From NCBI GenBank assembly GCA_035714365.1, contig DASTMB010000014.1, positions 55,720 to 119,719 on the forward strand: DNA of 64,000 bases, read 5' to 3'. Below are positions 1 through 64,000 of the stretch, one piece after another. The position numbers and the translations under genes were made by a program. Within the stretch, counting starts at the first letter, position 1, and each line of letters begins with the position of its first letter. Below the pieces are notes generated by a model. The model worked only from the letters and a program-made list of their open reading frames with translations. It was not told the origin of the DNA and did no database searches. Source of the DNA: Mycobacteriales bacterium. GTDB taxonomy: Bacteria; Actinomycetota; Actinomycetes; BP-191.

Positions 1-1
1 C

Positions 2-3934
<3,933 letters not shown>

Positions 3935-3975
3935 CGGCCCCCGGACCCCGCGCCCGGCCAACGGAAGGACGAACG

Positions 3976-4473
3976 GTGGACCCATTCATCGGAGAAGTTC
4001 GGCTCTTCGCGATCCCCTACGCGCCGCAGGGGTGGGCCGAGTGCAACGGGCAGATCCTCCCGATCAACGGGAACCAGGCGCTGTTCTCGCTGCTCGGGAC
4101 GCAGTTCGGCGGCAACGGCTCGACGACGTTCGGGCTGCCGGACCTGCGCGGCCGCGCCGCGGTGCACGCCGACCACATGGGCTTCTCCATGGGCCAGCTC
4201 GGCGGCGAGGCGCAGCACACGCTGATCCCGCAGGAGATGCCGGTGCCCCACTCGCACGTGGCGCAGGGCTCGAAGGACGCGGCGAGCTCGGTCTCGGCGA
4301 GCGGCAACGTCTTCGCCAACTCGACGGTGAACCTCTACCAGGGTGCGCCGAACCAGCCCGTCGCCTCCGCGACCGTGTCCTCTGTGGGCGGAGCTCCCCA
4401 CGAGAACATGGCGCCGTACCAGGTGGTGGTGTTCTGCATCGCCCTCGTCGGCATCTTCCCGTCCCGGTCCTAG
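3976..4473 (+). CDS. Phage tail collar domain protein (MdpB-like), paralog A of cassette 1
   Basis: GTG start with GGAAGGA RBS. Conserved 'GEIRxFxxxxAPxGWxxCNGQxLPIxxNxALFSLLGTxxGGNGxTTFxLPDLRGR' collar motif and an HxH motif (PHSHV). Confidence 0.8.
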   Translation: MDPFIGEVRLFAIPYAPQGWAECNGQILPINGNQALFSLLGTQFGGNGSTTFGLPDLRGRAAVHADHMGFSMGQLGGEAQHTLIPQEMPVPHSHVAQGSKDAASSVSASGNVFANSTVNLYQGAPNQPVASATVSSVGGAPHENMAPYQVVVFCIALVGIFPSRS

Positions 4474-4483
4474 GAGGCCTCGC

Positions 4484-4993
4484 ATGGAGTCCTACGTCGG
4501 TGAGATCAAGATGTTCTGCGGGACCTTCGCTCCCGTGGGCTGGCTCAAGTGCGACGGGTCGCTGCTGAGGATCGCGGACTACGACGTGCTGTTCGCCCTC
4601 ATCGGGATCAACTACGGCGGCGACGGGATCACCACCTTCGCGTTGCCGGACCTGCGCGGCCGGGTGCCGATCCACCGCCTCAAGCCGTCGATGCCCGAGG
4701 GCCTGACGGGCGGGGTCGAGAGCGTGACGCTGACGTCGGCCACCATCGCGCAGCACTCGCACTCGTTCGTCGCGTCGACGGCGCTGGCGACCGACACCGG
4801 GCCTCCCGGAGGTACGCCGGCCCAGGGGACCAGCGCGCAGCTCTTCGTAGAGGACGCCCTCGACCAGCAGTTCAACGCCGCGGCCGTGCTGCCCTACCTC
4901 GACGGCGGCAACCAGCCGCACGAGAACAGGCACCCGTTCCAGGCCGTCAACTACATCATCGCGTACGAGGGTATCTACCCTCCCCACAGCTAG
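4484..4993 (+). CDS. Phage tail collar domain protein, paralog B of cassette 1
   Basis: ATG preceded by the junction cTAGGAGGcc. Same collar N-terminal motif. HSH motif. Confidence 0.8.
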   Translation: MESYVGEIKMFCGTFAPVGWLKCDGSLLRIADYDVLFALIGINYGGDGITTFALPDLRGRVPIHRLKPSMPEGLTGGVESVTLTSATIAQHSHSFVASTALATDTGPPGGTPAQGTSAQLFVEDALDQQFNAAAVLPYLDGGNQPHENRHPFQAVNYIIAYEGIYPPHS

Positions 4994-5002
4994 GAGAATG
5001 TC

Positions 5003-5536
5003 GTGGCCGAGGCATTCATCGGCGAGGTCCGCATCTACGGGTTCAACTTCGCGCCCAGGGGCTGGGCGTTCTGCAACGGCGACCTCCTGTCCATCTCGCA
5101 GAACACCGCGCTGTTCTCGCTGCTCGGCGTCAACTTCGGGGGCAACGGCCAGACGACGTTCGGCCTGCCGGACTTCCGCGGCGGCCGGGTGCCGATCAGT
5201 GCCGGCCAGGGCCCCGGTCTCAGCGCGTACGACATCGGCCAGACCGGCGGCGTCCCCTCGGTCACGCTGACGGTCAAGGAGACGCCGCAGCACGTGCACA
5301 CGGCGTCGGCGAGCAGCACTCCGGCGAACGTCTCCACGCCGACGGCGAACACCGCCATCGCGCGGTCCAAGGGCGCGATGGCGTACGCGCCGCCCGTGCA
5401 GGCCAGCATCGGCCCCATGAGCTCCAACACGATCTCGCAGGCCCCGGGGGGCGCCGCGCCGCACAACAACCTGATGCCGTACCAGGTGCTGAACTACTGC
5501 ATCTGCCTGAACGGCATCTACCCGCAGCGCCCATGA
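5003..5536 (+). CDS. Phage tail collar domain protein, paralog C of cassette 1
   Basis: GTG start after cTAGGAGaa. Collar motif. HVH motif. Confidence 0.8.
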   Translation: MAEAFIGEVRIYGFNFAPRGWAFCNGDLLSISQNTALFSLLGVNFGGNGQTTFGLPDFRGGRVPISAGQGPGLSAYDIGQTGGVPSVTLTVKETPQHVHTASASSTPANVSTPTANTAIARSKGAMAYAPPVQASIGPMSSNTISQAPGGAAPHNNLMPYQVLNYCICLNGIYPQRP

Positions 5537-6012
5537 CGGAGGTGGCGCTGCGCCCGGAGACCCCGGGCGACGAGGCCTTCTCGCGCGCGGTCTATGGATC
5601 GACGCGCGAGGAGGAGCTCGCGGTCACGGGATGGACCGATGAGCAGAAGGCGGCGTTCCTCGCGATGCAGTACGTCGCGCAGCGCACGTACTACCGCGAG
5701 GTCTACCCCGACGCCGCGTACGACGTGATCGTCGTGGACGGCGAGGACGCCGGGCGGCTCTACGTAGCCCGGCTGGCGGACGAGATCCGCATCATCGACA
5801 TCGCGCTGCTGCCGGCGTTCCGCGGCCGCGGGATCGGCCAGGGCCTGCTGGGCGACGTGCTGGCCGAGGCCGGCGCGTCGGGGCGGCGCGTGGTCATCCA
5901 CGTGGAGCAGAACAACCGCGCGCGCGAGCTCTACCTGCGCCTGGGCTTCGAGGTCGCCGAGGACGTCGGCGTGTACCACCGCCTGGAGTGGGCGCCGCCC
6001 GAGGTCAGCTGA
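5533..6012 (+). CDS. GNAT family N-acetyltransferase
   Basis: ATGA overlap with the upstream gene. Motif A 'RGRGIGQGLL' seen in the translation. Confidence 0.75.
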   Translation: MTEVALRPETPGDEAFSRAVYGSTREEELAVTGWTDEQKAAFLAMQYVAQRTYYREVYPDAAYDVIVVDGEDAGRLYVARLADEIRIIDIALLPAFRGRGIGQGLLGDVLAEAGASGRRVVIHVEQNNRARELYLRLGFEVAEDVGVYHRLEWAPPEVS

Positions 6013-6304
6013 AGATCGCCTGGTAGCGCACGCCCTCGGCGTCCTGCGCGATCGGCACCAGGAACAGCGGCAGATCGCCCAGCTCGTCGTGCCCGAGCGT
6101 CCGGATCCCTTGCGGCGCAACGGGTCCCTGCGGCGTCGTGAACACCAGGGAGAACGGCGCGCGGGCGTCCTCGGGCACGTGCCGTGCGGTCTCGGTGAGG
6201 TCCGTCACCTCGGCCAGCGTCAGCTCGGCCCCGGACTCGGCGTCGGTGAACGCCTGCCCGACGCGGTCGCGGAACGTCTCGTAGGTCAGCTCAGTCAGGT
6301 CCAC
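6005..6304 (-). CDS. Small hypothetical protein (99 aa). Homologous by eye to the Tat-secreted protein at 12041-12439.
   Basis: ORF convergent with the GNAT gene. Shared pattern 'FRxxVGxxF...SG...L..V.D....AR....F.L.F...G.....G.....H...G...LF..P...AE.G.Y.A' with the 12041 protein. Confidence 0.5.
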   Translation of the reverse strand: MDLTELTYETFRDRVGQAFTDAESGAELTLAEVTDLTETARHVPEDARAPFSLVFTTPQGPVAPQGIRTLGHDELGDLPLFLVPIAQDAEGVRYQAIFS

Positions 6305-6525
6305 AACCCGCGGATGCTAGCGGGCCCGCCGATGACGCGCGGCGACCACCGGGCGACGGCGCGCGAGCGCCAGGGTCTTTCGGCCCTGATCCGCCTAGGG
6401 ACCTCTGACACGACTTCTCGTGGTGGAGACGTTTTCTTGCCGGAACCGGCTGACAGCGTGGCGCAGTTGGGCCAGTGTCGCCGACTGCACGCGTCGTGCC
6501 CCGCGACGCGACCGAAGGGGGAGCC

Positions 6526-9500
6526 ATGCCAGCCCCGTTCCGCAACCGCCTGTTCGTGCTCGCCGCTTTCGGCCTCCCCGCCGTGGGGTTCGCACTCGCG
6601 TTCTCGGTCTCGGCCGAGGCCGCGGCAGAGTTCGCGGCGACCGCGACGATCTCGAGCTCCCCGCAGTACATCGGGGACACCGCGGGCACGGCGTTCACGT
6701 TCACGGTGACCAACACCGGGACCACGACGACGCTCGGTGCGGTGGAGATCGAGCGGCCGTCGAACGGCTGGTCGATCACGTCGTGCGGCACGACGCCGAC
6801 GGGCTGGACGGGGCAGACGGCGGACCCGAAGTGCCGGTACCGCAGCGGCGAGGCCGGAGCGGACGACATCCTGCCCGGGCAGTCGCGACAGTTCGTCGTC
6901 ACCGCGACGACGCTGGCGGGCACGGCCAACCGCGTCGGGACCTGGCACGTCACGGTGAGCAAGTCGAACCAGTTCGACAACCCGAGCCTCCTCACGGCGG
7001 CCGACGGCGGCCTCCAGACGACCGCGTACACGTGGGAGGTGCTCGACGCCGCCGTGTCCGCGTCGGCGGTCGCGCCCGGCTCCGCGTGCCCGGCCTCCGA
7101 CAAGGACGCGCTCACCAACGCGACCGTCACCATGGTGATCTGCGGGCGCAACCACGCGACGGTCCCGCTGACGCCGACGGCGGGCTACTCGAGCCTCGGG
7201 GGCACGTTCCTCGCCGGGCCGGGCGTGTTCTCGTCCGGCCAGATCGCCGCCAACATCGGGCCGGTCGTCGTCGCGAGCTGGACCGGCGCCAAGGTCGTCG
7301 GCCTGCCCGGCCAGAACCTCACGGTCGTCGCAACCATCGGCAGCGCCGGCAACCAGACGTCGCCCCTCACCACGCTGACCGGCTACGAGGCGATCAACGC
7401 CCCGCCGGTCGCGAACAACGACGCGTACTCCGTCGCGGAGGACGGCTCGCTCTCCCCGGCGGCCCCCGGCGTGCTGGGCAACGACACCGACCCGGAGGGC
7501 CAGCCGATCACGGCGGTCCTGAGCGCCGGCCCCGCCCACGCGGCGAGCTTCACGCTGAACGCGAACGGGTCGTTCACCTACGCACCCGCCGCGAACTACT
7601 CGGGCAGCGACTCGTTCACCTACCGCGCGCACGACGGCATCCAGGCGTCGAGCTCGCCTGCCACCGTGTCGATCACGGTGACCGCGGTCAACGACGCTCC
7701 GGTCAACACCGCGCCGCCCGCGGTCTCGACCGAGGAGGAGACGGCGTACACCTTCGCGCCGGGCGCGCTGTCGGTCGCGGACGTCGACTCCGGTGCCGCG
7801 GACGTCCAGACGAGCCTCACCGTCGCCAACGCCTCGGTGACGGTCGGCACCACCGGTGTCACGGTGACCGGCAACGGGACGGGCCACGTCACGGTGACCG
7901 GCCCCGTCACCGCGGTCGCCGCGGCGCTGGACGGCGCCACGCTCACGCCGGGCGCCGGCTTCAGCGGCTCCACCACGCTGACGATGGTCACCTCCGACCT
8001 CGGCCACACCGGCAGCGGCGGAGCGCTCACCGACACCGACGCGATCACCGTCTCCGTGCAGTTCGTCAACGACGCGCCGTCGTTCACTCCCGGCGCGGAC
8101 CAGACGGCCGCCGAGGACTCCGGTGCGCAGTCGGTCGCCGGCTGGGCGACCGCGATCGACAAGGGCGGCGCGAGCGAGGCGGGCCAGGCGCTGACGTTCC
8201 AGGTCACCAACGACAACGCGGCGCTCTTCGCCGCCGCCCCCGCGGTCTCGCCGAGCGGCACGCTGACCTACACGCCCGCCCCTGACGCGTACGGCACCGC
8301 GACGGTCTCCGTCGTGCTCCACGACGACGGAGGCACCGCCAACGGCGGTGACGACACGTCGGACGCGGTGACGTTCACCATCACCGTGACGCCCGTCAAC
8401 GACGCGCCGTCGGCGGCCGCCCAGTCCGTCACCGCCCAGGCGAACATGCGCCTGCACGTGACCGGCCTGCTGGCCGGCGCGACCGACACCGCCGACGCGG
8501 GCGCGGCGTACACGCCGGGGTTCACCCTCGACTCGGTCACGGCCGCGTCGTGCGCGGGCTGCGGCATCTCCAACGTCGCCCCCGACGGGTCGTTCGACTT
8601 CGACCCGCCGGCGGGCGCGACCGGCAGCTACTCGTTGAGCTACACGATCAAGGACACCGGGTACCCGGCACCCGGCGTGACGAGCGCGCCCGCGACGATC
8701 GACGTCACCGTCCAGGGCCCGGTCGTGTGGTTCGTCGACGCGTCGAACCCGAGCGCCGGCAGCGGCACGCTGACCGACCCGTTCAAGACGCTCTCCGCGG
8801 CCTCCGCCGCGGCGGGCACGGGCCAGCGGATCTTCGTGTCGAGCGGCACGGTGACGGGCAGCCTCAGCCAGGCCACCAACGGCTGGCTGGTCGGCCAGGG
8901 CGTGACCGGCGCGTCGTTCGACGCGGTCATGGGCGTCACGCCGCCGGCAGGGACCGCTCCGCGGCCCGCCATCAACGGCACCCGCCCGACCGTCGTGGGC
9001 GGCGTCTCGCTCGCGGACGGCAGCGTCGTCCGCGGCCTGAACCTCACGCCACCGTCCGGCACGGCAGGGCTCGTCGGCAACGGCGACGACGGCGTGACGG
9101 TCGGCGAGGCCTCCGTGACCTCGGCGAACGCCCGCGCGGTCGACATCCAGTCGTCGCAGGGCAGCACGATCTCGCTGACGAAGGTGTCGTCGACCTCGGC
9201 GCCGAACGGCATCCGGCTCGCCACGGTCAACACCACGACGCCGGGCTCGGTGTCGGTGACCGGCGGCTCGACCGCGGGCAGCGGCGGCACCATCAGCGGC
9301 TCCACCGGCGCCGGCGTCTCGCTGACGAACGTCAACGGCGTCTCGCTGGCCTGGATGACCGTCAGCGGCTCGGGCGCGGAGGGCATCTTCGGCTCGGTCG
9401 TCAACGGCCTCACGGTCGCGGACTCGACCGTCTCGGGCAGCGCGCTCCAGGGCGTCTCGCTCGCGAACCCGGCCGGCCCCTCGGCGCTGACCCGGGTCAC

Positions 9501-10416
9501 GGTGCACGGCTCGGGCTCCGACAATGCGCGCTACTTCGGCTCGACCGGCACGTCGAGCCTCACCGTGACCGACTCGACGTTCCGTGACAACAGCACGACG
9601 ACCGGCGGCAACGGCCTGCTCGTCCAGGCGGACGGGAACGCGGCGATGACCGTCACGGCGACCGGCAACGCGTACCTCCGCAACCGCTCCGTCGGACTCG
9701 CCGTCCGCGCCAACTCCACCGCGACGATGACGTCGACCCTGACCGGCGGCTCGTACGACACCAACGGCGTCGGCATCGACGTCGTGTCGAGCGGCACCGG
9801 CGGGCACGCGTTCGCCCTCAGCGGCGGCACGGTCACCGGCTGCGCCACCTGCGGCACCCCGGTGAACGTCTACAAGGCCACGAGCGGCACGGGCACCGGC
9901 GCGAACGCGCTGTCCGGCACCGTCAGCGGCATGACCGTCACCAACGGCAACTCGGAGAGCTCGAGCGGGATCTGGGTCCACGCCGAGGGCGCGGGCGCCA
10001 CTCGCGTCGCGGTCACGAACAACACCGTCTCGCAGATCGCGGAGCAGGGCATCCTCGTCGCGGCCGGCAACGGCAGCTCCTCGATGGACGCCACCATCAC
10101 CGGCAACACGGTGACGCTGCTCGACCCGGGTGCCCTCCAGGGCATCCAGATCGACTCCGGCACGCTGAGCGGAGACACGACCAAGGTGTGCGCCGACATC
10201 AAGACGAACACCGTGGCCTCGCCGCTGGCCGCGGACGTCCGCGTCCGCAACCTGCGGGCCGGCACGACGTTCCGCCTCCCCGGCTACGCCGGCGGCGCTA
10301 CTAGCACGACGGACGTCGTGACGTTCCTGATTTCGCAGAACACGATCACCGACGCAGCCGCCGTGGTTGGGTCGAGCCCAGGCTTCACCGGGGGTGCCGC
10401 ATGCGCGGCTCCGTAG
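6526..10416 (+). CDS. Giant secreted repeat protein 2, a paralog of the 2-3934 protein. Signal peptide, DUF11-like N-terminal domain, cadherin/Ig-like 'VNDAP' repeats, then a C-terminal right-handed beta-helix.
   Basis: GAAGGGGGAG RBS 5 nt before the ATG. Hydrophobic signal 'FVLAAFGLPAVGFALAFSVSAEA'. Same repeat architecture and 'PVVWFVDASNPSAGSGTLTDPFKTL' cap. Ends ...FTGGAACAAP. Confidence 0.85.
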   Translation: MPAPFRNRLFVLAAFGLPAVGFALAFSVSAEAAAEFAATATISSSPQYIGDTAGTAFTFTVTNTGTTTTLGAVEIERPSNGWSITSCGTTPTGWTGQTADPKCRYRSGEAGADDILPGQSRQFVVTATTLAGTANRVGTWHVTVSKSNQFDNPSLLTAADGGLQTTAYTWEVLDAAVSASAVAPGSACPASDKDALTNATVTMVICGRNHATVPLTPTAGYSSLGGTFLAGPGVFSSGQIAANIGPVVVASWTGAKVVGLPGQNLTVVATIGSAGNQTSPLTTLTGYEAINAPPVANNDAYSVAEDGSLSPAAPGVLGNDTDPEGQPITAVLSAGPAHAASFTLNANGSFTYAPAANYSGSDSFTYRAHDGIQASSSPATVSITVTAVNDAPVNTAPPAVSTEEETAYTFAPGALSVADVDSGAADVQTSLTVANASVTVGTTGVTVTGNGTGHVTVTGPVTAVAAALDGATLTPGAGFSGSTTLTMVTSDLGHTGSGGALTDTDAITVSVQFVNDAPSFTPGADQTAAEDSGAQSVAGWATAIDKGGASEAGQALTFQVTNDNAALFAAAPAVSPSGTLTYTPAPDAYGTATVSVVLHDDGGTANGGDDTSDAVTFTITVTPVNDAPSAAAQSVTAQANMRLHVTGLLAGATDTADAGAAYTPGFTLDSVTAASCAGCGISNVAPDGSFDFDPPAGATGSYSLSYTIKDTGYPAPGVTSAPATIDVTVQGPVVWFVDASNPSAGSGTLTDPFKTLSAASAAAGTGQRIFVSSGTVTGSLSQATNGWLVGQGVTGASFDAVMGVTPPAGTAPRPAINGTRPTVVGGVSLADGSVVRGLNLTPPSGTAGLVGNGDDGVTVGEASVTSANARAVDIQSSQGSTISLTKVSSTSAPNGIRLATVNTTTPGSVSVTGGSTAGSGGTISGSTGAGVSLTNVNGVSLAWMTVSGSGAEGIFGSVVNGLTVADSTVSGSALQGVSLANPAGPSALTRVTVHGSGSDNARYFGSTGTSSLTVTDSTFRDNSTTTGGNGLLVQADGNAAMTVTATGNAYLRNRSVGLAVRANSTATMTSTLTGGSYDTNGVGIDVVSSGTGGHAFALSGGTVTGCATCGTPVNVYKATSGTGTGANALSGTVSGMTVTNGNSESSSGIWVHAEGAGATRVAVTNNTVSQIAEQGILVAAGNGSSSMDATITGNTVTLLDPGALQGIQIDSGTLSGDTTKVCADIKTNTVASPLAADVRVRNLRAGTTFRLPGYAGGATSTTDVVTFLISQNTITDAAAVVGSSPGFTGGAACAAP

Positions 10417-10474
10417 TGACGAGAAGCCAGGCAACCGTCTCACCCGCGACCGCTCCATACGAGGAGGACCAGTA

Positions 10475-10978
10475 ATGGGAGACCCGTTTCTCGGCGAGAT
10501 AAAGATGGTGCCGTACAACTACGCCCAGCAGGGCTGGGCGATGTGCAACGGCAGCCAGCTGCCGATCAACCAGAACCAGGCGCTGTTCTCCCTGCTGGGC
10601 ACGACGTACGGGGGCAACGGCCAGACGACCTTCGCGCTGCCGAACCTCCAGGGCCGGGTCCCGATGCACTTCCAGAACAACGCGTTCAACCAGGGGCAGC
10701 AGGGCGGCGAGCAGGCGCACACGATCACGATCAACGAGCTGCCCACGCACACGCACGTCACGCAGGGCACGCAGAACGCCGCGACGACGGTGGCATCCAC
10801 GGGCAACGTGTTCGCCAACGCGACCGTGAACGCGTACAACGACCCCGCGTCGTTCGCGAGCCTCGCGCCCAACACCATCGGCAACGTCGGCGGCTCGCAG
10901 CCGCACAACAACATGGCCCCCTACACGGTGCTGACGTTCGTCATCGCGCTCCAGGGCGTCTTCCCGTCCCACAACTAG
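10475..10978 (+). CDS. Phage tail collar domain protein, paralog A of cassette 2
   Basis: ATG after GAGGAGG. Most similar to the 3976-4473 protein (shared 'GNVFANxTVNxY'). Confidence 0.8.
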   Translation: MGDPFLGEIKMVPYNYAQQGWAMCNGSQLPINQNQALFSLLGTTYGGNGQTTFALPNLQGRVPMHFQNNAFNQGQQGGEQAHTITINELPTHTHVTQGTQNAATTVASTGNVFANATVNAYNDPASFASLAPNTIGNVGGSQPHNNMAPYTVLTFVIALQGVFPSHN

Positions 10979-10986
10979 GAGGCCCC

Positions 10987-11490
10987 ATGAGCCAGCCATA
11001 CGTCGGCGACATCCGCATCTTCGCCGGGACCTACGCACCCGCCGGGTGGGCGTTCTGCAACGGCCAGCCGCTGCCCATCTCCGAGAACGAGGTGCTGTTC
11101 CAGCTCATCGGCACGACCTACGGCGGCGACGGCCAGGAGACGTTCAACCTGCCTGACCTGCGGGGGCGCCTTCCGATGCACCAGGGGTCGGGCTTCACGC
11201 TCGGCGAGATGGCCGGCACCGAAGAGGTGACGCTCACGACGCAGCAGATCCCGGTGCACAACCACGCGTTCCTGGCCACGACGGCGCTCGCCATCGAGAC
11301 GGGCCCCGCGGGCAACGTCCCCGCGCAGGGCACGAGCATCCAGCTCTTCGTCGAGGACGCGACCGACGTGCAGATGGCGGCCAGCATGGTCGCGCCCACG
11401 GGCGGCAACCAGCCGCACACGAACCTGCACCCGTACCTCTGCGTCAACTTCATCATCGCGCTCTACGGCGTCTTCCCGACTCAGAACTAG
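10987..11490 (+). CDS. Phage tail collar domain protein, paralog B of cassette 2
   Basis: Junction cTAGGAGGcc before the ATG. Most similar to the 4484-4993 protein (shared 'PAQGTSxQLFVEDAxD...GGNQPH'). Confidence 0.8.
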   Translation: MSQPYVGDIRIFAGTYAPAGWAFCNGQPLPISENEVLFQLIGTTYGGDGQETFNLPDLRGRLPMHQGSGFTLGEMAGTEEVTLTTQQIPVHNHAFLATTALAIETGPAGNVPAQGTSIQLFVEDATDVQMAASMVAPTGGNQPHTNLHPYLCVNFIIALYGVFPTQN

Positions 11491-11501
11491 GAGGCCCGGA
11501 C

Positions 11502-12023
11502 ATGGTCGAACCTTTCCTCGCCGAGATCCGGATCTTCGGCTTCAACTTCCCGCCGACCGGCTGGGCGTACTGCAACGGGCAGCTCATGCCCATCTCCCAG
11601 AACACCGCGCTCTTCGCGCTGCTCGGCACCTTCTACGGGGGTGACGGCAAGTCGACGTTCGCGCTGCCGAACATGCAGGGCAACGCGCCCATGCACCCCG
11701 GCCAGGGACCGGGGCTGAGCACCCACTCCCTCGGCGAGGTCGGCGGCACCCCGACGGTCACGCTGCTCCAGTCGGAGATTCCGGCCCACAGTCACACGGT
11801 GAACTCGTCGAGCACGCCGGCCAACGTCAGCACGCCGACGCCCACGACCGTCATCGCGCGGTCGAAGGGTCAGACCGCGTACGCGGCGCCGAACAACCTG
11901 ACGCCGATGGCGTTCCAGACGTTGGCGCCCACCGGCGGCGACTTCCCGCACAACAACCTCATGCCGTACCTGGTGCTCAACTTCTGCATTGCCCTCCAGG
12001 GCGTCTTCCCCCCGCGTCCCTGA
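11502..12023 (+). CDS. Phage tail collar domain protein, paralog C of cassette 2
   Basis: Junction cTAGGAGGcc before the ATG. Most similar to the 5003-5536 protein (shared 'SSTPANVSTPT'). Confidence 0.8.
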   Translation: MVEPFLAEIRIFGFNFPPTGWAYCNGQLMPISQNTALFALLGTFYGGDGKSTFALPNMQGNAPMHPGQGPGLSTHSLGEVGGTPTVTLLQSEIPAHSHTVNSSSTPANVSTPTPTTVIARSKGQTAYAAPNNLTPMAFQTLAPTGGDFPHNNLMPYLVLNFCIALQGVFPPRP

Positions 12024-12040
12024 TCGAAGGAGTGGTCCAC

Positions 12041-12439
12041 ATGGTGGCGCAACCGTCACGCCGTTCGGTGCTGCGGGCCGCTGTGATGCTCGCGGCGGCG
12101 GCGTCCACGCCCCTGCTCGGGGCCCAGCGGGCGTTCTCCCTCGCGCCGGGGGAGGGCGGCGCTCTGCGACGCTCGGCGTTCCGGCCGCACGTCGGGTCGT
12201 CGTTCGCGCTCGCCGCGAGCGGCGTGACGTACCGCGCCAAGCTGGTGAAGGTCGCCGACGTCCGCACCGCGGCGCGCGGGCACGAGAAGAAGTTCCGGCT
12301 GATGTTCGACGTCCGGGGTAGTGGGCCGGGCGCGGGGACGTACCGGTTCTCCCACCCGTCGTACGGCGCCGTGGACCTGTTCGTCAGCCCGGTCGGCGCC
12401 GAGGCCGGGGCGTACGAGGCCGTGGTGGACGCGGGCTAG
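12041..12439 (+). CDS. Small secreted hypothetical protein with a twin-arginine (Tat) signal. Homolog of the 6005-6304 protein.
   Basis: GAAGGAG RBS 9 nt upstream. 'SRRSVLRAAVMLAAAAS' Tat motif. Confidence 0.6.
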   Translation: MVAQPSRRSVLRAAVMLAAAASTPLLGAQRAFSLAPGEGGALRRSAFRPHVGSSFALAASGVTYRAKLVKVADVRTAARGHEKKFRLMFDVRGSGPGAGTYRFSHPSYGAVDLFVSPVGAEAGAYEAVVDAG

Positions 12440-12521
12440 CCGCGCAGCGGCATGGGGGCGGCCCCGTTCCCTCGGCAACGGTGCGCCGAGTGGTGCGCCC
12501 GGGACGGGGCATTGACGAGGC

Positions 12522-12929
12522 ATGCGCACCCCCCAGCAGGTCCTCTCCGGTGCCCGGACCATCGCCGTCGTCGGCGCGTCCGCGGACCCGGACAAGGCAG
12601 CCCACCGCGTCCCCGCCGTGCTCCAGCGGCGCGGCTGGCGCATCGTGCCGGTCAACCCGAACCGCGACGAGGTGCTCGGCGAGAAGTCGTACCCCTCGCT
12701 CGCCGACGTGCCGGAGGACGTCGACGTGGTCGAGGTGTTCCGGCCCGCGGCCGAGGCGGCGGAGGTGGTCCGCCAGGCCGTGGCGCGCGGCGTCCCCGCC
12801 GTCTGGCTCCAGGCGGGGATCGTGTCGGAGCCGGCCCGCGCGATCGCGGACGAGGCCGGCGTCGACTACGTCGAGAACACCTGCATGAAGGTCGTCGCGC
12901 TCGGCGGCGACCTGCACCCGCCCTCCTAA
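12522..12929 (+). CDS. CoA-binding domain protein (YccU-like)
   Basis: 'ARTIAVVGASADPDKAAHRV...IVPVNP' pattern. Confidence 0.7.
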   Translation: MRTPQQVLSGARTIAVVGASADPDKAAHRVPAVLQRRGWRIVPVNPNRDEVLGEKSYPSLADVPEDVDVVEVFRPAAEAAEVVRQAVARGVPAVWLQAGIVSEPARAIADEAGVDYVENTCMKVVALGGDLHPPS

Positions 12930-13948
12930 CGCTCCTTCGTCCAGGCCAGCAGGTCGTCGGCGGAGCGGGCGTTGAGCACCGACTCCACGGGGACGCCGCA
13001 GCGCACCGCGCGCTCGCAGCCGTACGGCTGCCACTCGAGCTGCCCCGGCGCGTGCGCGTCGGTGTCGATCGTGAACACGCAGCCCGCCTCGACGGCGAGG
13101 CGGAGCAGCCGCTTCGGCGGGTCGAGCCGCTCCGGCCGGGAGTTGACCTCCACGGCGGTGCCGAACTCCGCGCACGCCGCGAACACCACCTCCGGGTCGA
13201 ACTCCGACTCCGGCCGGCCGCGCCCGACGACGATCCGCCCGGTGCAGTGGCCGAGCACGTCGGTGTGCGGGTTGGCCACCGCCCACGCCATCCGCCTCGT
13301 CATCTCCGCGCGCGGCATGCGCAGCTTGGAGTGGACCGACGCCACGACGACGTCGAGACGTTCGAGCAGGTCGTCCTCCTGGTCCAGCGAGCCGTCGTCG
13401 AGGATGTCCACCTCGATGCCGGTGAGGATGCGGAACGGGCTCAGCTCCTCGTTGAGCGCGGCGACGACGTCGAGCTGCTCGCGCAGCCGGTCGGGGGACA
13501 GGCCGTTCGCGATGGTGAGCCTGGGGGAGTGGTCGGTGAGCACGATGTACTCGTGGCCGAGGGCGCGTGCGGCCTCGGCCATCTCGCGGATCGGCGAGCC
13601 GCCGTCGGACCAGTCGGAGTGGACGTGGCAGTCGCCGCGCAGCGCGGCGCGCAGCGCGTCGGTGGCCTCGTCGATCGGCGTCGGCTCGGTGGCCTCCAGC
13701 CGGCGCAGGTAGACGGGGCGTTCGCCGGCCAGCGCCTCGGCCACGACGCGGGCGGTGACGTCGCCGACGCCGGGGAGCTCGGTCAGCGTGCCGGCCGCCG
13801 CGCGCGCGGCGAGCTCGCCCGGCGGCAGCGCGTCGACGGTGGCGGCGGCGTTGCGGAACGCCCGCACCCGGTACGTCGGCTCCCGCGCGCGCTCCAGCAG
13901 GTACGCGATCCGGCGCAGCGCCTCGACCGGCTCGATCGGCTCGTCCAT
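12926..13948 (-). CDS. PHP domain (polymerase/histidinol-phosphatase-like) metal-dependent phosphoesterase
   Basis: HVHSDWSDG ... TDHS ... motifs. Start MDEPIE. Confidence 0.75.
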   Translation of the reverse strand: MDEPIEPVEALRRIAYLLERAREPTYRVRAFRNAAATVDALPPGELAARAAAGTLTELPGVGDVTARVVAEALAGERPVYLRRLEATEPTPIDEATDALRAALRGDCHVHSDWSDGGSPIREMAEAARALGHEYIVLTDHSPRLTIANGLSPDRLREQLDVVAALNEELSPFRILTGIEVDILDDGSLDQEDDLLERLDVVVASVHSKLRMPRAEMTRRMAWAVANPHTDVLGHCTGRIVVGRGRPESEFDPEVVFAACAEFGTAVEVNSRPERLDPPKRLLRLAVEAGCVFTIDTDAHAPGQLEWQPYGCERAVRCGVPVESVLNARSADDLLAWTKER

Positions 13949-14025
13949 CCCGCCCAGCCTCGTCCCCGCACGGCCGCGTGGGCAACCTCCGGTTGGCGCG
14001 ATCACCGAACGGGAACGCCGCCCGC

Positions 14026-15483
14026 ATGGTGAACCGGCTGCACGACCTGGACGTGGAGGCCTACCGCCGCGTCCAGGCGACCAACACCCCGCCCTGGCTC
14101 GACACGGGCATCACCGCGCTCACGCACAGCGCCGACCACTCCAAGCTGTGGCTCGGGGCGGCGGCGCTGCTGGCGACGCGCGGGCGCCCCGGCCGCCGCG
14201 CGGCCCTGCGCGGGCTGATGTCGATCGGGCTGGCGTCGTTCGTCGCCAACGTCCCCGCGAAGTACGCGGTGCGGCGCGGCCGGCCCGACGTGCTGACGCT
14301 GGTACGCGCCGGCCGGGTGCCGCACCGCATCCCGAAGACCCGGTCGTTCCCGTCGGGGCACAGCGCGTCGGCGGCGGCGTTCGCCGTGGGCGCGGCGAGC
14401 GAGGTGCCGTCGCTGGCGGTGCCGCTGGGCGTGGCGGCCGCGGCCGTCGGCTACTCGCGCGTGCACACCGGCGTCCACTACCCGGGCGACGTGCTGGCCG
14501 GCTGGGCGCTGGGCGCCACGGTCGGCGTCGCGACGCGCTGGTGGTGGCCGCTGGCGCCGGTCGACCCGGCGACGGTGCGCGAACGGCTCGCGCCCACCTG
14601 CACCCGGCCGGTGCCGGGCGGCCGCGGCGTGACGATCGCCGTCAACGGCTCCGCCGGGCCGGACGCGGCGACGGCCGAGGAGGTGGCCGCCGCGATCCGG
14701 GAGGTGCTGCCCGCCGCCGACGTGGTCGCGCTGGACGAGCCGGAGCAGCTCGCGAAGACGCTGGAGGCGGCCGCGCCGGACGCCGTCGCGATCGGCGTGC
14801 GCGGCGGCGACGGGTCGGTCAACGCCGCCGCCGGCGTCGCCTACGACGCCGGGCGGCCGCTCGTCGTCGTGCCCGGCGGCACGCTGAACCACCTCGCCCG
14901 CGACCTCGGCCTGGAGGGGCTGGACGACGTCGCCGCGGCCGTCGAGAGCGGCTGCACGGTCGACATGGACCTCGCGGAGATCGACGGGCGGCCGTTCCTC
15001 AACACCGCGTCGTTCGGCTCGTACGCCGACCTGGTCGACGCGCGCGAACGCCTCGAGGACCGGGTCGGCAAGTGGCCCGCGCTGGTGCTCGCGCTCGGGC
15101 GCGTGCTGCGCCGCGGCGGCCCGGTGGAGGCCGAGATCGACGGCACGCCCCGCAAGGTGTGGGCCATCTTCGTCGGCAACTGCCGGTACGAGCCGGCCGG
15201 CTTCGCGCCCGCGTCCCGGCCGCGGCTGGACGACGGCACGCTCGACGTGCGGATCATCGACGCGGAGCGGCCGTTGCCGGCGCTGCGGCTGGTCCTGGCT
15301 CTGCTGACGGGCACGCTGGCGCGCTCGCGGGTGTACGAGCAGCGGTTCGCGACGGAGGTCCGCGTGCGGGTGGCCGAGCCGATCCGGCTCGCGTGCGACG
15401 GGGAGACGTTCGACGGGTCGCGGGAGTTCGTCATCCGCAAGCGGCCGCGGCCGCTGCGCGTGTACGCCCGGGCGGCGGACTGA
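14026..15483 (+). CDS. Fusion protein: PAP2 phosphatase domain plus a diacylglycerol-kinase-type catalytic domain (DAGK_cat)
   Basis: PAP2 motifs KxxxxxxRP / PSGHS / SRxxxxxHxxxD. 'GGDGSVN' and 'PGGTLNHLARDLG' kinase motifs. An alternative GTG start lies at 13978. Confidence 0.7.
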   Translation: MVNRLHDLDVEAYRRVQATNTPPWLDTGITALTHSADHSKLWLGAAALLATRGRPGRRAALRGLMSIGLASFVANVPAKYAVRRGRPDVLTLVRAGRVPHRIPKTRSFPSGHSASAAAFAVGAASEVPSLAVPLGVAAAAVGYSRVHTGVHYPGDVLAGWALGATVGVATRWWWPLAPVDPATVRERLAPTCTRPVPGGRGVTIAVNGSAGPDAATAEEVAAAIREVLPAADVVALDEPEQLAKTLEAAAPDAVAIGVRGGDGSVNAAAGVAYDAGRPLVVVPGGTLNHLARDLGLEGLDDVAAAVESGCTVDMDLAEIDGRPFLNTASFGSYADLVDARERLEDRVGKWPALVLALGRVLRRGGPVEAEIDGTPRKVWAIFVGNCRYEPAGFAPASRPRLDDGTLDVRIIDAERPLPALRLVLALLTGTLARSRVYEQRFATEVRVRVAEPIRLACDGETFDGSREFVIRKRPRPLRVYARAAD

Positions 15484-15487
15484 GCCG

Positions 15488-16096
15488 CTACGTCTCGCGG
15501 CGCAGCCAGCGCCCGGCGAGCACCAGGGCCGCCACGAGCACGACCACGCCGACGACGGTGAGCCACGGCCCGGCGCGGTCGTACGCCTCGCCGAGCACGA
15601 AGCCCGCGCCCACGACCTCGGCGAACGACAGCAGCCCGCCGGCCGCGTCCGCCAGGAGGAACCGCCGGGCCGGCATGTCCGACGCGCCCGCCGACGCCGC
15701 GACCACCGACGACGGGAACGCCGCCAGCCGGCCGAGCACGACCAGCGGGACGCCGCGGCGTTCGAGCAGCGCGCACATCGCCTTGACCCGCTTCGCCGGC
15801 AGCAGCCGCTTGGTCACGCGCGGCATCCGCTCCGGGTCGTAGCAGCGGCCGATGAAGTAGAACAGCCAGACGCCGCCGAGCAGCAGCGGCAGCGCGGCCA
15901 GCATGAGCAGCGGCAGCCCCACGTCGTGCCGGCGCAGCAGGAAGCCGCCCGCGAGCAGCACCTCCTTGGTCGGCCGGAGCAGCACGAGCAGCACGAAGTG
16001 GTCGCGGAACAGCGCCGGCGCCAGCGGGATCGCGACGATCCCGAGCACCGCGCGCGCGGCGGCGAGCCAGAGCAGCGGCGTGCGGGCACGCTCCAA
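15488..16096 (-). CDS. DedA/SNARE-associated (VTT domain) membrane protein
   Basis: Multi-TM. 'LGRCYDPERM...GRLAAFPSSVVAASAGASDMP' resembles DedA. Confidence 0.7.
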   Translation of the reverse strand: MERARTPLLWLAAARAVLGIVAIPLAPALFRDHFVLLVLLRPTKEVLLAGGFLLRRHDVGLPLLMLAALPLLLGGVWLFYFIGRCYDPERMPRVTKRLLPAKRVKAMCALLERRGVPLVVLGRLAAFPSSVVAASAGASDMPARRFLLADAAGGLLSFAEVVGAGFVLGEAYDRAGPWLTVVGVVVLVAALVLAGRWLRRET

Positions 16097-16122
16097 CGCC
16101 GGCCTCCTTCGGGTCGTGCGAG

Positions 16123-16926
16123 GTGTGCCTCACCGCCGGAACGGGCAAACCACGGGTCGTGAAGGGGCTGCTGCCGGACTCGGTGCGCCGCCGGTTCGAC
16201 CCGGGCGGGCGGTACGGCCTGCGCATCACGCTGTTCGCGTTCGCGCTGGTGCTGGTGGCGGTGCCGTTCGGCGTCCTGCTCCAGCAGGTCGTCTCCGAGG
16301 GGCCGCTGCTGCGCGTCGACCACGGGGTCGCGAACTCCGTCCACGAGTGGGTGGTGCGGCGCGGGCCGGGGTTCGTCGACGCGGTGCGGCTGGTGTCCTG
16401 GCTCGGCCGGCCGCCGTTCCTCTCGCTCGTCGCGGTGCTGGTCTGCGCGTTCCTGCTCCGGCGGGGGCGGACCCGCCTGGCGATCTTCGTCGTGACCACC
16501 GCGATCATGGGCGGGCTGGTCGACACGGCGGTCAAGAACCTCGTGCACCGGCCGCGGCCGGTGTTCGACCACCCGGTCGCCACGGCGATCGGCAAGAGCT
16601 TCCCGTCCGGGCACTCGATGTCGTCGGCGATCGTCTACGGCTCGCTGCTGCTCGTGCTGCTGCCGGCCATCCCGCGGCGGCGGCGCCCCTGGGCGATCGG
16701 CGGCACCGTGCTGCTCGTCCTCACCATCGCCGCGTCGCGGATCGCGCTGGGCGTCCACTTCCTCTCCGACGTCGTCGGCGGGCTGGTGCTGGGCGTCGCG
16801 TGGCTGGCCGCGAGCGTGGCGGCGTTCCGCATCTGGCGTACGGAGCGTGGTCGCAAGCCCACCCCGGTCGCGGCCGGTCTGGAGCCCGAGGCGGCGCGCG
16901 ACCTCAAGGTCGGCGCCGGCACCTGA
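16123..16926 (+). CDS. PAP2 family membrane phosphatase
   Basis: KNLVHRPRP / PSGHS / GVHFLSDV motifs. The GTG start is uncertain. Confidence 0.7.
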   Translation: MCLTAGTGKPRVVKGLLPDSVRRRFDPGGRYGLRITLFAFALVLVAVPFGVLLQQVVSEGPLLRVDHGVANSVHEWVVRRGPGFVDAVRLVSWLGRPPFLSLVAVLVCAFLLRRGRTRLAIFVVTTAIMGGLVDTAVKNLVHRPRPVFDHPVATAIGKSFPSGHSMSSAIVYGSLLLVLLPAIPRRRRPWAIGGTVLLVLTIAASRIALGVHFLSDVVGGLVLGVAWLAASVAAFRIWRTERGRKPTPVAAGLEPEAARDLKVGAGT

Positions 16927-17199
16927 TCCCGGTACGCGGGCTTCCGGGCCCTACGCGCGTTGTCACGCGTGGTGACCGGAACGCCGCACTCGTCCGGTTC
17001 GCGCTGGGCGGTTCGTCCGGTTCGTGAGCGCGACAGGGCGAACGGCCCGTAGCGAATTGGTCACAACGTGCTAGGGACGCGGGCTTCGGTCGCAGCCAGT
17101 ATTCACACGAACACAAGTAGCGAGGTGCCCCCACCCTGCGCCGTGGAGCCCTTACTGAGAGCAACTGCAGTACATCACTGCGTGACGGGAGACACTCTG

Positions 17200-19071
17200 A
17201 TGGGATCCGCAGCCCAGTCAGGTCGCCGCCTCCGCTGGGTGGCGTACGCCGTGAGCGCCGCCACCCTCGCCGCCCCCGCCTTCTCCGCCGCCGGCTCCGC
17301 CCCCCTGGCGAAGGGCAACACCTGGACGGCGGGCCGCCTCGGCACCAGCACCCAGCGCAGCGTGATCGTGCAGGCGCGTGCCGGGCACGAGTCCGCCGTC
17401 GCCGCCGCGATCCGCGCGGCCGGCGGCGTCGTCGACAAGCCGCTGCCGATCGTCACCGGCTTCGCCGCCCACGTCCCCGCCGCGGCCGTCGCCGCGCTGC
17501 GGGCCCGCCCCGACGTGCGCGACGTGACCGCCAACGACTCGGTGCGCTTCGCCAGCAACGTCTACGACGAGAGCACGGTCGCGTCGTCGTTCACGCGGAC
17601 CGCCGGCGCGACCGCCGCCTGGTCGCAGAACAACCTGGGCGAGGGCGTGGGCGTCGCGGTCATCGACACCGGCATCTCGCCGCAGAACGACTTCTCCGGT
17701 CGCCTGGTGCACGGCCCCGACCTCTCCGGCGAGGGCACCGTCTTCGACACCTACGGCCACGGCACGGTCATGGGCGGCATCATCGGCGGCAGCGGCGCCG
17801 ACTCGGCGAGCAACTCCGGCGGCTCGTACGCCGGTGCCGCGCCGAAGGCCACGCTGGTCGCGGTCAAGGTCGCCGGCCGCAACGGTGCCGCGGACGTCTC
17901 CACGATCCTCCAGGCGATGCACTGGGTCTCGGCGTACAAGGACCAGTTCAACATCCGGGTCCTCAACCTCTCCTGGGGCACCAACTCCACCAGCGACCCG
18001 GCGACCGACCCGCTGAACTACGCGGTCGAGCGGCTGTGGCGCCAGGGCATCGTCGTCGTCGTCGCGGCCGGCAACTCCGGCCCGGGGAGCGGCACCATCA
18101 CCAAGCCGGGCGACGACCCGGTCGTCATCACGGCCGGCGCGTACGACGACAAGGGCGACGCCGTCCTCAGCAACGACTCGATCCCGGCCTGGTCCTCGCG
18201 CGGCCCGACGGCGCAGGGCGTGAGCAAGCCGGACGTCGTCGCGCCGGGCCGCACGCTCATCGCGACGCGCTCGTTCGGCTCGGACGTCGAGAAGAACAAC
18301 CCGAAGGCGCTCGTCCCGCCGAGCTACATCAAGGGCAGCGGCACCTCGGAGGCCGCGGCCGTCACGTCCGGTATCGCCGCCCTGCTGGTCAAGGCGCACC
18401 CGGACTGGACGCCGGACCAGGTCAAGAAGGCGCTGAAGGGCACCGCGAACCCGCTGCCGAACACGCCCACCACGGCGCAGGGCACCGGCCGCATCCAGCT
18501 CGGCGCCGCGCTGGCGACCGACCCGGGCCCGGCGGCGCAGCAGACGTTCTCCTCCACCGGCCTCGGCCCGATCGAGGGCAGCCGCGGCACCAGCCACGTC
18601 TACGCCGACTGCCAGCAGAACGGCACCTGGACCGAGGTCAAGGGCGAGATCACCGACCACTGCCAGCCGTGGGACGGCACCGCCTGGACCGGCACCGCCT
18701 GGACCGGGACGGCGTGGACGGGCACCGCCTGGACCGGCACCGCCTGGACGGGCACGGCGTGGACCAACACCGGCTGGAGCGGCACGGCCTGGACCGGCAC
18801 CGCCTGGACCGGCGGCCAGTGGACCGGCACCGCCTGGACCGGCACGGCCTGGACCGGCACCGCCTGGACGGGCACGGCCTGGACCGGCACCGCCTGGACG
18901 GGGACGGCGTGGACCGGCACCGCCTGGACCGGTACCGCCTGGACGAGCGCCGAGTACGACGACACGCTGTTCCTCAACGCCTTCTGGGGCGCCCGGCCGA
19001 AGGCAGGGAAGCACGTGAACGGTGAGCGCAGCGAGTCCGTCCAGCTGGTGCGGTCCATCGGCATCGACTGA
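17200..19071 (+). CDS. Secreted S8 (subtilisin-like) serine peptidase with a C-terminal array of 18 tandem 'WTGTA' pentapeptide repeats
   Basis: Signal peptide. Catalytic triad contexts VIDTGI / HGTVMGG / GTSEAAAVTSG. Repeat tract seen in the translation. Confidence 0.85.
   Translation: MGSAAQSGRRLRWVAYAVSAATLAAPAFSAAGSAPLAKGNTWTAGRLGTSTQRSVIVQARAGHESAVAAAIRAAGGVVDKPLPIVTGFAAHVPAAAVAALRARPDVRDVTANDSVRFASNVYDESTVASSFTRTAGATAAWSQNNLGEGVGVAVIDTGISPQNDFSGRLVHGPDLSGEGTVFDTYGHGTVMGGIIGGSGADSASNSGGSYAGAAPKATLVAVKVAGRNGAADVSTILQAMHWVSAYKDQFNIRVLNLSWGTNSTSDPATDPLNYAVERLWRQGIVVVVAAGNSGPGSGTITKPGDDPVVITAGAYDDKGDAVLSNDSIPAWSSRGPTAQGVSKPDVVAPGRTLIATRSFGSDVEKNNPKALVPPSYIKGSGTSEAAAVTSGIAALLVKAHPDWTPDQVKKALKGTANPLPNTPTTAQGTGRIQLGAALATDPGPAAQQTFSSTGLGPIEGSRGTSHVYADCQQNGTWTEVKGEITDHCQPWDGTAWTGTAWTGTAWTGTAWTGTAWTGTAWTNTGWSGTAWTGTAWTGGQWTGTAWTGTAWTGTAWTGTAWTGTAWTGTAWTGTAWTGTAWTSAEYDDTLFLNAFWGARPKAGKHVNGERSESVQLVRSIGID
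18674..18945 (+). repeat. Approximately 18 near-perfect tandem copies of the 15-bp unit ggcaccgcctggacc (encoding GTAWT) inside the S8 peptidase gene
   Basis: Direct reading of the sequence. Units differ by only 1-3 nt. Confidence 0.9.
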
Positions 19072-19074
19072 GGA

Positions 19075-21381
19075 ATGACCGAACGCGAGAACGCCACCGC
19101 GACCGGGCCGGCCATGCCGCCCCGGTTGCGGTGGCTCCTCGTCGTCATGGCCACGGCGGGGCTGGCGGCGATCCTCGTCGCGGTCCCGTCGGCGGTGCGC
19201 GACCGCCCCGAGGCGGGCAACCTGCTGCTCGCCGTGGCGTTCTTCCTCATCGGCGACGTCGCGCTGATGAACATCCGGTTCGGCCGGAGCCGCTACACGT
19301 TCACCTGGGCCGAGCTGGCGCTGGTGTTCGGCCTGGTCATGCTGCCGCCGGGCTGGCTGGTCCTCGTCGCGACGCTCTGCGTCGCCGCGGGCCAGGTCAT
19401 GCTGCGCCGGCCGCTCGCCAAGGCCGTGTTCAACGTCTCGATCAACGCCGCCGGCGCCGGCCTCGCCTGGCTCACCGTCACCGTGCTCGGGCGGACGGCG
19501 ACCGAGCACGCGTCGCTGACGAGCAGCCGGGCCTGGCTCACGCTCGCCGCCGGCACCCTCGTCTTCGCCGTCTGGAGCAGCGGCACCGTCGGCATGGCGG
19601 TGGCGTTCTCGCAGGACCTGCCGGTGCGCGCCGTCCTGCGCAAGGGGGCGTTCCTCCAGGCCATGGTCTGGCTGGGCAACACCGTCGCCGGCGTCGGCGT
19701 CGCGATGGTCACCCAGCAGTCCGGCGGCGCGCTGATCGTGCTGCCGTTCTTCCTGGCCCTGCTCTACGCCGCCTACCGCGGCTACCTGCGCGCCGACGAG
19801 GACCGGGACACCTGGCAGGTGCTCCAGGACACCTCCCGCGACCTGTCCCGGCTGCGCCGCACCGAGATCGCCGAGGTCGTGCTGGACCGCGCGGCGGCGC
19901 TGTTCAAGGCCGACTTCGTGGAGCTGATGCTCGTCGACGACGAGCCGAGCGGCCGGGTCACGACCTGGCGCGGCACCGGCGACGAGACCCGGCTGCTGGA
20001 GGGGCGGTCGCTGGAGGACGCGGCCACGTTCTGGCCGCGCGCCCACTCGGAGCGGGAGCCGTACCAGCTCCTGCTGCGCCGGGCGCCCACGGCGCAGCGC
20101 CGCGAGCTGGAGTCGCTGGGGCTCGAGCAGTGCGTCGTCGTCCCGATCGCCACCACCGAACGCTGCCTCGGCACGCTGCGCGTCGGCTTCGCCGGCGTGG
20201 TGCGCATCCGCACCCGCGACCTCCAGGTGCTGCGGACGTTCGCCAACCAGCTCGCGACGTCGGTCGAGAACGCCCGCCTCTACGAGGAGATGCGCGAGGA
20301 GCGCACCAAGCTGAGCCGGGTCGTCGACAACACCTCCGACGGCATCCTCTCCGTCGACGCCCGCGGCCGGATCACGTCGTGGAACCCGGCCATGGCGCGC
20401 ATCTCGGGCCTGTCCGCGGAGAGCATCCTCGGCTCGTCGTTCACGCTCGGCCACGCCGGCACCGACGCCGACGGCACGCCGGTGTCGGCGCAGTGGCTGT
20501 GGGACAAGCTCGGCGGCGACGCGCAGGCGGAGGCGCAGGTCTCGATCGGCTCGAACGAGTCCGGCAAGCGGTGGCTGCACCTGTCGCTCGCCGCCGTGCG
20601 CTCCTCGACCGGCGTCATCGAGGTCGTCGTCGTGGTCGTCCGCGACGTCACCGCGCTGCGCGAGGCGGCGCAGGCGAAGGAGGAGTTCCTCGCCACCGTG
20701 TCGCACGAGCTCCGCACGCCGCTCACGTCGTTGCGCGGCTGGGTGTCGACGCTGCTGCGGCCGGAGTTCCAGCCGAACGAGGAGGAGCGCCGCGAGGTCC
20801 ACGAGCGGCTGATGCACCAGACCGGCCGGCTCCAGCGGCTGATCGAGGACGTGCTGTCGGTGTCGTCGATGGACCGCGGCCAGTTCGTCGTGCAGACCGT
20901 GCCCGTCGGCATCGACGAGGTCATCGAGAAGTCGCTCGCGGAGTTCCGCCGCCAGGTGCCGGACCGCCCGGTCGAGCACGTTCGCGCCGGCCTGGCCGGC
21001 ACCGCCCTCGCCGACGCGGGCCGCGTCGAGCAGGTCATCAACAACCTGGTCTCCAACGCCGACAAGTACTCGCCGCCGGAGACGCCGATCGAGGTGCGCG
21101 TCGCGCGCGAGGCGGACAAGGTCGTCGTCACCGTCTCCGACCACGGCTTCGGCATCCCGGAGGACCAGCGGGAGGCGGTGTTCGAGCGGTTCCACCGGCT
21201 CGGCCACCACATGACCCGCGAGGCGTCCGGCACCGGCCTCGGCCTGCACATCGCCCGGCGGCTGGTCGAGGCGATGGGCGGCCGGATCTGGGTCGACAGC
21301 CGCCTCGGGGAGGGGTCGACGTTCACGTTCACGCTGCCGGCCGCGCCGCTCGTCGCCAAGGGTGCCGACGTCGCGGTCTGA
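19075..21381 (+). CDS. Sensor histidine kinase: N-terminal multi-TM sensor, then GAF-like, PAS, HisKA and HATPase_c domains
   Basis: 'ATVSHELRTPLTSL' H-box. 'NLVSNADKYS' N-box. 'GTGLGLHIARRL' G2 box. Sits 4 nt after the protease stop. Confidence 0.85.
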   Translation: MTERENATATGPAMPPRLRWLLVVMATAGLAAILVAVPSAVRDRPEAGNLLLAVAFFLIGDVALMNIRFGRSRYTFTWAELALVFGLVMLPPGWLVLVATLCVAAGQVMLRRPLAKAVFNVSINAAGAGLAWLTVTVLGRTATEHASLTSSRAWLTLAAGTLVFAVWSSGTVGMAVAFSQDLPVRAVLRKGAFLQAMVWLGNTVAGVGVAMVTQQSGGALIVLPFFLALLYAAYRGYLRADEDRDTWQVLQDTSRDLSRLRRTEIAEVVLDRAAALFKADFVELMLVDDEPSGRVTTWRGTGDETRLLEGRSLEDAATFWPRAHSEREPYQLLLRRAPTAQRRELESLGLEQCVVVPIATTERCLGTLRVGFAGVVRIRTRDLQVLRTFANQLATSVENARLYEEMREERTKLSRVVDNTSDGILSVDARGRITSWNPAMARISGLSAESILGSSFTLGHAGTDADGTPVSAQWLWDKLGGDAQAEAQVSIGSNESGKRWLHLSLAAVRSSTGVIEVVVVVVRDVTALREAAQAKEEFLATVSHELRTPLTSLRGWVSTLLRPEFQPNEEERREVHERLMHQTGRLQRLIEDVLSVSSMDRGQFVVQTVPVGIDEVIEKSLAEFRRQVPDRPVEHVRAGLAGTALADAGRVEQVINNLVSNADKYSPPETPIEVRVAREADKVVVTVSDHGFGIPEDQREAVFERFHRLGHHMTREASGTGLGLHIARRLVEAMGGRIWVDSRLGEGSTFTFTLPAAPLVAKGADVAV

Positions 21382-21391
21382 GCCGACCGCG

Positions 21392-22276
21392 TCAGTCGTG
21401 CGTGAAGTCCGTCGTCGCCAGCGGGAGCGGCTCGGACGTGAGGATCCGCGCGCTCAGCCGGTACGTCCCGGCCGCCGGCGTGTAGCCGAAGTCGTCGTAG
21501 CCGTCCCAGCGGGTGTGCCAGTAGACGCAGTAGCCCGGGTCGATGGTGACGGTCTCCCCGTCGTGCACCACGGGCTGCCCGGCGGAGTACGTCCAGACGG
21601 TGTCGTTGTGCGCGACGTCGACCGCCGCGAAGTCGACGTCCGGGTGGCGGTCGAGGTCGATCGTCTTCGCGCCCGCGCCGACCGAGCGGCAGAGCGTGAG
21701 GTCGATCATGTACTTCTGGCCCGGCCCGGCCGGCGGCGTGACGCTGACGTAGGTGCACCAGTCCTCGGTCTGCGCCGAGAGGCAGTTGGCGTCGGTGGCG
21801 CTCTCCGGGTCGCGCGTGACCGGGACGCGGGACGCGTAGCGCGGCGAGCTCCCCACGCGGACCGGCGGGCGGGTCGGCACGAGCGCGCCGACCGGGCCGG
21901 TCGGGGGGAGGGTGCTGCCCGACGCGGAGCCCGAGGAGCGGCCGCTGGTGGGGGTGCGGCCGGTGCTGCCGGTCGTCGTGCCCGTGCCGTGGCCGGCCGC
22001 GGGGGTCACCGACGGCGTGGGCGTGGTGCGGTTGGTCGTGCGCGGGGCGCCGCCGTCGTTGACGACCGGCGGGTCGTTGGCGGGCCGGACCGTGTCGGTG
22101 CCGGTGCCCTGGTGGCTGACGACGCCGTAGCCGAGCGCGGCGACGAGCACGAGCGCGAGCGCGGAGGAGCCGCCCGTCTGCTTTCGGCGGCGCCGGCGAC
22201 CGCGGCGTACGGCGTCCTCGAAGCCGCCCGGCGGGGGCACCACCAGCGGGTACGAGCGGCGGGGCAGGTCAGTCAC
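21392..22276 (-). CDS. Putative anti-sigma factor / single-pass membrane protein (Pro/Thr-rich linker, Cys-containing C-terminal domain)
   Basis: Start overlaps the stop of the ECF sigma gene by 8 nt. One TM segment 'ALALVLVAALGYGVV'. Confidence 0.5.
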   Translation of the reverse strand: MTDLPRRSYPLVVPPPGGFEDAVRRGRRRRRKQTGGSSALALVLVAALGYGVVSHQGTGTDTVRPANDPPVVNDGGAPRTTNRTTPTPSVTPAAGHGTGTTTGSTGRTPTSGRSSGSASGSTLPPTGPVGALVPTRPPVRVGSSPRYASRVPVTRDPESATDANCLSAQTEDWCTYVSVTPPAGPGQKYMIDLTLCRSVGAGAKTIDLDRHPDVDFAAVDVAHNDTVWTYSAGQPVVHDGETVTIDPGYCVYWHTRWDGYDDFGYTPAAGTYRLSARILTSEPLPLATTDFTHD

Positions 22277-22808
22277 GCTGCCCCTCCAGGTTCGCGGCCA
22301 GCAGCTGTCGCGCCTCGTGCAGGCGCCGCTTCACCGTACCGACCGGGCGCTTCGTGAGCACGGCGACCTCGGTGACGGGCAGGTCGGCGTAGTAGTGCAG
22401 CAGGACGACCTCGCGCAGCCGCTCCGGGAGACGTTCGACCAGGTCGCGCAGCCACGGGTCGTGCACGGTCGCCTCGGCGGCGGGGCGGTGGCCGATCTCG
22501 TCGTAGATCTCCCGCTCGCGCTTGCTGCGGCGCCAGTGGCGGCGGGCCAGGTTGGTGGCCACGTAGTAGACGTACGCCTTCGGCTCCCGGACGCCGACCC
22601 AGCGGGCGAACAGCCGGGCGAACGCCTCCTGCGTGATGTCGCGGGCGAGCTGCACGTCGCCGGTGAGGGCGGTGCAGTACCCGGCCAGCCCGGCGTACTC
22701 GGCGCGGTAGAGGTCGCGGAACCCCTCCTCGCGCGACGTCGGCACCACCGCGGGGGCGGCGGCCACGTCGACGCGCGCATCAGCGCCGAGCACCAGCTCG
22801 GCGGTCAT
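22269..22808 (-). CDS. ECF (sigma-70 family) RNA polymerase sigma factor
   Basis: Region 2 'DITQEAFARLFARW' and region 4 'VVLLHYYADLPVTEVAVLTKRPVGTVKRRLHEAR'. The ORF could extend to 22904. Confidence 0.75.
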   Translation of the reverse strand: MTAELVLGADARVDVAAAPAVVPTSREEGFRDLYRAEYAGLAGYCTALTGDVQLARDITQEAFARLFARWVGVREPKAYVYYVATNLARRHWRRSKREREIYDEIGHRPAAEATVHDPWLRDLVERLPERLREVVLLHYYADLPVTEVAVLTKRPVGTVKRRLHEARQLLAANLEGQRD

Positions 22809-23025
22809 GCCCGTCGCTCCGTCACCGGTCACCAGCTCCTTCGTCCACGGGGATAGAGCCCCCGGGAGCGCGGGAGGTTCGGCGGGATATGGCAGCTGGG
22901 TCATGACGAGGTATCCCGTTCGACACGGTCACCCTCTGCTCCTGCGCGAGCCGTTTCGGTGTCCGATTCGTCGGGGATCCCGCAATCGACCGACTACACC
23001 CAGTCACCGCAGAGAGGTCCCCGCG

Positions 23026-23979
23026 ATGAACACGACGTTCCGGCTCTCCTCCCGAGCCGTCGCGCTGCCCGCGACGGCGCTGCTCCTCGGCACCGCCTTC
23101 GCCGCCCCCGCGCTCGCCGGCGACGGCGCCAAGGGCACCCACGGCCAGGGTGGGCAGCACGCGAACGGCGGCCGGTCCGGAGAGGCGCGGGGCGGCTCCG
23201 GCGGGTCCGGTGCCGCCGCGCAGGGCGACCCGGCCGGCAACAACGGGACGTTCAAGGTCGACGGCCTCGCCTGGAGCGACGGCATGGGGAACGAGCCCCA
23301 CGTCTCCTGCGGCTTCCGGCTGCGCTTCTTCGGCTTCGACGAGGGCCAGACGGGCGACATCACGATCGCCGGCCAGGCGCCGTCCGGCTCCGGCGTCGTC
23401 AGCTCGAAGACCGGCGTCGAGATCAGCGACGACGCGGCCGGCGGCGGCCCGAACGACGTCGACGCCGTGGTGGAGTACACCGCCGGCGACCTGGACCTCA
23501 GCGGCCTCACCGCGCAGCCGAAGCAGGGCTACCACCTCAAGGTGACGCTCACCACGGACGCGCCGGGCGGCGTCAAGCACAAGGTGTTCTGGTACGAGCC
23601 GTGCGCGACCACGCCCCCGGCCGGCGAGACCGGCGGCACCGGCGGCACCGGCGGCACCGGCGGTACGGGCGGCACGGGCGGCACCGGCGGCGAGGTCGGC
23701 GGCGTCACCGTCACCACCCCCGGCACCGTCACCACCCCGGCCTCCGGTACCCAGGACCGCACCGAGGTGCTCGGCGTGAAGCTCGAGCGCACCGACGTGG
23801 CGACCGCCACGGCGCCCCGCCAGGGCGCGCAGGTGCTCGGCACGACGCTGACCCGCAGCGGCGGGCTGCCGTTCACCGGCGCCGTCACGACCGCGCTGCT
23901 CGCGGTCGCGGGCGCCCTCGTCGCGGCCGGTGGCGCGGTGCTCGCGCTCGGCCGGCGCCGCGCGCGGCACGTCGCGTAG
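23026..23979 (+). CDS. Secreted cell-surface protein with a C-terminal LPxTG-like sortase signal (LPFTG, hydrophobic segment, RRRAR)
   Basis: Signal peptide. Gly-rich GGT tract. C-terminal sorting signal. Confidence 0.7.
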   Translation: MNTTFRLSSRAVALPATALLLGTAFAAPALAGDGAKGTHGQGGQHANGGRSGEARGGSGGSGAAAQGDPAGNNGTFKVDGLAWSDGMGNEPHVSCGFRLRFFGFDEGQTGDITIAGQAPSGSGVVSSKTGVEISDDAAGGGPNDVDAVVEYTAGDLDLSGLTAQPKQGYHLKVTLTTDAPGGVKHKVFWYEPCATTPPAGETGGTGGTGGTGGTGGTGGTGGEVGGVTVTTPGTVTTPASGTQDRTEVLGVKLERTDVATATAPRQGAQVLGTTLTRSGGLPFTGAVTTALLAVAGALVAAGGAVLALGRRRARHVA

Positions 23980-23995
23980 CGCCGCCGCAGGACCC

Positions 23996-24032
23996 GGAAC
24001 GGTCGCCGGAACCCCCTCCCGGCGGCCGTTCC
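23996..24032. terminator. Inverted repeat (14-bp stems, 1 mismatch) between the convergent LPxTG gene and aceE. Likely a bidirectional terminator.
   Basis: ggaacggtcgccgg / ccggcggccgttcc. Confidence 0.5.
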
Positions 24033-24068
24033 GCCTGTCCGGGGCCGGTCGCGCGGCCGGCGGCGCCG

Positions 24069-26855
24069 TTACGAGGCGGTGTCCGGCTGCTGGGCCTCCG
24101 TCGAGCCGCCCGCCGCCCGCTCGTCGGTGAGCGCGTACCGCTCGATCGCCCGCGCGACGGCCTCCGCCTTCACCTCGCCGCGCCGGGCCAGCGCCGCCAG
24201 CACCGCCACGGTGATCGACTCGGCGTCGATGTGGAAGTGCCGCCGCAACGCCGCCCGCGTGTCGGACCGGCCGTACCCGTCGGTGCCGAGCGACTCGTAG
24301 TCGCCGGGCACCCAGCGGGAGATCTGGTCCGGCACCGCGCGCATCCAGTCGGATACGGCGACAACCGGGCCGGGCGCGTCGCGCAGCGCGGTCGTGACGT
24401 ACGGCGTCCGCTGGTCGTCGGGGTGCAGGAGGTTCCACTCCTCGCAGGCGAGCGCGTCGCGGCGCAGCTCGTTCCACGAGGTGGCGCTCCACACGTCGGC
24501 GGCGACGCCCCAGTCGTTCGCGAGCAGCTCCTGCGCCTGCACGGCGAGGCGGACCGCGATGCCGCTCGCCAGCACCTGCGCGCGCGGCGGCGCGGCGGCG
24601 CCGTTGCGGCCCTTGCCCTTCGGCTTCTCGGCCGCGGCCGGCGCCGCGGGCGCGGCGGCGTACCGGTACAGCCCGCGGACGATGCCCTCCTCCAGGCCGG
24701 GCAGGTCCGGCGCGGGCGGCTGGGGCATCGGCTCGTTGTAGACGGTGACGTAGTAGAAGACGTCCTCCGCGTCCTCGCCGTACATGCGGCGCAGGCCGTC
24801 CTTGACGATCACGGCGACCTCGTACGCCCACGCCGGGTCGTACGCGACGCAGCCCGGGTTGGTCGAGGCGAGGAGCTGCGAGTGGCCGTCCTGGTGCTGG
24901 AGCCCCTCGCCGTTGAGCGTGGTGCGCCCGGCCGTCGCGCCCATGAGGAAGCCGCGGCCGAGTTGGTCGCCGAGCTGCCAGATCTGGTCGCCGACCCGCT
25001 GGAACCCGAACATCGAGTAGAAGACGAACACCGGGATCATCGGCTCGCCGTGCGTCGCGTACGACGTGCCCGCCGCGATCACCGACGCCATCGAGCCGGC
25101 CTCGCTGATCCCCTCGTGCAGGATGCCGCCCTCGGTGGACTCCTTGTACGACAGCAGCAGCTCGCGGTCGACCGCCTCGTACCGCTGCCCGTGCGGCGAG
25201 TAGATCTTCAACGTCGGGAACAGCGAGTCCATGCCGAACGTCCGCGCCTCGTCCGGGATCACCGGCACGAACCGCGGGCCTACGCCCTTCGCCTTGAGCA
25301 GGTCCTTGAGCAGCCGGACGAACGCCATCGTCGTGGCGACCTCCTGCTTGCCCGAGCCGGTCATCAGGTCGGCGTACGCGTCGTCCGCCGGCAGCGGCAG
25401 CGGCTTCGCCCGCACGACCCGTTGCGGCAGGAACCCGCCCAGCGCCCTGCGGCGGTCCAGCATGTAGCGGATCTCGTCGGAGTCCTGCCCCGGGTGGTAG
25501 TACGGCGGGAGGTCGCCCTCCAGCGCCTTGTCCGGGATGTCGAGGTACAGCCGGTCCCGGAACTCCTTCAGCTCGGCCTTGGTGAGCTTCTTCATCTGGT
25601 GCGTGGCGTTGCGCGCCTCGAAGTCCTTGCCGAGCGTCCAGCCCTTGATCGTCTGGGCCAGGATCACCGTCGGCTGCCCGGTGTGCGCCACCGCGCTCGC
25701 GAACGCCGCGTACACCTTGCGGTAGTCGTGCCCGCCGCGGGAGAGCCGCCGCAGGTCGTCGTCGGAGAGGTGCTCCACCATCCGGCGCAGCCGCGCGTCG
25801 CCGCCGAAGAAGTGCTCGCGGATGTACGCGCCGCTCTCCACCGAGTACGTCTGGAACTGGCCGTCCGGCGTGGTGTTCATCCGGTTGACCAGCACGCCGT
25901 CGCGGTCCTGCGCGAGCAGCGGGTCCCAGTCGCGGCCCCACACCACCTTGATGACGTTCCACCCGGCCCCGCGGAAGAACGACTCCAGCTCCTGGATGAC
26001 CTTGCCGTTGCCGCGCACCGGGCCGTCGAGGCGTTGCAGGTTGCAGTTGACGACGAAGATCAGGTTGTCGAGCTCCTCGCGCGCCGCGACGCCGATCGCG
26101 CCCAGCGACTCCGGCTCGTCCATCTCGCCGTCGCCGAGGAACGCCCACACCCGGCTGCGGCTGGTGTCCTTGATCCGCCGCGCGTGCAGGTAGCGGTTGA
26201 ACCGCGCCTGGTAGATCGCGCCGATCGCCCCGAGGCCCATCGACACCGTCGGGAACTCCCAGAAGTCCGGCATCAGCCGCGGGTGCGGGTAGCTCGGCAG
26301 CCCGCCCGGCCGCGACTCCTGCCGGAACGCGTCGAGCTGCGCCTCCGTCAGCCGCCCCTCGAGGAACGCCCGCGCGTAGATGCCCGGCGAGCCGTGCCCC
26401 TGGATGAACACCTGGTCGCCCGACTCGCCCCCCTCCTTGCCGCGGAAGAAGTGGTTGAAGCCCACCTCGTAGAGGCTCGCGCTGCTGGCGTACGTCGCGA
26501 TGTGGCCGCCCACGCCCAGCCCCGGGCGGTTGCCGCGGCTCACCATGACGGCGGCGTTCCACCGGATGTAGGCCCGGATCCGGCGCTCCACGTACTCGTC
26601 GCCCGGGAACCACGGCTCCTCGTCCGGCGAGATGGTGTTGATGTAGTCGGTGCTCGTCAGGCTCGGCACGCCCACCGCTTGCTGGCGGGCTCTGGCGAGG
26701 AGGCGCAGCAGGATGTAGCGCGCCCGCGTGCGGCCCTGCTCGTTGACGATCGCGTCCAGCGACTCGATCCACTCCGCGGTCTCCGCCGGATCGGTGTCGG
26801 GGAGCTGCGCCGGGAGCCCGTCCGTGATGAGCGACTGTCGCGTGCCTTCTGCCAT
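24069..26855 (-). CDS. aceE: Pyruvate dehydrogenase E1 component (homodimeric type)
   Basis: 928-aa protein starting MAEGT... with typical AceE N-terminus and transketolase-like motifs. Confidence 0.9.
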
Positions 26856-27009
26856 GTGCTCATCCTCGCACTCGGGTGTGACAGGTTCCTGGCCGCTGCG
26901 GGGAACGGGTCCCGCTAGATTCCGCGCCACGCTGCGCGTGGCGCTCCCTTTAGTCGCGGGACCCGTTCCCCGCACCGGCCCCCACACTCGCCCACCGCTG
27001 GAGGATGTC

Positions 27010-27414
27010 GTGAAGACCGAGGTGTTCTCGATCCGGACGGGGCGGGCGGCGGCGGCTGTCGATGTCACCGAGCGGGTGGCCGCGTTCGTGGCGGGGGAGG
27101 GGGACGGCCTGGTGAACGTGTTCGTGCCCCACGCGACCGCCGGGGTGGCGGTGATGGAGGTGGGGGCCGGGTCGGAGCGGGACCTGCTGGCGGCGCTCGA
27201 CGCCGTGCTGCCTGCCGACGACCGGTGGGCGCACCGGCACGGGACGAAGGGCCACGGGCGGGACCACGTGCTGCCGGCATTCGTGGCGCCGTCGGTGGTG
27301 CTGCCGGTGGTCGGCGGGCGGCTCGCGCTGGGCACCTGGCAGGCGGTCGTGCTGGTCGACACCAACGGCGACAACCCCGACCGGCAGGTACGGCTCACCC
27401 TCCTCCGGGGCTGA
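27010..27414 (+). CDS. YjbQ/UPF0047 family protein (secondary thiamine-phosphate synthase-like)
   Basis: GGAGGA RBS, GTG start. Motifs HTTAG / HRHG / GHGRDH. Confidence 0.7.
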
Positions 27415-27500
27415 GGTACTTGCGCGAGGCTCCCCGGCGCGTGTGGACTACGACGTAGCAACGGGCGGCCGGCGCCCGTGCGACGACCGGGGAGGCGCAC

Positions 27501-27941
27501 GTGGCGACCGCGGGTCCCGCGGAAGGGCAGCGCACGGCGGCGGACCGGCTCGGCATCGCGCCGGGGATGGTCGTGCAGGAGCTCGGGCGCGACGACGACT
27601 CCGACGCGGCGCTGGTCGAGGCGATCGTCGCCCGCGCGGGCACGGAGCCGGTGGCGGAGGACTCCGACGACGTCGTCGACGTCGTGCTGCTGTGGTTCCG
27701 GGAGGACGACGGCGACCTGGTCGACGCGCTGATGGACGCGCGGACCCGCCTCGACAACAACGGCGCCATCTGGGTGCTCACCCCGAAGGCCGGGCGCGAG
27801 GGGCACGTGGAGCCGAGCGACATCATCGACGCCGCGCCCACGGCAGGGCTGACGCAGACCAGCACCGTGTCCGCGTCGCAGGACTGGGCCGCCGCCAAGC
27901 TGGTCGTGCCGAAGGGGCAGCGCGCGCCGCGGCACCGTTAG
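27501..27941 (+). CDS. DUF3052-like hypothetical protein
   Basis: ORF with acidic N-terminal half. Low-confidence family assignment from memory. Confidence 0.5.
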
Positions 27942-27949
27942 GCCGGGAA

Positions 27950-27994
27950 CGCCGAAGGCCCGCCCCGGGCGAACCGGGAGCGGGCCTTCGGCGC
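27950..27994. terminator. Perfect 14-bp inverted repeat between convergent genes
   Basis: cgccgaaggcccgc ... gcgggccttcggcg. Confidence 0.55.
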
Positions 27995-28005
27995 GAACGG
28001 GACTA

Positions 28006-31000
28006 CTAACGCAGGACGCGGAGCTTGACGAACGCGCCCGCGGTCGCGGCGAGCGCGACCCCCGCCAGCGCGGCCACGCCCGCCGGCACCGAGGTGCCAC
28101 CCGCCGCCGGGGGCACCGGGGCGAGCGTCGGCACGACGCCGACCGTCTCCGCGCCGCCCGCGATGCCGAGGGTCCCGGCCTTCGCCGGCGCCGCGGCGGC
28201 GCGTACGCCACCCTTGGCCGCGTACACCTGGAGCTCCGCGATCGTGACGTTCGACGCCTGCGGCGCCTGGCGGCAGTCCGAGTTGTTCGCCGGGTCGGCG
28301 TCCTGGTCGCCCAGGAACGCCTTGGTGCCGGTGCACTGGTTGGTGAGCACCCGGATCCGGACGTGCGACGCCTTGACCGGCGCGAACCGGAACTCGCGGA
28401 AGTTCAGGTCCGGCACGCGCGGCCGCGGGCGGTGGCCCGGGAACGCGTCGGCCTTCGACACGTACACCTGGCGGAAGTGCTTGCCGTCGGTGCTGACGTC
28501 GATCGCGAACTGGCGCAGCGTCGAGAACCGGCTCTGCGCCTGGTCGGCCTTCTCCTCGCCGTTGTTCTCCCGGACCGGCCGGTGCATCGCCGAGACGGTG
28601 ACCCGGTCGACGGTCCAGACGCCGCCGGTGAGGTCGACGGTGACGCCGCGGTTCTTGATCGCCTTCGCCGCCGCGGTCGGGTCGGTCTGCTTGCCGGCGA
28701 CGTACGGCGACTGGCCGAAGAACGCCCAGTCGGTCGACTCGGTGTCGTCCACGAGGTCGGTGAGGTACCGGCCCTCGCCGCGCGCGATCGCGCCGTTGTA
28801 GCGCGACGCGAGGTTGCGCGGCAGGCGGACCGTCACGGTGCCGCTCGTCCCGTCGCGGAACGAGTACGCCACGCGGTGCAGGCCGTAGCCCTGGCCGCGG
28901 ACGACGAACTCGTACCGGCCGCCGGCGAGCTGCGCCACGTCCTTGACGTCCTTCGACGGCAGCGTGTCGGCGATCGGCGTGACGCGGGCCTCGAACCGGC
29001 CGACGTAGATCGACGCGCGGACCGGCGCGCCGGTCGCGTCGTCGACGAACCGGAAGCGGACCGTCGCCGGCCGGCGGTACGGCGAGACGAAGCTCGGCGT
29101 CGGCTGCGGGTCGTCCGCGTTCGCCGAGTCGGCGCCCTTGCCCATGCCGCGGTGCGCGAACACCTGCCACATGCCGGCCAGGTCACGGCCGCCGAAGCGG
29201 AGCTTGTCCGCCGCGAGCATCGCGTCGCGGGCGTCGAGCATCGACACGTCCGCCGTCATCAGCAGGAACGAGTCGAACATGAGCTGCACCCAGCGGCGGT
29301 TGCCGGGGCAGGCGTCGGCCGCGAGCTGGCCGCTCGCGCAGCGCACCTGGAGGGTGCGGTTCGACGACGGGTAGCGGGAGTCGTACGCCCGCATGAACCA
29401 CTTGCGCAGCTCCCACTGGACGCCGTTCCAGATCTCGCCGTCGGCGTGGACCTCGGCGCCGGTGGTGTCGAACGCGTAGTCGCCGTAGTTCAGCGGGTTG
29501 CGGTCGAGGTTGAAGTCGCGGATGCCGTCGAGCTTATCGCCGGTGACGTACGCGCCGACGGTGCCCTTCCCCTCGCCGCTCTTACCGGCGTAGCCGTACG
29601 CGTTGAGGAACTCGAGGGCGACCAGGTCGCTCCACGACTCGCCCATCGCGCCGCCCTGCTCGCCGCCGATGCCGGCGTCCGGGCCGCCGACCATGCGGTT
29701 GCTGATCGCGTGCGTGTACTCGTGGCCGATGACCGACATGTCGTAGTCGCCGTCGGTGCAGGCGGCGTAGAACGACGCCGGGATCGGCTGCCACAGGTAC
29801 ATGTTGCTGATCGGCGCGATGCCGTCGTTGAGGGTGAGCTGGTTGGCGTTGTCGCGGCCGCCGAACGTCGGCGCGCCGCCGCCGTTGACCGCGCCGGCCT
29901 GCGCGTCGCCGATCTGCGGGTCGCCCTCGTACTGCGGCGACGTGTTGCCGAAGTTCGAGAGCTGGTGGTTGTAGTTCTTCTCGGTGTAGCCGAGGTGGTA
30001 CGCGAAGTCGTGCATCCGGTTGTGCATCGCGAACAGGTTCGCGGTGGCCGCGTCCACGTCGACGCGCTGCGGCGACACGAACGACGACGGCGCGCAGCCC
30101 TTGCCGGGCTGGCCCGGGGTGGTCGAGGTGCGCCACTGGTCGGTCCACGGGAACGCGTAGTCGCGGCCCGGCGACACCGGCGAGTACTGCTCCGCCGGGG
30201 TGATCGCGCCGATCGCGAGGTCGGCCGGGTCCGGGGCCGGGTTGGCCGCGCCCTCACCGGGCGAGAGCCACGACGACGCGGAGCGCGCGTTGTTGCCGAA
30301 GGTCGTGAACGTCGGCTGGAGCGTGTGCGGGTCGACGTCCCACGGCTGGCGCGACGCCAGGGTCGCGAACGACATGGCGCAGTCGTTGAGCGGCTTGGTG
30401 GTGCTGACCGTCGGCTTCGCGTCCCAGCAGCCGGTGACGCGGGTGTCCTTGCTGCTGCCGAGGAGCGGGTTCGCCGGGAAGATCTTCCACTTCGCCGGGT
30501 AGCTGAACGGGCTGGCCGCCGGGCCGTCGTAGACGCCGTAGACGCCGGCGTAGGACGCGGGGCCGACGCCGCCGTCGAACGCGCAGACCTGGACGGCGTA
30601 CTTGCCGGCCGGGGCGCCGCCCATGGGCGCGTAGTGCGCCTCCTCCGGGCCGTCCACGAGGTCGCCGCGGGCGACCATCGTCTTGCCGCGGAAGATCTTG
30701 ACGACGGTGTCGACGCCGGCCGGCGCCGGGTCGGTCGTGACGACGGCCGCGACGATCGCCGACGGCGGGTCGGTCACCGTGAACGGGTGCAGCGGGCCGC
30801 AGCCGCCCTTCTTGAACGTGCCGGTGAACGCGTTGCCGCCGGGGACGCCGATGCCGCCGGCGGTGCCGGCGGTGCCGCTGCCGAGGCCGTCCAGGCCGTC
30901 GATGCTCGGGCCGGCCATGCCGTCGGCCGCCTGCTGGACGCGGTTCTGGCGGAACAGCACCTTGCCGGTGATCGCGTCGACGAACGACGTGTAGCCGGTG

Positions 31001-31809
31001 AGCTCGCCGTCCTTGTTGTTCGCGACGATCGTCTCGTAGGCGGGGCGGACGCCGTCGGTGCGGGTCGCGAACGCCACCAGGCGCGCGCGCTGCGGCAGCG
31101 TGAAGCCCGGCACCGCGAACACGTCGAAGCCGGTGTGCTCGAGGCCGCGGGCGACGACGTTCGCCAGCGTGAGGCTCTTCAGGCCGGTGTCGGCGGCGGC
31201 GGCGAGCCACGCCTCGGCGGGGCCGATCTTCGGCTGCCCGGCGAGGGTGCCGGAGCCGACCGCCGAGGAGGTGACGAGCGCGATCCGGCCGTCGCGGATC
31301 GCGACCATGATCAGGCCGTCGTTGGCCGACATCAGGCCGCCGAACCGCTGGCGGAACAGCACCGCGTGCGCGGGCGTGCCGGTCAGCGTGGCGTCGTTGA
31401 GCAGCTCGAGGTTGTCGACGTCGGCGTCGGTGAGGCGGAACAGCGCCTGGTGGCGCTTGATCCAGGCGCGGGCGGCGACCTTCGGCTCGCCGGTGAGGCC
31501 GGAGTCGACCCAGCCGGCCGGGTCGGCGGCCTGCAGCACCTGCGGCGTGCCGAACTCGTTCCAGCGGGCGGTGACGCCCTTGAGCGACCGCAGGTCGCGC
31601 AGCGCGGCGGCAGTCGGCAGCCACTTCGTGCCGCCGCGGCTGTCGAAGTCGGCCAGCGCGTCGTGGTCGGAGAGCGTGAGGCCGGTGCGGGACTCGTGGT
31701 CGCCGACGGCGCGGAACGGCGCCGCGGTCGTCGCGGGCGCACCCGCGGCGGCCGCCGACGCGGCGAGGCTCGTGGCGAGGAGGCCGGCGAGCGCGTAGCG
31801 AAGCTTCAC
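28006..31809 (-). CDS. Secreted M36 (fungalysin-like) zinc metallopeptidase with propeptide and a C-terminal discoidin/F5-8-type-C-like domain
   Basis: GTG start with GGGAGA RBS. Signal peptide. HEXXH '[10 protein letters not shown]'. '[11 protein letters not shown]'. Confidence 0.8.
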
Positions 31810-31982
31810 TGGTGGTGTCTCCCGGGGATGGCGGTACCGGGCCGCGCCCAGGGACGGGCGTGGTCTGGGGTGGTGCTGTTCCGACACGTTCGGGGCCGGA
31901 CGTCGGGTTCCTGCGTCGCCTCGGGAAGGTGCCCGCTTTGTGACGAAAAGTTCTCGCGGCGGCCCCGCGTAGCATCGTCCGC

Positions 31983-32438
31983 GTGGTGGAGATCGGGCGG
32001 CCGGCACCGGAGTTCGCGCTGAAGGACCAGAACAACCAGGTCGTCTCGCTGGCGGACTTCCGCGGTGAGAAGGACGTCGTGCTGATCTTCTACCCGTACG
32101 CGTTCACCCGCGTCTGCGAGGGCGAGCTCTGCGCGATCCGCGACGACCTGGCGTCGTTCCAGAACGACCGGGTGCAGGTGCTCACCGTGTCCGTCGACAC
32201 GCCGTTCGCGCACAAGGTGTGGGCGGAGCGGGAGGGGTTCGACTTCCCGATGCTGTCCGACTTCTGGCCGCACGGGGAGGTGTCGCGGGCATACGGCTGC
32301 TTCGACGAGAAGCGCGGCTGCTCGACCCGGGGCACGTACGTCGTCGACCGGTCCGGCGTCCTGCGCTGGCAGGTCGTCAACGCGATCCCGGACGCGCGCG
32401 ACCAGGACGCGTACCTGCGGGTGCTCGCGGGGCTGTAG
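31983..32438 (+). CDS. Peroxiredoxin (AhpC/TSA family, Bcp/AhpE-like)
   Basis: 'FYPYAFTRVCEGELCA' peroxidatic Cys motif. Confidence 0.8.
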   Translation: MVEIGRPAPEFALKDQNNQVVSLADFRGEKDVVLIFYPYAFTRVCEGELCAIRDDLASFQNDRVQVLTVSVDTPFAHKVWAEREGFDFPMLSDFWPHGEVSRAYGCFDEKRGCSTRGTYVVDRSGVLRWQVVNAIPDARDQDAYLRVLAGL

Positions 32439-32449
32439 TGGGCTGCCAC

Positions 32450-32764
32450 GTGTGCGGGGTGCGGCAGACCGACCCCGCGCGGGGCGCGTCGCCGTGGCGG
32501 CGCGGCGTGGTCGCCGGGACCCAGGTGCTGGGCTGCCCCGCCTGCCAGGCGTCGGGGGCGTTCGCGGCGGTGCTGGACCGCTGCGCCGGGTGCGGGTCGA
32601 CGGCGCTGGTGCGGCGGCTGGGGGAGACGGCGTGCCGGTCCTGCGGGCACGTCGGGGACGGCGTGCCGTCCGCGTCCGTCGTCCCGCCGCCGGCCGCCTC
32701 GCCCGCGCTGGCGGAGGAGGTGGCGGCGGCGCTGGACCGGACGTTCGGGCGGTCGGCCCCTTAG
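32450..32764 (+). CDS. Small Cys-rich hypothetical protein (two CxxC pairs, zinc-ribbon-like)
   Basis: GCPACQ ... CAGCG ... CRSCGH. The start is uncertain because the upstream ORF overlaps the peroxiredoxin gene in another frame. Confidence 0.4.
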   Translation: MCGVRQTDPARGASPWRRGVVAGTQVLGCPACQASGAFAAVLDRCAGCGSTALVRRLGETACRSCGHVGDGVPSASVVPPPAASPALAEEVAAALDRTFGRSAP

Positions 32765-34068
32765 CTGCGCGGCCGGGCGAAGCGCGGCAGCAGCCGGCCG
32801 CGCGGCGCGGGGATGGCGGCTCCCGGCGCGACAGGCGTCGCGTCGACCGGGCGCGCCGGCACGCCGGCGGGGACCGGCGTCGCGGCGGGGGCGGCGTTGG
32901 GCAGCGTGAGGAACACCAGCCCCGACGCGACCGCGAGGACGCCGCTGCCGACCCACAGGGTCCCGTGGCCGACGGCGAGCGCCGTGCCGCCGAGCAGCGG
33001 CCCGACCGTGAACGCGAGCGACCAGGCAAGGCCGAGCCCGCCCGCGTAGCGGCCGCGCAGGTCCTGCGGCGCGATCGCGGCGAGGTAGGCCTGGCTGGTC
33101 GGCGAGCCGAGCATCTCGCCCAGCGTCCACACCAGGACCGTCGCGAGCAGCAGCGGGAGGCTGCGGCCCACCGTGCCCATCAGCGCGTAGCCGCCGCCGA
33201 GCGTCACCGCGCCGATCGCCATCACCCGCGGCGGCCGGTACCGGCGGGTCCGCCCGCTGATCCAGAACTCGCTCAGGATGATCACCACGCCGTTGACGCT
33301 GATGAGGGCGCCGTAGACCTGCGTCGAGAAGCCGCGCTCGGTCAGCGCCAGCGGCAGCGTCACCATCGTCTGCGCGAACACGATCGCCATGACGAACGAC
33401 GCCAGCCAGAAGCGGCGGAACGTCGCGTCCGCCAGCACCGTCCCGAAGCCGCGCGCCGGCGCGCCCGCCGCGGCCGGGCGGCGTTGCGGCCGGGTCTCCG
33501 GCAGCAGCGCCAGCGCGACCACCGCGTAGATCCACGACGTCGCCGCGTCGGCGACGAACAGCCGGGCGAAGCCCAGGTGCGTGATGAGCACGCCGCCGAG
33601 GCCGGTGCCGACCGCGAAGCCGAGGTTGATCACCAGGCGGAACAGCGCGAACGCGTCGACCCGCCGCTCCGGCGGCGTCAGGTCGGTGAGCATCGCGCTC
33701 ACCGCGGGCCGGCCCGCCTCCGCGACCGTGCCGGCCACGAACGCCACCGCCACCACCGCCGCCGGGTGCTGCGTGACCAGCAGCAGCACCAGCGACAGCC
33801 CGCCCAGCAGCGGCGAGCCGACGACGACCGGCTTGCGGCCGAGGCGGTCGGCGAGCGTGCCGCCGGACAGCGCCGCGACGATGCCGCCCGCGCCGTACGC
33901 CGCCATGGCGACGCCCGCGTAGCGCAGCGACAGGCCGCGCTCGCGGTGCAGGTAGATCGTGAGGAACGGCACGGCGAAGCTGCCCGCGCGCGTGATCAGC
34001 GTGCCGGCGACGAGCACCCAGACGGCGCGCGGGAGCCCGCGCATCCGCCGTGGCACGAACCGGGTCAT
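32761..34068 (-). CDS. MFS transporter
   Basis: 12 predicted TM segments. 'GTLADRLGRKP' MFS motif. The longer ORF start would overlap the tRNA gene. Confidence 0.8.
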   Translation of the reverse strand: MTRFVPRRMRGLPRAVWVLVAGTLITRAGSFAVPFLTIYLHRERGLSLRYAGVAMAAYGAGGIVAALSGGTLADRLGRKPVVVGSPLLGGLSLVLLLVTQHPAAVVAVAFVAGTVAEAGRPAVSAMLTDLTPPERRVDAFALFRLVINLGFAVGTGLGGVLITHLGFARLFVADAATSWIYAVVALALLPETRPQRRPAAAGAPARGFGTVLADATFRRFWLASFVMAIVFAQTMVTLPLALTERGFSTQVYGALISVNGVVIILSEFWISGRTRRYRPPRVMAIGAVTLGGGYALMGTVGRSLPLLLATVLVWTLGEMLGSPTSQAYLAAIAPQDLRGRYAGGLGLAWSLAFTVGPLLGGTALAVGHGTLWVGSGVLAVASGLVFLTLPNAAPAATPVPAGVPARPVDATPVAPGAAIPAPRGRLLPRFARPRS

Positions 34069-34173
34069 GGGTCGTGTGTAGCGCACCCCTGTGACAAGGA
34101 CGAACGGGTTTCCGGGATTCCCGCGCGGCGGCCTCCGGCGGCGTGCGCGCCGGTACGCTCGGACCGGCAACCC

Positions 34174-34249
34174 GGGCGCGTAGCTCAGCGGAACGAGCAC
34201 TCGGCTTACACCCGAGCGGTCGCAGGTTCGACCCCTGCCGCGCCCACCA
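34174..34249 (+). tRNA. tRNA-Val (anticodon TAC), including the encoded CCA
   Basis: Cloverleaf folded by hand: acceptor GGGCGCG/CGCGCCC, D arm GCTC/GAGC, anticodon stem CTCGG/CCGAG with loop CTTACAC, T arm GCAGG-TTCGACC-CCTGC. Confidence 0.85.
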
Positions 34250-34820
34250 CGCACGCGGTAACTGCGCCTACCTCTACTTGCGTTGCCGCGCTCAGGACCA
34301 GGTGGGCAATATCGCTACCTAAATAGCGCTTTAGAGCCGCTCGCCACGGATGCGAGGCAGGCGCGATCGCCCTGGAGTGCTTGTACGGTTGCTGCGTTCC
34401 GGCCCGAGCCGTTACGGCTTTGAACTGAGCGTCAGGACGGCGTGCTCGTTGCGGCGCCTGGAAGAAGCACTCCTCCAGCACGTCTGACGACTGTTGACGC
34501 GGACCGTAGCTGCCTGGTCGTGGCGGGGACGCGCACTCTTCCTCCCATCGAAGGAACGACGTCAGAGACGATGCGCCTCGCATTCGGTACAGATCTCGCA
34601 GGTCTGCAGGCTGAGCGACAGCCGGCCGCCCTACATGAGCGGTGGTCCCTAGGGGCCAACGGCGAGGCTACGGGTGACGTGTATCGGTGTGTTGAACGCG
34701 GTCCCAACCTAGGTCTCGGCTACTTGGACAACAGGCGCGCGCAGGCAGCACCCCGGCCGTACACTGTGTGTGCCCCATGAAGGATCGGTCTAAGCCGAGG
34801 AGAAAGATGGGCGGGGGACA

Positions 34821-37800
34821 ATGGAAGGTGCGTTCATCCTCGCGCGCGGCGACGAGCTCAGCCGCTTTCGGTCGTTGCTGGACGAGGTGCTGGAGAGCGC
34901 CCGGCATCCGTCGTTGACGAGCAGCAGTTACCTGGTCGTGATCCACGGTCTCGGGGGGATCGGCAAGACTGAGCTGTGGAAGCGCTACTGCGGAATCACT
35001 CGGGGTGACCTCGAGGACGACCTCCGCTTCCGCAGTAGGTTCACCCTCGCCGAGCTGGACTGGGAGATTGATCGCGAACGCAACCCGGGGGACTATTCGG
35101 CGACGGGACCCACTCTGGTGCGTGCGCTCAACGCGCTCTACCAGACCTTGGCCGCGGCTATGTCGTCCAAGAACCACCAGGGGCACGCGGAGAAGGCTTT
35201 CAAGCGATATCGGGAGCTCGCAGCGCAGCAGATTACCGGTCTACCGCGCGCAAATGATCCTCAGGGCTCGGCGCTGCAGACTGCGATCGAGTCGCTGGCG
35301 GACGTGGTGGGACCCGTCGACCCGACGCCCATGCGCGCCGCGGCGAAGAGTACCAAGGCTCTCGCCGCCATGGTCGGTGCCTTCGATACCGAACGCCGGC
35401 GCCGCAGGGGGGCCATGAACAGTGCCGACCTTGAGGCGGTGGCGCGCCCGGAACGGGCACTCACCACTGCGTTTGTCGCCGGCCTTCGTGACCTGACCCG
35501 CCATATCCCACCGATCGTGATCGCGCTGGACACGGCGGAGATCCTGGGCGACGCGCGAATCCCGCTGTTCGACGTGATCAACAGCCAGATCCCGCAGGTG
35601 GTCTGGGTACTGGCGATGCGGCTGGCCGGTACCGACAGTCAGGACGATTCGGTCGCTACCCGCTACCTGCGCGAAATGCCCTCCTCCCATCTGCGGGTCA
35701 TCGTGCCATCTCGGTTCAACGTTCCGGATATCGCGGAATACCTACACCGTCGCCTTGGCTACGCAGCCTCGGCGCCGGTCACTCCATCTGCAGTCCTCGC
35801 GCTTACCCAGGGCATCCCGCTCGCGGTACGGCTGCTGGCCGACCTGCTCGGGCGAGGAGCCGATCCGGTGGAAGCGCTGAAGGCGGTGTCGGACGATGGC
35901 GAGGTATCGACGGTCGTCACCAGCCTGGCCCGCCGCTATCTCGTCCACATTGCCGATCAACCCGACGCGCACGAGGACCTCCAGCGCATTTATGGCCTGG
36001 CACTGCTGCGCGGCGAGCGTGCTGATCCAGAATTGCTGGCCGCACTGTGGGGCGTGCCGCCATCGGATCTCGCCGTCGTGACAAGCCGGTTGATTCACAG
36101 GCACGATTTCGTTCGCAGCCGCGGTATGGAGCTACACCAGGACGTCCGGGATACGATCCGCGCCTACCTGCTCAACCCCGAGCGGCGAGCCGAGGTACAG
36201 GCCGCGAACAGGCGCGCAGTCGGTGTCCTGCGAGCTCGCACCGGGGCGCTCGGCCCAGTGACGATTGAAGAACAACTGGCCAGCGACGACTGGTGTACGG
36301 CGGCGCTCAACCTCCTCTGGCACACCCTGTGGGTCGATAGCCGAGAGGGGGTTCGCCTCCTTGCCCACCTGCTCCCCGCGTCGTATGTGCTCCGCCCGCA
36401 ATTTGCCCTCGCGTTACTCCAGGTCGCCGGCGAGTTCGGGCCGGTATGCACGGCGGAACTGCGCGAAGTGGTGGGCGGACTGCGATTGCTGATGCCGAGC
36501 TCGCCGTTCGTGATGGCGATCGGGACCGCACTGCGCCAGGCTCGCCAGCAGGGCGCATCCGACGCGATCCTCGACCGCGATCCTACCCAGGCCGCTGTAG
36601 CCTGGCTCGAAGCCGGAAGCGCCCTCCCGGAACCCGTGCTCGGCACGGATGTACCGCCAGGCACCCTGATCCCACTGCTGGACCTGTTGCGTCCGCGCCG
36701 GATCGAGGACAGGGCGGACTTGGACCGGTTGCTACTCCAGGCGGAGGCAGTCGACGCCGCGCTGCGGGTGGAGCCGGCTAGACATCCCCGGTTAATAGAG
36801 GCCGCCGCAAACGCAGCAGCTGAGCTGATGTGGTCGTACTACGAGAAGAAGGACTACGAGCGTGCCGCTCGGAGCGGCCACCTTGCGCTTCGACACGAGA
36901 CCGCCGACGTTGTTCGGTGGCACCGCTACTACCGGGTACTCTCTGCATCCGACGACCGAAACGGTGCACTGGCTGCGGCGGACCGGTGCGTTGCGCTCGA
37001 CCCGACGAGTCCGGTCAACCACCACAACCTCGGTGTCGCGCTGCAGGCGCTCGGCCGGCACGAGGAGGCGGTCACCCCGTTCCGGACTGCGGTCGATCTG
37101 GATTCCTCCTCGGCGCGCCGGCTCGCTCTTGCGCGGTGTCTCTTCGCCTGTGGACGGTTCGCGGAGGTGGTCAGCCTGTGCACCGAGGTTCTCGCGACTG
37201 AGGAGATTGCCGAGGCGCGGGTGCTCCGAGGTAACGCCCACGCCAGGTTGGGTCAGGACAACGAAGCGATCGACGACTACCAGGTAGCGGTCACGGGGGA
37301 AACGCCGTCCATTGCGGCGCTCAACAACCTCTATATTGCCCTGGCGCGCTCGGGTCGGCTGGAGGAGGCGCTAGCTGCGATCGACCGTGCGGTTGCGCTC
37401 GACCGCGCATCAGGCACCCACCAGGCGAACCGCGGCGAATGCCTGCTGCTGCTTAGTCGCCACGAGGAAGCCACGGCTGCCCTTCGCCATGCAATCGAAG
37501 ACGAACAGGACCACTTGGAGGCCCGGGTTCTGCTGGCCCTCATGTTGTGGACCACGGCGCCTGAAGCGGCAGTCGCGCTGTGCGAGCAGGCACTGCGCAG
37601 TCAAGGAGAGATGAACTCGCCGTTCCGCGCGGCCGAGCTGCGCGCTATTGCGAAGCTACTGCTCGGGGATGAAGCCGCCGCGGAACAAATTCTGCGCGAC
37701 GCTTCTGCGCGCCGGCTCCGGAGCGACTGGTACCAGGAACCGGTCTACGAGTTGCTTCGCTCATCAGGTGTCGCGGGAGTTGACCGGCTAATCGCGGTGT

Positions 37801-37835
37801 GGCGGGACGGAGAGTCTCCGGCGGTGCCGCTGTGA
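34821..37835 (+). CDS. STAND-type P-loop NTPase (NB-ARC-like, Walker A 'GLGGIGKTE') with a C-terminal TPR repeat array. No recognisable DNA-binding domain.
   Basis: 1004-aa ORF in lower-GC DNA immediately downstream of the tRNA. TPR-like 34-aa periodicity in the last ~300 aa. Confidence 0.8.
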   Translation: MEGAFILARGDELSRFRSLLDEVLESARHPSLTSSSYLVVIHGLGGIGKTELWKRYCGITRGDLEDDLRFRSRFTLAELDWEIDRERNPGDYSATGPTLVRALNALYQTLAAAMSSKNHQGHAEKAFKRYRELAAQQITGLPRANDPQGSALQTAIESLADVVGPVDPTPMRAAAKSTKALAAMVGAFDTERRRRRGAMNSADLEAVARPERALTTAFVAGLRDLTRHIPPIVIALDTAEILGDARIPLFDVINSQIPQVVWVLAMRLAGTDSQDDSVATRYLREMPSSHLRVIVPSRFNVPDIAEYLHRRLGYAASAPVTPSAVLALTQGIPLAVRLLADLLGRGADPVEALKAVSDDGEVSTVVTSLARRYLVHIADQPDAHEDLQRIYGLALLRGERADPELLAALWGVPPSDLAVVTSRLIHRHDFVRSRGMELHQDVRDTIRAYLLNPERRAEVQAANRRAVGVLRARTGALGPVTIEEQLASDDWCTAALNLLWHTLWVDSREGVRLLAHLLPASYVLRPQFALALLQVAGEFGPVCTAELREVVGGLRLLMPSSPFVMAIGTALRQARQQGASDAILDRDPTQAAVAWLEAGSALPEPVLGTDVPPGTLIPLLDLLRPRRIEDRADLDRLLLQAEAVDAALRVEPARHPRLIEAAANAAAELMWSYYEKKDYERAARSGHLALRHETADVVRWHRYYRVLSASDDRNGALAAADRCVALDPTSPVNHHNLGVALQALGRHEEAVTPFRTAVDLDSSSARRLALARCLFACGRFAEVVSLCTEVLATEEIAEARVLRGNAHARLGQDNEAIDDYQVAVTGETPSIAALNNLYIALARSGRLEEALAAIDRAVALDRASGTHQANRGECLLLLSRHEEATAALRHAIEDEQDHLEARVLLALMLWTTAPEAAVALCEQALRSQGEMNSPFRAAELRAIAKLLLGDEAAAEQILRDASARRLRSDWYQEPVYELLRSSGVAGVDRLIAVWRDGESPAVPL

Positions 37836-38185
37836 TCAAGTTGGACGTAGAGCTCCTCAAGCGCGCCCAGCTTGCCGAACTCCCACCGGCGTTCGTCAAC
37901 GTCATCTTGCGATCGACCTACGAGGAACTTGAGATGCGGGTCGGTGCGCGGCTGGCCGCACGGATGTCGGACGCACAGTTCGACGAATTCGAGACATTTA
38001 TAGACAATGACGACGACTCTGGAGCCCTCGCCTGGTTGGAAGCCAACTTCCCAGACTACCGTGAGATAGTAGCTGCAGAGTTCGACCGGCTGGTGGACGA
38101 GTTAGGTGCGGTCAGCCAGGAGGTCCGAGATATGGCGTTCGCATTGCTGCCCCCGTCCGACAGTCACGCGCGTGCCTTGTGGTAA
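37832..38185 (+). CDS. Small acidic hypothetical protein (117 aa), translationally coupled to the STAND NTPase by a GTGA overlap
   Basis: Start overlaps the upstream stop. No recognisable domain. Confidence 0.5.
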   Translation: MIKLDVELLKRAQLAELPPAFVNVILRSTYEELEMRVGARLAARMSDAQFDEFETFIDNDDDSGALAWLEANFPDYREIVAAEFDRLVDELGAVSQEVRDMAFALLPPSDSHARALW

Positions 38186-38423
38186 CCAGCACTCCTCGGA
38201 CAGGGCGGCGCCGGGTCGCGGCCTGTGCGTAGACCGACGCGGCCGTAGCCTCACGAGCCCTTCCGGAACAGCGTGGAGGAGGTCGACTCGGCGTAATTCC
38301 ACAATCGAACTGCCCGGTGCTCGACCGCAGCTCGTCCACGGCTGATACGTGTCCGGACTGTCCAGGAAGGCCATGTTGCGGCACCATGGCGGCTCCCCGC
38401 ACACCACCCTCGAAGGAGCGCAC

Positions 38424-38606
38424 ATGCCCGTCCGCCGCACGCTGTCCCTCAAGCGCGAGGTGCTCCAGGAGCTGACCGACGGTGACCTCCAGGTCATCGG
38501 CGGCGCCGGCCCGGACACCAAGGAGACGCTCTACAGCTGCCTGGCCTTCCAGAGCTGCCGGATCGTCAACTGCGGTGCCCTCGAGACGGCGATCTGCCCC
38601 GTCTGA
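38424..38606 (+). CDS. Precursor-like peptide 1 (60 aa). Double-glycine-type leader 'LSLKREVLQELTDGDLQVIGG', then a 4-Cys core 'AGPDTKETLYSCLAFQSCRIVNCGALETAICPV'.
   Basis: GAAGGAG RBS. Conserved leader shared with two paralogs downstream. Strong hairpin immediately 3'. Confidence 0.6.
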   Translation: MPVRRTLSLKREVLQELTDGDLQVIGGAGPDTKETLYSCLAFQSCRIVNCGALETAICPV

Positions 38607-38616
38607 CGCACCCGGA

Positions 38617-38664
38617 CGAACGGGCCCCGGTCCGGCGCGCACCGACGCGCCGCCGGGGCCCGTT
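38617..38664 (+). terminator. Compound hairpin: 13-bp perfect stem gaacgggccccgg/ccggggcccgttc enclosing an inner stem cggcgcg/cgcgccg
   Basis: Direct reading, 11 nt after the stop of peptide 1. Confidence 0.6.
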
Positions 38665-38697
38665 CGCGTTCCCGGCCGCGGCGGTAGCGTCTCCGCC

Positions 38698-39207
38698 GTG
38701 GAGGTCGCGGAGGCGCTGGAGGTCCTGTCCCGCACGCCGGGGGCGCTGCGCGCGCTGCTCGGCGGGCTGCCGGACGCCTGGCTGCGGTGCGGCGGCGCGG
38801 ACGACTGGGGTCCGGCCGAGGTGCTCGCGCACCTGGTCGAGGGGGAGCTGACCGACTGGCTGCCGCGGCTGCGCACGATCCTCGCCCACGGCACGGAGCG
38901 GGCGTTCGCGCCGTTCGACCGCACGACGGTGCCGGCGGTCGGCGGCGACCCGCTGGAACGCTTCGCCGGCCTGCGCGCGGCGAACGTCGCGGCCGTGCGC
39001 GATCTCGGCCCGCTCGACCTCGACGCGCGTGGCGTCCACCCCGAGCTGGGCGAGGTCACGCTCGGCGAGCTGCTGGCGACGTGGGCGGTCCACGACCTGG
39101 CGCACGTCGCGCAGGTGGCCGAGGCGATGGCCCGGAGCCGGCGCGACGAGGTCGGCCCGTGGCGGGCATACCTGCCCGTGCTGGACCGCGGTCCCGCCAC
39201 CGACTGA
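38698..39207 (+). CDS. DinB_2/DinB-family four-helix-bundle metalloenzyme-like protein (family of mycothiol/bacillithiol transferases)
   Basis: 'AHLVEGE...W' and 'WAVHDLAHVAQ' His-containing helices. The start is uncertain (GTG 38698). Confidence 0.55.
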   Translation: MEVAEALEVLSRTPGALRALLGGLPDAWLRCGGADDWGPAEVLAHLVEGELTDWLPRLRTILAHGTERAFAPFDRTTVPAVGGDPLERFAGLRAANVAAVRDLGPLDLDARGVHPELGEVTLGELLATWAVHDLAHVAQVAEAMARSRRDEVGPWRAYLPVLDRGPATD

Positions 39208-39293
39208 CGCCGCTCCCGCGGCGCGCGGGTCTGTCGCCGTTGCCCCTGGTGGTGCAGGATGTCGCCGACGTCCCCCGCCCCGCAGGAGTCCTG

Positions 39294-39467
39294 ATGCGTC
39301 GCACCCTCTGCCTCAAGCGCGAGGCCCTCGCCGAGCTCGGCACCGCCGACCTGGTTGGCATCGGCGGCGCCGGGGGCGCAACCGGCTTCAGCTGCCTCGA
39401 CTACGTGAGCTGCTACCCGTGGGACTGCCTGCCCCAGACGCTGGTCTGCGTCGAGGGCGCCCGGTGA
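39294..39467 (+). CDS. Precursor-like peptide 2 (57 aa). Leader 'LCLKREALAELGTADLVGIGG', core 'AGGATGFSCLDYVSCYPWDCLPQTLVCVEGAR'.
   Basis: GCAGGAG RBS. Paralog of peptide 1. Confidence 0.55.
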   Translation: MRRTLCLKREALAELGTADLVGIGGAGGATGFSCLDYVSCYPWDCLPQTLVCVEGAR

Positions 39468-39637
39468 AGCGCCGCCTGGTGCTCCGGCGCGAGGCGCTGG
39501 CCGAGGTCACGCCCGACGACCTGCGCGCCGTCGGCGGCGCGGCGACGCTGGCGGGCGCCTGCGGCGCGCTGACGGTGTTCGTGCAGGGCTGCGTCTCGGA
39601 CCCGCGGTTCTGCAACTACGTCACGGACCTCTGCTAG
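39464..39637 (+). CDS. Precursor-like peptide 3 (57 aa). Leader 'LVLRREALAEVTPDDLRAVGG', core 'AATLAGACGALTVFVQGCVSDPRFCNYVTDLC'.
   Basis: GTGA overlap with peptide 2. Paralog. Confidence 0.5.
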   Translation: MKRRLVLRREALAEVTPDDLRAVGGAATLAGACGALTVFVQGCVSDPRFCNYVTDLC

Positions 39638-39641
39638 CCGC

Positions 39642-41030
39642 TCACCGGACGGCGGTGAGGTGGCCCATCACCAGCTCGTCGCCGAGCGCGCTGTCGACGA
39701 ACGCGCCCCACACGCTGCCGTCCGGTGCCAGCGCCACGTCGATGAAGTCGAGCACGCCGTCGTCGCACCGTCCCGGCCCGCACGTGCCGTGGACGAACGC
39801 CGCGTCGTCGCCGCGGGTCACCGGCCCGGACCAGATCAACGGCTTCCGGTCGAGCGGCCGCTGTACCAGCCCGAGGTAGCCGGTGAACGTCGTGTCGGCG
39901 TACGAGCCGGTCCACGGCGCCCGGGGCGAGTTGGTGGAGCCCATGTAGGCGATGGCGAGCCGGCCGCGGGAGTCGAGGTCGAGCGACGGCCCCCACGCCT
40001 CGCGCAGCCCCGGCGGCGCGACGCGCAGGGGAGCGCCGAACGTCTGCCCGCCGTCGCGGGACACGGCGAGGTACGGCAGCCGGTCCTTCGCCATCCAGAG
40101 GTAGAACACGTTCCCCTTGGCGTCGGCGGCGACGGCGGCCTCGTGGTCGCTCTGGCCGCTGCCGGGCGCGACGAGGCCGAAGCCGCCGCTGACGGAGGTG
40201 TTCATGCCGTTCTTCGCGACCTGGGTGCGCGTCCACGTGACGCCCTCGTCGCGGGAGACGGCGAGCCACGGCTGGCCGCACCAGCCGCGCGGGACGTAGA
40301 GGGCGCCGTCGCCGCCGACCCAGATGGGCCCGTTGTCGCCGTTGCAGTGGCCGGGGACGCCGGCGTCGCCGGAGCCCTCGCCCACGCCGTACGGGCTGGG
40401 GTCGTTGAACGCGAACGTCCCGGTCGGCGCCCACGTCAGGCCGCCGTCGTTCGAGCGGGCGCAGCCGGTCGCGAACGAGTAGCCGTTGTAGCCCATGGTC
40501 TGCGAGCAGTTGTAGACGACGTTGGGGTACCCGACGGCGGGGACGGTGGTGGCCGGGCCGGCGGCGATGGTCTGGTGGTCGGACTGGTTGCAGGCGGCGG
40601 GCGCGTGCGTCCATGTCTCGCCGCGGTCGTCGCTCCACGACAGGAGCTGGCAGGTGCCGGCGAGGTCGGACTTGTAGACGCGCGAGGTGGCGTTGTCCAC
40701 GTACAGGTACGGGTCGAGCGTGGTGGCGTGCCCGTCGAGCGACAGGCGGGACCAGTGGCGGCCGCCGTCGGTGGAGCGGGCGACCTGCGCCTGCACGTCC
40801 GACCAGATGGTGCCGTCCTTGGCGATGCCGATGTTCGGCTCCCCGGCGTTGCGGAAGCCGGTGCGGAACGTCTCGACCCGCGGCGGCGTGCCGGTGGTCC
40901 GCGCGGGGGCGCCGCCCGGGTAGAACGCCGTGGCGCGCGCGCTGCCGGCGGCGTCGGACGCGCCGCCGAGCGCGGCGCAGGCGAGGGCACCGGCGGCGAG
41001 CGCGGTGGCGGCACGGGCGCGGGATCGCAT
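39642..41030 (-). CDS. Secreted BNR/Asp-box repeat protein (sialidase/glycosyl-hydrolase-like beta-propeller)
   Basis: Signal peptide. Repeated 'S.DGG.TW' Asp-box motifs (STDGGRHW, SDDRGETW, SNDGGLTW, SRDEGVTW, SRDGGQTF). Confidence 0.7.
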   Translation of the reverse strand: MRSRARAATALAAGALACAALGGASDAAGSARATAFYPGGAPARTTGTPPRVETFRTGFRNAGEPNIGIAKDGTIWSDVQAQVARSTDGGRHWSRLSLDGHATTLDPYLYVDNATSRVYKSDLAGTCQLLSWSDDRGETWTHAPAACNQSDHQTIAAGPATTVPAVGYPNVVYNCSQTMGYNGYSFATGCARSNDGGLTWAPTGTFAFNDPSPYGVGEGSGDAGVPGHCNGDNGPIWVGGDGALYVPRGWCGQPWLAVSRDEGVTWTRTQVAKNGMNTSVSGGFGLVAPGSGQSDHEAAVAADAKGNVFYLWMAKDRLPYLAVSRDGGQTFGAPLRVAPPGLREAWGPSLDLDSRGRLAIAYMGSTNSPRAPWTGSYADTTFTGYLGLVQRPLDRKPLIWSGPVTRGDDAAFVHGTCGPGRCDDGVLDFIDVALAPDGSVWGAFVDSALGDELVMGHLTAVR

Positions 41031-41081
41031 GGGTACGGCGTTCGGCGCGGCGGGCGGCGATCCCTGCGTAGCATCCGGCGG

Positions 41082-42191
41082 GTGGCACGGGTCGGGGACT
41101 GGGTGGCGGCGCTGGAGGCGCTGTACGACCCGTCGTGGGCGGAGGACTGGGACGCCGTCGGCCTGGTCGCCGGCGACCCGGACGCGCCGGCGGACGAGGC
41201 GGTGTTCGCGATCGACCCGGTCGCGGCGACGGTGGACGAGGCGGTCGCGCGCGGCGCGAAGCTGCTCGTCACGCACCACCCGTTGCTGCTGCGCGCGGTC
41301 CACGGCGTGCCCGCGACCGACTATAAGGGGCGGCTGGTCGACCGGCTGGTCCGCGAGGGCATCGCCCTCTACGTCGCGCACACCAACGCCGACGTCGCCT
41401 CGCCCGGCGTCTCCGACGTGCTCGCCGGGACGCTCGGCGTCCGGGACGCGCTGCCGCTCGCGCCCGGCCCGCCCGACGACGCCGCGAAGATCGTCGTCTA
41501 CGTCCCGCCGGACGCGACCGACCGCGTGGTCGACGCGCTGAGCGCCGCCGGCGCCGGGCAGATCGGCGGGTACGCGCGGTGCGCGTGGTGGACCGAGGGG
41601 ACGGGGACGTTCGAGCCGGGTCCCGGCACCCACCCGGCCGTCGGCGAGCCGGGGGAGCGGACCGAGACGCCCGAACGCCGCGTGGAGCTGGTGGTCCCGC
41701 ACGCGCGGGTCCCGGCGGCGGTGCGCGCGCTGCTGGCGGCGCACCCGTACGAGGAGCCGGCGTACGACGTCGTCCCGGTGCTGCTCCCGCACGACCGCGG
41801 CGCGGGCCGCGTCGGGGAGCTGGCGGAGCCGACGACGCTGGGGGAGTTCGCCGCGCTGGTGGCGCGGGCGCTGCCCACGACGGCGCAGCCGGTGCGGGTC
41901 GCGGGCGACGCGGCGGCGCCGGTGCGCCGCGTCGCGGTCTGCGGCGGCGGGGGCGACGACCTCATCGACGCCGCCCGCCGCGCCGGCGCCGACGTCTACG
42001 TCACCGCCGACCTGCGCCACCACCCCGTCTCGGAGGCGCGCGAGCGTGGCCTGGCGCTCATCGACGCCGGCCACTGGGCGACGGAGTGGCCGTGGCTGGC
42101 CGACGCGGCCGAGCGGGTGACCCGTAGGGTGGACGGCGTACGCGCCCACGTCTCCACGATCGTCACCGACCCCTGGAGCCTCCTCGCGTGA
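41082..42191 (+). CDS. Nif3-family dinuclear metal centre protein (YqfO/GTP cyclohydrolase I type 2 homologue)
   Basis: 'LLVTHHPLLL' and 'LIDAGHWATE' motifs. Confidence 0.75.
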   Translation: MARVGDWVAALEALYDPSWAEDWDAVGLVAGDPDAPADEAVFAIDPVAATVDEAVARGAKLLVTHHPLLLRAVHGVPATDYKGRLVDRLVREGIALYVAHTNADVASPGVSDVLAGTLGVRDALPLAPGPPDDAAKIVVYVPPDATDRVVDALSAAGAGQIGGYARCAWWTEGTGTFEPGPGTHPAVGEPGERTETPERRVELVVPHARVPAAVRALLAAHPYEEPAYDVVPVLLPHDRGAGRVGELAEPTTLGEFAALVARALPTTAQPVRVAGDAAAPVRRVAVCGGGGDDLIDAARRAGADVYVTADLRHHPVSEARERGLALIDAGHWATEWPWLADAAERVTRRVDGVRAHVSTIVTDPWSLLA

Positions 42192-42931
42192 AAGCACCGC
42201 CCGCCGCCCAGCTCCGCCTGCTCGACCTGCAGGAGCTCGACACCGCGCTCGACCGCCTCGCGCACCGGCGCCGCACGCTGCCCGAGCTGGCCGCGATCGA
42301 GGCCGCCGAGGCGCGACTGACCGAGCTGCGCGACGCCGTCATCGGCGCCGAGACCGAGCTCTCCGACGCCGACCGCGAGCAGCGCAAGGTCGAGAACGAC
42401 GTCGACCTCGTCCGCACCCGCATGACCCGCGACCAGCAGCGCCTCGACAGCGGCAACGTCTCCAGCGCCAAGGAGCTGGAGAACCTCCAGCACGAGCTCG
42501 GCACGCTCGCCAAGCGGCAGGCCGACCTCGAGGAGGTCGTCCTCGAGCACATGGAACGCCGCGAGGAGATCGAGTCGCGGCTGACCGCATTGCAGGCCGA
42601 ACGCGCCCGCGTCACCGCCGACCTGGAGGGCGCGGGGGCGCGGCGGGACGCGGCGTTCGCGGAGATCGACGCGGAGGCGGCGGCGCGTTCGACGGAACGC
42701 TCGTCGGTCGCGGCGGAGCTGCCGGCCGACCTGCTCGCGCTGTACGAGAAGGTCCGCGCGTCCTCCGGCGGCCAGGGCGCCGCGGCGCTGCACCGCGGCC
42801 AGTGCCAGGGCTGCCACCTGTCGTTGCCGCCGAACGACCTGGCGGCGTTCCGGGCGGCGCCGGAGGACGAGGTGCTGCGCTGCGAGGAGTGCCGGCGCAT
42901 CCTCGTGCGCCGTCCCGACAGCGGGCTGTAG
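42188..42931 (+). CDS. C4-type zinc-ribbon / coiled-coil protein (DUF164-like), the usual partner of Nif3
   Basis: Coiled-coil body. C-terminal 'CQGCHLSLPP...CEECRRIL'. Confidence 0.7.
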   Translation: MKAPPAAQLRLLDLQELDTALDRLAHRRRTLPELAAIEAAEARLTELRDAVIGAETELSDADREQRKVENDVDLVRTRMTRDQQRLDSGNVSSAKELENLQHELGTLAKRQADLEEVVLEHMERREEIESRLTALQAERARVTADLEGAGARRDAAFAEIDAEAAARSTERSSVAAELPADLLALYEKVRASSGGQGAAALHRGQCQGCHLSLPPNDLAAFRAAPEDEVLRCEECRRILVRRPDSGL

Positions 42932-44077
42932 GTGGGGCGGCGCGTCGTCGTCGAGGCCGACGGCGGGTCCCGGGGCAACCCCGGCCCGGCCGGCTACGGC
43001 GCCGTCGTGCGCGACGCGGACAGCGGCGAGGTGCTCGCCGAGGTCGCGGCCGGGATCGGCCGGGCCAGCAACAACGTCGCGGAGTACCGCGGCCTCCTCG
43101 CCGGCCTGACCGCGGCGATCGGGCTCGGCGACGTGGACGACGTCGAGGTCCGGATGGACTCCAAGCTCGTGGTCGAGCAGATGGCCGGCCGCTGGCAGGT
43201 CAAGCACCCGGACATGCGCACGCTGCGCCGCGAGGCGGCGGAGCTGGTCGCGCGGCTGCCGCGGGTGACGTTCACGCACGTCCCCCGCGCGCGCAACGCG
43301 CACGCCGACCGGCTCGCCAACGAGGCGATGGACGCGGCGGCGCGCGGCGAGACGTGGGAGCGCGGTCCGCGCGGCGCGGCGCCGGCGGCCGTCGAGGCCC
43401 CGGCGGCGCGGCCCACCGGCTGGCAGCTCGCGCGCGGCGAGCCGACGTCGTTGCTGCTGCTCCGGCACGGGCAGACCGCCATGAGCGTCGAACGCCGCTT
43501 CTCCGGCAGCGGCGACCCGCCGCTCACCCAGGTGGGCCGCGCCCAGGCGGCCGCGTTGGCGGGGCGGGTGGCGGCGATGCCGGGGCCGTTCGCGGCGGTG
43601 GTGTCGTCGCCGCTGGCCCGCGCGCGCCAGACCGCCGAGCCGGTGGCGGCGGCGTTGGGGCTCGACGTCGTCGTGGACGAACGCCTGCGCGAGACGGACT
43701 TCGGCGCGTGGGAGGGGCTGACGTTCGGCGAGATCCGCGAACGCGACCCCGAGGGGCTGCAGGACTGGCTGGACGACCCGGCGGTGCCGGCGCCGGGCGG
43801 GGAGTCGTTCGCGCAGGTGGGGCGGCGGGTGCGGCAGGCGCGCGACGCGCTGCTCGCCGAGCACGGCGGCGCGAGCGTCGTCGTCGTGACCCACGTCACG
43901 CCGGTCAAGCTGCTGCTCTCGCTCGCGCTCGACGCGCCCACCGTGCTGTACCGCGTCAACCTCGACCTCGCGTCGATCTCGCAGGCCGAGTGGTACCCCG
44001 ACGGCAACGCCGTCGTCCGCCGCGTCAACGACACCGCGCACCTCGAGGGGCTTGACGAGGCCGCCCTTCACGTGTGA
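42932..44077 (+). CDS. Bifunctional RNase H-like / histidine-phosphatase (CobC-like) protein
   Basis: N-terminal 'VEADGGSRGNPGPAGYG...NNVAEY' RNase H fold. C-terminal 'LLLLRHGQT' RHG phosphoglycerate-mutase motif. Confidence 0.8.
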   Translation: MGRRVVVEADGGSRGNPGPAGYGAVVRDADSGEVLAEVAAGIGRASNNVAEYRGLLAGLTAAIGLGDVDDVEVRMDSKLVVEQMAGRWQVKHPDMRTLRREAAELVARLPRVTFTHVPRARNAHADRLANEAMDAAARGETWERGPRGAAPAAVEAPAARPTGWQLARGEPTSLLLLRHGQTAMSVERRFSGSGDPPLTQVGRAQAAALAGRVAAMPGPFAAVVSSPLARARQTAEPVAAALGLDVVVDERLRETDFGAWEGLTFGEIRERDPEGLQDWLDDPAVPAPGGESFAQVGRRVRQARDALLAEHGGASVVVVTHVTPVKLLLSLALDAPTVLYRVNLDLASISQAEWYPDGNAVVRRVNDTAHLEGLDEAALHV

Positions 44078-44089
44078 CTGTCTGGTCAC

Positions 44090-44830
44090 ATGAACGACGC
44101 GGTGTGGCGGGCGCTCGCCGACCCGTCGCGGCGGGCGCTCCTCGACCTGCTGCGCGACGGGCCGCGGACGACCGGCGACCTCGCCGCGGCGTTCCCGGAC
44201 GTGACGCGGTACGCCGTGATGAAGCACCTGGCCGTCCTCACCGACGCCGGTCTCGTCACCGTGCGGCGCCGCGGCCGGGAGCGGTGGAACCACCTCAACG
44301 CCGTGCCGTTACGGCAGGCGTACGAGCGCTGGCTGGCGCCGTACGCCGAGCGCGCCGCGGTCACGGCGTTGCGGCTCAAGGACTTCGTCGAAGGGGAACC
44401 CATGAACGGCACGCTCGACGTCGCCACCGACGTCACGATCGACGCGCCGCGCGAGAAGGTGTGGGACGCGGTGCTGCGGATGGGCGAGTGGTGGCCGCAC
44501 CGCGCGCGCGAGGGGACGCCGGCGGTGCTCGAGCCGTTCGCCGGCGGGCGGTTCTTCGAGGACTGGGGCGACGGCGCCGGGGTGCTCTACGGCACCGTCA
44601 CGCGGCTCTGCCCGCCCGACCGGATCGTCGTCACCGGCCCCATGGGCATCCGCGGTCCCGTCGTCGGCGTCTGGACGCTCGAGCTCGTCGCGGAAGGTGA
44701 TGCGACGCGGCTGCTCGGCACGCACCGGGCATTCGGGGACGTGGACGAGGAGACGCGACAGGCGTACACCCACGGGTGGGGCGAGGTCTACGACTCGCTC
44801 CGCGGCTACCTCGGGGTGGAGGGCGCGTGA
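44090..44830 (+). CDS. ArsR-family wHTH regulator fused to an SRPBCC (AHSA1-like) domain
   Basis: 'LADPSRRALLDLLRDGPRTTGDLAAAF' HTH. Confidence 0.7.
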   Translation: MNDAVWRALADPSRRALLDLLRDGPRTTGDLAAAFPDVTRYAVMKHLAVLTDAGLVTVRRRGRERWNHLNAVPLRQAYERWLAPYAERAAVTALRLKDFVEGEPMNGTLDVATDVTIDAPREKVWDAVLRMGEWWPHRAREGTPAVLEPFAGGRFFEDWGDGAGVLYGTVTRLCPPDRIVVTGPMGIRGPVVGVWTLELVAEGDATRLLGTHRAFGDVDEETRQAYTHGWGEVYDSLRGYLGVEGA

Positions 44831-45630
44831 GCGAGCTGCAGGCGTACGCCGACGCGTTCGAGCAGACGTGGGCCGGCGTGTCCTCCGCGTGCACCAACCT
44901 CACGCCGGAGCAGTGGCACAGCCCGACCGACCTGCCCGGCTGGACCGTCAAGGACAACGTGTCCCACATCCTCGGCGAGGAGAAGTTCGCGCTCGGCGAC
45001 CCCGCGCCCGAGCACGAGGTGCCCGACCTGCCGCACCTGCGGCACGACTTCGCGCGGCTCATCGAGATCCCCGTCGACCTGCGCCGGCCGGTGCCCGGCG
45101 ACGAGGTGCTGCGGGAGTTCCGCGAGGTCACCGCGCGACGGCTGGCCATGCTGCGTTCGCTGCCCGACTCGGCGCTGGACGACGAGGTGCCCGGCCCCGA
45201 CGGCACCTGGCAGCGGCGGCGCCAGCTCGGCGTGCGGGTGTTCGACTGCTGGACGCACGAGCAGGACATCCGCCGCGCGCTCGGCCACCCCGGCGGGCTC
45301 GCCACGTCCGCCGCGCGGATCTCGCTGGAACGCGTGCTTCGCTCGCTCCCCGGCCTCGCCGAGGACGTGCCCGCCGCCACCGGCCGGTCCATGGCCGTCA
45401 CCACCACCGGGGCCGTCGCGTCCGCGTCGACGCTGCGCTTCGACCCGGATCGCTCCTATGTGGACGGCGCCGCCGCCGACGCGGACGTGCGGGTCACGGT
45501 GGACTTCGCGACGTTCCTCCGGATCGCGACCGGGCGAGTCCCGTACGACGCCGTCGCGGCCGAGGTCGCCGTCGAGGGCGACGTCGCGCTCGGCGAGGAG
45601 CTGCTGCGCCACGCGGCGATCACGCCGTAA
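44827..45630 (+). CDS. Mycothiol-dependent maleylpyruvate-isomerase-family (DinB-like N-terminal domain) protein
   Basis: GTGA overlap. 'NVSHILGEE' and 'WTHEQD' metal-binding motifs. Confidence 0.65.
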   Translation: MSELQAYADAFEQTWAGVSSACTNLTPEQWHSPTDLPGWTVKDNVSHILGEEKFALGDPAPEHEVPDLPHLRHDFARLIEIPVDLRRPVPGDEVLREFREVTARRLAMLRSLPDSALDDEVPGPDGTWQRRRQLGVRVFDCWTHEQDIRRALGHPGGLATSAARISLERVLRSLPGLAEDVPAATGRSMAVTTTGAVASASTLRFDPDRSYVDGAAADADVRVTVDFATFLRIATGRVPYDAVAAEVAVEGDVALGEELLRHAAITP

Positions 45631-46070
45631 TGGCGACCTGGGCCGAGGTCGTTGTCGCCGCGCCGGAGCTGGCTGCCGCCGTGCGCGAACGGTTCGCCGT
45701 ACGCAAGCACGCGACCATGGCGACGTTGCGCCGCGACGGCTCACCGCGGATCAGCGGCACCGAGGTGGAGTTCGACGGCGGCGACGTCGTGCTCGGGTCC
45801 ATGTCCGGCGCGGTCAAGGCGCGCGACCTGCTGCGCGACCCGCGCGTCGCGATCCACTCGCCGACCGTCGACCCTGATCCTGGCGACCCGTCGGCCTGGC
45901 CCGGCGAGGCGAAGCTCGCCGGCCTCGCCGTCGAGGTGCCGACCGAGGATGCCGCGCACCGGTTCGCGATCGACGTCCGCGAGGTCGTGCTGACGCGGGT
46001 GTCCGGCGACCGGCTGGTCGTGGAGTCGTGGCACCCCGGCCGCGGCGTCGAGCGGCGGGAGCGGGCGTAG
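45630..46070 (+). CDS. Pyridoxamine-5'-phosphate-oxidase-like FMN-binding split-barrel protein
   Basis: TAATG overlap. 'HATMATLRRDGSPRISGTEV' pattern. Confidence 0.55.
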   Translation: MATWAEVVVAAPELAAAVRERFAVRKHATMATLRRDGSPRISGTEVEFDGGDVVLGSMSGAVKARDLLRDPRVAIHSPTVDPDPGDPSAWPGEAKLAGLAVEVPTEDAAHRFAIDVREVVLTRVSGDRLVVESWHPGRGVERRERA

Positions 46071-46080
46071 GATCGGCTCG

Positions 46081-46477
46081 CGAACGAGTCGGCCGGACGG
46101 TCGCGTCGGGGCAACCCGCCGAGGAAAGTCCGGGCTCCACAGGGCAGGGTGGTCGGTAACACCGACCCGGGGTGACCCGCGGGACAGTGCCACAGAGAAC
46201 AGACCGCCGTCGCGCTCCGGCGCGGCGGCAAGGGTGAAACGGTGGTGTAAGAGACCACCAGCGCCCCGGGTGACCGGGGCGGCTCGGCAAACCCCACCCG
46301 GAGCAAGGTCGAAAGGGCGCCGGCTTCGGCCGGAGCCTGCGCAGGCGTTCGAGGGTGGCCCGCCCGAGCCTGCGGGTGGACCGCTAGAGGTCGCCGGCAA
46401 CGGCGACCCGAGATGGATGACCGTCCGTGGTGGCTCCGGCCGCCACGACAGGACCCGGCTTACAGGCCGGCTCGTTC
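46081..46477 (+). ncRNA. rnpB: RNase P RNA (bacterial type A)
   Basis: Universal 'GAGGAAAGTCCGGGCTCCACAGGGCAGGGTG' core, 'ACAGAGAACAGACCGCC', 'GGTGAAACGGTGGTGTAAGAGACCACCAG' and 'AGATGGATGACCGTCC' elements. 5'/3' P1 pairing cgaacgagtcggcc / ggccggctcgttcg. Confidence 0.85.
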
Positions 46478-46582
46478 GCCCCACCTCTCCGGACCGTGTT
46501 CGGAGAGGCCGTTTCCGCAGGTCAGAGGCCCTTTCGCGGGTCCGCCGTCATGTCGGCCCGTTGCCTCCTGTAAGGCTGAGTA

Positions 46583-46613
46583 TCACAGATTCTGTGACAT
46601 CGGTGTGACATCG
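46583..46613. promoter_or_regulatory. Operator-like palindrome tcacagaTTCtgtga followed by two direct repeats gtgacatcg, ~170 bp upstream of the TA pair
   Basis: Direct reading. Sits in low-GC DNA (30/60 G+C counted in 46561-46620). Confidence 0.4.
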
Positions 46614-46780
46614 ACGTTCGCCGATCACTTACAGGCCGGGTCCGCGAGCCGATCACACTCAGTGACGGTGACGCCGTGTAGTCGGGTGCCGCGTCGGCCC
46701 TTGCGCGTCGTCGGCGAGACGTTGAGCGACGCTGACCGGTGGGCCGTGCGAAGCGGGCTAACCTACGTGCAGGAGGAGCG

Positions 46781-47011
46781 ATGTCGTACGAGCGGATCAG
46801 CATCGACCACGCGAAGATGGGCGGGCTGCCCTGCATTCGCGATCTGCGGATTCCGGTGAGCACGGTGATCGGGCAGCTCGCCGCGGGGCGCACGCACGCC
46901 GACATCCTGGCCGACTTCCCCGATCTCGAAGAGGCCGACATCGTGGCGGCGCTGGAGTACGCGGCTGCGGCGGTGCAGGAACGTGAGCTGCCGCTGGCGG
47001 CGCACGGGTGA
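46781..47011 (+). CDS. DUF433 domain protein (antitoxin-like)
   Basis: AGGAGGAG RBS. 'ISIDHAKMGGLPCIRDLRIPVSTV' DUF433 signature. Confidence 0.7.
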   Translation: MSYERISIDHAKMGGLPCIRDLRIPVSTVIGQLAAGRTHADILADFPDLEEADIVAALEYAAAAVQERELPLAAHG

Positions 47012-47385
47012 GGTTGCTCCTCGACGCGAACCTGTCGCACCGAATCGCTGTCCTTTTGCGAGCGCGAGGGTTCGACGCGAGTCACGTGCGCGACCACGGG
47101 TTGCAGCACGCGGACGACGAGGCGATCTTCGACTTCGCCGCTGCTGATGGCTGTGTGCTGGTGTCGGAGGACACCGACTTCGGGGAGATCCTCGCTACCC
47201 GGGGTGCGAAGGTCCCGTCGCTGGTCCTGCTGCGATCCGCCGAACCCATCAGCCCCGACGACTGCGTCGACCTGCTCGCCGACAACCTTCCATTGGTCGC
47301 GACCGCTCTCGACTCCGGGTCGCTGGTCGTCATCGCTCGGGGCCGGATGCGGATCCGCGCATTGCCCTTCGGGCGAGGCGAGTAG
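47008..47385 (+). CDS. DUF5615-like PIN-fold protein (toxin partner of DUF433)
   Basis: GTGA overlap with the DUF433 gene. 'LLLDANL' N-terminal acidic motif. Confidence 0.65.
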   Translation: MRLLLDANLSHRIAVLLRARGFDASHVRDHGLQHADDEAIFDFAAADGCVLVSEDTDFGEILATRGAKVPSLVLLRSAEPISPDDCVDLLADNLPLVATALDSGSLVVIARGRMRIRALPFGRGE

Positions 47386-47401
47386 ACGGCGCTCCTGCAT
47401 C

Positions 47402-48592
47402 GTGGACCGACTTGTGATCGTTCTGGCCGTCCTGATGGTGATGGCTGCTGTCGTCGGGCTGTTACTGGCCCGGCGTGTCCGCCGTGCGCCCGTATCCGAG
47501 CCCGGTGAGCTTGCCGCTCTCGACGAGCCCTCGGTCGATCTCGACACGGTGATGGCGGATGCCGGCGCCACGTTGTACATCCCCATCGACGCTGGGCGGA
47601 CGTACCTGGCGGTCGCCCACCCCGACGCGCCGGTCGAGGGGTGTACGTCGCCCGTCCCCTCTCAGCTCGTGGCGGCTGCCGTGGCCGGGCAAGCCGGCCT
47701 GGAGGCGCTGGTCAGCGCCGGGCGACTGACCGGGCGCCTGGTCCTCGTCGACCCCGCCACGGCAAAGGCGATCAAGGCCGGCACGATGGTCACCGACAAA
47801 GCGGGCGACATGCTCGCCGTGATCAGAGGCAGCGGCGGTGGCTTCTCCGGACTGACCCGAATCAAGCCGCTCTCCGGTGGCCTGGTGAAGAGCGCAGCCG
47901 CTGGTCCCGCCATGTTGAGCGCGATCGCGATGCAACAACAGCTCGCTCGGGTCGAGAAGTCGATCAGCGAGGTACGGGACGCCGTCGATGCCGTCAAGGG
48001 GTACCTGGAAGCAGCCCAGCGGGCAGCCGTCGAAGGGCGTCGGGCCACCCTGGCAACGGTCTACCGGACAGCACAGGAGACTGGCCGGATGACTCAGTCC
48101 CTGTGGGACCAGATCCAGGATCTTGAGTCAACGCTCATCGCCGACGCCAAGCTCGCTGACCGCGCTCTCGCGCAGGCGGTCAGCGAGCTGGAGCAAGCCG
48201 CACCCGGCCTGGTGGGTTCGCGTCTCAAGTGGCTGGAGGATGCCTGCAGCCCCGTGGCCGCTGCGGTCGCCGGCGTGGCTGACGCCCGCCGGAGCCTGGT
48301 CCAGTTCTCGATGTTGCGACTTTGGTGGCTCGCGGTGGTCGACGACCCGACGCTGGCCAGCAGGCAGTCGCAACTCCGTGAGCTCCTCGCCGAACTTCCC
48401 GACCACGCCGCCGAGCAGGCCCGCGCCGAGAAGGCGCTCGCCGAGGTCGGAGAGCTCAAGACGCATCACCGCGTCCTCGCGCCCCGCAAGCACAAGCAGG
48501 TGGCGTCCCGGGTGGGGCATGCACAGCGCGAGATGCAGGACCTCCCATGGAAGCTCGCGGACGTCCGACGAATTGCCGCGCTGGAGCCGTAG
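47402..48592 (+). CDS. Membrane-anchored (single N-terminal TM) coiled-coil hypothetical protein
   Basis: TM 'LVIVLAVLMVMAAVVGLLLA'. No recognisable domain. Confidence 0.5.
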   Translation: MDRLVIVLAVLMVMAAVVGLLLARRVRRAPVSEPGELAALDEPSVDLDTVMADAGATLYIPIDAGRTYLAVAHPDAPVEGCTSPVPSQLVAAAVAGQAGLEALVSAGRLTGRLVLVDPATAKAIKAGTMVTDKAGDMLAVIRGSGGGFSGLTRIKPLSGGLVKSAAAGPAMLSAIAMQQQLARVEKSISEVRDAVDAVKGYLEAAQRAAVEGRRATLATVYRTAQETGRMTQSLWDQIQDLESTLIADAKLADRALAQAVSELEQAAPGLVGSRLKWLEDACSPVAAAVAGVADARRSLVQFSMLRLWWLAVVDDPTLASRQSQLRELLAELPDHAAEQARAEKALAEVGELKTHHRVLAPRKHKQVASRVGHAQREMQDLPWKLADVRRIAALEP

Positions 48593-48839
48593 CACCCGGC
48601 AGCCGACCCGCCTCTACCTCACTTCTACCTATACCTCGGCCCGAACGCTGGCTCACCTGGTCCAAGCCGTTCGTCGCAACGCCCGCCGGCTCGTCGTGAA
48701 TCGGCGAGCGCGTCGAGTGCGGCTTCGCAGTCGGCGCTTCACGACGAGCAGGCGAACCTCGCCCGGGCAGTTGAGCGGACGCTCGAGTCGGCGGATCGCC
48801 GCGTCCAGCGTGCCCGCAGCAACTGCCGAATCCTGACAC

Positions 48840-49112
48840 CTAGAACGGTGGTTCTCCGGAACCTTGCAACTCGGAGGAATCATCGCCGTACGAGGTGATA
48901 ATCAGGTCCGCCGTGCGCTCCCCGATCGTGATTGTGGAGGGGGAGTTGTCGAACGCCTTCCACATGATGTCGCCGTCACCGTCTGGGCGGACCCGACCCG
49001 ACCAGACCTTCATGCCGGAGGCTTGTTCCACCAGTTCGAAGAGCATCGCGTGTACGGGGCCGCTTGTGCCGTCCGCGGATCGCAGCACGGCTGGGCCCTT
49101 GTATTCGCGCAT
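48840..49112 (-). CDS. Small hypothetical protein (90 aa)
   Basis: GGGAGA RBS before the ATG (MREYKGP...). Confidence 0.4.
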   Translation of the reverse strand: MREYKGPAVLRSADGTSGPVHAMLFELVEQASGMKVWSGRVRPDGDGDIMWKAFDNSPSTITIGERTADLIITSYGDDSSELQGSGEPPF

Positions 49113-49249
49113 GACGTCTCCCGATGGCGGCAAACGAACTAGCGGTGCCCCGCAAGTGTCAGGTACGACAGCACCGAGACGGTGAAGCCACCCTGACGCT
49201 CGCGACACTAGCCCTGGCGGACCCGTCGCGGCAGAAGCGGTCGTCTTCA

Positions 49250-49564
49250 TCAGCTGGGCGTCGCGGGTGCTGTGTACTCGATGCCGAAGTGATCTGCGAT
49301 AAGCCGAGTGGTCTCACAGGCCCAACCTGAGCGATCGGCGATCGCGACGGCCTCTTCGTCGGCGCTGTCGCATTCACCGGTGCCGGAGCCGCAGTCCCGA
49401 TGGAGCTTCAAGAGGCGCCGGGCCAAGGGATCCTCGATGCTGTTCAACCGCCGCATCGACTCGAGCCAGTTCGCCACCGGCACCGGTTTGTTCTCTGGGA
49501 CCTCGTAGACCACGTCCATGTGCTCGGCTTCGCTCGCTGCTTCGTCGTACTCGAATCGCGCCAC
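49250..49564 (-). CDS. Small hypothetical protein (104 aa)
   Basis: ORF only. Confidence 0.4.
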   Translation of the reverse strand: MARFEYDEAASEAEHMDVVYEVPENKPVPVANWLESMRRLNSIEDPLARRLLKLHRDCGSGTGECDSADEEAVAIADRSGWACETTRLIADHFGIEYTAPATPS

Positions 49565-49581
49565 ATGACGACCCTAGAGAC

Positions 49582-50745
49582 TCAGGGAGTGCTCGGCGAT
49601 CGTCGGCGACAGAGCTCGGAGGCGGCAAGAGCGGATGACGGCGCGACGACAGTTGGCCGCGTTCGCGGGCGCCTCGACCGGCAGGGGCTCATGCGGCACT
49701 TCGCCGGCGGCGACATTAGGCCAGCGCCCCGACAAATCCGCGTGGGTGATCCGTACCAGCCGCGGCGTCCAGCCGGGCACGGTAGACGACCGGCTTGACG
49801 GCTGCGACGACCTCGATGGCGGTGTGCCAGCGCAGCAGCGGCTCCTCGGCAAGAGCATTGGTCACCACCGCCATGACCCAGTCCGGGTTCGTCACGGACT
49901 TGTCCAGTTTCGTTGGCCGTGACGTAGACGGTCGGTGCCGGTCCGCTGGTGGTCTTGACCTCGATGCATAGCCGGGCGTCAGTCAGGGTGGCGGTGATGT
50001 CCCACCCGCACTTCTCGCGGTCCACGAGATCGACCTTCCACGGCGGTGAGAAGTAGGCAGTGACCATGTCCATGCCGATCTTCTCTACGGCCTGTGGGTC
50101 GACGCTGTGCCCCTGCCTGGCGGTGAGGTCTCGTGCGCTGTCGCTGATGGCCTTGGCCGCCGGGTCGGTGGGCAGGTTGTCGAAGATCGACGGCCATTCC
50201 TGTAAGTGGCAGAAGGCGTGCCACAGGAACTCCTTGGCGTGCTCCAAGTCCACGAAGGACGTGCCCGGTAGCGCTTCGAGCGCCTCCCGGAGCAGGTCGT
50301 TGCTCCAGTAGGCCAGCCGCCCGATGCTCAGGCCGGTGCTGTCGGAGTTCGGCATGGGCAGTCCGAAGACCACCCGCCCGATGTCTTGCTTGCCCTTGCC
50401 GTTGGCGCTCTCGTACGGCAGCAGTGCGATGAAGCGCTGCGGCTGCATGACGCAGAGGACTTTTGTGAGCAGCACGACGCCGACGCCGTAGGTGTTGCCC
50501 ACCATGTCGGTTAGGCGGTCTTCCTCGTCGCCGGGGCCGCGCATCAGGTACTCGATGGTGCTGCGGACGCTCGCTGCCGTAGCCTCCGGCCCGTTCTCGT
50601 TCCAGCCCTTGTAGAACGTGCCGAGGTTGCCGGGCGCAGCCATCGTCGGTGACGTGATGAAGGCCCAGAGGTCGTCGGGGGTCGCGGCTGCCAAGGCTTC
50701 CGGGGTGCTGAAGATCGCCCGGTTCCGGGCTGCGTACTCGTGCAC
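49582..50745 (-). CDS. Hypothetical protein with a C-terminal DUF3883 / PD-(D/E)xK-like nuclease motif 'DLVDREKCGWDITATLTDARLCIEVKTT'. Possibly frameshifted at the 5' end.
   Basis: GTG at 50745 is one candidate start. The upstream ORF 50769-50987 in another frame suggests a disrupted N-terminus. Confidence 0.4.
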   Translation of the reverse strand: MHEYAARNRAIFSTPEALAAATPDDLWAFITSPTMAAPGNLGTFYKGWNENGPEATAASVRSTIEYLMRGPGDEEDRLTDMVGNTYGVGVVLLTKVLCVMQPQRFIALLPYESANGKGKQDIGRVVFGLPMPNSDSTGLSIGRLAYWSNDLLREALEALPGTSFVDLEHAKEFLWHAFCHLQEWPSIFDNLPTDPAAKAISDSARDLTARQGHSVDPQAVEKIGMDMVTAYFSPPWKVDLVDREKCGWDITATLTDARLCIEVKTTSGPAPTVYVTANETGQVRDEPGLGHGGGDQCSCRGAAAALAHRHRGRRSRQAGRLPCPAGRRGWYGSPTRICRGAGLMSPPAKCRMSPCRSRRPRTRPTVVAPSSALAASELCRRRSPSTP

Positions 50746-51173
50746 TTCGGGACTCGGCTCAGGTTGGATCAGCAGGTAGCGGGCCTTGAGGTCCGCAGGA
50801 GTGCGACGGTGTCGACCGGGATCTGGTCGGCCTTGGGGAAGGCCGCACGTGCCTCGGTCAGCGTCCGGACCCGTCTTCCGCCACGCTGCGCCGGGGGAGC
50901 GGGAGGCGGGGAGGCCAGATACGCGGCGACCGCCGCCTCGCAACTGGGGCAGCCCGGCACCGCACGGATGTGATCGCAGGTCATGCGCGAACTATGCCGC
51001 CCCATGGTGGCGCGAGTCCGCGGCCGATCTGAAACTGCCTCGCCCTTCACCGGCGACCCAGTCGGCACTAGCCGCTGTGAGCAGGTGCGCTGTGCGGGAG
51101 ACGAGGATGCCGAGCAATCCGAGCTTCTGAGCAGCAAGTGGCGTCCTGGGGTCTCACTGTCTTCAGCTGACGG

Positions 51174-51980
51174 CTACTCCCAGGGCGCGTCCTGAACGAT
51201 CTCCCAACCTCGGTCGCGCTCGTAGTGGAGCCCGGGGCCGGGGCAGTCTGGCCACACCCACAGGTCCGTCAGGTCGTCGGGCGGTTCGTAGGCGGGGAGG
51301 GTGTAGGACGCGGCTCCGGAGTCGTTGCTGGCGTCGAGGGCGATGGCGATGGCGAGCCCGGCTTCGGAGGCGCTATCGACCTGGAGGTAGAGGTGCCGGC
51401 TGTCCCCTCCGGCGCGGCGGAGCTTCTGGACGTGGTCGACGACGCTGGGCTCCTGAAACGCCGCGTCCAGCCAGGTGTCGACACCGCTGCCTTGTACGCC
51501 TCTGGCTCCCGTGCTGCCGCCGGTGAGGCTGACGGTGCCGGTTGGGCCCTCGGCGTCCCGGTACGCGACTGCCTCGATGCCGAGGGAGTGCATCAGGTCG
51601 GCCACCTCAAGGGGGCAGTTGCCGGGCGCGATGAGTCGGCCCGCTTGCTTGACGGCGTCGAGCACCGTCTCGAGCCCGGCAGCTTTCGGCACGTCGCGCG
51701 TGTCGACGTTGCGGTGGAGGTAGAGGGTCCACTCGCCAGGCATCGACACCGTAAACGTGCGCCTCTTGAGGATGGCCGCCCGCTGCACCTTTCGACGCTT
51801 GTCAGGCCGCGAGGTCACCTCGACGTGACCGGGCGCGCCGGGACCAATGAGTCTGTAGTCCGGCAGCCCGATCGTGCCAGGGACGTCGGCGGTTTCGAGT
51901 GGCCCCACGTACGGTTCGAGGCGGCGCCGGGCAAGCTTCTCCTCCGGCTCTTCCTCGCCGCTACCGCTCATGCAGTCCAT
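51174..51980 (-). CDS. Hypothetical protein
   Basis: ORF with a plausible GAGCGAGA RBS. Confidence 0.4.
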   Translation of the reverse strand: MDCMSGSGEEEPEEKLARRRLEPYVGPLETADVPGTIGLPDYRLIGPGAPGHVEVTSRPDKRRKVQRAAILKRRTFTVSMPGEWTLYLHRNVDTRDVPKAAGLETVLDAVKQAGRLIAPGNCPLEVADLMHSLGIEAVAYRDAEGPTGTVSLTGGSTGARGVQGSGVDTWLDAAFQEPSVVDHVQKLRRAGGDSRHLYLQVDSASEAGLAIAIALDASNDSGAASYTLPAYEPPDDLTDLWVWPDCPGPGLHYERDRGWEIVQDAPWE

Positions 51981-52254
51981 TCTCGCTCGGAGTGCAAACT
52001 GATTGGCTGGCCGACCGCCGCAGTCAGGATGATCTAGCGGTGGTGGTGTTCCGCCACTGCTTCTCGTGCAGCCCACGAGCAATCAGGCGCAGTCGGACCG
52101 CTTCGCGGCATGAGCGGTCATTTCCGCAGTCCCATATCCGCGTCTTACTCGGTCTGAAGCATCGCGGGTCGAGGGATCCGGTAGCCGCCACATCGGGGCG
52201 GCGATTAGGTATACGGTCGCCGCAAGGGCGGGATGCGGGAGAGGAGGAGTACGG

Positions 52255-53376
52255 ATGAGTTTGGATTCGTACCTCGCGGCGTTGCGGGACTCGACAAGTA
52301 TGCCCGCGCCGATCGTAGAGAGGGCGGTGAGCGAGCGAAGCTATGCGATTACAACGCTAGACACGGTGGACGAGCTTGGGCAGATCGAGCGCACGGTCGA
52401 GGAGATGGAGCGGTTCGCCGAGGAACAGTCGGCGGGCACGCTGGCCGGCCGGTCAGTACTCACCCTCGGCGGGCTGGTTAACGTGCGACAGGGTGCCCGG
52501 CTACTGGTCGCGGCGGACGCGGTCGAGACGACCGGCGGGCTGTACGCGTTGAGAGCCGGCTTTAGCGAGCAGTCGCTCGCCGATGCCATCCTGAGCGACC
52601 CGGATATCGAGGAGATGATCACCGCGATCCGGAAAGCGGCTGCTTACGAGCCTACCGCTGCGGGGTCGGTGCCGGCCGCGCCGGTTGATCTGAGCGCACT
52701 GGAGAAGGATCTGCAGGCGAATGTCGATGCGATCTTGCTTGCGGGTGACTCGGCGGTGAAGGACCTGGCTGGTGTGGTCGGGTGGGGCGCGGTCGCCGGG
52801 TCGGTGGGCGGAGCGCTGTCCTCGGCGGTACAGCGTTCGGCGGCCCTGCAGGCAGCGAAGGAGGTCGTCGGACGGATCAAGCGGCTTGCGCTGCGCATGG
52901 TCGAGGCCGGCTTCCGGGCGTTGCAGAAGGCGATTGGCGACGGGCCGCTCGGCCAGTTCATCGACAAGGCCAAGGCGCAGTTGTCCGAGTGGCTCGATCA
53001 TGGCGGCATCGGAGATCTGCTCGGCCGGCTGCTCAACGCGGATACCGTCGCGCCGGCATGCCTCGACGCGGTTCGCGCGGCTGGCGCGACTGACACGCAG
53101 CAGGCGGCTGCGCGGAACGCCGGGAAGCATGTTGCCGAGCACGCCCAGCAGTTGGCCCGTGTCAGTGACAAGGTCACCGACGTGGTGAGCTGGTTCGGCG
53201 GCGGCTTGTGGTCGGGCCCGATCGGCGCGTACCTGGCGGCTGGCTTCGTCGTCGCCATCGCCGCCGCGGCCTGGCAGGTTCAGGACCACCTGGACACGAC
53301 GGAGCCGTTCGGATTGCCGGATGTGACCGAGGGGATGATCAGCTCGGTTCGTGCGGCGGTCACCGGAACCGCCTGA
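52255..53376 (+). CDS. Hypothetical protein with a C-terminal hydrophobic segment
   Basis: AGGAGGAG RBS 6 nt upstream of the ATG. Confidence 0.55.
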   Translation: MSLDSYLAALRDSTSMPAPIVERAVSERSYAITTLDTVDELGQIERTVEEMERFAEEQSAGTLAGRSVLTLGGLVNVRQGARLLVAADAVETTGGLYALRAGFSEQSLADAILSDPDIEEMITAIRKAAAYEPTAAGSVPAAPVDLSALEKDLQANVDAILLAGDSAVKDLAGVVGWGAVAGSVGGALSSAVQRSAALQAAKEVVGRIKRLALRMVEAGFRALQKAIGDGPLGQFIDKAKAQLSEWLDHGGIGDLLGRLLNADTVAPACLDAVRAAGATDTQQAAARNAGKHVAEHAQQLARVSDKVTDVVSWFGGGLWSGPIGAYLAAGFVVAIAAAAWQVQDHLDTTEPFGLPDVTEGMISSVRAAVTGTA

Positions 53377-53565
53377 CACCGCGAGCCCGAAGACCCGCGT
53401 CGGGCGGGGCAGGACTACAGGGGTCCTGCCCCACGGCGCCCCAGGGGTGGCGGGGCTGACGCTCTACATGCCGACAGACGCCGACCGGATAAAGGTCAGC
53501 GCGCGCGGGTAGCGGCATGAGCGGACGTTCACGGTAGGGCCACCCGGTGCAGAACAGGTGCGCTC

Positions 53566-55872
53566 TCAGCCGCTGCGAGCAAGGCGTCTGCGCTGCCTGC
53601 GGCAGTTGCTGCAGCCGGTGCCATTCCGCGTCCTGTTCTTCACGCTGGTCAACCACTCGAAGCCGCAGGCGCTGCATCGCCAGCGGCACCGGTCGTGGCT
53701 ACCGGCCTTCAGCATGTGCGGGAGCCGGTTGATGTTGGTCTCATTTGCAACGAACTCCGCTGCAAGCTCTGGGTGTAAGTCCGCGAGCGACCTGCCGGGA
53801 CGGGGACGGGCCTTGCCGGCCGCGGTCCGCGCTCGGGCACAGGCTGGGCATCCAGCACCGGCAGTGCGGCTGGCAACCGTGGTGCTCCACTCATGGCCAC
53901 ACGTGATGCACGACCAACGGCACGTCTTGTTCGACGATGAGAGAAGCGTGGCCGCCGTGTGCGCGGGCTCCGCGGTGCACTTGATCAACTCGGTGGCGAC
54001 AAGGGGATGGAGGTCGGCGAGGCTTGCGCCAGCCGGAGCGATAGTGCGCGAAAGACGGACCCGTTCACGGCCACACGAGGCGCAGCCTCTGCCTCGAAGT
54101 CGTGTCGCGGGGGACGCCGTGAATTGCTGTCCGCACGTTCTGCACCGCCAAGAGCAGGCCAGATTGCTCGACGGTCGGAGCGTCGCCGCCGTTCGAGAAG
54201 GGTCTGCCAGGCACGCGGTGAACTCGTCGGCGATCTCGGGATGTGTGTCGGCAAGGGACTCGCCCGGACCCGGAATGGAGCGTTGCCTGCTGGCAGAAGC
54301 AACGCGTGCGCGGCTGCAGGGCGGACAGCCCGAGCCTGTGCCAGCTCGGGATGCGACCGAGCTGATCCACGTGTGGCTGCATCTTGCGCACTGCCACTCG
54401 CAGCTGTCTCGTGCGTTCGGGCTCAGCCAGTCGAGCGTGACCCCTTCACGGGTCAGGTTCCGGCGGAACTCGCCGGCGAGCTGCGGCGCGATGTCGAGCG
54501 CGCTCGACCGGGGCGGTGCATTGACGTCAGCCTGCCAACTGGCGAAGGCGGTGGCCAGCGCGGCGGAACGCTCACCGAGTGTCAGCTTCTTCCAGTTGAG
54601 TCCCCTGCTCCTCACAGTCGGTCTGAGCGCATCTGCCCAGACGTAGGGGTCCTCGCAGCCGTCATCGACGAGAACGACCGAGCAGTCCAGCGCCGGCAGC
54701 GATCGCGGCCGGATGCGCAGGTATGTCTCACCGCGCATGGCGGCCGCTTTGCGCTGGTCTCGCTGCGGATGGCGGTGCCAATGCTTCGGGTCGAGGTCGA
54801 TTAGGAGTCCGATGTTGCTGATCGCCAGATCCACGCGCCACCGGCGACCGTCAGCTTCGACACCGACGTCGACCAGAACCGCGGTGCCGGTTGCTGCGGC
54901 GACTAGTTCTGCCACCTCATGTTCGAAGAGGGATCTGCCGTTGCGAGTGCATCGGGCGCAACCAGCACCGGCGACTCGCGAGGCGACCGTCGTGCTCCAT
55001 ATATGTCCCTTGCGGCAACGCCACTGGCAGATGTCGTTCGAGCCGGCTGCTAACAACTCTGGCCCGCGTCCAGGCACGGTCTGGTTCACGACGAACTCGG
55101 CGGCGACGCTCGGGGATACCTCCGAGAGGGCACGACCGGGCCGCGGATTCCGACGCGCAGTTCCGCTTCTCGCGTTGGCGCAGCGTGGGCAGCCACTGTT
55201 CTTGGTTACGCGGTTGGTCACGGTCGCCGTCCACCTGTACCCGCAGCTGCCGCATCGCCAGGCGCAGCGGTCCACGGAAGATGGGCGGAGTCCGTCGAGT
55301 CCGCTGCCGGGGTTCGTGAGGTTCTCGAGGAACTCGTGGGTGATCGCCGGCGCCATACCCGCCGCGGTCGCGGCATCATGCCGTGGACCCCGACGGCTGG
55401 CTGCTCGTGCCTGGTTGGCGCATGCCGGACAGCCGCGGCCGTGTGCACGGTTGGCGACGACCGATTCCCACTCTGTCGAGCACACACCGCACCGCCAGAG
55501 GCAGCGCTGCTTGCTTTTGACGCGCAACTCGGCTGGACCCATGTCGGGACGGTCAAGGTTGCGAACAAACTCGGCCGCAAGCTTGGGGTTTAGGTCTTTC
55601 AGTGCCTTGCCCGCGGGCGCTTGGGCGCGAGAACGGGCTCGGCGGGCCCAGGCGCACTCGGGGCAACCGGTGCCTGCCTGGGCCCGCGCGGCCACGGTTG
55701 TAGCCCACTGGTATCTACACAATCGGCAGCGCCACCGCACCTTGATGTTGCTGCCTAGGCCAAGGTTTGCGATGTTCATGTCCCGGCCCGGGGTAGTTAC
55801 CGCTTCAGCGAGGAGATCGGTCCGTCCGGCTCCGATCGTCTGCTGCGGCGCTGGTCCCGGCACGTGCACCAT
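53566..55872 (-). CDS. Protein with seven treble-clef zinc-ribbon repeats (pattern L..EF..N.....LxxxSxxxCxWRCxxCGHxWxTTVxxRxxxGxGCPxCA) flanking a central Vsr/DUF559-like endonuclease-fold segment
   Basis: Repeats read directly. The central 'RVDLAISNIGLLIDLDPKHWH...RGETYLRIR' resembles very-short-patch-repair-like nucleases. Confidence 0.55.
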   Translation of the reverse strand: MVHVPGPAPQQTIGAGRTDLLAEAVTTPGRDMNIANLGLGSNIKVRWRCRLCRYQWATTVAARAQAGTGCPECAWARRARSRAQAPAGKALKDLNPKLAAEFVRNLDRPDMGPAELRVKSKQRCLWRCGVCSTEWESVVANRAHGRGCPACANQARAASRRGPRHDAATAAGMAPAITHEFLENLTNPGSGLDGLRPSSVDRCAWRCGSCGYRWTATVTNRVTKNSGCPRCANARSGTARRNPRPGRALSEVSPSVAAEFVVNQTVPGRGPELLAAGSNDICQWRCRKGHIWSTTVASRVAGAGCARCTRNGRSLFEHEVAELVAAATGTAVLVDVGVEADGRRWRVDLAISNIGLLIDLDPKHWHRHPQRDQRKAAAMRGETYLRIRPRSLPALDCSVVLVDDGCEDPYVWADALRPTVRSRGLNWKKLTLGERSAALATAFASWQADVNAPPRSSALDIAPQLAGEFRRNLTREGVTLDWLSPNARDSCEWQCARCSHTWISSVASRAGTGSGCPPCSRARVASASRQRSIPGPGESLADTHPEIADEFTACLADPSRTAATLRPSSNLACSWRCRTCGQQFTASPATRLRGRGCASCGRERVRLSRTIAPAGASLADLHPLVATELIKCTAEPAHTAATLLSSSNKTCRWSCITCGHEWSTTVASRTAGAGCPACARARTAAGKARPRPGRSLADLHPELAAEFVANETNINRLPHMLKAGSHDRCRWRCSACGFEWLTSVKNRTRNGTGCSNCRRQRRRLARSG

Positions 55873-56044
55873 TCTCGTAGATCACGCGATAGCACGCTGG
55901 CAAGCGGCTGACTCCTCCGCGGCATGAGCGGACGTGCGGCTACGCCCCGTCGAGCATTCCGGGGCCCCGACCCGGGCGGTTTTGTCGGTATAGCAGCGCG
56001 AAGATGCTGCGCTCCGTACCGTCAGTTGACGGAGGAGACCGACG

Positions 56045-59000
56045 ATGAGCTCAACCGAAGCGCCTGTCGACCTCGGTCCGGCGCGCGCTGCCGACGCCGC
56101 GCGTGCCATCTTCCACGACCCGTCCGCGACCGGCCTGCACGAGCCCGTCGGACAGGACGAGTGCGCGGCCGCCGTCGCCGCGCTCGCGAGCTGCTTCTCC
56201 GGTGCCGGCGGGACGGTCAGCAACATCGTCGCGAACGCCCGGGCCGCCGCGCAGGTTCTGTCCGGCGACAGGCTCCAGGGACTGTCAGAGATCGTGCAGA
56301 ACGCCGACGACGCCGGCGCGTCCCAAGTCCGGATCTTCCACGCCGACGACGCGCTCCTGGCCGTCCACGACGGACAGCCGTTGACCCTTCGCAACGTTCA
56401 CGCGCTGGCCGCGCCGTGGCTCACCACGAAGCGCGACGACGCCGGCGCGACCGGCCGGTTCGGGATAGGCCTGCTGACCTTGCACGCGCTCGCGGACGCT
56501 TTCGAACTCCACAGCGCGGACTACCACTTGCGCCTGGGAGATCCGACACTCGAGACGATCCCCGCGTTCCTCGAGGCGGCCCTGGCCGGGCCCGACGACA
56601 CCGTCGTGCGGGTCCCGCTCAACCCGGGCGCGCTCGGCCCGGACGAGCTCATGGCCTGGTGCGAGCACTGGGACGACAGCAGCCTTCTGTTCCTGCGCAA
56701 CATCCGCAACATCACGTTCGTCGCGGCTGGCGGCCGCCGCGAGCTCGCGCTCCGCCCCGAACCGATGCCGCCCGTCACCTGGAACCTGTCCGGCGCCGAC
56801 GTGCCCGTCTCACGCGCCCGCGTCACCGCCGCCGACGGGCGGCGCTGGCTGGTCTACCAAGCAGACCTCGCCAGTCCCGGCGGTCTGCAGCGGGCCCACA
56901 AACAGACCGACCCGACGACGCCGGTCGGCGTCGCCCTGCCCGCCGCCGACCGCGGCACCGGCGGGCAGCTTTTCGCCGGTCTGCCCGTCGTCCCGATCCG
57001 CGCAAGGCTTTCCGCGAACGCCCAGTTCGACCCGATCGCGAGCCGACAGAACCTCGCAGACAGCGCCTGGAACTCCGCGCTCGCCGAGCGAGTCGCAGCG
57101 CTGTGGGCGAACGCCGTCCTCGACCTGTTCGCGGTCGCGCCCGCATCAGCGTGGGCACTCTTGCCAGCGCCCGCCGAGCCGGATCCCGCGAAGACTCACA
57201 GCGCCCGCCCGGGAATCGTTGACCAGATCGAGAGCCTCCTCGACGACGCCACGGCGCGCGAGATCGGCACCCGGCTAGTTCTGCCCGTCGACGGACGGCT
57301 CGTCCACGTGAACGACCTCGCGGTCGAAGCCGCGGCCCTCACCGGCATCGTCGGCGACGGCGAGATCGCGGCCCTCGCTGGTCTGGCCGACACGCTGCCC
57401 CGTACCGCCCGCGACGCGGACGGCCGCTGGCGCGACGTGCTCGCCGCCTGGCGCGGCGCCGGCCACGGACTGCCGCCGGAAGTTACCGTCGCGGACGCGC
57501 TGCCGCTCGCCGAGGACGATGGACGCGACCCACAGGCAACGCTTGCCCTGGTCGCCGCCGGCGTCGGCGCCGCGCTCTACCAAGCCCTCGCGCGCCTGCG
57601 GTGCGTGCTCCTCCGCGACTCAAGCCGGACGACGCCTCCCGACCCGGACGAGCTCCGCGTGCTCACAGGCGGCGCCGGCGGGCTCGCCACGTCGCTCGGC
57701 ATCGCCGACGAGCTCCACCCGTCGCTGCTCGCAGACACCGACGATGCAGCTGCCGTACGCGCGTGGCTCGAACACCGCCACAAGCTTGTCGACTCGGACG
57801 GTGACGCCGACGTCCTCCGACTCCTCGCAGACGCCGGCAACCGCGGCCTAACGCTCGACCAGCCGCTCGCCGACGGCCAGGCCGTCGCGCTACGCAACGG
57901 CCTCGAGCACGCCGGCCAGGCCGACTGGCAACGCCTCGGAGCCGGCATCGGCAAGGCAATCCGGCTGCACGCCGTCACCTACGGCCCCAGGGGCAAGCTC
58001 GAGAACACCACCGCCCGGCCCGCAGACGCCTACCAGCCGAAGACCATCGACCGCGAACCCGACAGCTTTGCCGTCGCGGCGGACACCACACCGGGGCTGT
58101 TATGGATCGCGCCGCGGTACTCCGCCGTCCTGCGCTCGCCCCTGGGCCGTGCAGGCCTTGGCGCGCAACGTTTCCTGCGCCTTCTCGGAGCGGAGACATC
58201 GCCGCGGCTAGAGCCTCACCCCCGGCTGCTCTCCCGATACTCCGACCCGCGGCGCGGCCTGCACATCGACATCGCCGGCACCACTTCCGAACGCGCGCAG
58301 GCCCTGCGCGACCTGCAGGCGAGCTACTCCCTCGACGACCACCACAGCCCCGACCTGCAGGCCGTCCTCGACCACATCGCCAGGGACCGCAAGGCGACCC
58401 GCCGCAGGCAGCGGGCCGCGGCCGTCCTCAGTGTCCTCGGGCGATCGTGGACCTCGCTCGCCGACCACGCGCAGGTCCCCGCAGCGCACGACTACAACGG
58501 CTGGCGCCTGCAAGGGCCCATCCGCTCATGGTGGCTCTGGGCAGCGGGCAGCGTCGCATGGCTCGACAACGCCGCGTCGGTGCCGTCCGCGCCGAAGGCC
58601 CTGCGGCTGCGGACCCCGGCGACCGTCGCCGTCCACGGCGACGACGCCGGGTCGTACCTGCACCCTTCGTTTCGGGCCGTCCGCGCCGACGTACTCGCGC
58701 ACCTGGGTGTCGCCGGCGAGCCAAGTACCCGAGAGCTCGTCGCCAGGCTTGAGCACCTCCGCGCGTCGCCGGCCGCCCTCGACATCGCCGCGGAAACCGC
58801 GATCGTCTACCAGGCCCTCGCCGACCGTGCCCGGGAAAGGCGGCGCTCGTCGGGGCACCTGCCCCCGAACAAGCTCCGCGAGCTGTTCGGCGCCGGCACG
58901 GGCCTCATCCTCACCGCGAAAGGCTGGCTTCCGCCCGGAGAGGTTTTGCGCGGTCCGCCGGTCTTTGGGCCGTATCGGGCATTCGTCCCGCAGACGGCAG

Positions 59001-60580
59001 GCACCGAGCCGCTCTGGTCGGCCCTGCAGGTAAGGCGGCCCGACCTCGATGACTGCCTCGGCGTCCTGCGCGACATCGCGAAGACGCGCCTTGCGGACAC
59101 GCCGACGCGCACCGTCGTTCTGGAAATCCTCCGGCTCATGGCCCAACTCGTCGCGGCCGCAGACGTCGACGACCGGATCGCGAAACGCCTCCAGCGCGCG
59201 CCCTTGCTCACCAGCCAAGGCTGGACCGCCGTCCGGCCCGTTTACTGCGTCGACGACCTCCCGCTAGCAACCGGCATCGCCGACAGCCTGCCCGTCTGGG
59301 CGCCCGGCGGCGAACTCGAGCAGTTCAAGGCGCTCGTCCGGCCGCTGCGGCTCACGTCTGTCTCCGTCGCGGACGCGCCCCTTGTTAGCGTCGCCGACAG
59401 CTACCTCGACGATGACACGACCGAACTGCTCCACGACGCCGTTGCGCTCCTGCGCGAGGACCTAGCCCGCAACGACCCGGCGAGCGAACAGGGCCTGACC
59501 TGTGGCTGGGACGTCCTCGAGACGCTCGACGTCCGCATCGCCGCCGAGCTGCGGGTCTCCCTCGACACGGTGCCCGGTCGGCCGACGACGGTGCCCGTCG
59601 CCGCGCGGCTCGACGTAGCCGCGGCGACGCTCTACCTCACCGACCCGGACGACGTTGGCCGCGTCGACAGCGGCGGCCGTGCCGTCGCCAGCGCGTTCTC
59701 GGCGGACCACAGAGCGATGTCGCAGGCGTGGCTCGCCGCGATCGCCTCTGCCCGGGAAGGCCGCGCGGCGGTACGGCTCCGGCTCGCCGCCGAGACTGCG
59801 GCAGACGAAGCCGCCAAGTCCCAGGCCGCGATCAGCGCGAAACTCGACGAGCTCAGAGGACAGGTTAAGGACCGGAAAGCCAAAGCAGCGACCGGGACAG
59901 GGGCCAAGGGCCGGGCGACAACCCTCGCGAAGGACCTGCCGCCGCCCCCGCCCGGTCGCAAGCCTGCGCTGTCCCCCACGCCGCGCGTTCTCGTCGACCC
60001 GTCGACGCTCGTCGTCGTCGATCCCCAAGGCGTCATCGTTTCCGGGACCGGCGCTCCGCCCGCCCGACCCGGCGCGACGGAAAAGCCTCGCGGTCCGCTG
60101 CCCGCGCCGCGGCCCGGCGGCGCCGTGCCGAGCGCGCGAAAGTCGCGACGCGACTACACCGACCTGGAGAAGGAGACGGTCGGGCTCGAGTTGGTCCGTC
60201 GTGTCCTGGGCGGCAGCGCGAAAGAGATCGTCGATCTGCGTGCGCAGCACGGCGTCGGCGCGGACGCCGTCGACGAGCTCCGTCAGTTCTACGAGCTCAA
60301 GGTGGCCGCGGGCACCGAGCCTGACGAGATCGTGCTGGAGGACGCACAAATCCGACGCGCCTTGTCGGCGAAGGACTTCTTCCTTGTCATCGTCTCCGGC
60401 GTCGAAGGCGCAGCGGCAACCCCGCGCGTCCGCGTCGTCGTCAACCCCGTGGGGCAGCTCCGAATGTCCAAACGCAGCCAGGTCCGGTTCGGCGGAATCC
60501 GGCAGTCGCTCAGCCTGGTTTACGACCTGCGTCCCGCCGCGGACGCCGGGCCGGACGACGCCGCGCCGACCGCCGGCTGA
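56045..60580 (+). CDS. 1511-aa protein: N-terminal GHKL/sacsin-MORC-like ATPase (Bergerat motif 'SEIVQNADDAGAS'), long middle region, C-terminal DUF3883-like nuclease domain
   Basis: Motifs read in the translation. Low-GC context. Confidence 0.75.
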   Translation: MSSTEAPVDLGPARAADAARAIFHDPSATGLHEPVGQDECAAAVAALASCFSGAGGTVSNIVANARAAAQVLSGDRLQGLSEIVQNADDAGASQVRIFHADDALLAVHDGQPLTLRNVHALAAPWLTTKRDDAGATGRFGIGLLTLHALADAFELHSADYHLRLGDPTLETIPAFLEAALAGPDDTVVRVPLNPGALGPDELMAWCEHWDDSSLLFLRNIRNITFVAAGGRRELALRPEPMPPVTWNLSGADVPVSRARVTAADGRRWLVYQADLASPGGLQRAHKQTDPTTPVGVALPAADRGTGGQLFAGLPVVPIRARLSANAQFDPIASRQNLADSAWNSALAERVAALWANAVLDLFAVAPASAWALLPAPAEPDPAKTHSARPGIVDQIESLLDDATAREIGTRLVLPVDGRLVHVNDLAVEAAALTGIVGDGEIAALAGLADTLPRTARDADGRWRDVLAAWRGAGHGLPPEVTVADALPLAEDDGRDPQATLALVAAGVGAALYQALARLRCVLLRDSSRTTPPDPDELRVLTGGAGGLATSLGIADELHPSLLADTDDAAAVRAWLEHRHKLVDSDGDADVLRLLADAGNRGLTLDQPLADGQAVALRNGLEHAGQADWQRLGAGIGKAIRLHAVTYGPRGKLENTTARPADAYQPKTIDREPDSFAVAADTTPGLLWIAPRYSAVLRSPLGRAGLGAQRFLRLLGAETSPRLEPHPRLLSRYSDPRRGLHIDIAGTTSERAQALRDLQASYSLDDHHSPDLQAVLDHIARDRKATRRRQRAAAVLSVLGRSWTSLADHAQVPAAHDYNGWRLQGPIRSWWLWAAGSVAWLDNAASVPSAPKALRLRTPATVAVHGDDAGSYLHPSFRAVRADVLAHLGVAGEPSTRELVARLEHLRASPAALDIAAETAIVYQALADRARERRRSSGHLPPNKLRELFGAGTGLILTAKGWLPPGEVLRGPPVFGPYRAFVPQTAGTEPLWSALQVRRPDLDDCLGVLRDIAKTRLADTPTRTVVLEILRLMAQLVAAADVDDRIAKRLQRAPLLTSQGWTAVRPVYCVDDLPLATGIADSLPVWAPGGELEQFKALVRPLRLTSVSVADAPLVSVADSYLDDDTTELLHDAVALLREDLARNDPASEQGLTCGWDVLETLDVRIAAELRVSLDTVPGRPTTVPVAARLDVAAATLYLTDPDDVGRVDSGGRAVASAFSADHRAMSQAWLAAIASAREGRAAVRLRLAAETAADEAAKSQAAISAKLDELRGQVKDRKAKAATGTGAKGRATTLAKDLPPPPPGRKPALSPTPRVLVDPSTLVVVDPQGVIVSGTGAPPARPGATEKPRGPLPAPRPGGAVPSARKSRRDYTDLEKETVGLELVRRVLGGSAKEIVDLRAQHGVGADAVDELRQFYELKVAAGTEPDEIVLEDAQIRRALSAKDFFLVIVSGVEGAAATPRVRVVVNPVGQLRMSKRSQVRFGGIRQSLSLVYDLRPAADAGPDDAAPTAG

Positions 60581-60742
60581 GCGACATCCGCCCGCGACAG
60601 CTCAGAGCGGCTCGACGTGCGCGTGCGGATACTGAGGCGGGGTCTCGCCAGAGCGCGGCCGCGCCCACCAGGCCCACGACGAACGCCGGCCGCAGTCCGG
60701 CGGAGCGCCGCTACCGTCGAAGGGTTCGCGCTGGCTTGGGGC

Positions 60743-61087
60743 CTACTCCGTGAAGCTGAGTTGACCTGCAGCAGCGCGCGACAGTGTCAGCGTCGCGCCG
60801 TGCAGGGTGAGGTCGAGCGACAGGCCACTCTCGAGCACAGCCTGCACTCCAGCGTGATCACGGGCCGCGACCACGCCGACAACGTCGGCCAGCTCGTCGA
60901 GAACGACGAGCTGGTCCTTATCGTCCGACTCGACGATCGACACCGCCACAGGGTCAGCAGACACATCACCGCCGACCTGCACGCTGGCCTTGGCGCTGCC
61001 GGTCGCCATCAGCTCCCCGAGCTTGTGCCGGTCGTTCCCCTGGACGTACGCGAGAAGGTCCAGCACGTCGGTAGGCGACGCGTTCAA
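60743..61087 (-). CDS. Small hypothetical protein (114 aa) whose TTG start overlaps the helicase stop (TTGA). Alternatively it is the true C-terminus of the helicase after a -1 frameshift.
   Basis: The frame after the helicase stop stays open and protein-like for 114 codons. Confidence 0.35.
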   Translation of the reverse strand: MNASPTDVLDLLAYVQGNDRHKLGELMATGSAKASVQVGGDVSADPVAVSIVESDDKDQLVVLDELADVVGVVAARDHAGVQAVLESGLSLDLTLHGATLTLSRAAAGQLSFTE

Positions 61088-64000
61088 CCTCTCGCGCCAC
61101 CCACGGATGTGCAGTCCGGCGAGGAAGTCACGCAGACCCGCGGCGTCCAGTCCCGCCTCCCGTGCGATCCGCCCAGGTCCCGCGCCAGTGCGCGGCTCTT
61201 GACGTCCCGCACTAGCAGCTCGATCGCGAGCGGGGTGTCCACGCCGTATCGCAGATGCGCTGCCGTGCTCGGGTACAGCTGCATCGGGCTTAGGCGCGAG
61301 AGCAGGATGTCGTTCGCATGGCTGACGACGAGCCCCACGGTCCACGACAAGTAGTGCTGAACGCCCTCGCTGATGCCGTCGACCGTCTGCTCGAGCCGGA
61401 ACGCGGGGTCCGGCACGGCCCCCAGGTGCGCATCGGCCAGGTCCGTGAAGTCCCGGCCGGCGACCCAGTCGCGGACCAGAACCGCAGCGGGCACATTCAA
61501 CGAGGCCCCCCTGGGGGACACCTTGAAGCGCCAGTGCTTTTGCGCCTCGGGCACGGCCAGAAGCCTCGAGTACACGTCCAGCTCGGTCAGCACGTCCAGC
61601 GTCGCATCCAAGGACAGCTCCCCGATGCTGCCGAGCTGCTGCACCCGGTCAGCGACGTCCTTCGCGATCGTCTCCAAGACTGCCGCCGTGCCGAGGCTCG
61701 TCCCAGCCTGCGCCCACCGACGTCGTGACGCTGGGGCCGTCCGCGCGTACCGGTCCGCGACGACCTCCGCCAGGGCGAGCCACCGTGCCTTGAGGTCCTC
61801 ACTGAGCTGCGTGAACGCGAACAGGCGCGTAACGACGTCACGCCAGTTGCCTGTTGCGGCCAGGTTCGGCACGAGCTCGAGGGCGTGCATGACGAACCAG
61901 ACGTAGTTGACGAAGCCACCGGTCTGGCCGTCGTGCGGGAGCTGCAAGATCGCATCCTGAGTCTGCGCGACGAGGGCCTCTGCCTCGGCGAGTGCAGCCA
62001 TGGCGGCCTCGTCGGCTAGCGTCGAGCGGACCTCCAGGTCACTCGCAGCGGGGGTCAGCCGGTCGAAGTCGCTGTCCTGCAGAGTCTTGGGTAGCGACAG
62101 GACGATCCAGCCCTCGGACTCCTTGCCGGCGCGGCCCGCGCGACCGACAGCGTTGAGCAGCTGAGCGGGCGTCATACGCTGACCCGGGTCTTGCCCGTCG
62201 TACGACGTCGTGGCGATCACGACCGTCCGCACCGGCAGATTGACACCGTCGGTCAGGGTGCTAGTGGCGACGACGGCTCGGAGCCTCTCGTCACGGATGG
62301 CGTCCTCGACGGCTTCCTGCACCTCGACGGGCAGGCCCGCGTGGTGGTAGCCGATGCCCTTGCGGACGCAGGCCACCAGCGGGTGGTCGGACCCGAGCCG
62401 GGCGGCGAGCGCGTCGGCGAGCCCCTGCGCCCGGGGCTCGTCGTCGAGCATCTCCGCCATGACCTTGGCAGCGTCACGCGCCTGTGCACGTTGCGTGACG
62501 ACCATCAGCAAGCTCCCTGCCCGCAGCAGCCATGTCGCGGTCCGAGCGGTCGTGACGTACGCCGGCGTCGTGTTGCCCTTGCCGGTCACGCGCTCGTTCC
62601 CTCTCAAGACGAGCTGACCGATCGGGGAGTCGTCGGTGGTGACGAGCTCCTTCTGCGTAGCGCTCGTCGGGCGCACCGAGAGCTTCGCGCGAAGGTCGTA
62701 CCGCGTCTTGGGAACTGCGCTGCCGCGCACGGGCACCGTTGTTTGACTCGGCAGAATCTTCTCGGTCGTCATCAGCACGTGCAGCCGCCTGGGGGCCCGC
62801 CACTCATCGGTGAATAGCACGTTGCCCTGGCCGCGGCTCGCCCATGTCGCGAGCGAGGCAGCGTTCCCGATCACGCCAGAGAGCAGCATGAGCCGGGCGC
62901 CGCTCGCCTCGAGAACGGACAGCAGACCGTCCATCAGCAGGCCCCGTCCGCCTGACTGGGCGATGAGGTGCGCCTCGTCGATGATGAACAGGCTGAAGCG
63001 GTCAAGCACCTCCTGCGGCGACTGACGTAGTGCATTCATCAGCCGCTCGGGTGTCATTACCTCCACCTGCGGAAGCGATGCGCCGTCACGGTCGCCGTTG
63101 CTCTCCTCACTGAGGAGGTCCTGGTTGCCGAAGCCGTCCGGGAGATCGGCGCCAAGACGCCGGTCGAGGTAGCGCAGGCGAGACCGGAGGGCTTGGCGCA
63201 TCTCCCTGCCGAGACTGCGCAGCGGCGTGACGTAGCAGACGTCGCCGGTGTCCTGCGCGGTGTGTGCGCAGATGATCAGCTGGGCTAGCAGCGTCTTACC
63301 CGCGCTGGTCGGCACGGACACGAGCAGACGGGACGTGTCCGGGTGGAGCGGCCCGTTCGCCGGGGCGGCGATGAGCTTGCGCTGCGGTGGCCAGAGCGTC
63401 AGGACCGGGTTCCGGTCCAGGGTGAAAGCCTGCTTGACCGCGGCGGGGAGACTCGGGGGCAGGACGGCCCAGACGCTGTTCTCGCCGAGCCCGTCGGCGA
63501 GAGCCAGCAGGTGCGCCGCGACCCAGCGGGTGTCGAGGTCGCTGAGGCCAACCACCTCACGTACGACGAGCTCGAGGTGACCACGCGCGGCGTCCAGGAC
63601 CTCGACGTCGCCTTCGCGCAGGTACGTGACGAGGTCGGCGACGCCGCGCAGCAACCGCTGCGTCGGCCCGAACATGGTTCCGTCGAGGCTCCCGAGCTGT
63701 GTGCCGCGGGTGAGCGCACGAGCGGCGGAGCCCCAGGCCCGCAGCCGCTGGCTGAGGATGGCGACCTCCATGCCGAGGAACAAGATCCCGGCGTGTAGGG
63801 CGACGTCGCCACCGTTCGTAAAGGCCGGGATCGGGGTGTCGTCGTCACGAAGGTGCCGACGGATCGCGGCGGCGTTCGGGCTCTGGTCTGCGCGGTGGTA
63901 CCCGACCTGGGCCGCGAACGCGGTGTTCAACCGGGCGGTCCCGACCTCAGCGGGGTCGGACAGGAGTAGGTCGAGGACGTGCGAGCTGACCGCGAAGGCG
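61084..64000 (-). CDS. Large DEAH-box superfamily-2 helicase (Lhr/Ski2-like), 5' partial (the frame continues beyond the window end)
   Basis: Motif I 'PTSAGKTLLAQL'. Motif II 'FIIDEAHLI'. Motif VI 'NAVGRAGRAG'. No stop upstream of 63930 up to position 64000. Confidence 0.8.
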   Translation of the reverse strand, partial: AFAVSSHVLDLLLSDPAEVGTARLNTAFAAQVGYHRADQSPNAAAIRRHLRDDDTPIPAFTNGGDVALHAGILFLGMEVAILSQRLRAWGSAARALTRGTQLGSLDGTMFGPTQRLLRGVADLVTYLREGDVEVLDAARGHLELVVREVVGLSDLDTRWVAAHLLALADGLGENSVWAVLPPSLPAAVKQAFTLDRNPVLTLWPPQRKLIAAPANGPLHPDTSRLLVSVPTSAGKTLLAQLIICAHTAQDTGDVCYVTPLRSLGREMRQALRSRLRYLDRRLGADLPDGFGNQDLLSEESNGDRDGASLPQVEVMTPERLMNALRQSPQEVLDRFSLFIIDEAHLIAQSGGRGLLMDGLLSVLEASGARLMLLSGVIGNAASLATWASRGQGNVLFTDEWRAPRRLHVLMTTEKILPSQTTVPVRGSAVPKTRYDLRAKLSVRPTSATQKELVTTDDSPIGQLVLRGNERVTGKGNTTPAYVTTARTATWLLRAGSLLMVVTQRAQARDAAKVMAEMLDDEPRAQGLADALAARLGSDHPLVACVRKGIGYHHAGLPVEVQEAVEDAIRDERLRAVVATSTLTDGVNLPVRTVVIATTSYDGQDPGQRMTPAQLLNAVGRAGRAGKESEGWIVLSLPKTLQDSDFDRLTPAASDLEVRSTLADEAAMAALAEAEALVAQTQDAILQLPHDGQTGGFVNYVWFVMHALELVPNLAATGNWRDVVTRLFAFTQLSEDLKARWLALAEVVADRYARTAPASRRRWAQAGTSLGTAAVLETIAKDVADRVQQLGSIGELSLDATLDVLTELDVYSRLLAVPEAQKHWRFKVSPRGASLNVPAAVLVRDWVAGRDFTDLADAHLGAVPDPAFRLEQTVDGISEGVQHYLSWTVGLVVSHANDILLSRLSPMQLYPSTAAHLRYGVDTPLAIELLVRDVKSRALARDLGGSHGRRDWTPRVCVTSSPDCTSVGGARG

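Follow-up and report, generated by a model that had tools for sequence, protein, structure and literature searches.

A Mycobacteriales gene that probably encodes TmtA, the sole component of the Tiamat anti-phage system, in a variable chromosomal defense island

A long open reading frame towards the right-hand end of the 64,000-nucleotide stretch of DNA analyzed here (the window) raises the question of whether a GHKL-type ATPase joined to a nuclease-like domain in one polypeptide represents a new architecture or a member of a known anti-phage system. An identical protein has been deposited from a Mycobacteriales MAG as a 'hypothetical protein'. A preliminary description of the locus reported a single 1511-aa open reading frame (ORF) and quoted three motifs from it, and the ORF list and translation bear this out in full. 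The frame starts with ATG, contains no internal stop codon, and encodes LSEIVQNADDAGASQVRI at aa 80-97 (window 56282-56335), GRFGIGLLT at aa 137-145 (window 56453-56479), and GVGADAVDELRQFYELKVAAG at aa 1403-1423 (window 60251-60313). Because the GC fractions at its three codon positions are 0.77/0.54/0.87, and because 292 homologs were found at E≤1e-5, nearly all of them about 1500 aa and full length, this is a genuine gene and not a spurious frame of the kind that high GC content leaves open. A scan for promoters and terminators around the gene was uninformative. The coordinates of the gene, its domains, and a related upstream gene are given in Table 1.

Table 1. Positions of tmtA, the predicted regions of its product, and the upstream DUF3883 gene in the window
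Feature	Protein residues	Window position	Strand	Basis
tmtA, complete gene, 1511-aa Tiamat-family protein		56045..60580, stop codon included	+	ORF list, translation, PADLOC, homologs
Predicted sacsin/Hsp90-type GHKL ATPase module	~56-335	56210..57049	+	Pfam, NCBIfam, PDB profile search, Foldseek
Conserved middle region, ~915 aa, no recognizable family	336-1250	57050..59794	+	Pfam, PDB, conservation
Linker, helical, then Pro-rich and flexible	1251-1365	59795..60139	+	Alignments, AF2
Putative divergent NOV_C/DUF3883-type PD-(D/E)xK nuclease domain	1366-1500	60140..60544	+	Conservation, transitive homology
Separate DUF3883/NOV_C gene, two frameshifts, outside the Tiamat unit		49719..50984	-	Pfam, tblastn, alignment

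The preliminary description had been unable to place this exact architecture in a named system, a view that does not survive comparison with the PADLOC models. TmtA model PDLC03968 matched the protein with E=0 and 1464.9 bits, the alignment joining residues 12-1498 to model positions 10-1483 of 1486, colinear from end to end. Because the match spans the protein in this way, the protein is assigned, on its sequence, to TmtA of Tiamat, a single-gene anti-phage system that already has a name. The remaining eight PADLOC TmtA models produced weak and partial matches (E 1e-24 to 6e-7), and therefore the experimentally tested Tiamat protein may be a distant relative of the window protein. The literature describes Tiamat, named in Millman et al. 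2022, as a system of one gene whose mechanism is unknown; it is classed among the single-gene PD-(D/E)xK systems, shows enrichment in Actinobacteria, and almost always lies on the chromosome. We put at roughly 85% the probability that the gene is tmtA, the sole component of Tiamat, located in a variable chromosomal defense island of an actinobacterium (the Mycobacteriales MAG). A defense role for this TmtA, which belongs to an actinobacterial subfamily, is predicted from family membership. The find itself is of a known system and is routine, and its immediate consequence is for annotation, where a 'hypothetical protein' becomes a named defense gene.

The N-terminal region was described beforehand as GHKL of a sacsin/MORC-like kind. 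The GHKL and sacsin parts of that description hold, with two curated libraries scoring above cut-off: Pfam SACS at 35.2 bits (cut-off 32.8) and NCBIfam P_loop_sacsin at 75.4 bits (cut-off 50). The MORC-like part does not. In a PDB profile search the region matched sacsin SR1 at E 1.7e-6. When a structure model of the N-terminal segment was compared with the PDB by Foldseek, all 78 matches at E≤1e-3 were GHKL proteins, including Hsp90, GyrB/ParE, MutL, and sacsin, with probabilities of 0.93-1.00 among the 50 listed. The module consists of a Bergerat ATP-binding domain (aa ~78-215) followed by a beta-rich second domain. Motif I (ExxxNxxD) and the G-rich ATP-lid motif (GxxGxG, G137-R-F-G-I-G142) are both present and invariant. 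Across the alignments, E82, Q85, N86, D89, H108, G110, G137, R138, G140, G142, T145, and K286 do not vary, with E82, N86, and the G137xxGxG box unchanged in 30 homologs of 40-86% identity. R283 and K286, both invariant in the second domain, are candidates for the gamma-phosphate sensor. The motif and profile evidence consistently identifies the N terminus as a predicted sacsin/Hsp90-type GHKL ATPase with all of its catalytic motifs intact.

The region between the two predicted enzymatic domains has no match in a Pfam scan of aa 336-1250 and no relative at E≤5 in a PDB sequence search. Its invariant residues are numerous and include 14 tryptophans in the span W342-W1229. Confidence of the AF2 model is high for aa 340-640, whereas aa 640-890 are modeled poorly. 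We presume that this region forms a clamp or a sensor scaffold. The linker that follows contains a conserved motif, PRxLVDPxxLxVVDPxG (aa 1313-1329, window 59981-60031), in which R1314, L1316, and G1329 are invariant in the alignments. In the AF2 model the motif forms a strand of pLDDT 81-90, and the surrounding residues fall below 50.

The assignment of the C terminus is indirect. The preliminary description had likened the last part of the protein to DUF3883; in substance this stands, by way of an intermediate, although the direct test against Pfam NOV_C (PF13020) fails. No NOV_C match was found in the whole protein or in its isolated C-terminal 178 aa (E≤10), or in 30 homologs at E≤0.1. A full-length homolog from Bosea, 29% identical, passes the NOV_C cut-off of 22.1 bits at aa 1427-1497, a position equivalent to the TmtA C terminus; it scores 25.5 bits when the whole protein is searched and 30.9 bits when the domain is taken by itself. 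The C-terminal profile of the window family aligns to this Bosea domain over 126 columns with 97.9% probability and E 3.9e-13. Since the Bosea homolog passes NOV_C and the family profile aligns to its domain, we count the TmtA C terminus as a putative, divergent NOV_C/DUF3883-type PD-(D/E)xK domain, with the Bosea protein as the sole link. An Arthrobacter homolog matched NOV_C at E 0.011. With hhalign, the C-terminal profile matched the single NOV_C sequence encoded upstream in the window at 0.5% probability, and an 8-sequence profile of that upstream family at P 0.0075, the motifs of the two lining up. Searched against PDB sequences, the C-terminal profile returned a chance match alone, and in a Foldseek comparison of the C-terminal model with the PDB the top entries were DpnI, NaeI, ThaI, and Hjc, none significant (best E 0.09). 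AF2 places helices at aa 1393-1402 and 1409-1414, where canonical PD-(D/E)xK strands 1-2 would be expected. E1377, D1397, R1399, G-A-D1407, D1410, and E1417-x-K1419 are invariant in the domain. The NOV_C domain of HmaA is, by experiment, a Mn2+-dependent DNA nickase needed for defense (PMC11232893).

The preliminary description also reported a second, stand-alone DUF3883-like gene at 49582-50745. Such a gene exists, matching Pfam NOV_C with 27.7 bits (cut-off 22.1, E 2.8e-6), but its coordinates and its intactness have to be corrected: it lies on the opposite strand to tmtA with boundaries as in Table 1. A tblastn search with an intact 422-aa homolog (P0122) found the window copy split into frames -2, -1, and -2, and in the alignment its tail diverges past 'VTANE'. 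Most likely the copy is a pseudogene; a shared assembly error would be the alternative. The frameshifts led us to reject it as a functional paralog and, together with its lack of conservation beside TmtA elsewhere, to rule it out as a Tiamat partner.

Whether other neighbors could act together with TmtA was assessed across 61 loci in 31 clades. Every neighboring family is limited to at most 4 of these clades, the most frequent being a tyrosine integrase, and on this basis a conserved partner gene is rejected: Tiamat is a unit without one. The 111 neighboring ORFs matched a mixture of restriction-modification, Gabija-like, AbiE, MADS, Mokosh, and DRT models, together with integrases, and the three annotated contexts, in the window, in Nocardioides, and in an Acidothermaceae genome, are mutually unrelated. 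The tmtA flanks are variable defense or integrase islands. The right-hand end of the window is one such island, in which tmtA is flanked by a toxin-antitoxin pair and a HamB-like (Hachiman-like) helicase, with RosmerTA just beyond the window. A multi-gene system would have to draw on the immediate surroundings: a zinc-finger protein gene with 8x DUF4379, divergent and 172 bp from tmtA, the DUF3883 gene 5 kb upstream, or the HamB-like helicase gene directly downstream. None of these three recurs beside TmtA, the Nocardioides and Acidothermaceae contexts are wholly different, the DUF3883 gene is frameshifted, and the helicase gene, which is convergent with tmtA, is paired with a different gene upstream of it; a system of this kind is highly improbable.

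The phyletic distribution of TmtA is patchy and crosses phyla, covering Actinomycetota, Chloroflexota, Gemmatimonadales, and a few Proteobacteria. A pattern-based scan of one genome per species, which gives a lower bound, detected at least 71 loci among 185,579 species. Carriage on phages or plasmids was rejected, with one partial phage match and matches to 7 of 72,556 plasmids. This sparse occurrence, flanks that vary and are rich in integrases and defense genes, the fusion of an ATPase to a putative nuclease, and the end-to-end match to a defense-system HMM all speak against a non-immune housekeeping function as a sacsin/Hsp90-like chaperone or a MutL-like DNA repair factor. Such a function is extremely improbable, even though sacsin, Hsp90, and MutL are the closest solved structures.

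TmtA likely works as a clamp or sensor gated by ATP, which licenses a nuclease to nick DNA; we infer its dimerization, trigger, and substrate by analogy. The N-terminal domains would bind ATP and dimerize into a clamp, as in other GHKL enzymes, and the middle region of ~900 residues would sense an infection cue, which could be phage DNA or a DNA structure, or a phage protein. An ATP-dependent conformational change would then free or position the tethered C-terminal nuclease, which would nick or cut DNA, so that phage DNA is destroyed or the infected cell is stopped by abortive infection. Candidate positions for mutation are E82/N86 in the ATPase, E1377/D1407/E1417/K1419 in the nuclease, and the linker motif. 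The scientific value of the locus is modest. A bolder and rather unlikely proposal is that the actinobacterial/Chloroflexota TmtA clade works unlike the tested Tiamat, that its middle region is a new sensor fold, and that the linker motif latches the NOV_C nickase in an inactive state until the sacsin-type ATPase closes; in that case the common layout of a sacsin ATPase plus NOV_C would suggest that plant NO VEIN descends, in eukaryotes, from an immune protein of bacteria.

TmtA might instead be an ATP-dependent restriction endonuclease with a GHKL domain, BbrUII/HgiDII-like or a paraMORC-nuclease fusion, that would directly recognize a DNA sequence or modification and would not be an abortive system set off by infection. 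The NCBIfam model restrict_BbrUII (NF050001) matches the GHKL region weakly at E 0.058, but with 11.9 bits against a cut-off of 550, and an alignment confined to the GHKL motif region, TmtA is not a member of that family. Some TmtA neighborhoods contain DNA methylases and Mrr-type nucleases, whereas a methyltransferase is neither conserved beside TmtA nor adjacent to it in the window. A further point in favor is paraMORC3 (Iyer, Abhiman and Aravind 2008), in which a restriction-fold domain with E-D-ExK motifs is attached C-terminally to GHKL and S5 domains, and which is often stand-alone without conserved neighbors (PMC2292703). The likeness of paraMORC3 to TmtA is one of description alone, and it is described mainly in Proteobacteria and Bacteroidetes. 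On balance, we regard direct restriction as unlikely. It overlaps with the ATP-gated clamp or sensor, from which it differs solely in the choice of targets.

Compared with TmtA of Tiamat as represented by PDLC03968, the window protein is alike in its end-to-end colinearity and its one-gene organization, and no feature was found that distinguishes it from this, its own subfamily. The Pfam name of the C-terminal domain comes from plant NO VEIN (NOV), and animal sacsin gives its name to the type of ATP-binding domain seen at the N terminus. Plant NO VEIN also carries a sacsin-type ATPase domain. Both NO VEIN and sacsin are eukaryotic, with developmental or chaperone roles, whereas TmtA is bacterial. 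In plant-associated metagenomes, plant genome sequences are matched by Tiamat models (PMC12409356).

In HmaA of the Hma system, as predicted for TmtA, a C-terminal NOV_C nuclease domain containing a D...ExK motif is joined to an ATPase at the N terminus. HmaA has a P-loop SF2 helicase (Snf2) as its motor and not a GHKL ATPase, and it is usually accompanied by HmaB and HmaC, in contrast to the single-gene TmtA. The HmaA NOV_C domain nicks supercoiled DNA with Mn2+ and is required for abortive-infection defense (PMC11232893), a link that provides a concrete biochemical expectation for TmtA.

VcSduA (Shedu type I-D) of Vibrio cholerae resembles TmtA in joining an N-terminal GHKL ATPase to a C-terminal PD-(D/E)xK nuclease within a single protein, with GHKL motifs I-IV and a clamp-like middle domain (PMC12137116). 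The two differ in nuclease family (DUF4263 in VcSduA, NOV_C in TmtA), in GHKL subtype (HATPase_c versus sacsin type), and in the middle region, which is far longer in the window TmtA (~900 aa). Among the PADLOC and Pfam matches of the window protein there was no Shedu/DUF4263 family. Variants of VcSduA were designed against ATP hydrolysis (E27A) or nuclease activity, and its authors hypothesize that the C-terminal nuclease is under the control of the GHKL ATPase (PMC12137116).

The window has a GC content of ~72%, at which long spurious ORFs are common. The tmtA gene starts with ATG in the ORF listing of the window, and the three strings quoted in the preliminary description are present in its translation, at aa 80-97, 137-145, and 1403-1423. 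Its GC content by codon position is 0.77/0.54/0.87, the pattern of coding DNA, and 292 homologs were found at E ≤ 1e-5; almost all of them are colinear with it and 1470-1550 aa in length. The ORF listing, the strings, the codon-position GC and the homologs agree on the 1511-aa reading frame that had been proposed. An identical protein has been deposited from a Mycobacteriales MAG as a hypothetical protein.

It had also been stated that this architecture could not be placed in a named system. That statement was wrong, because PADLOC model PDLC03968 matches TmtA end to end (E = 0, 1464.9 bits; residues 12-1498 against model positions 10-1483 of 1486), and the corresponding system, Tiamat, had already been described as a single-gene system consisting of TmtA alone, attributed to Millman et al. 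2022. We assign the protein to the TmtA defence family with a probability of about 0.85-0.9. Tiamat is already named and known, and PADLOC would call tmtA automatically. Reviews give its mechanism as unknown, a domain survey places it with single-gene PD-(D/E)xK systems, and a survey of Actinobacteria lists it among phylum-enriched systems that are "almost always chromosomal". Matches to the remaining eight PADLOC TmtA models are partial (E 1e-24 to 6e-7), so the experimentally tested TmtA may be a distant cousin of the window protein.

The domain reading of the preliminary description was largely right. In the N-terminal region, aa 80-174 score 35.2 bits against the Pfam sacsin-type ATP-binding family SACS and 75.4 bits against NCBIfam P_loop_sacsin, above the respective cut-offs of 32.8 and 50. 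A PDB sequence search returned sacsin SR1 crystal structures as the sole solved relatives of the ATPase, with an E-value of 0.0026 for the single sequence and 1.7e-6 for a 12-sequence profile. Modelling of aa 1-1200 with AlphaFold2 gave a mean pLDDT of 72, with aa 10-640 mostly at 80-92, and a Foldseek search of the PDB with this model returned 78 matches at E ≤ 1e-3; all matches listed are GHKL enzymes, including Hsc82/Hsp90, GyrB/ParE 43K fragments, and MutL N-terminal domains, together with sacsin SR1 at 18% identity and a TM of 0.53 on the target. Across 30 homologs of 40-86% identity, E82, Q85, N86, D89, H108, G110, G137, R138, G140, G142, and T145 are invariant, as are R283 and K286 in the β-rich domain that follows the ATPase. 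Since the motif residues never vary and the sacsin HMM, SR1, and GHKL fold matches concur, the ATPase looks catalytically competent. The "sacsin/MORC-like" GHKL label held for its GHKL and sacsin parts but not for MORC: HATPase_c_3 was found in only five of the 30 homologs, at E about 1e-3, and the ATPase is therefore of sacsin/Hsp90 rather than MORC type.

The proposed C-terminal DUF3883 (Pfam NOV_C) domain failed the direct test and was upheld indirectly. NOV_C was absent from full-length TmtA, from the 178 residues at its end (E ≤ 10), and from all 30 homologs (E ≤ 0.1). Scanning species-representative genomes identified a 1545-aa Bosea homolog, 29% identical over query residues 33-1471, in which both SACS and NOV_C exceed the gathering score; NOV_C lies at aa 1427-1497, and its score of 25.5 bits within the whole protein rises to 30.9 bits (E 2.8e-7) for the domain in isolation, the cut-off being 22.1. 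In an Arthrobacter homolog, NOV_C is matched at E 0.011. The C-terminal profile of the window's family (20 sequences) aligns with the Bosea domain over 126 columns with 97.9% probability (E 3.9e-13), and with the NOV_C region of an unrelated family, that of the gene upstream of tmtA, at P 0.0075, with the helix glutamate, G-x-D, and E-x-K in register. E1377, D1397, R1399, G1405, A1406, D1407, D1410, E1417, K1419, and V1420 are invariant in the TmtA C-terminus. Because the Bosea homolog, the profile alignment, and the upstream-family alignment converge, we regard the assignment as secure at the level of sequence comparison despite the failed Pfam test. The fold evidence is weaker: the AlphaFold2 model of the domain has a mean pLDDT of 77 and a core near 90, it shows helices in place of two expected strands, and the top Foldseek matches (restriction enzymes DpnI, ThaI, and NaeI, and Hjc resolvase) are not significant. 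Tiamat matches have been reported on plant genomes in plant-associated metagenomes (PMC12409356), which accords with the plant protein NO VEIN, a putative relative, being the namesake of the C-terminal domain.

Between the two domains, aa 336-1250 contain many invariant tryptophans, glycines, and arginines, and neither a Pfam family nor a PDB sequence relative was found for this region. A motif conserved family-wide, PRxLVDPxxLxVVDPxG, is set in an otherwise disordered Pro-rich linker, with ~40 disordered residues before the nuclease domain. Unexpectedly, AlphaFold2 modelled it as a strand (pLDDT 81-90); it might serve as a latch or belong to the nuclease domain as one of its strands.

At E ≤ 1e-30, the TmtA family has 433 members among 1.84 billion cluster representatives. 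Most of the 71 tmtA loci collected come from Actinomycetota and Chloroflexota; the others belong to a single Gemmatimonadales MAG and to a few Proteobacteria. The gene is rare on plasmids (7 of 72,556, chiefly giant replicons of Streptomyces), and in the phages searched it is essentially absent. All flanking ORFs of 61 full-length loci, representing 31 clades at 65% TmtA identity, were clustered, and no neighbour family occurred in more than four clades; the commonest was a tyrosine integrase. A scan of 111 neighbouring ORFs from 28 clades returned a heterogeneous set including five integrases, with other matches to DNA methylases, Mrr and type IV nucleases, GajB-like helicases, AbiEii, MADS, PbeA, MkoA, and DRT. 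The contexts in Nocardioides and in an Acidothermaceae genome have nothing in common with the window. Because no neighbour family recurs in more than four clades and contexts differ, tmtA is a lone cargo gene of variable islands, as expected of a single-gene system. Separately, a Sphingomonas naphthae plasmid gene (NZ_CP117413.1, 99064-100023), which carries the annotation "DUF3883 domain-containing protein", is 26% identical to the GHKL region of TmtA over aa 59-351, which suggests a more distant sacsin-ATPase and DUF3883 relative in Proteobacteria.

Features of the window, with continuation into the longer public contig L001
Feature	Position	Strand	Remark
Big_9, cadherin-like, β-helix protein	2-3934	+	~1300 aa
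Big_9, cadherin-like, β-helix protein	6454-10416	+	~1300 aa
Pyruvate dehydrogenase E1 frame	24069-28403	-	stop-to-stop, 1444 aa
tRNA-Val(TAC)	34174-34249	+	edges second GC dip
TPR protein	34794-37835		1013 aa, inside second GC dip
DUF433 gene	46781-47011	+	first in low-GC island
PIN_10/DUF5615 gene	47008-47385	+	4-bp overlap with DUF433 gene
Stand-alone NOV_C/DUF3883 gene	49719-50984	-	frames -2, -1, -2 against P0122
DUF4379 zinc-finger protein	53566-55872	-	768 aa; eight treble-clef repeats, Pfam E 2.3e-89
tmtA	56045-60580	+	1511 aa
Linker motif of TmtA	59981-60031	+	aa 1313-1329
SF2 helicase, HamB-like or PDC-M23B-like	61084-64000, on into L001	-	convergent with tmtA

Before ~46 kb the window resembles ordinary chromosome (pyruvate dehydrogenase E1, histidine kinase, MFS transporter, M36 peptidase, large cadherin-like proteins). 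The two cadherin-like genes have extreme third-position GC (0.96-0.99) and unusually low first-position GC (0.52-0.61). In the E1 frame, the enzyme domains cover only residues ~665-1393, and the N-terminal ~660 residues are probably a non-coding over-extension of the open frame in high-GC DNA. A second dip in GC, to 0.66 at 34000-38000, may mark another inserted segment.

From ~46 kb, GC falls to 0.67-0.69 and gene content changes. The DUF433 and PIN genes, at the left edge of this island, look like a toxin-antitoxin pair. The stand-alone DUF3883 gene noted upstream of tmtA is present but not intact: it is 91% identical to the intact 422-aa homolog P0122 and carries two frameshifts. As the ENA and JGI assemblies carry the same broken 387-aa product (P0121), the gene is a pseudogene, or else the assemblies have an error in common. 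The DUF4379 gene, whose repeats lie on either side of a ~120-aa central stretch without repeats, is divergent from tmtA across a 172-bp gap; public annotations of the same contigs have two plus-strand genes there instead (53732-54646 and 54812-55927), apparently a miscall of the strand in high-GC DNA. The SF2 helicase extends past the end of the window; in L001, where the region continues at 15040-23281, it is 1052 aa long. Its best PADLOC match is PDC-M23B (2.4e-68 for the window part, 3.4e-68 for the full protein), compared with 2.9e-55 and 4.6e-55 for HamB; a 306-aa gene that precedes it has no PADLOC match. Past the helicase, L001 encodes RosmerTA (RmrT 2.6e-34, RmrA 1.1e-126), then an IS481 transposase.

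By analogy with characterized and predicted systems, TmtA could be an ATP-gated dimeric clamp whose middle region would sense phage DNA or a phage protein; clamp closure would free the tethered NOV_C nuclease, which would then nick or cut DNA. We give these steps roughly even odds. The model is drawn from three cases. Iyer et al. proposed that in restriction-like systems DNA is the target of GHKL and S5 modules fused to E-D-ExK nucleases, and also noted stand-alone paraMORC3 genes (PMC2292703). In HmaA, the Snf2 helicase and NOV_C protein of the Hma system, the NOV_C domain nicks supercoiled DNA with Mn2+ and is needed for abortive-infection defence (PMC11232893). The Shedu I-D protein VcSduA joins a GHKL ATPase to a DUF4263 PD-(D/E)xK nuclease, and variants of it were designed against ATP hydrolysis (E27A) or nuclease activity; the authors, who predict a dimer in which the middle domain resembles a clamp, propose ATPase control of the nuclease (PMC12137116).
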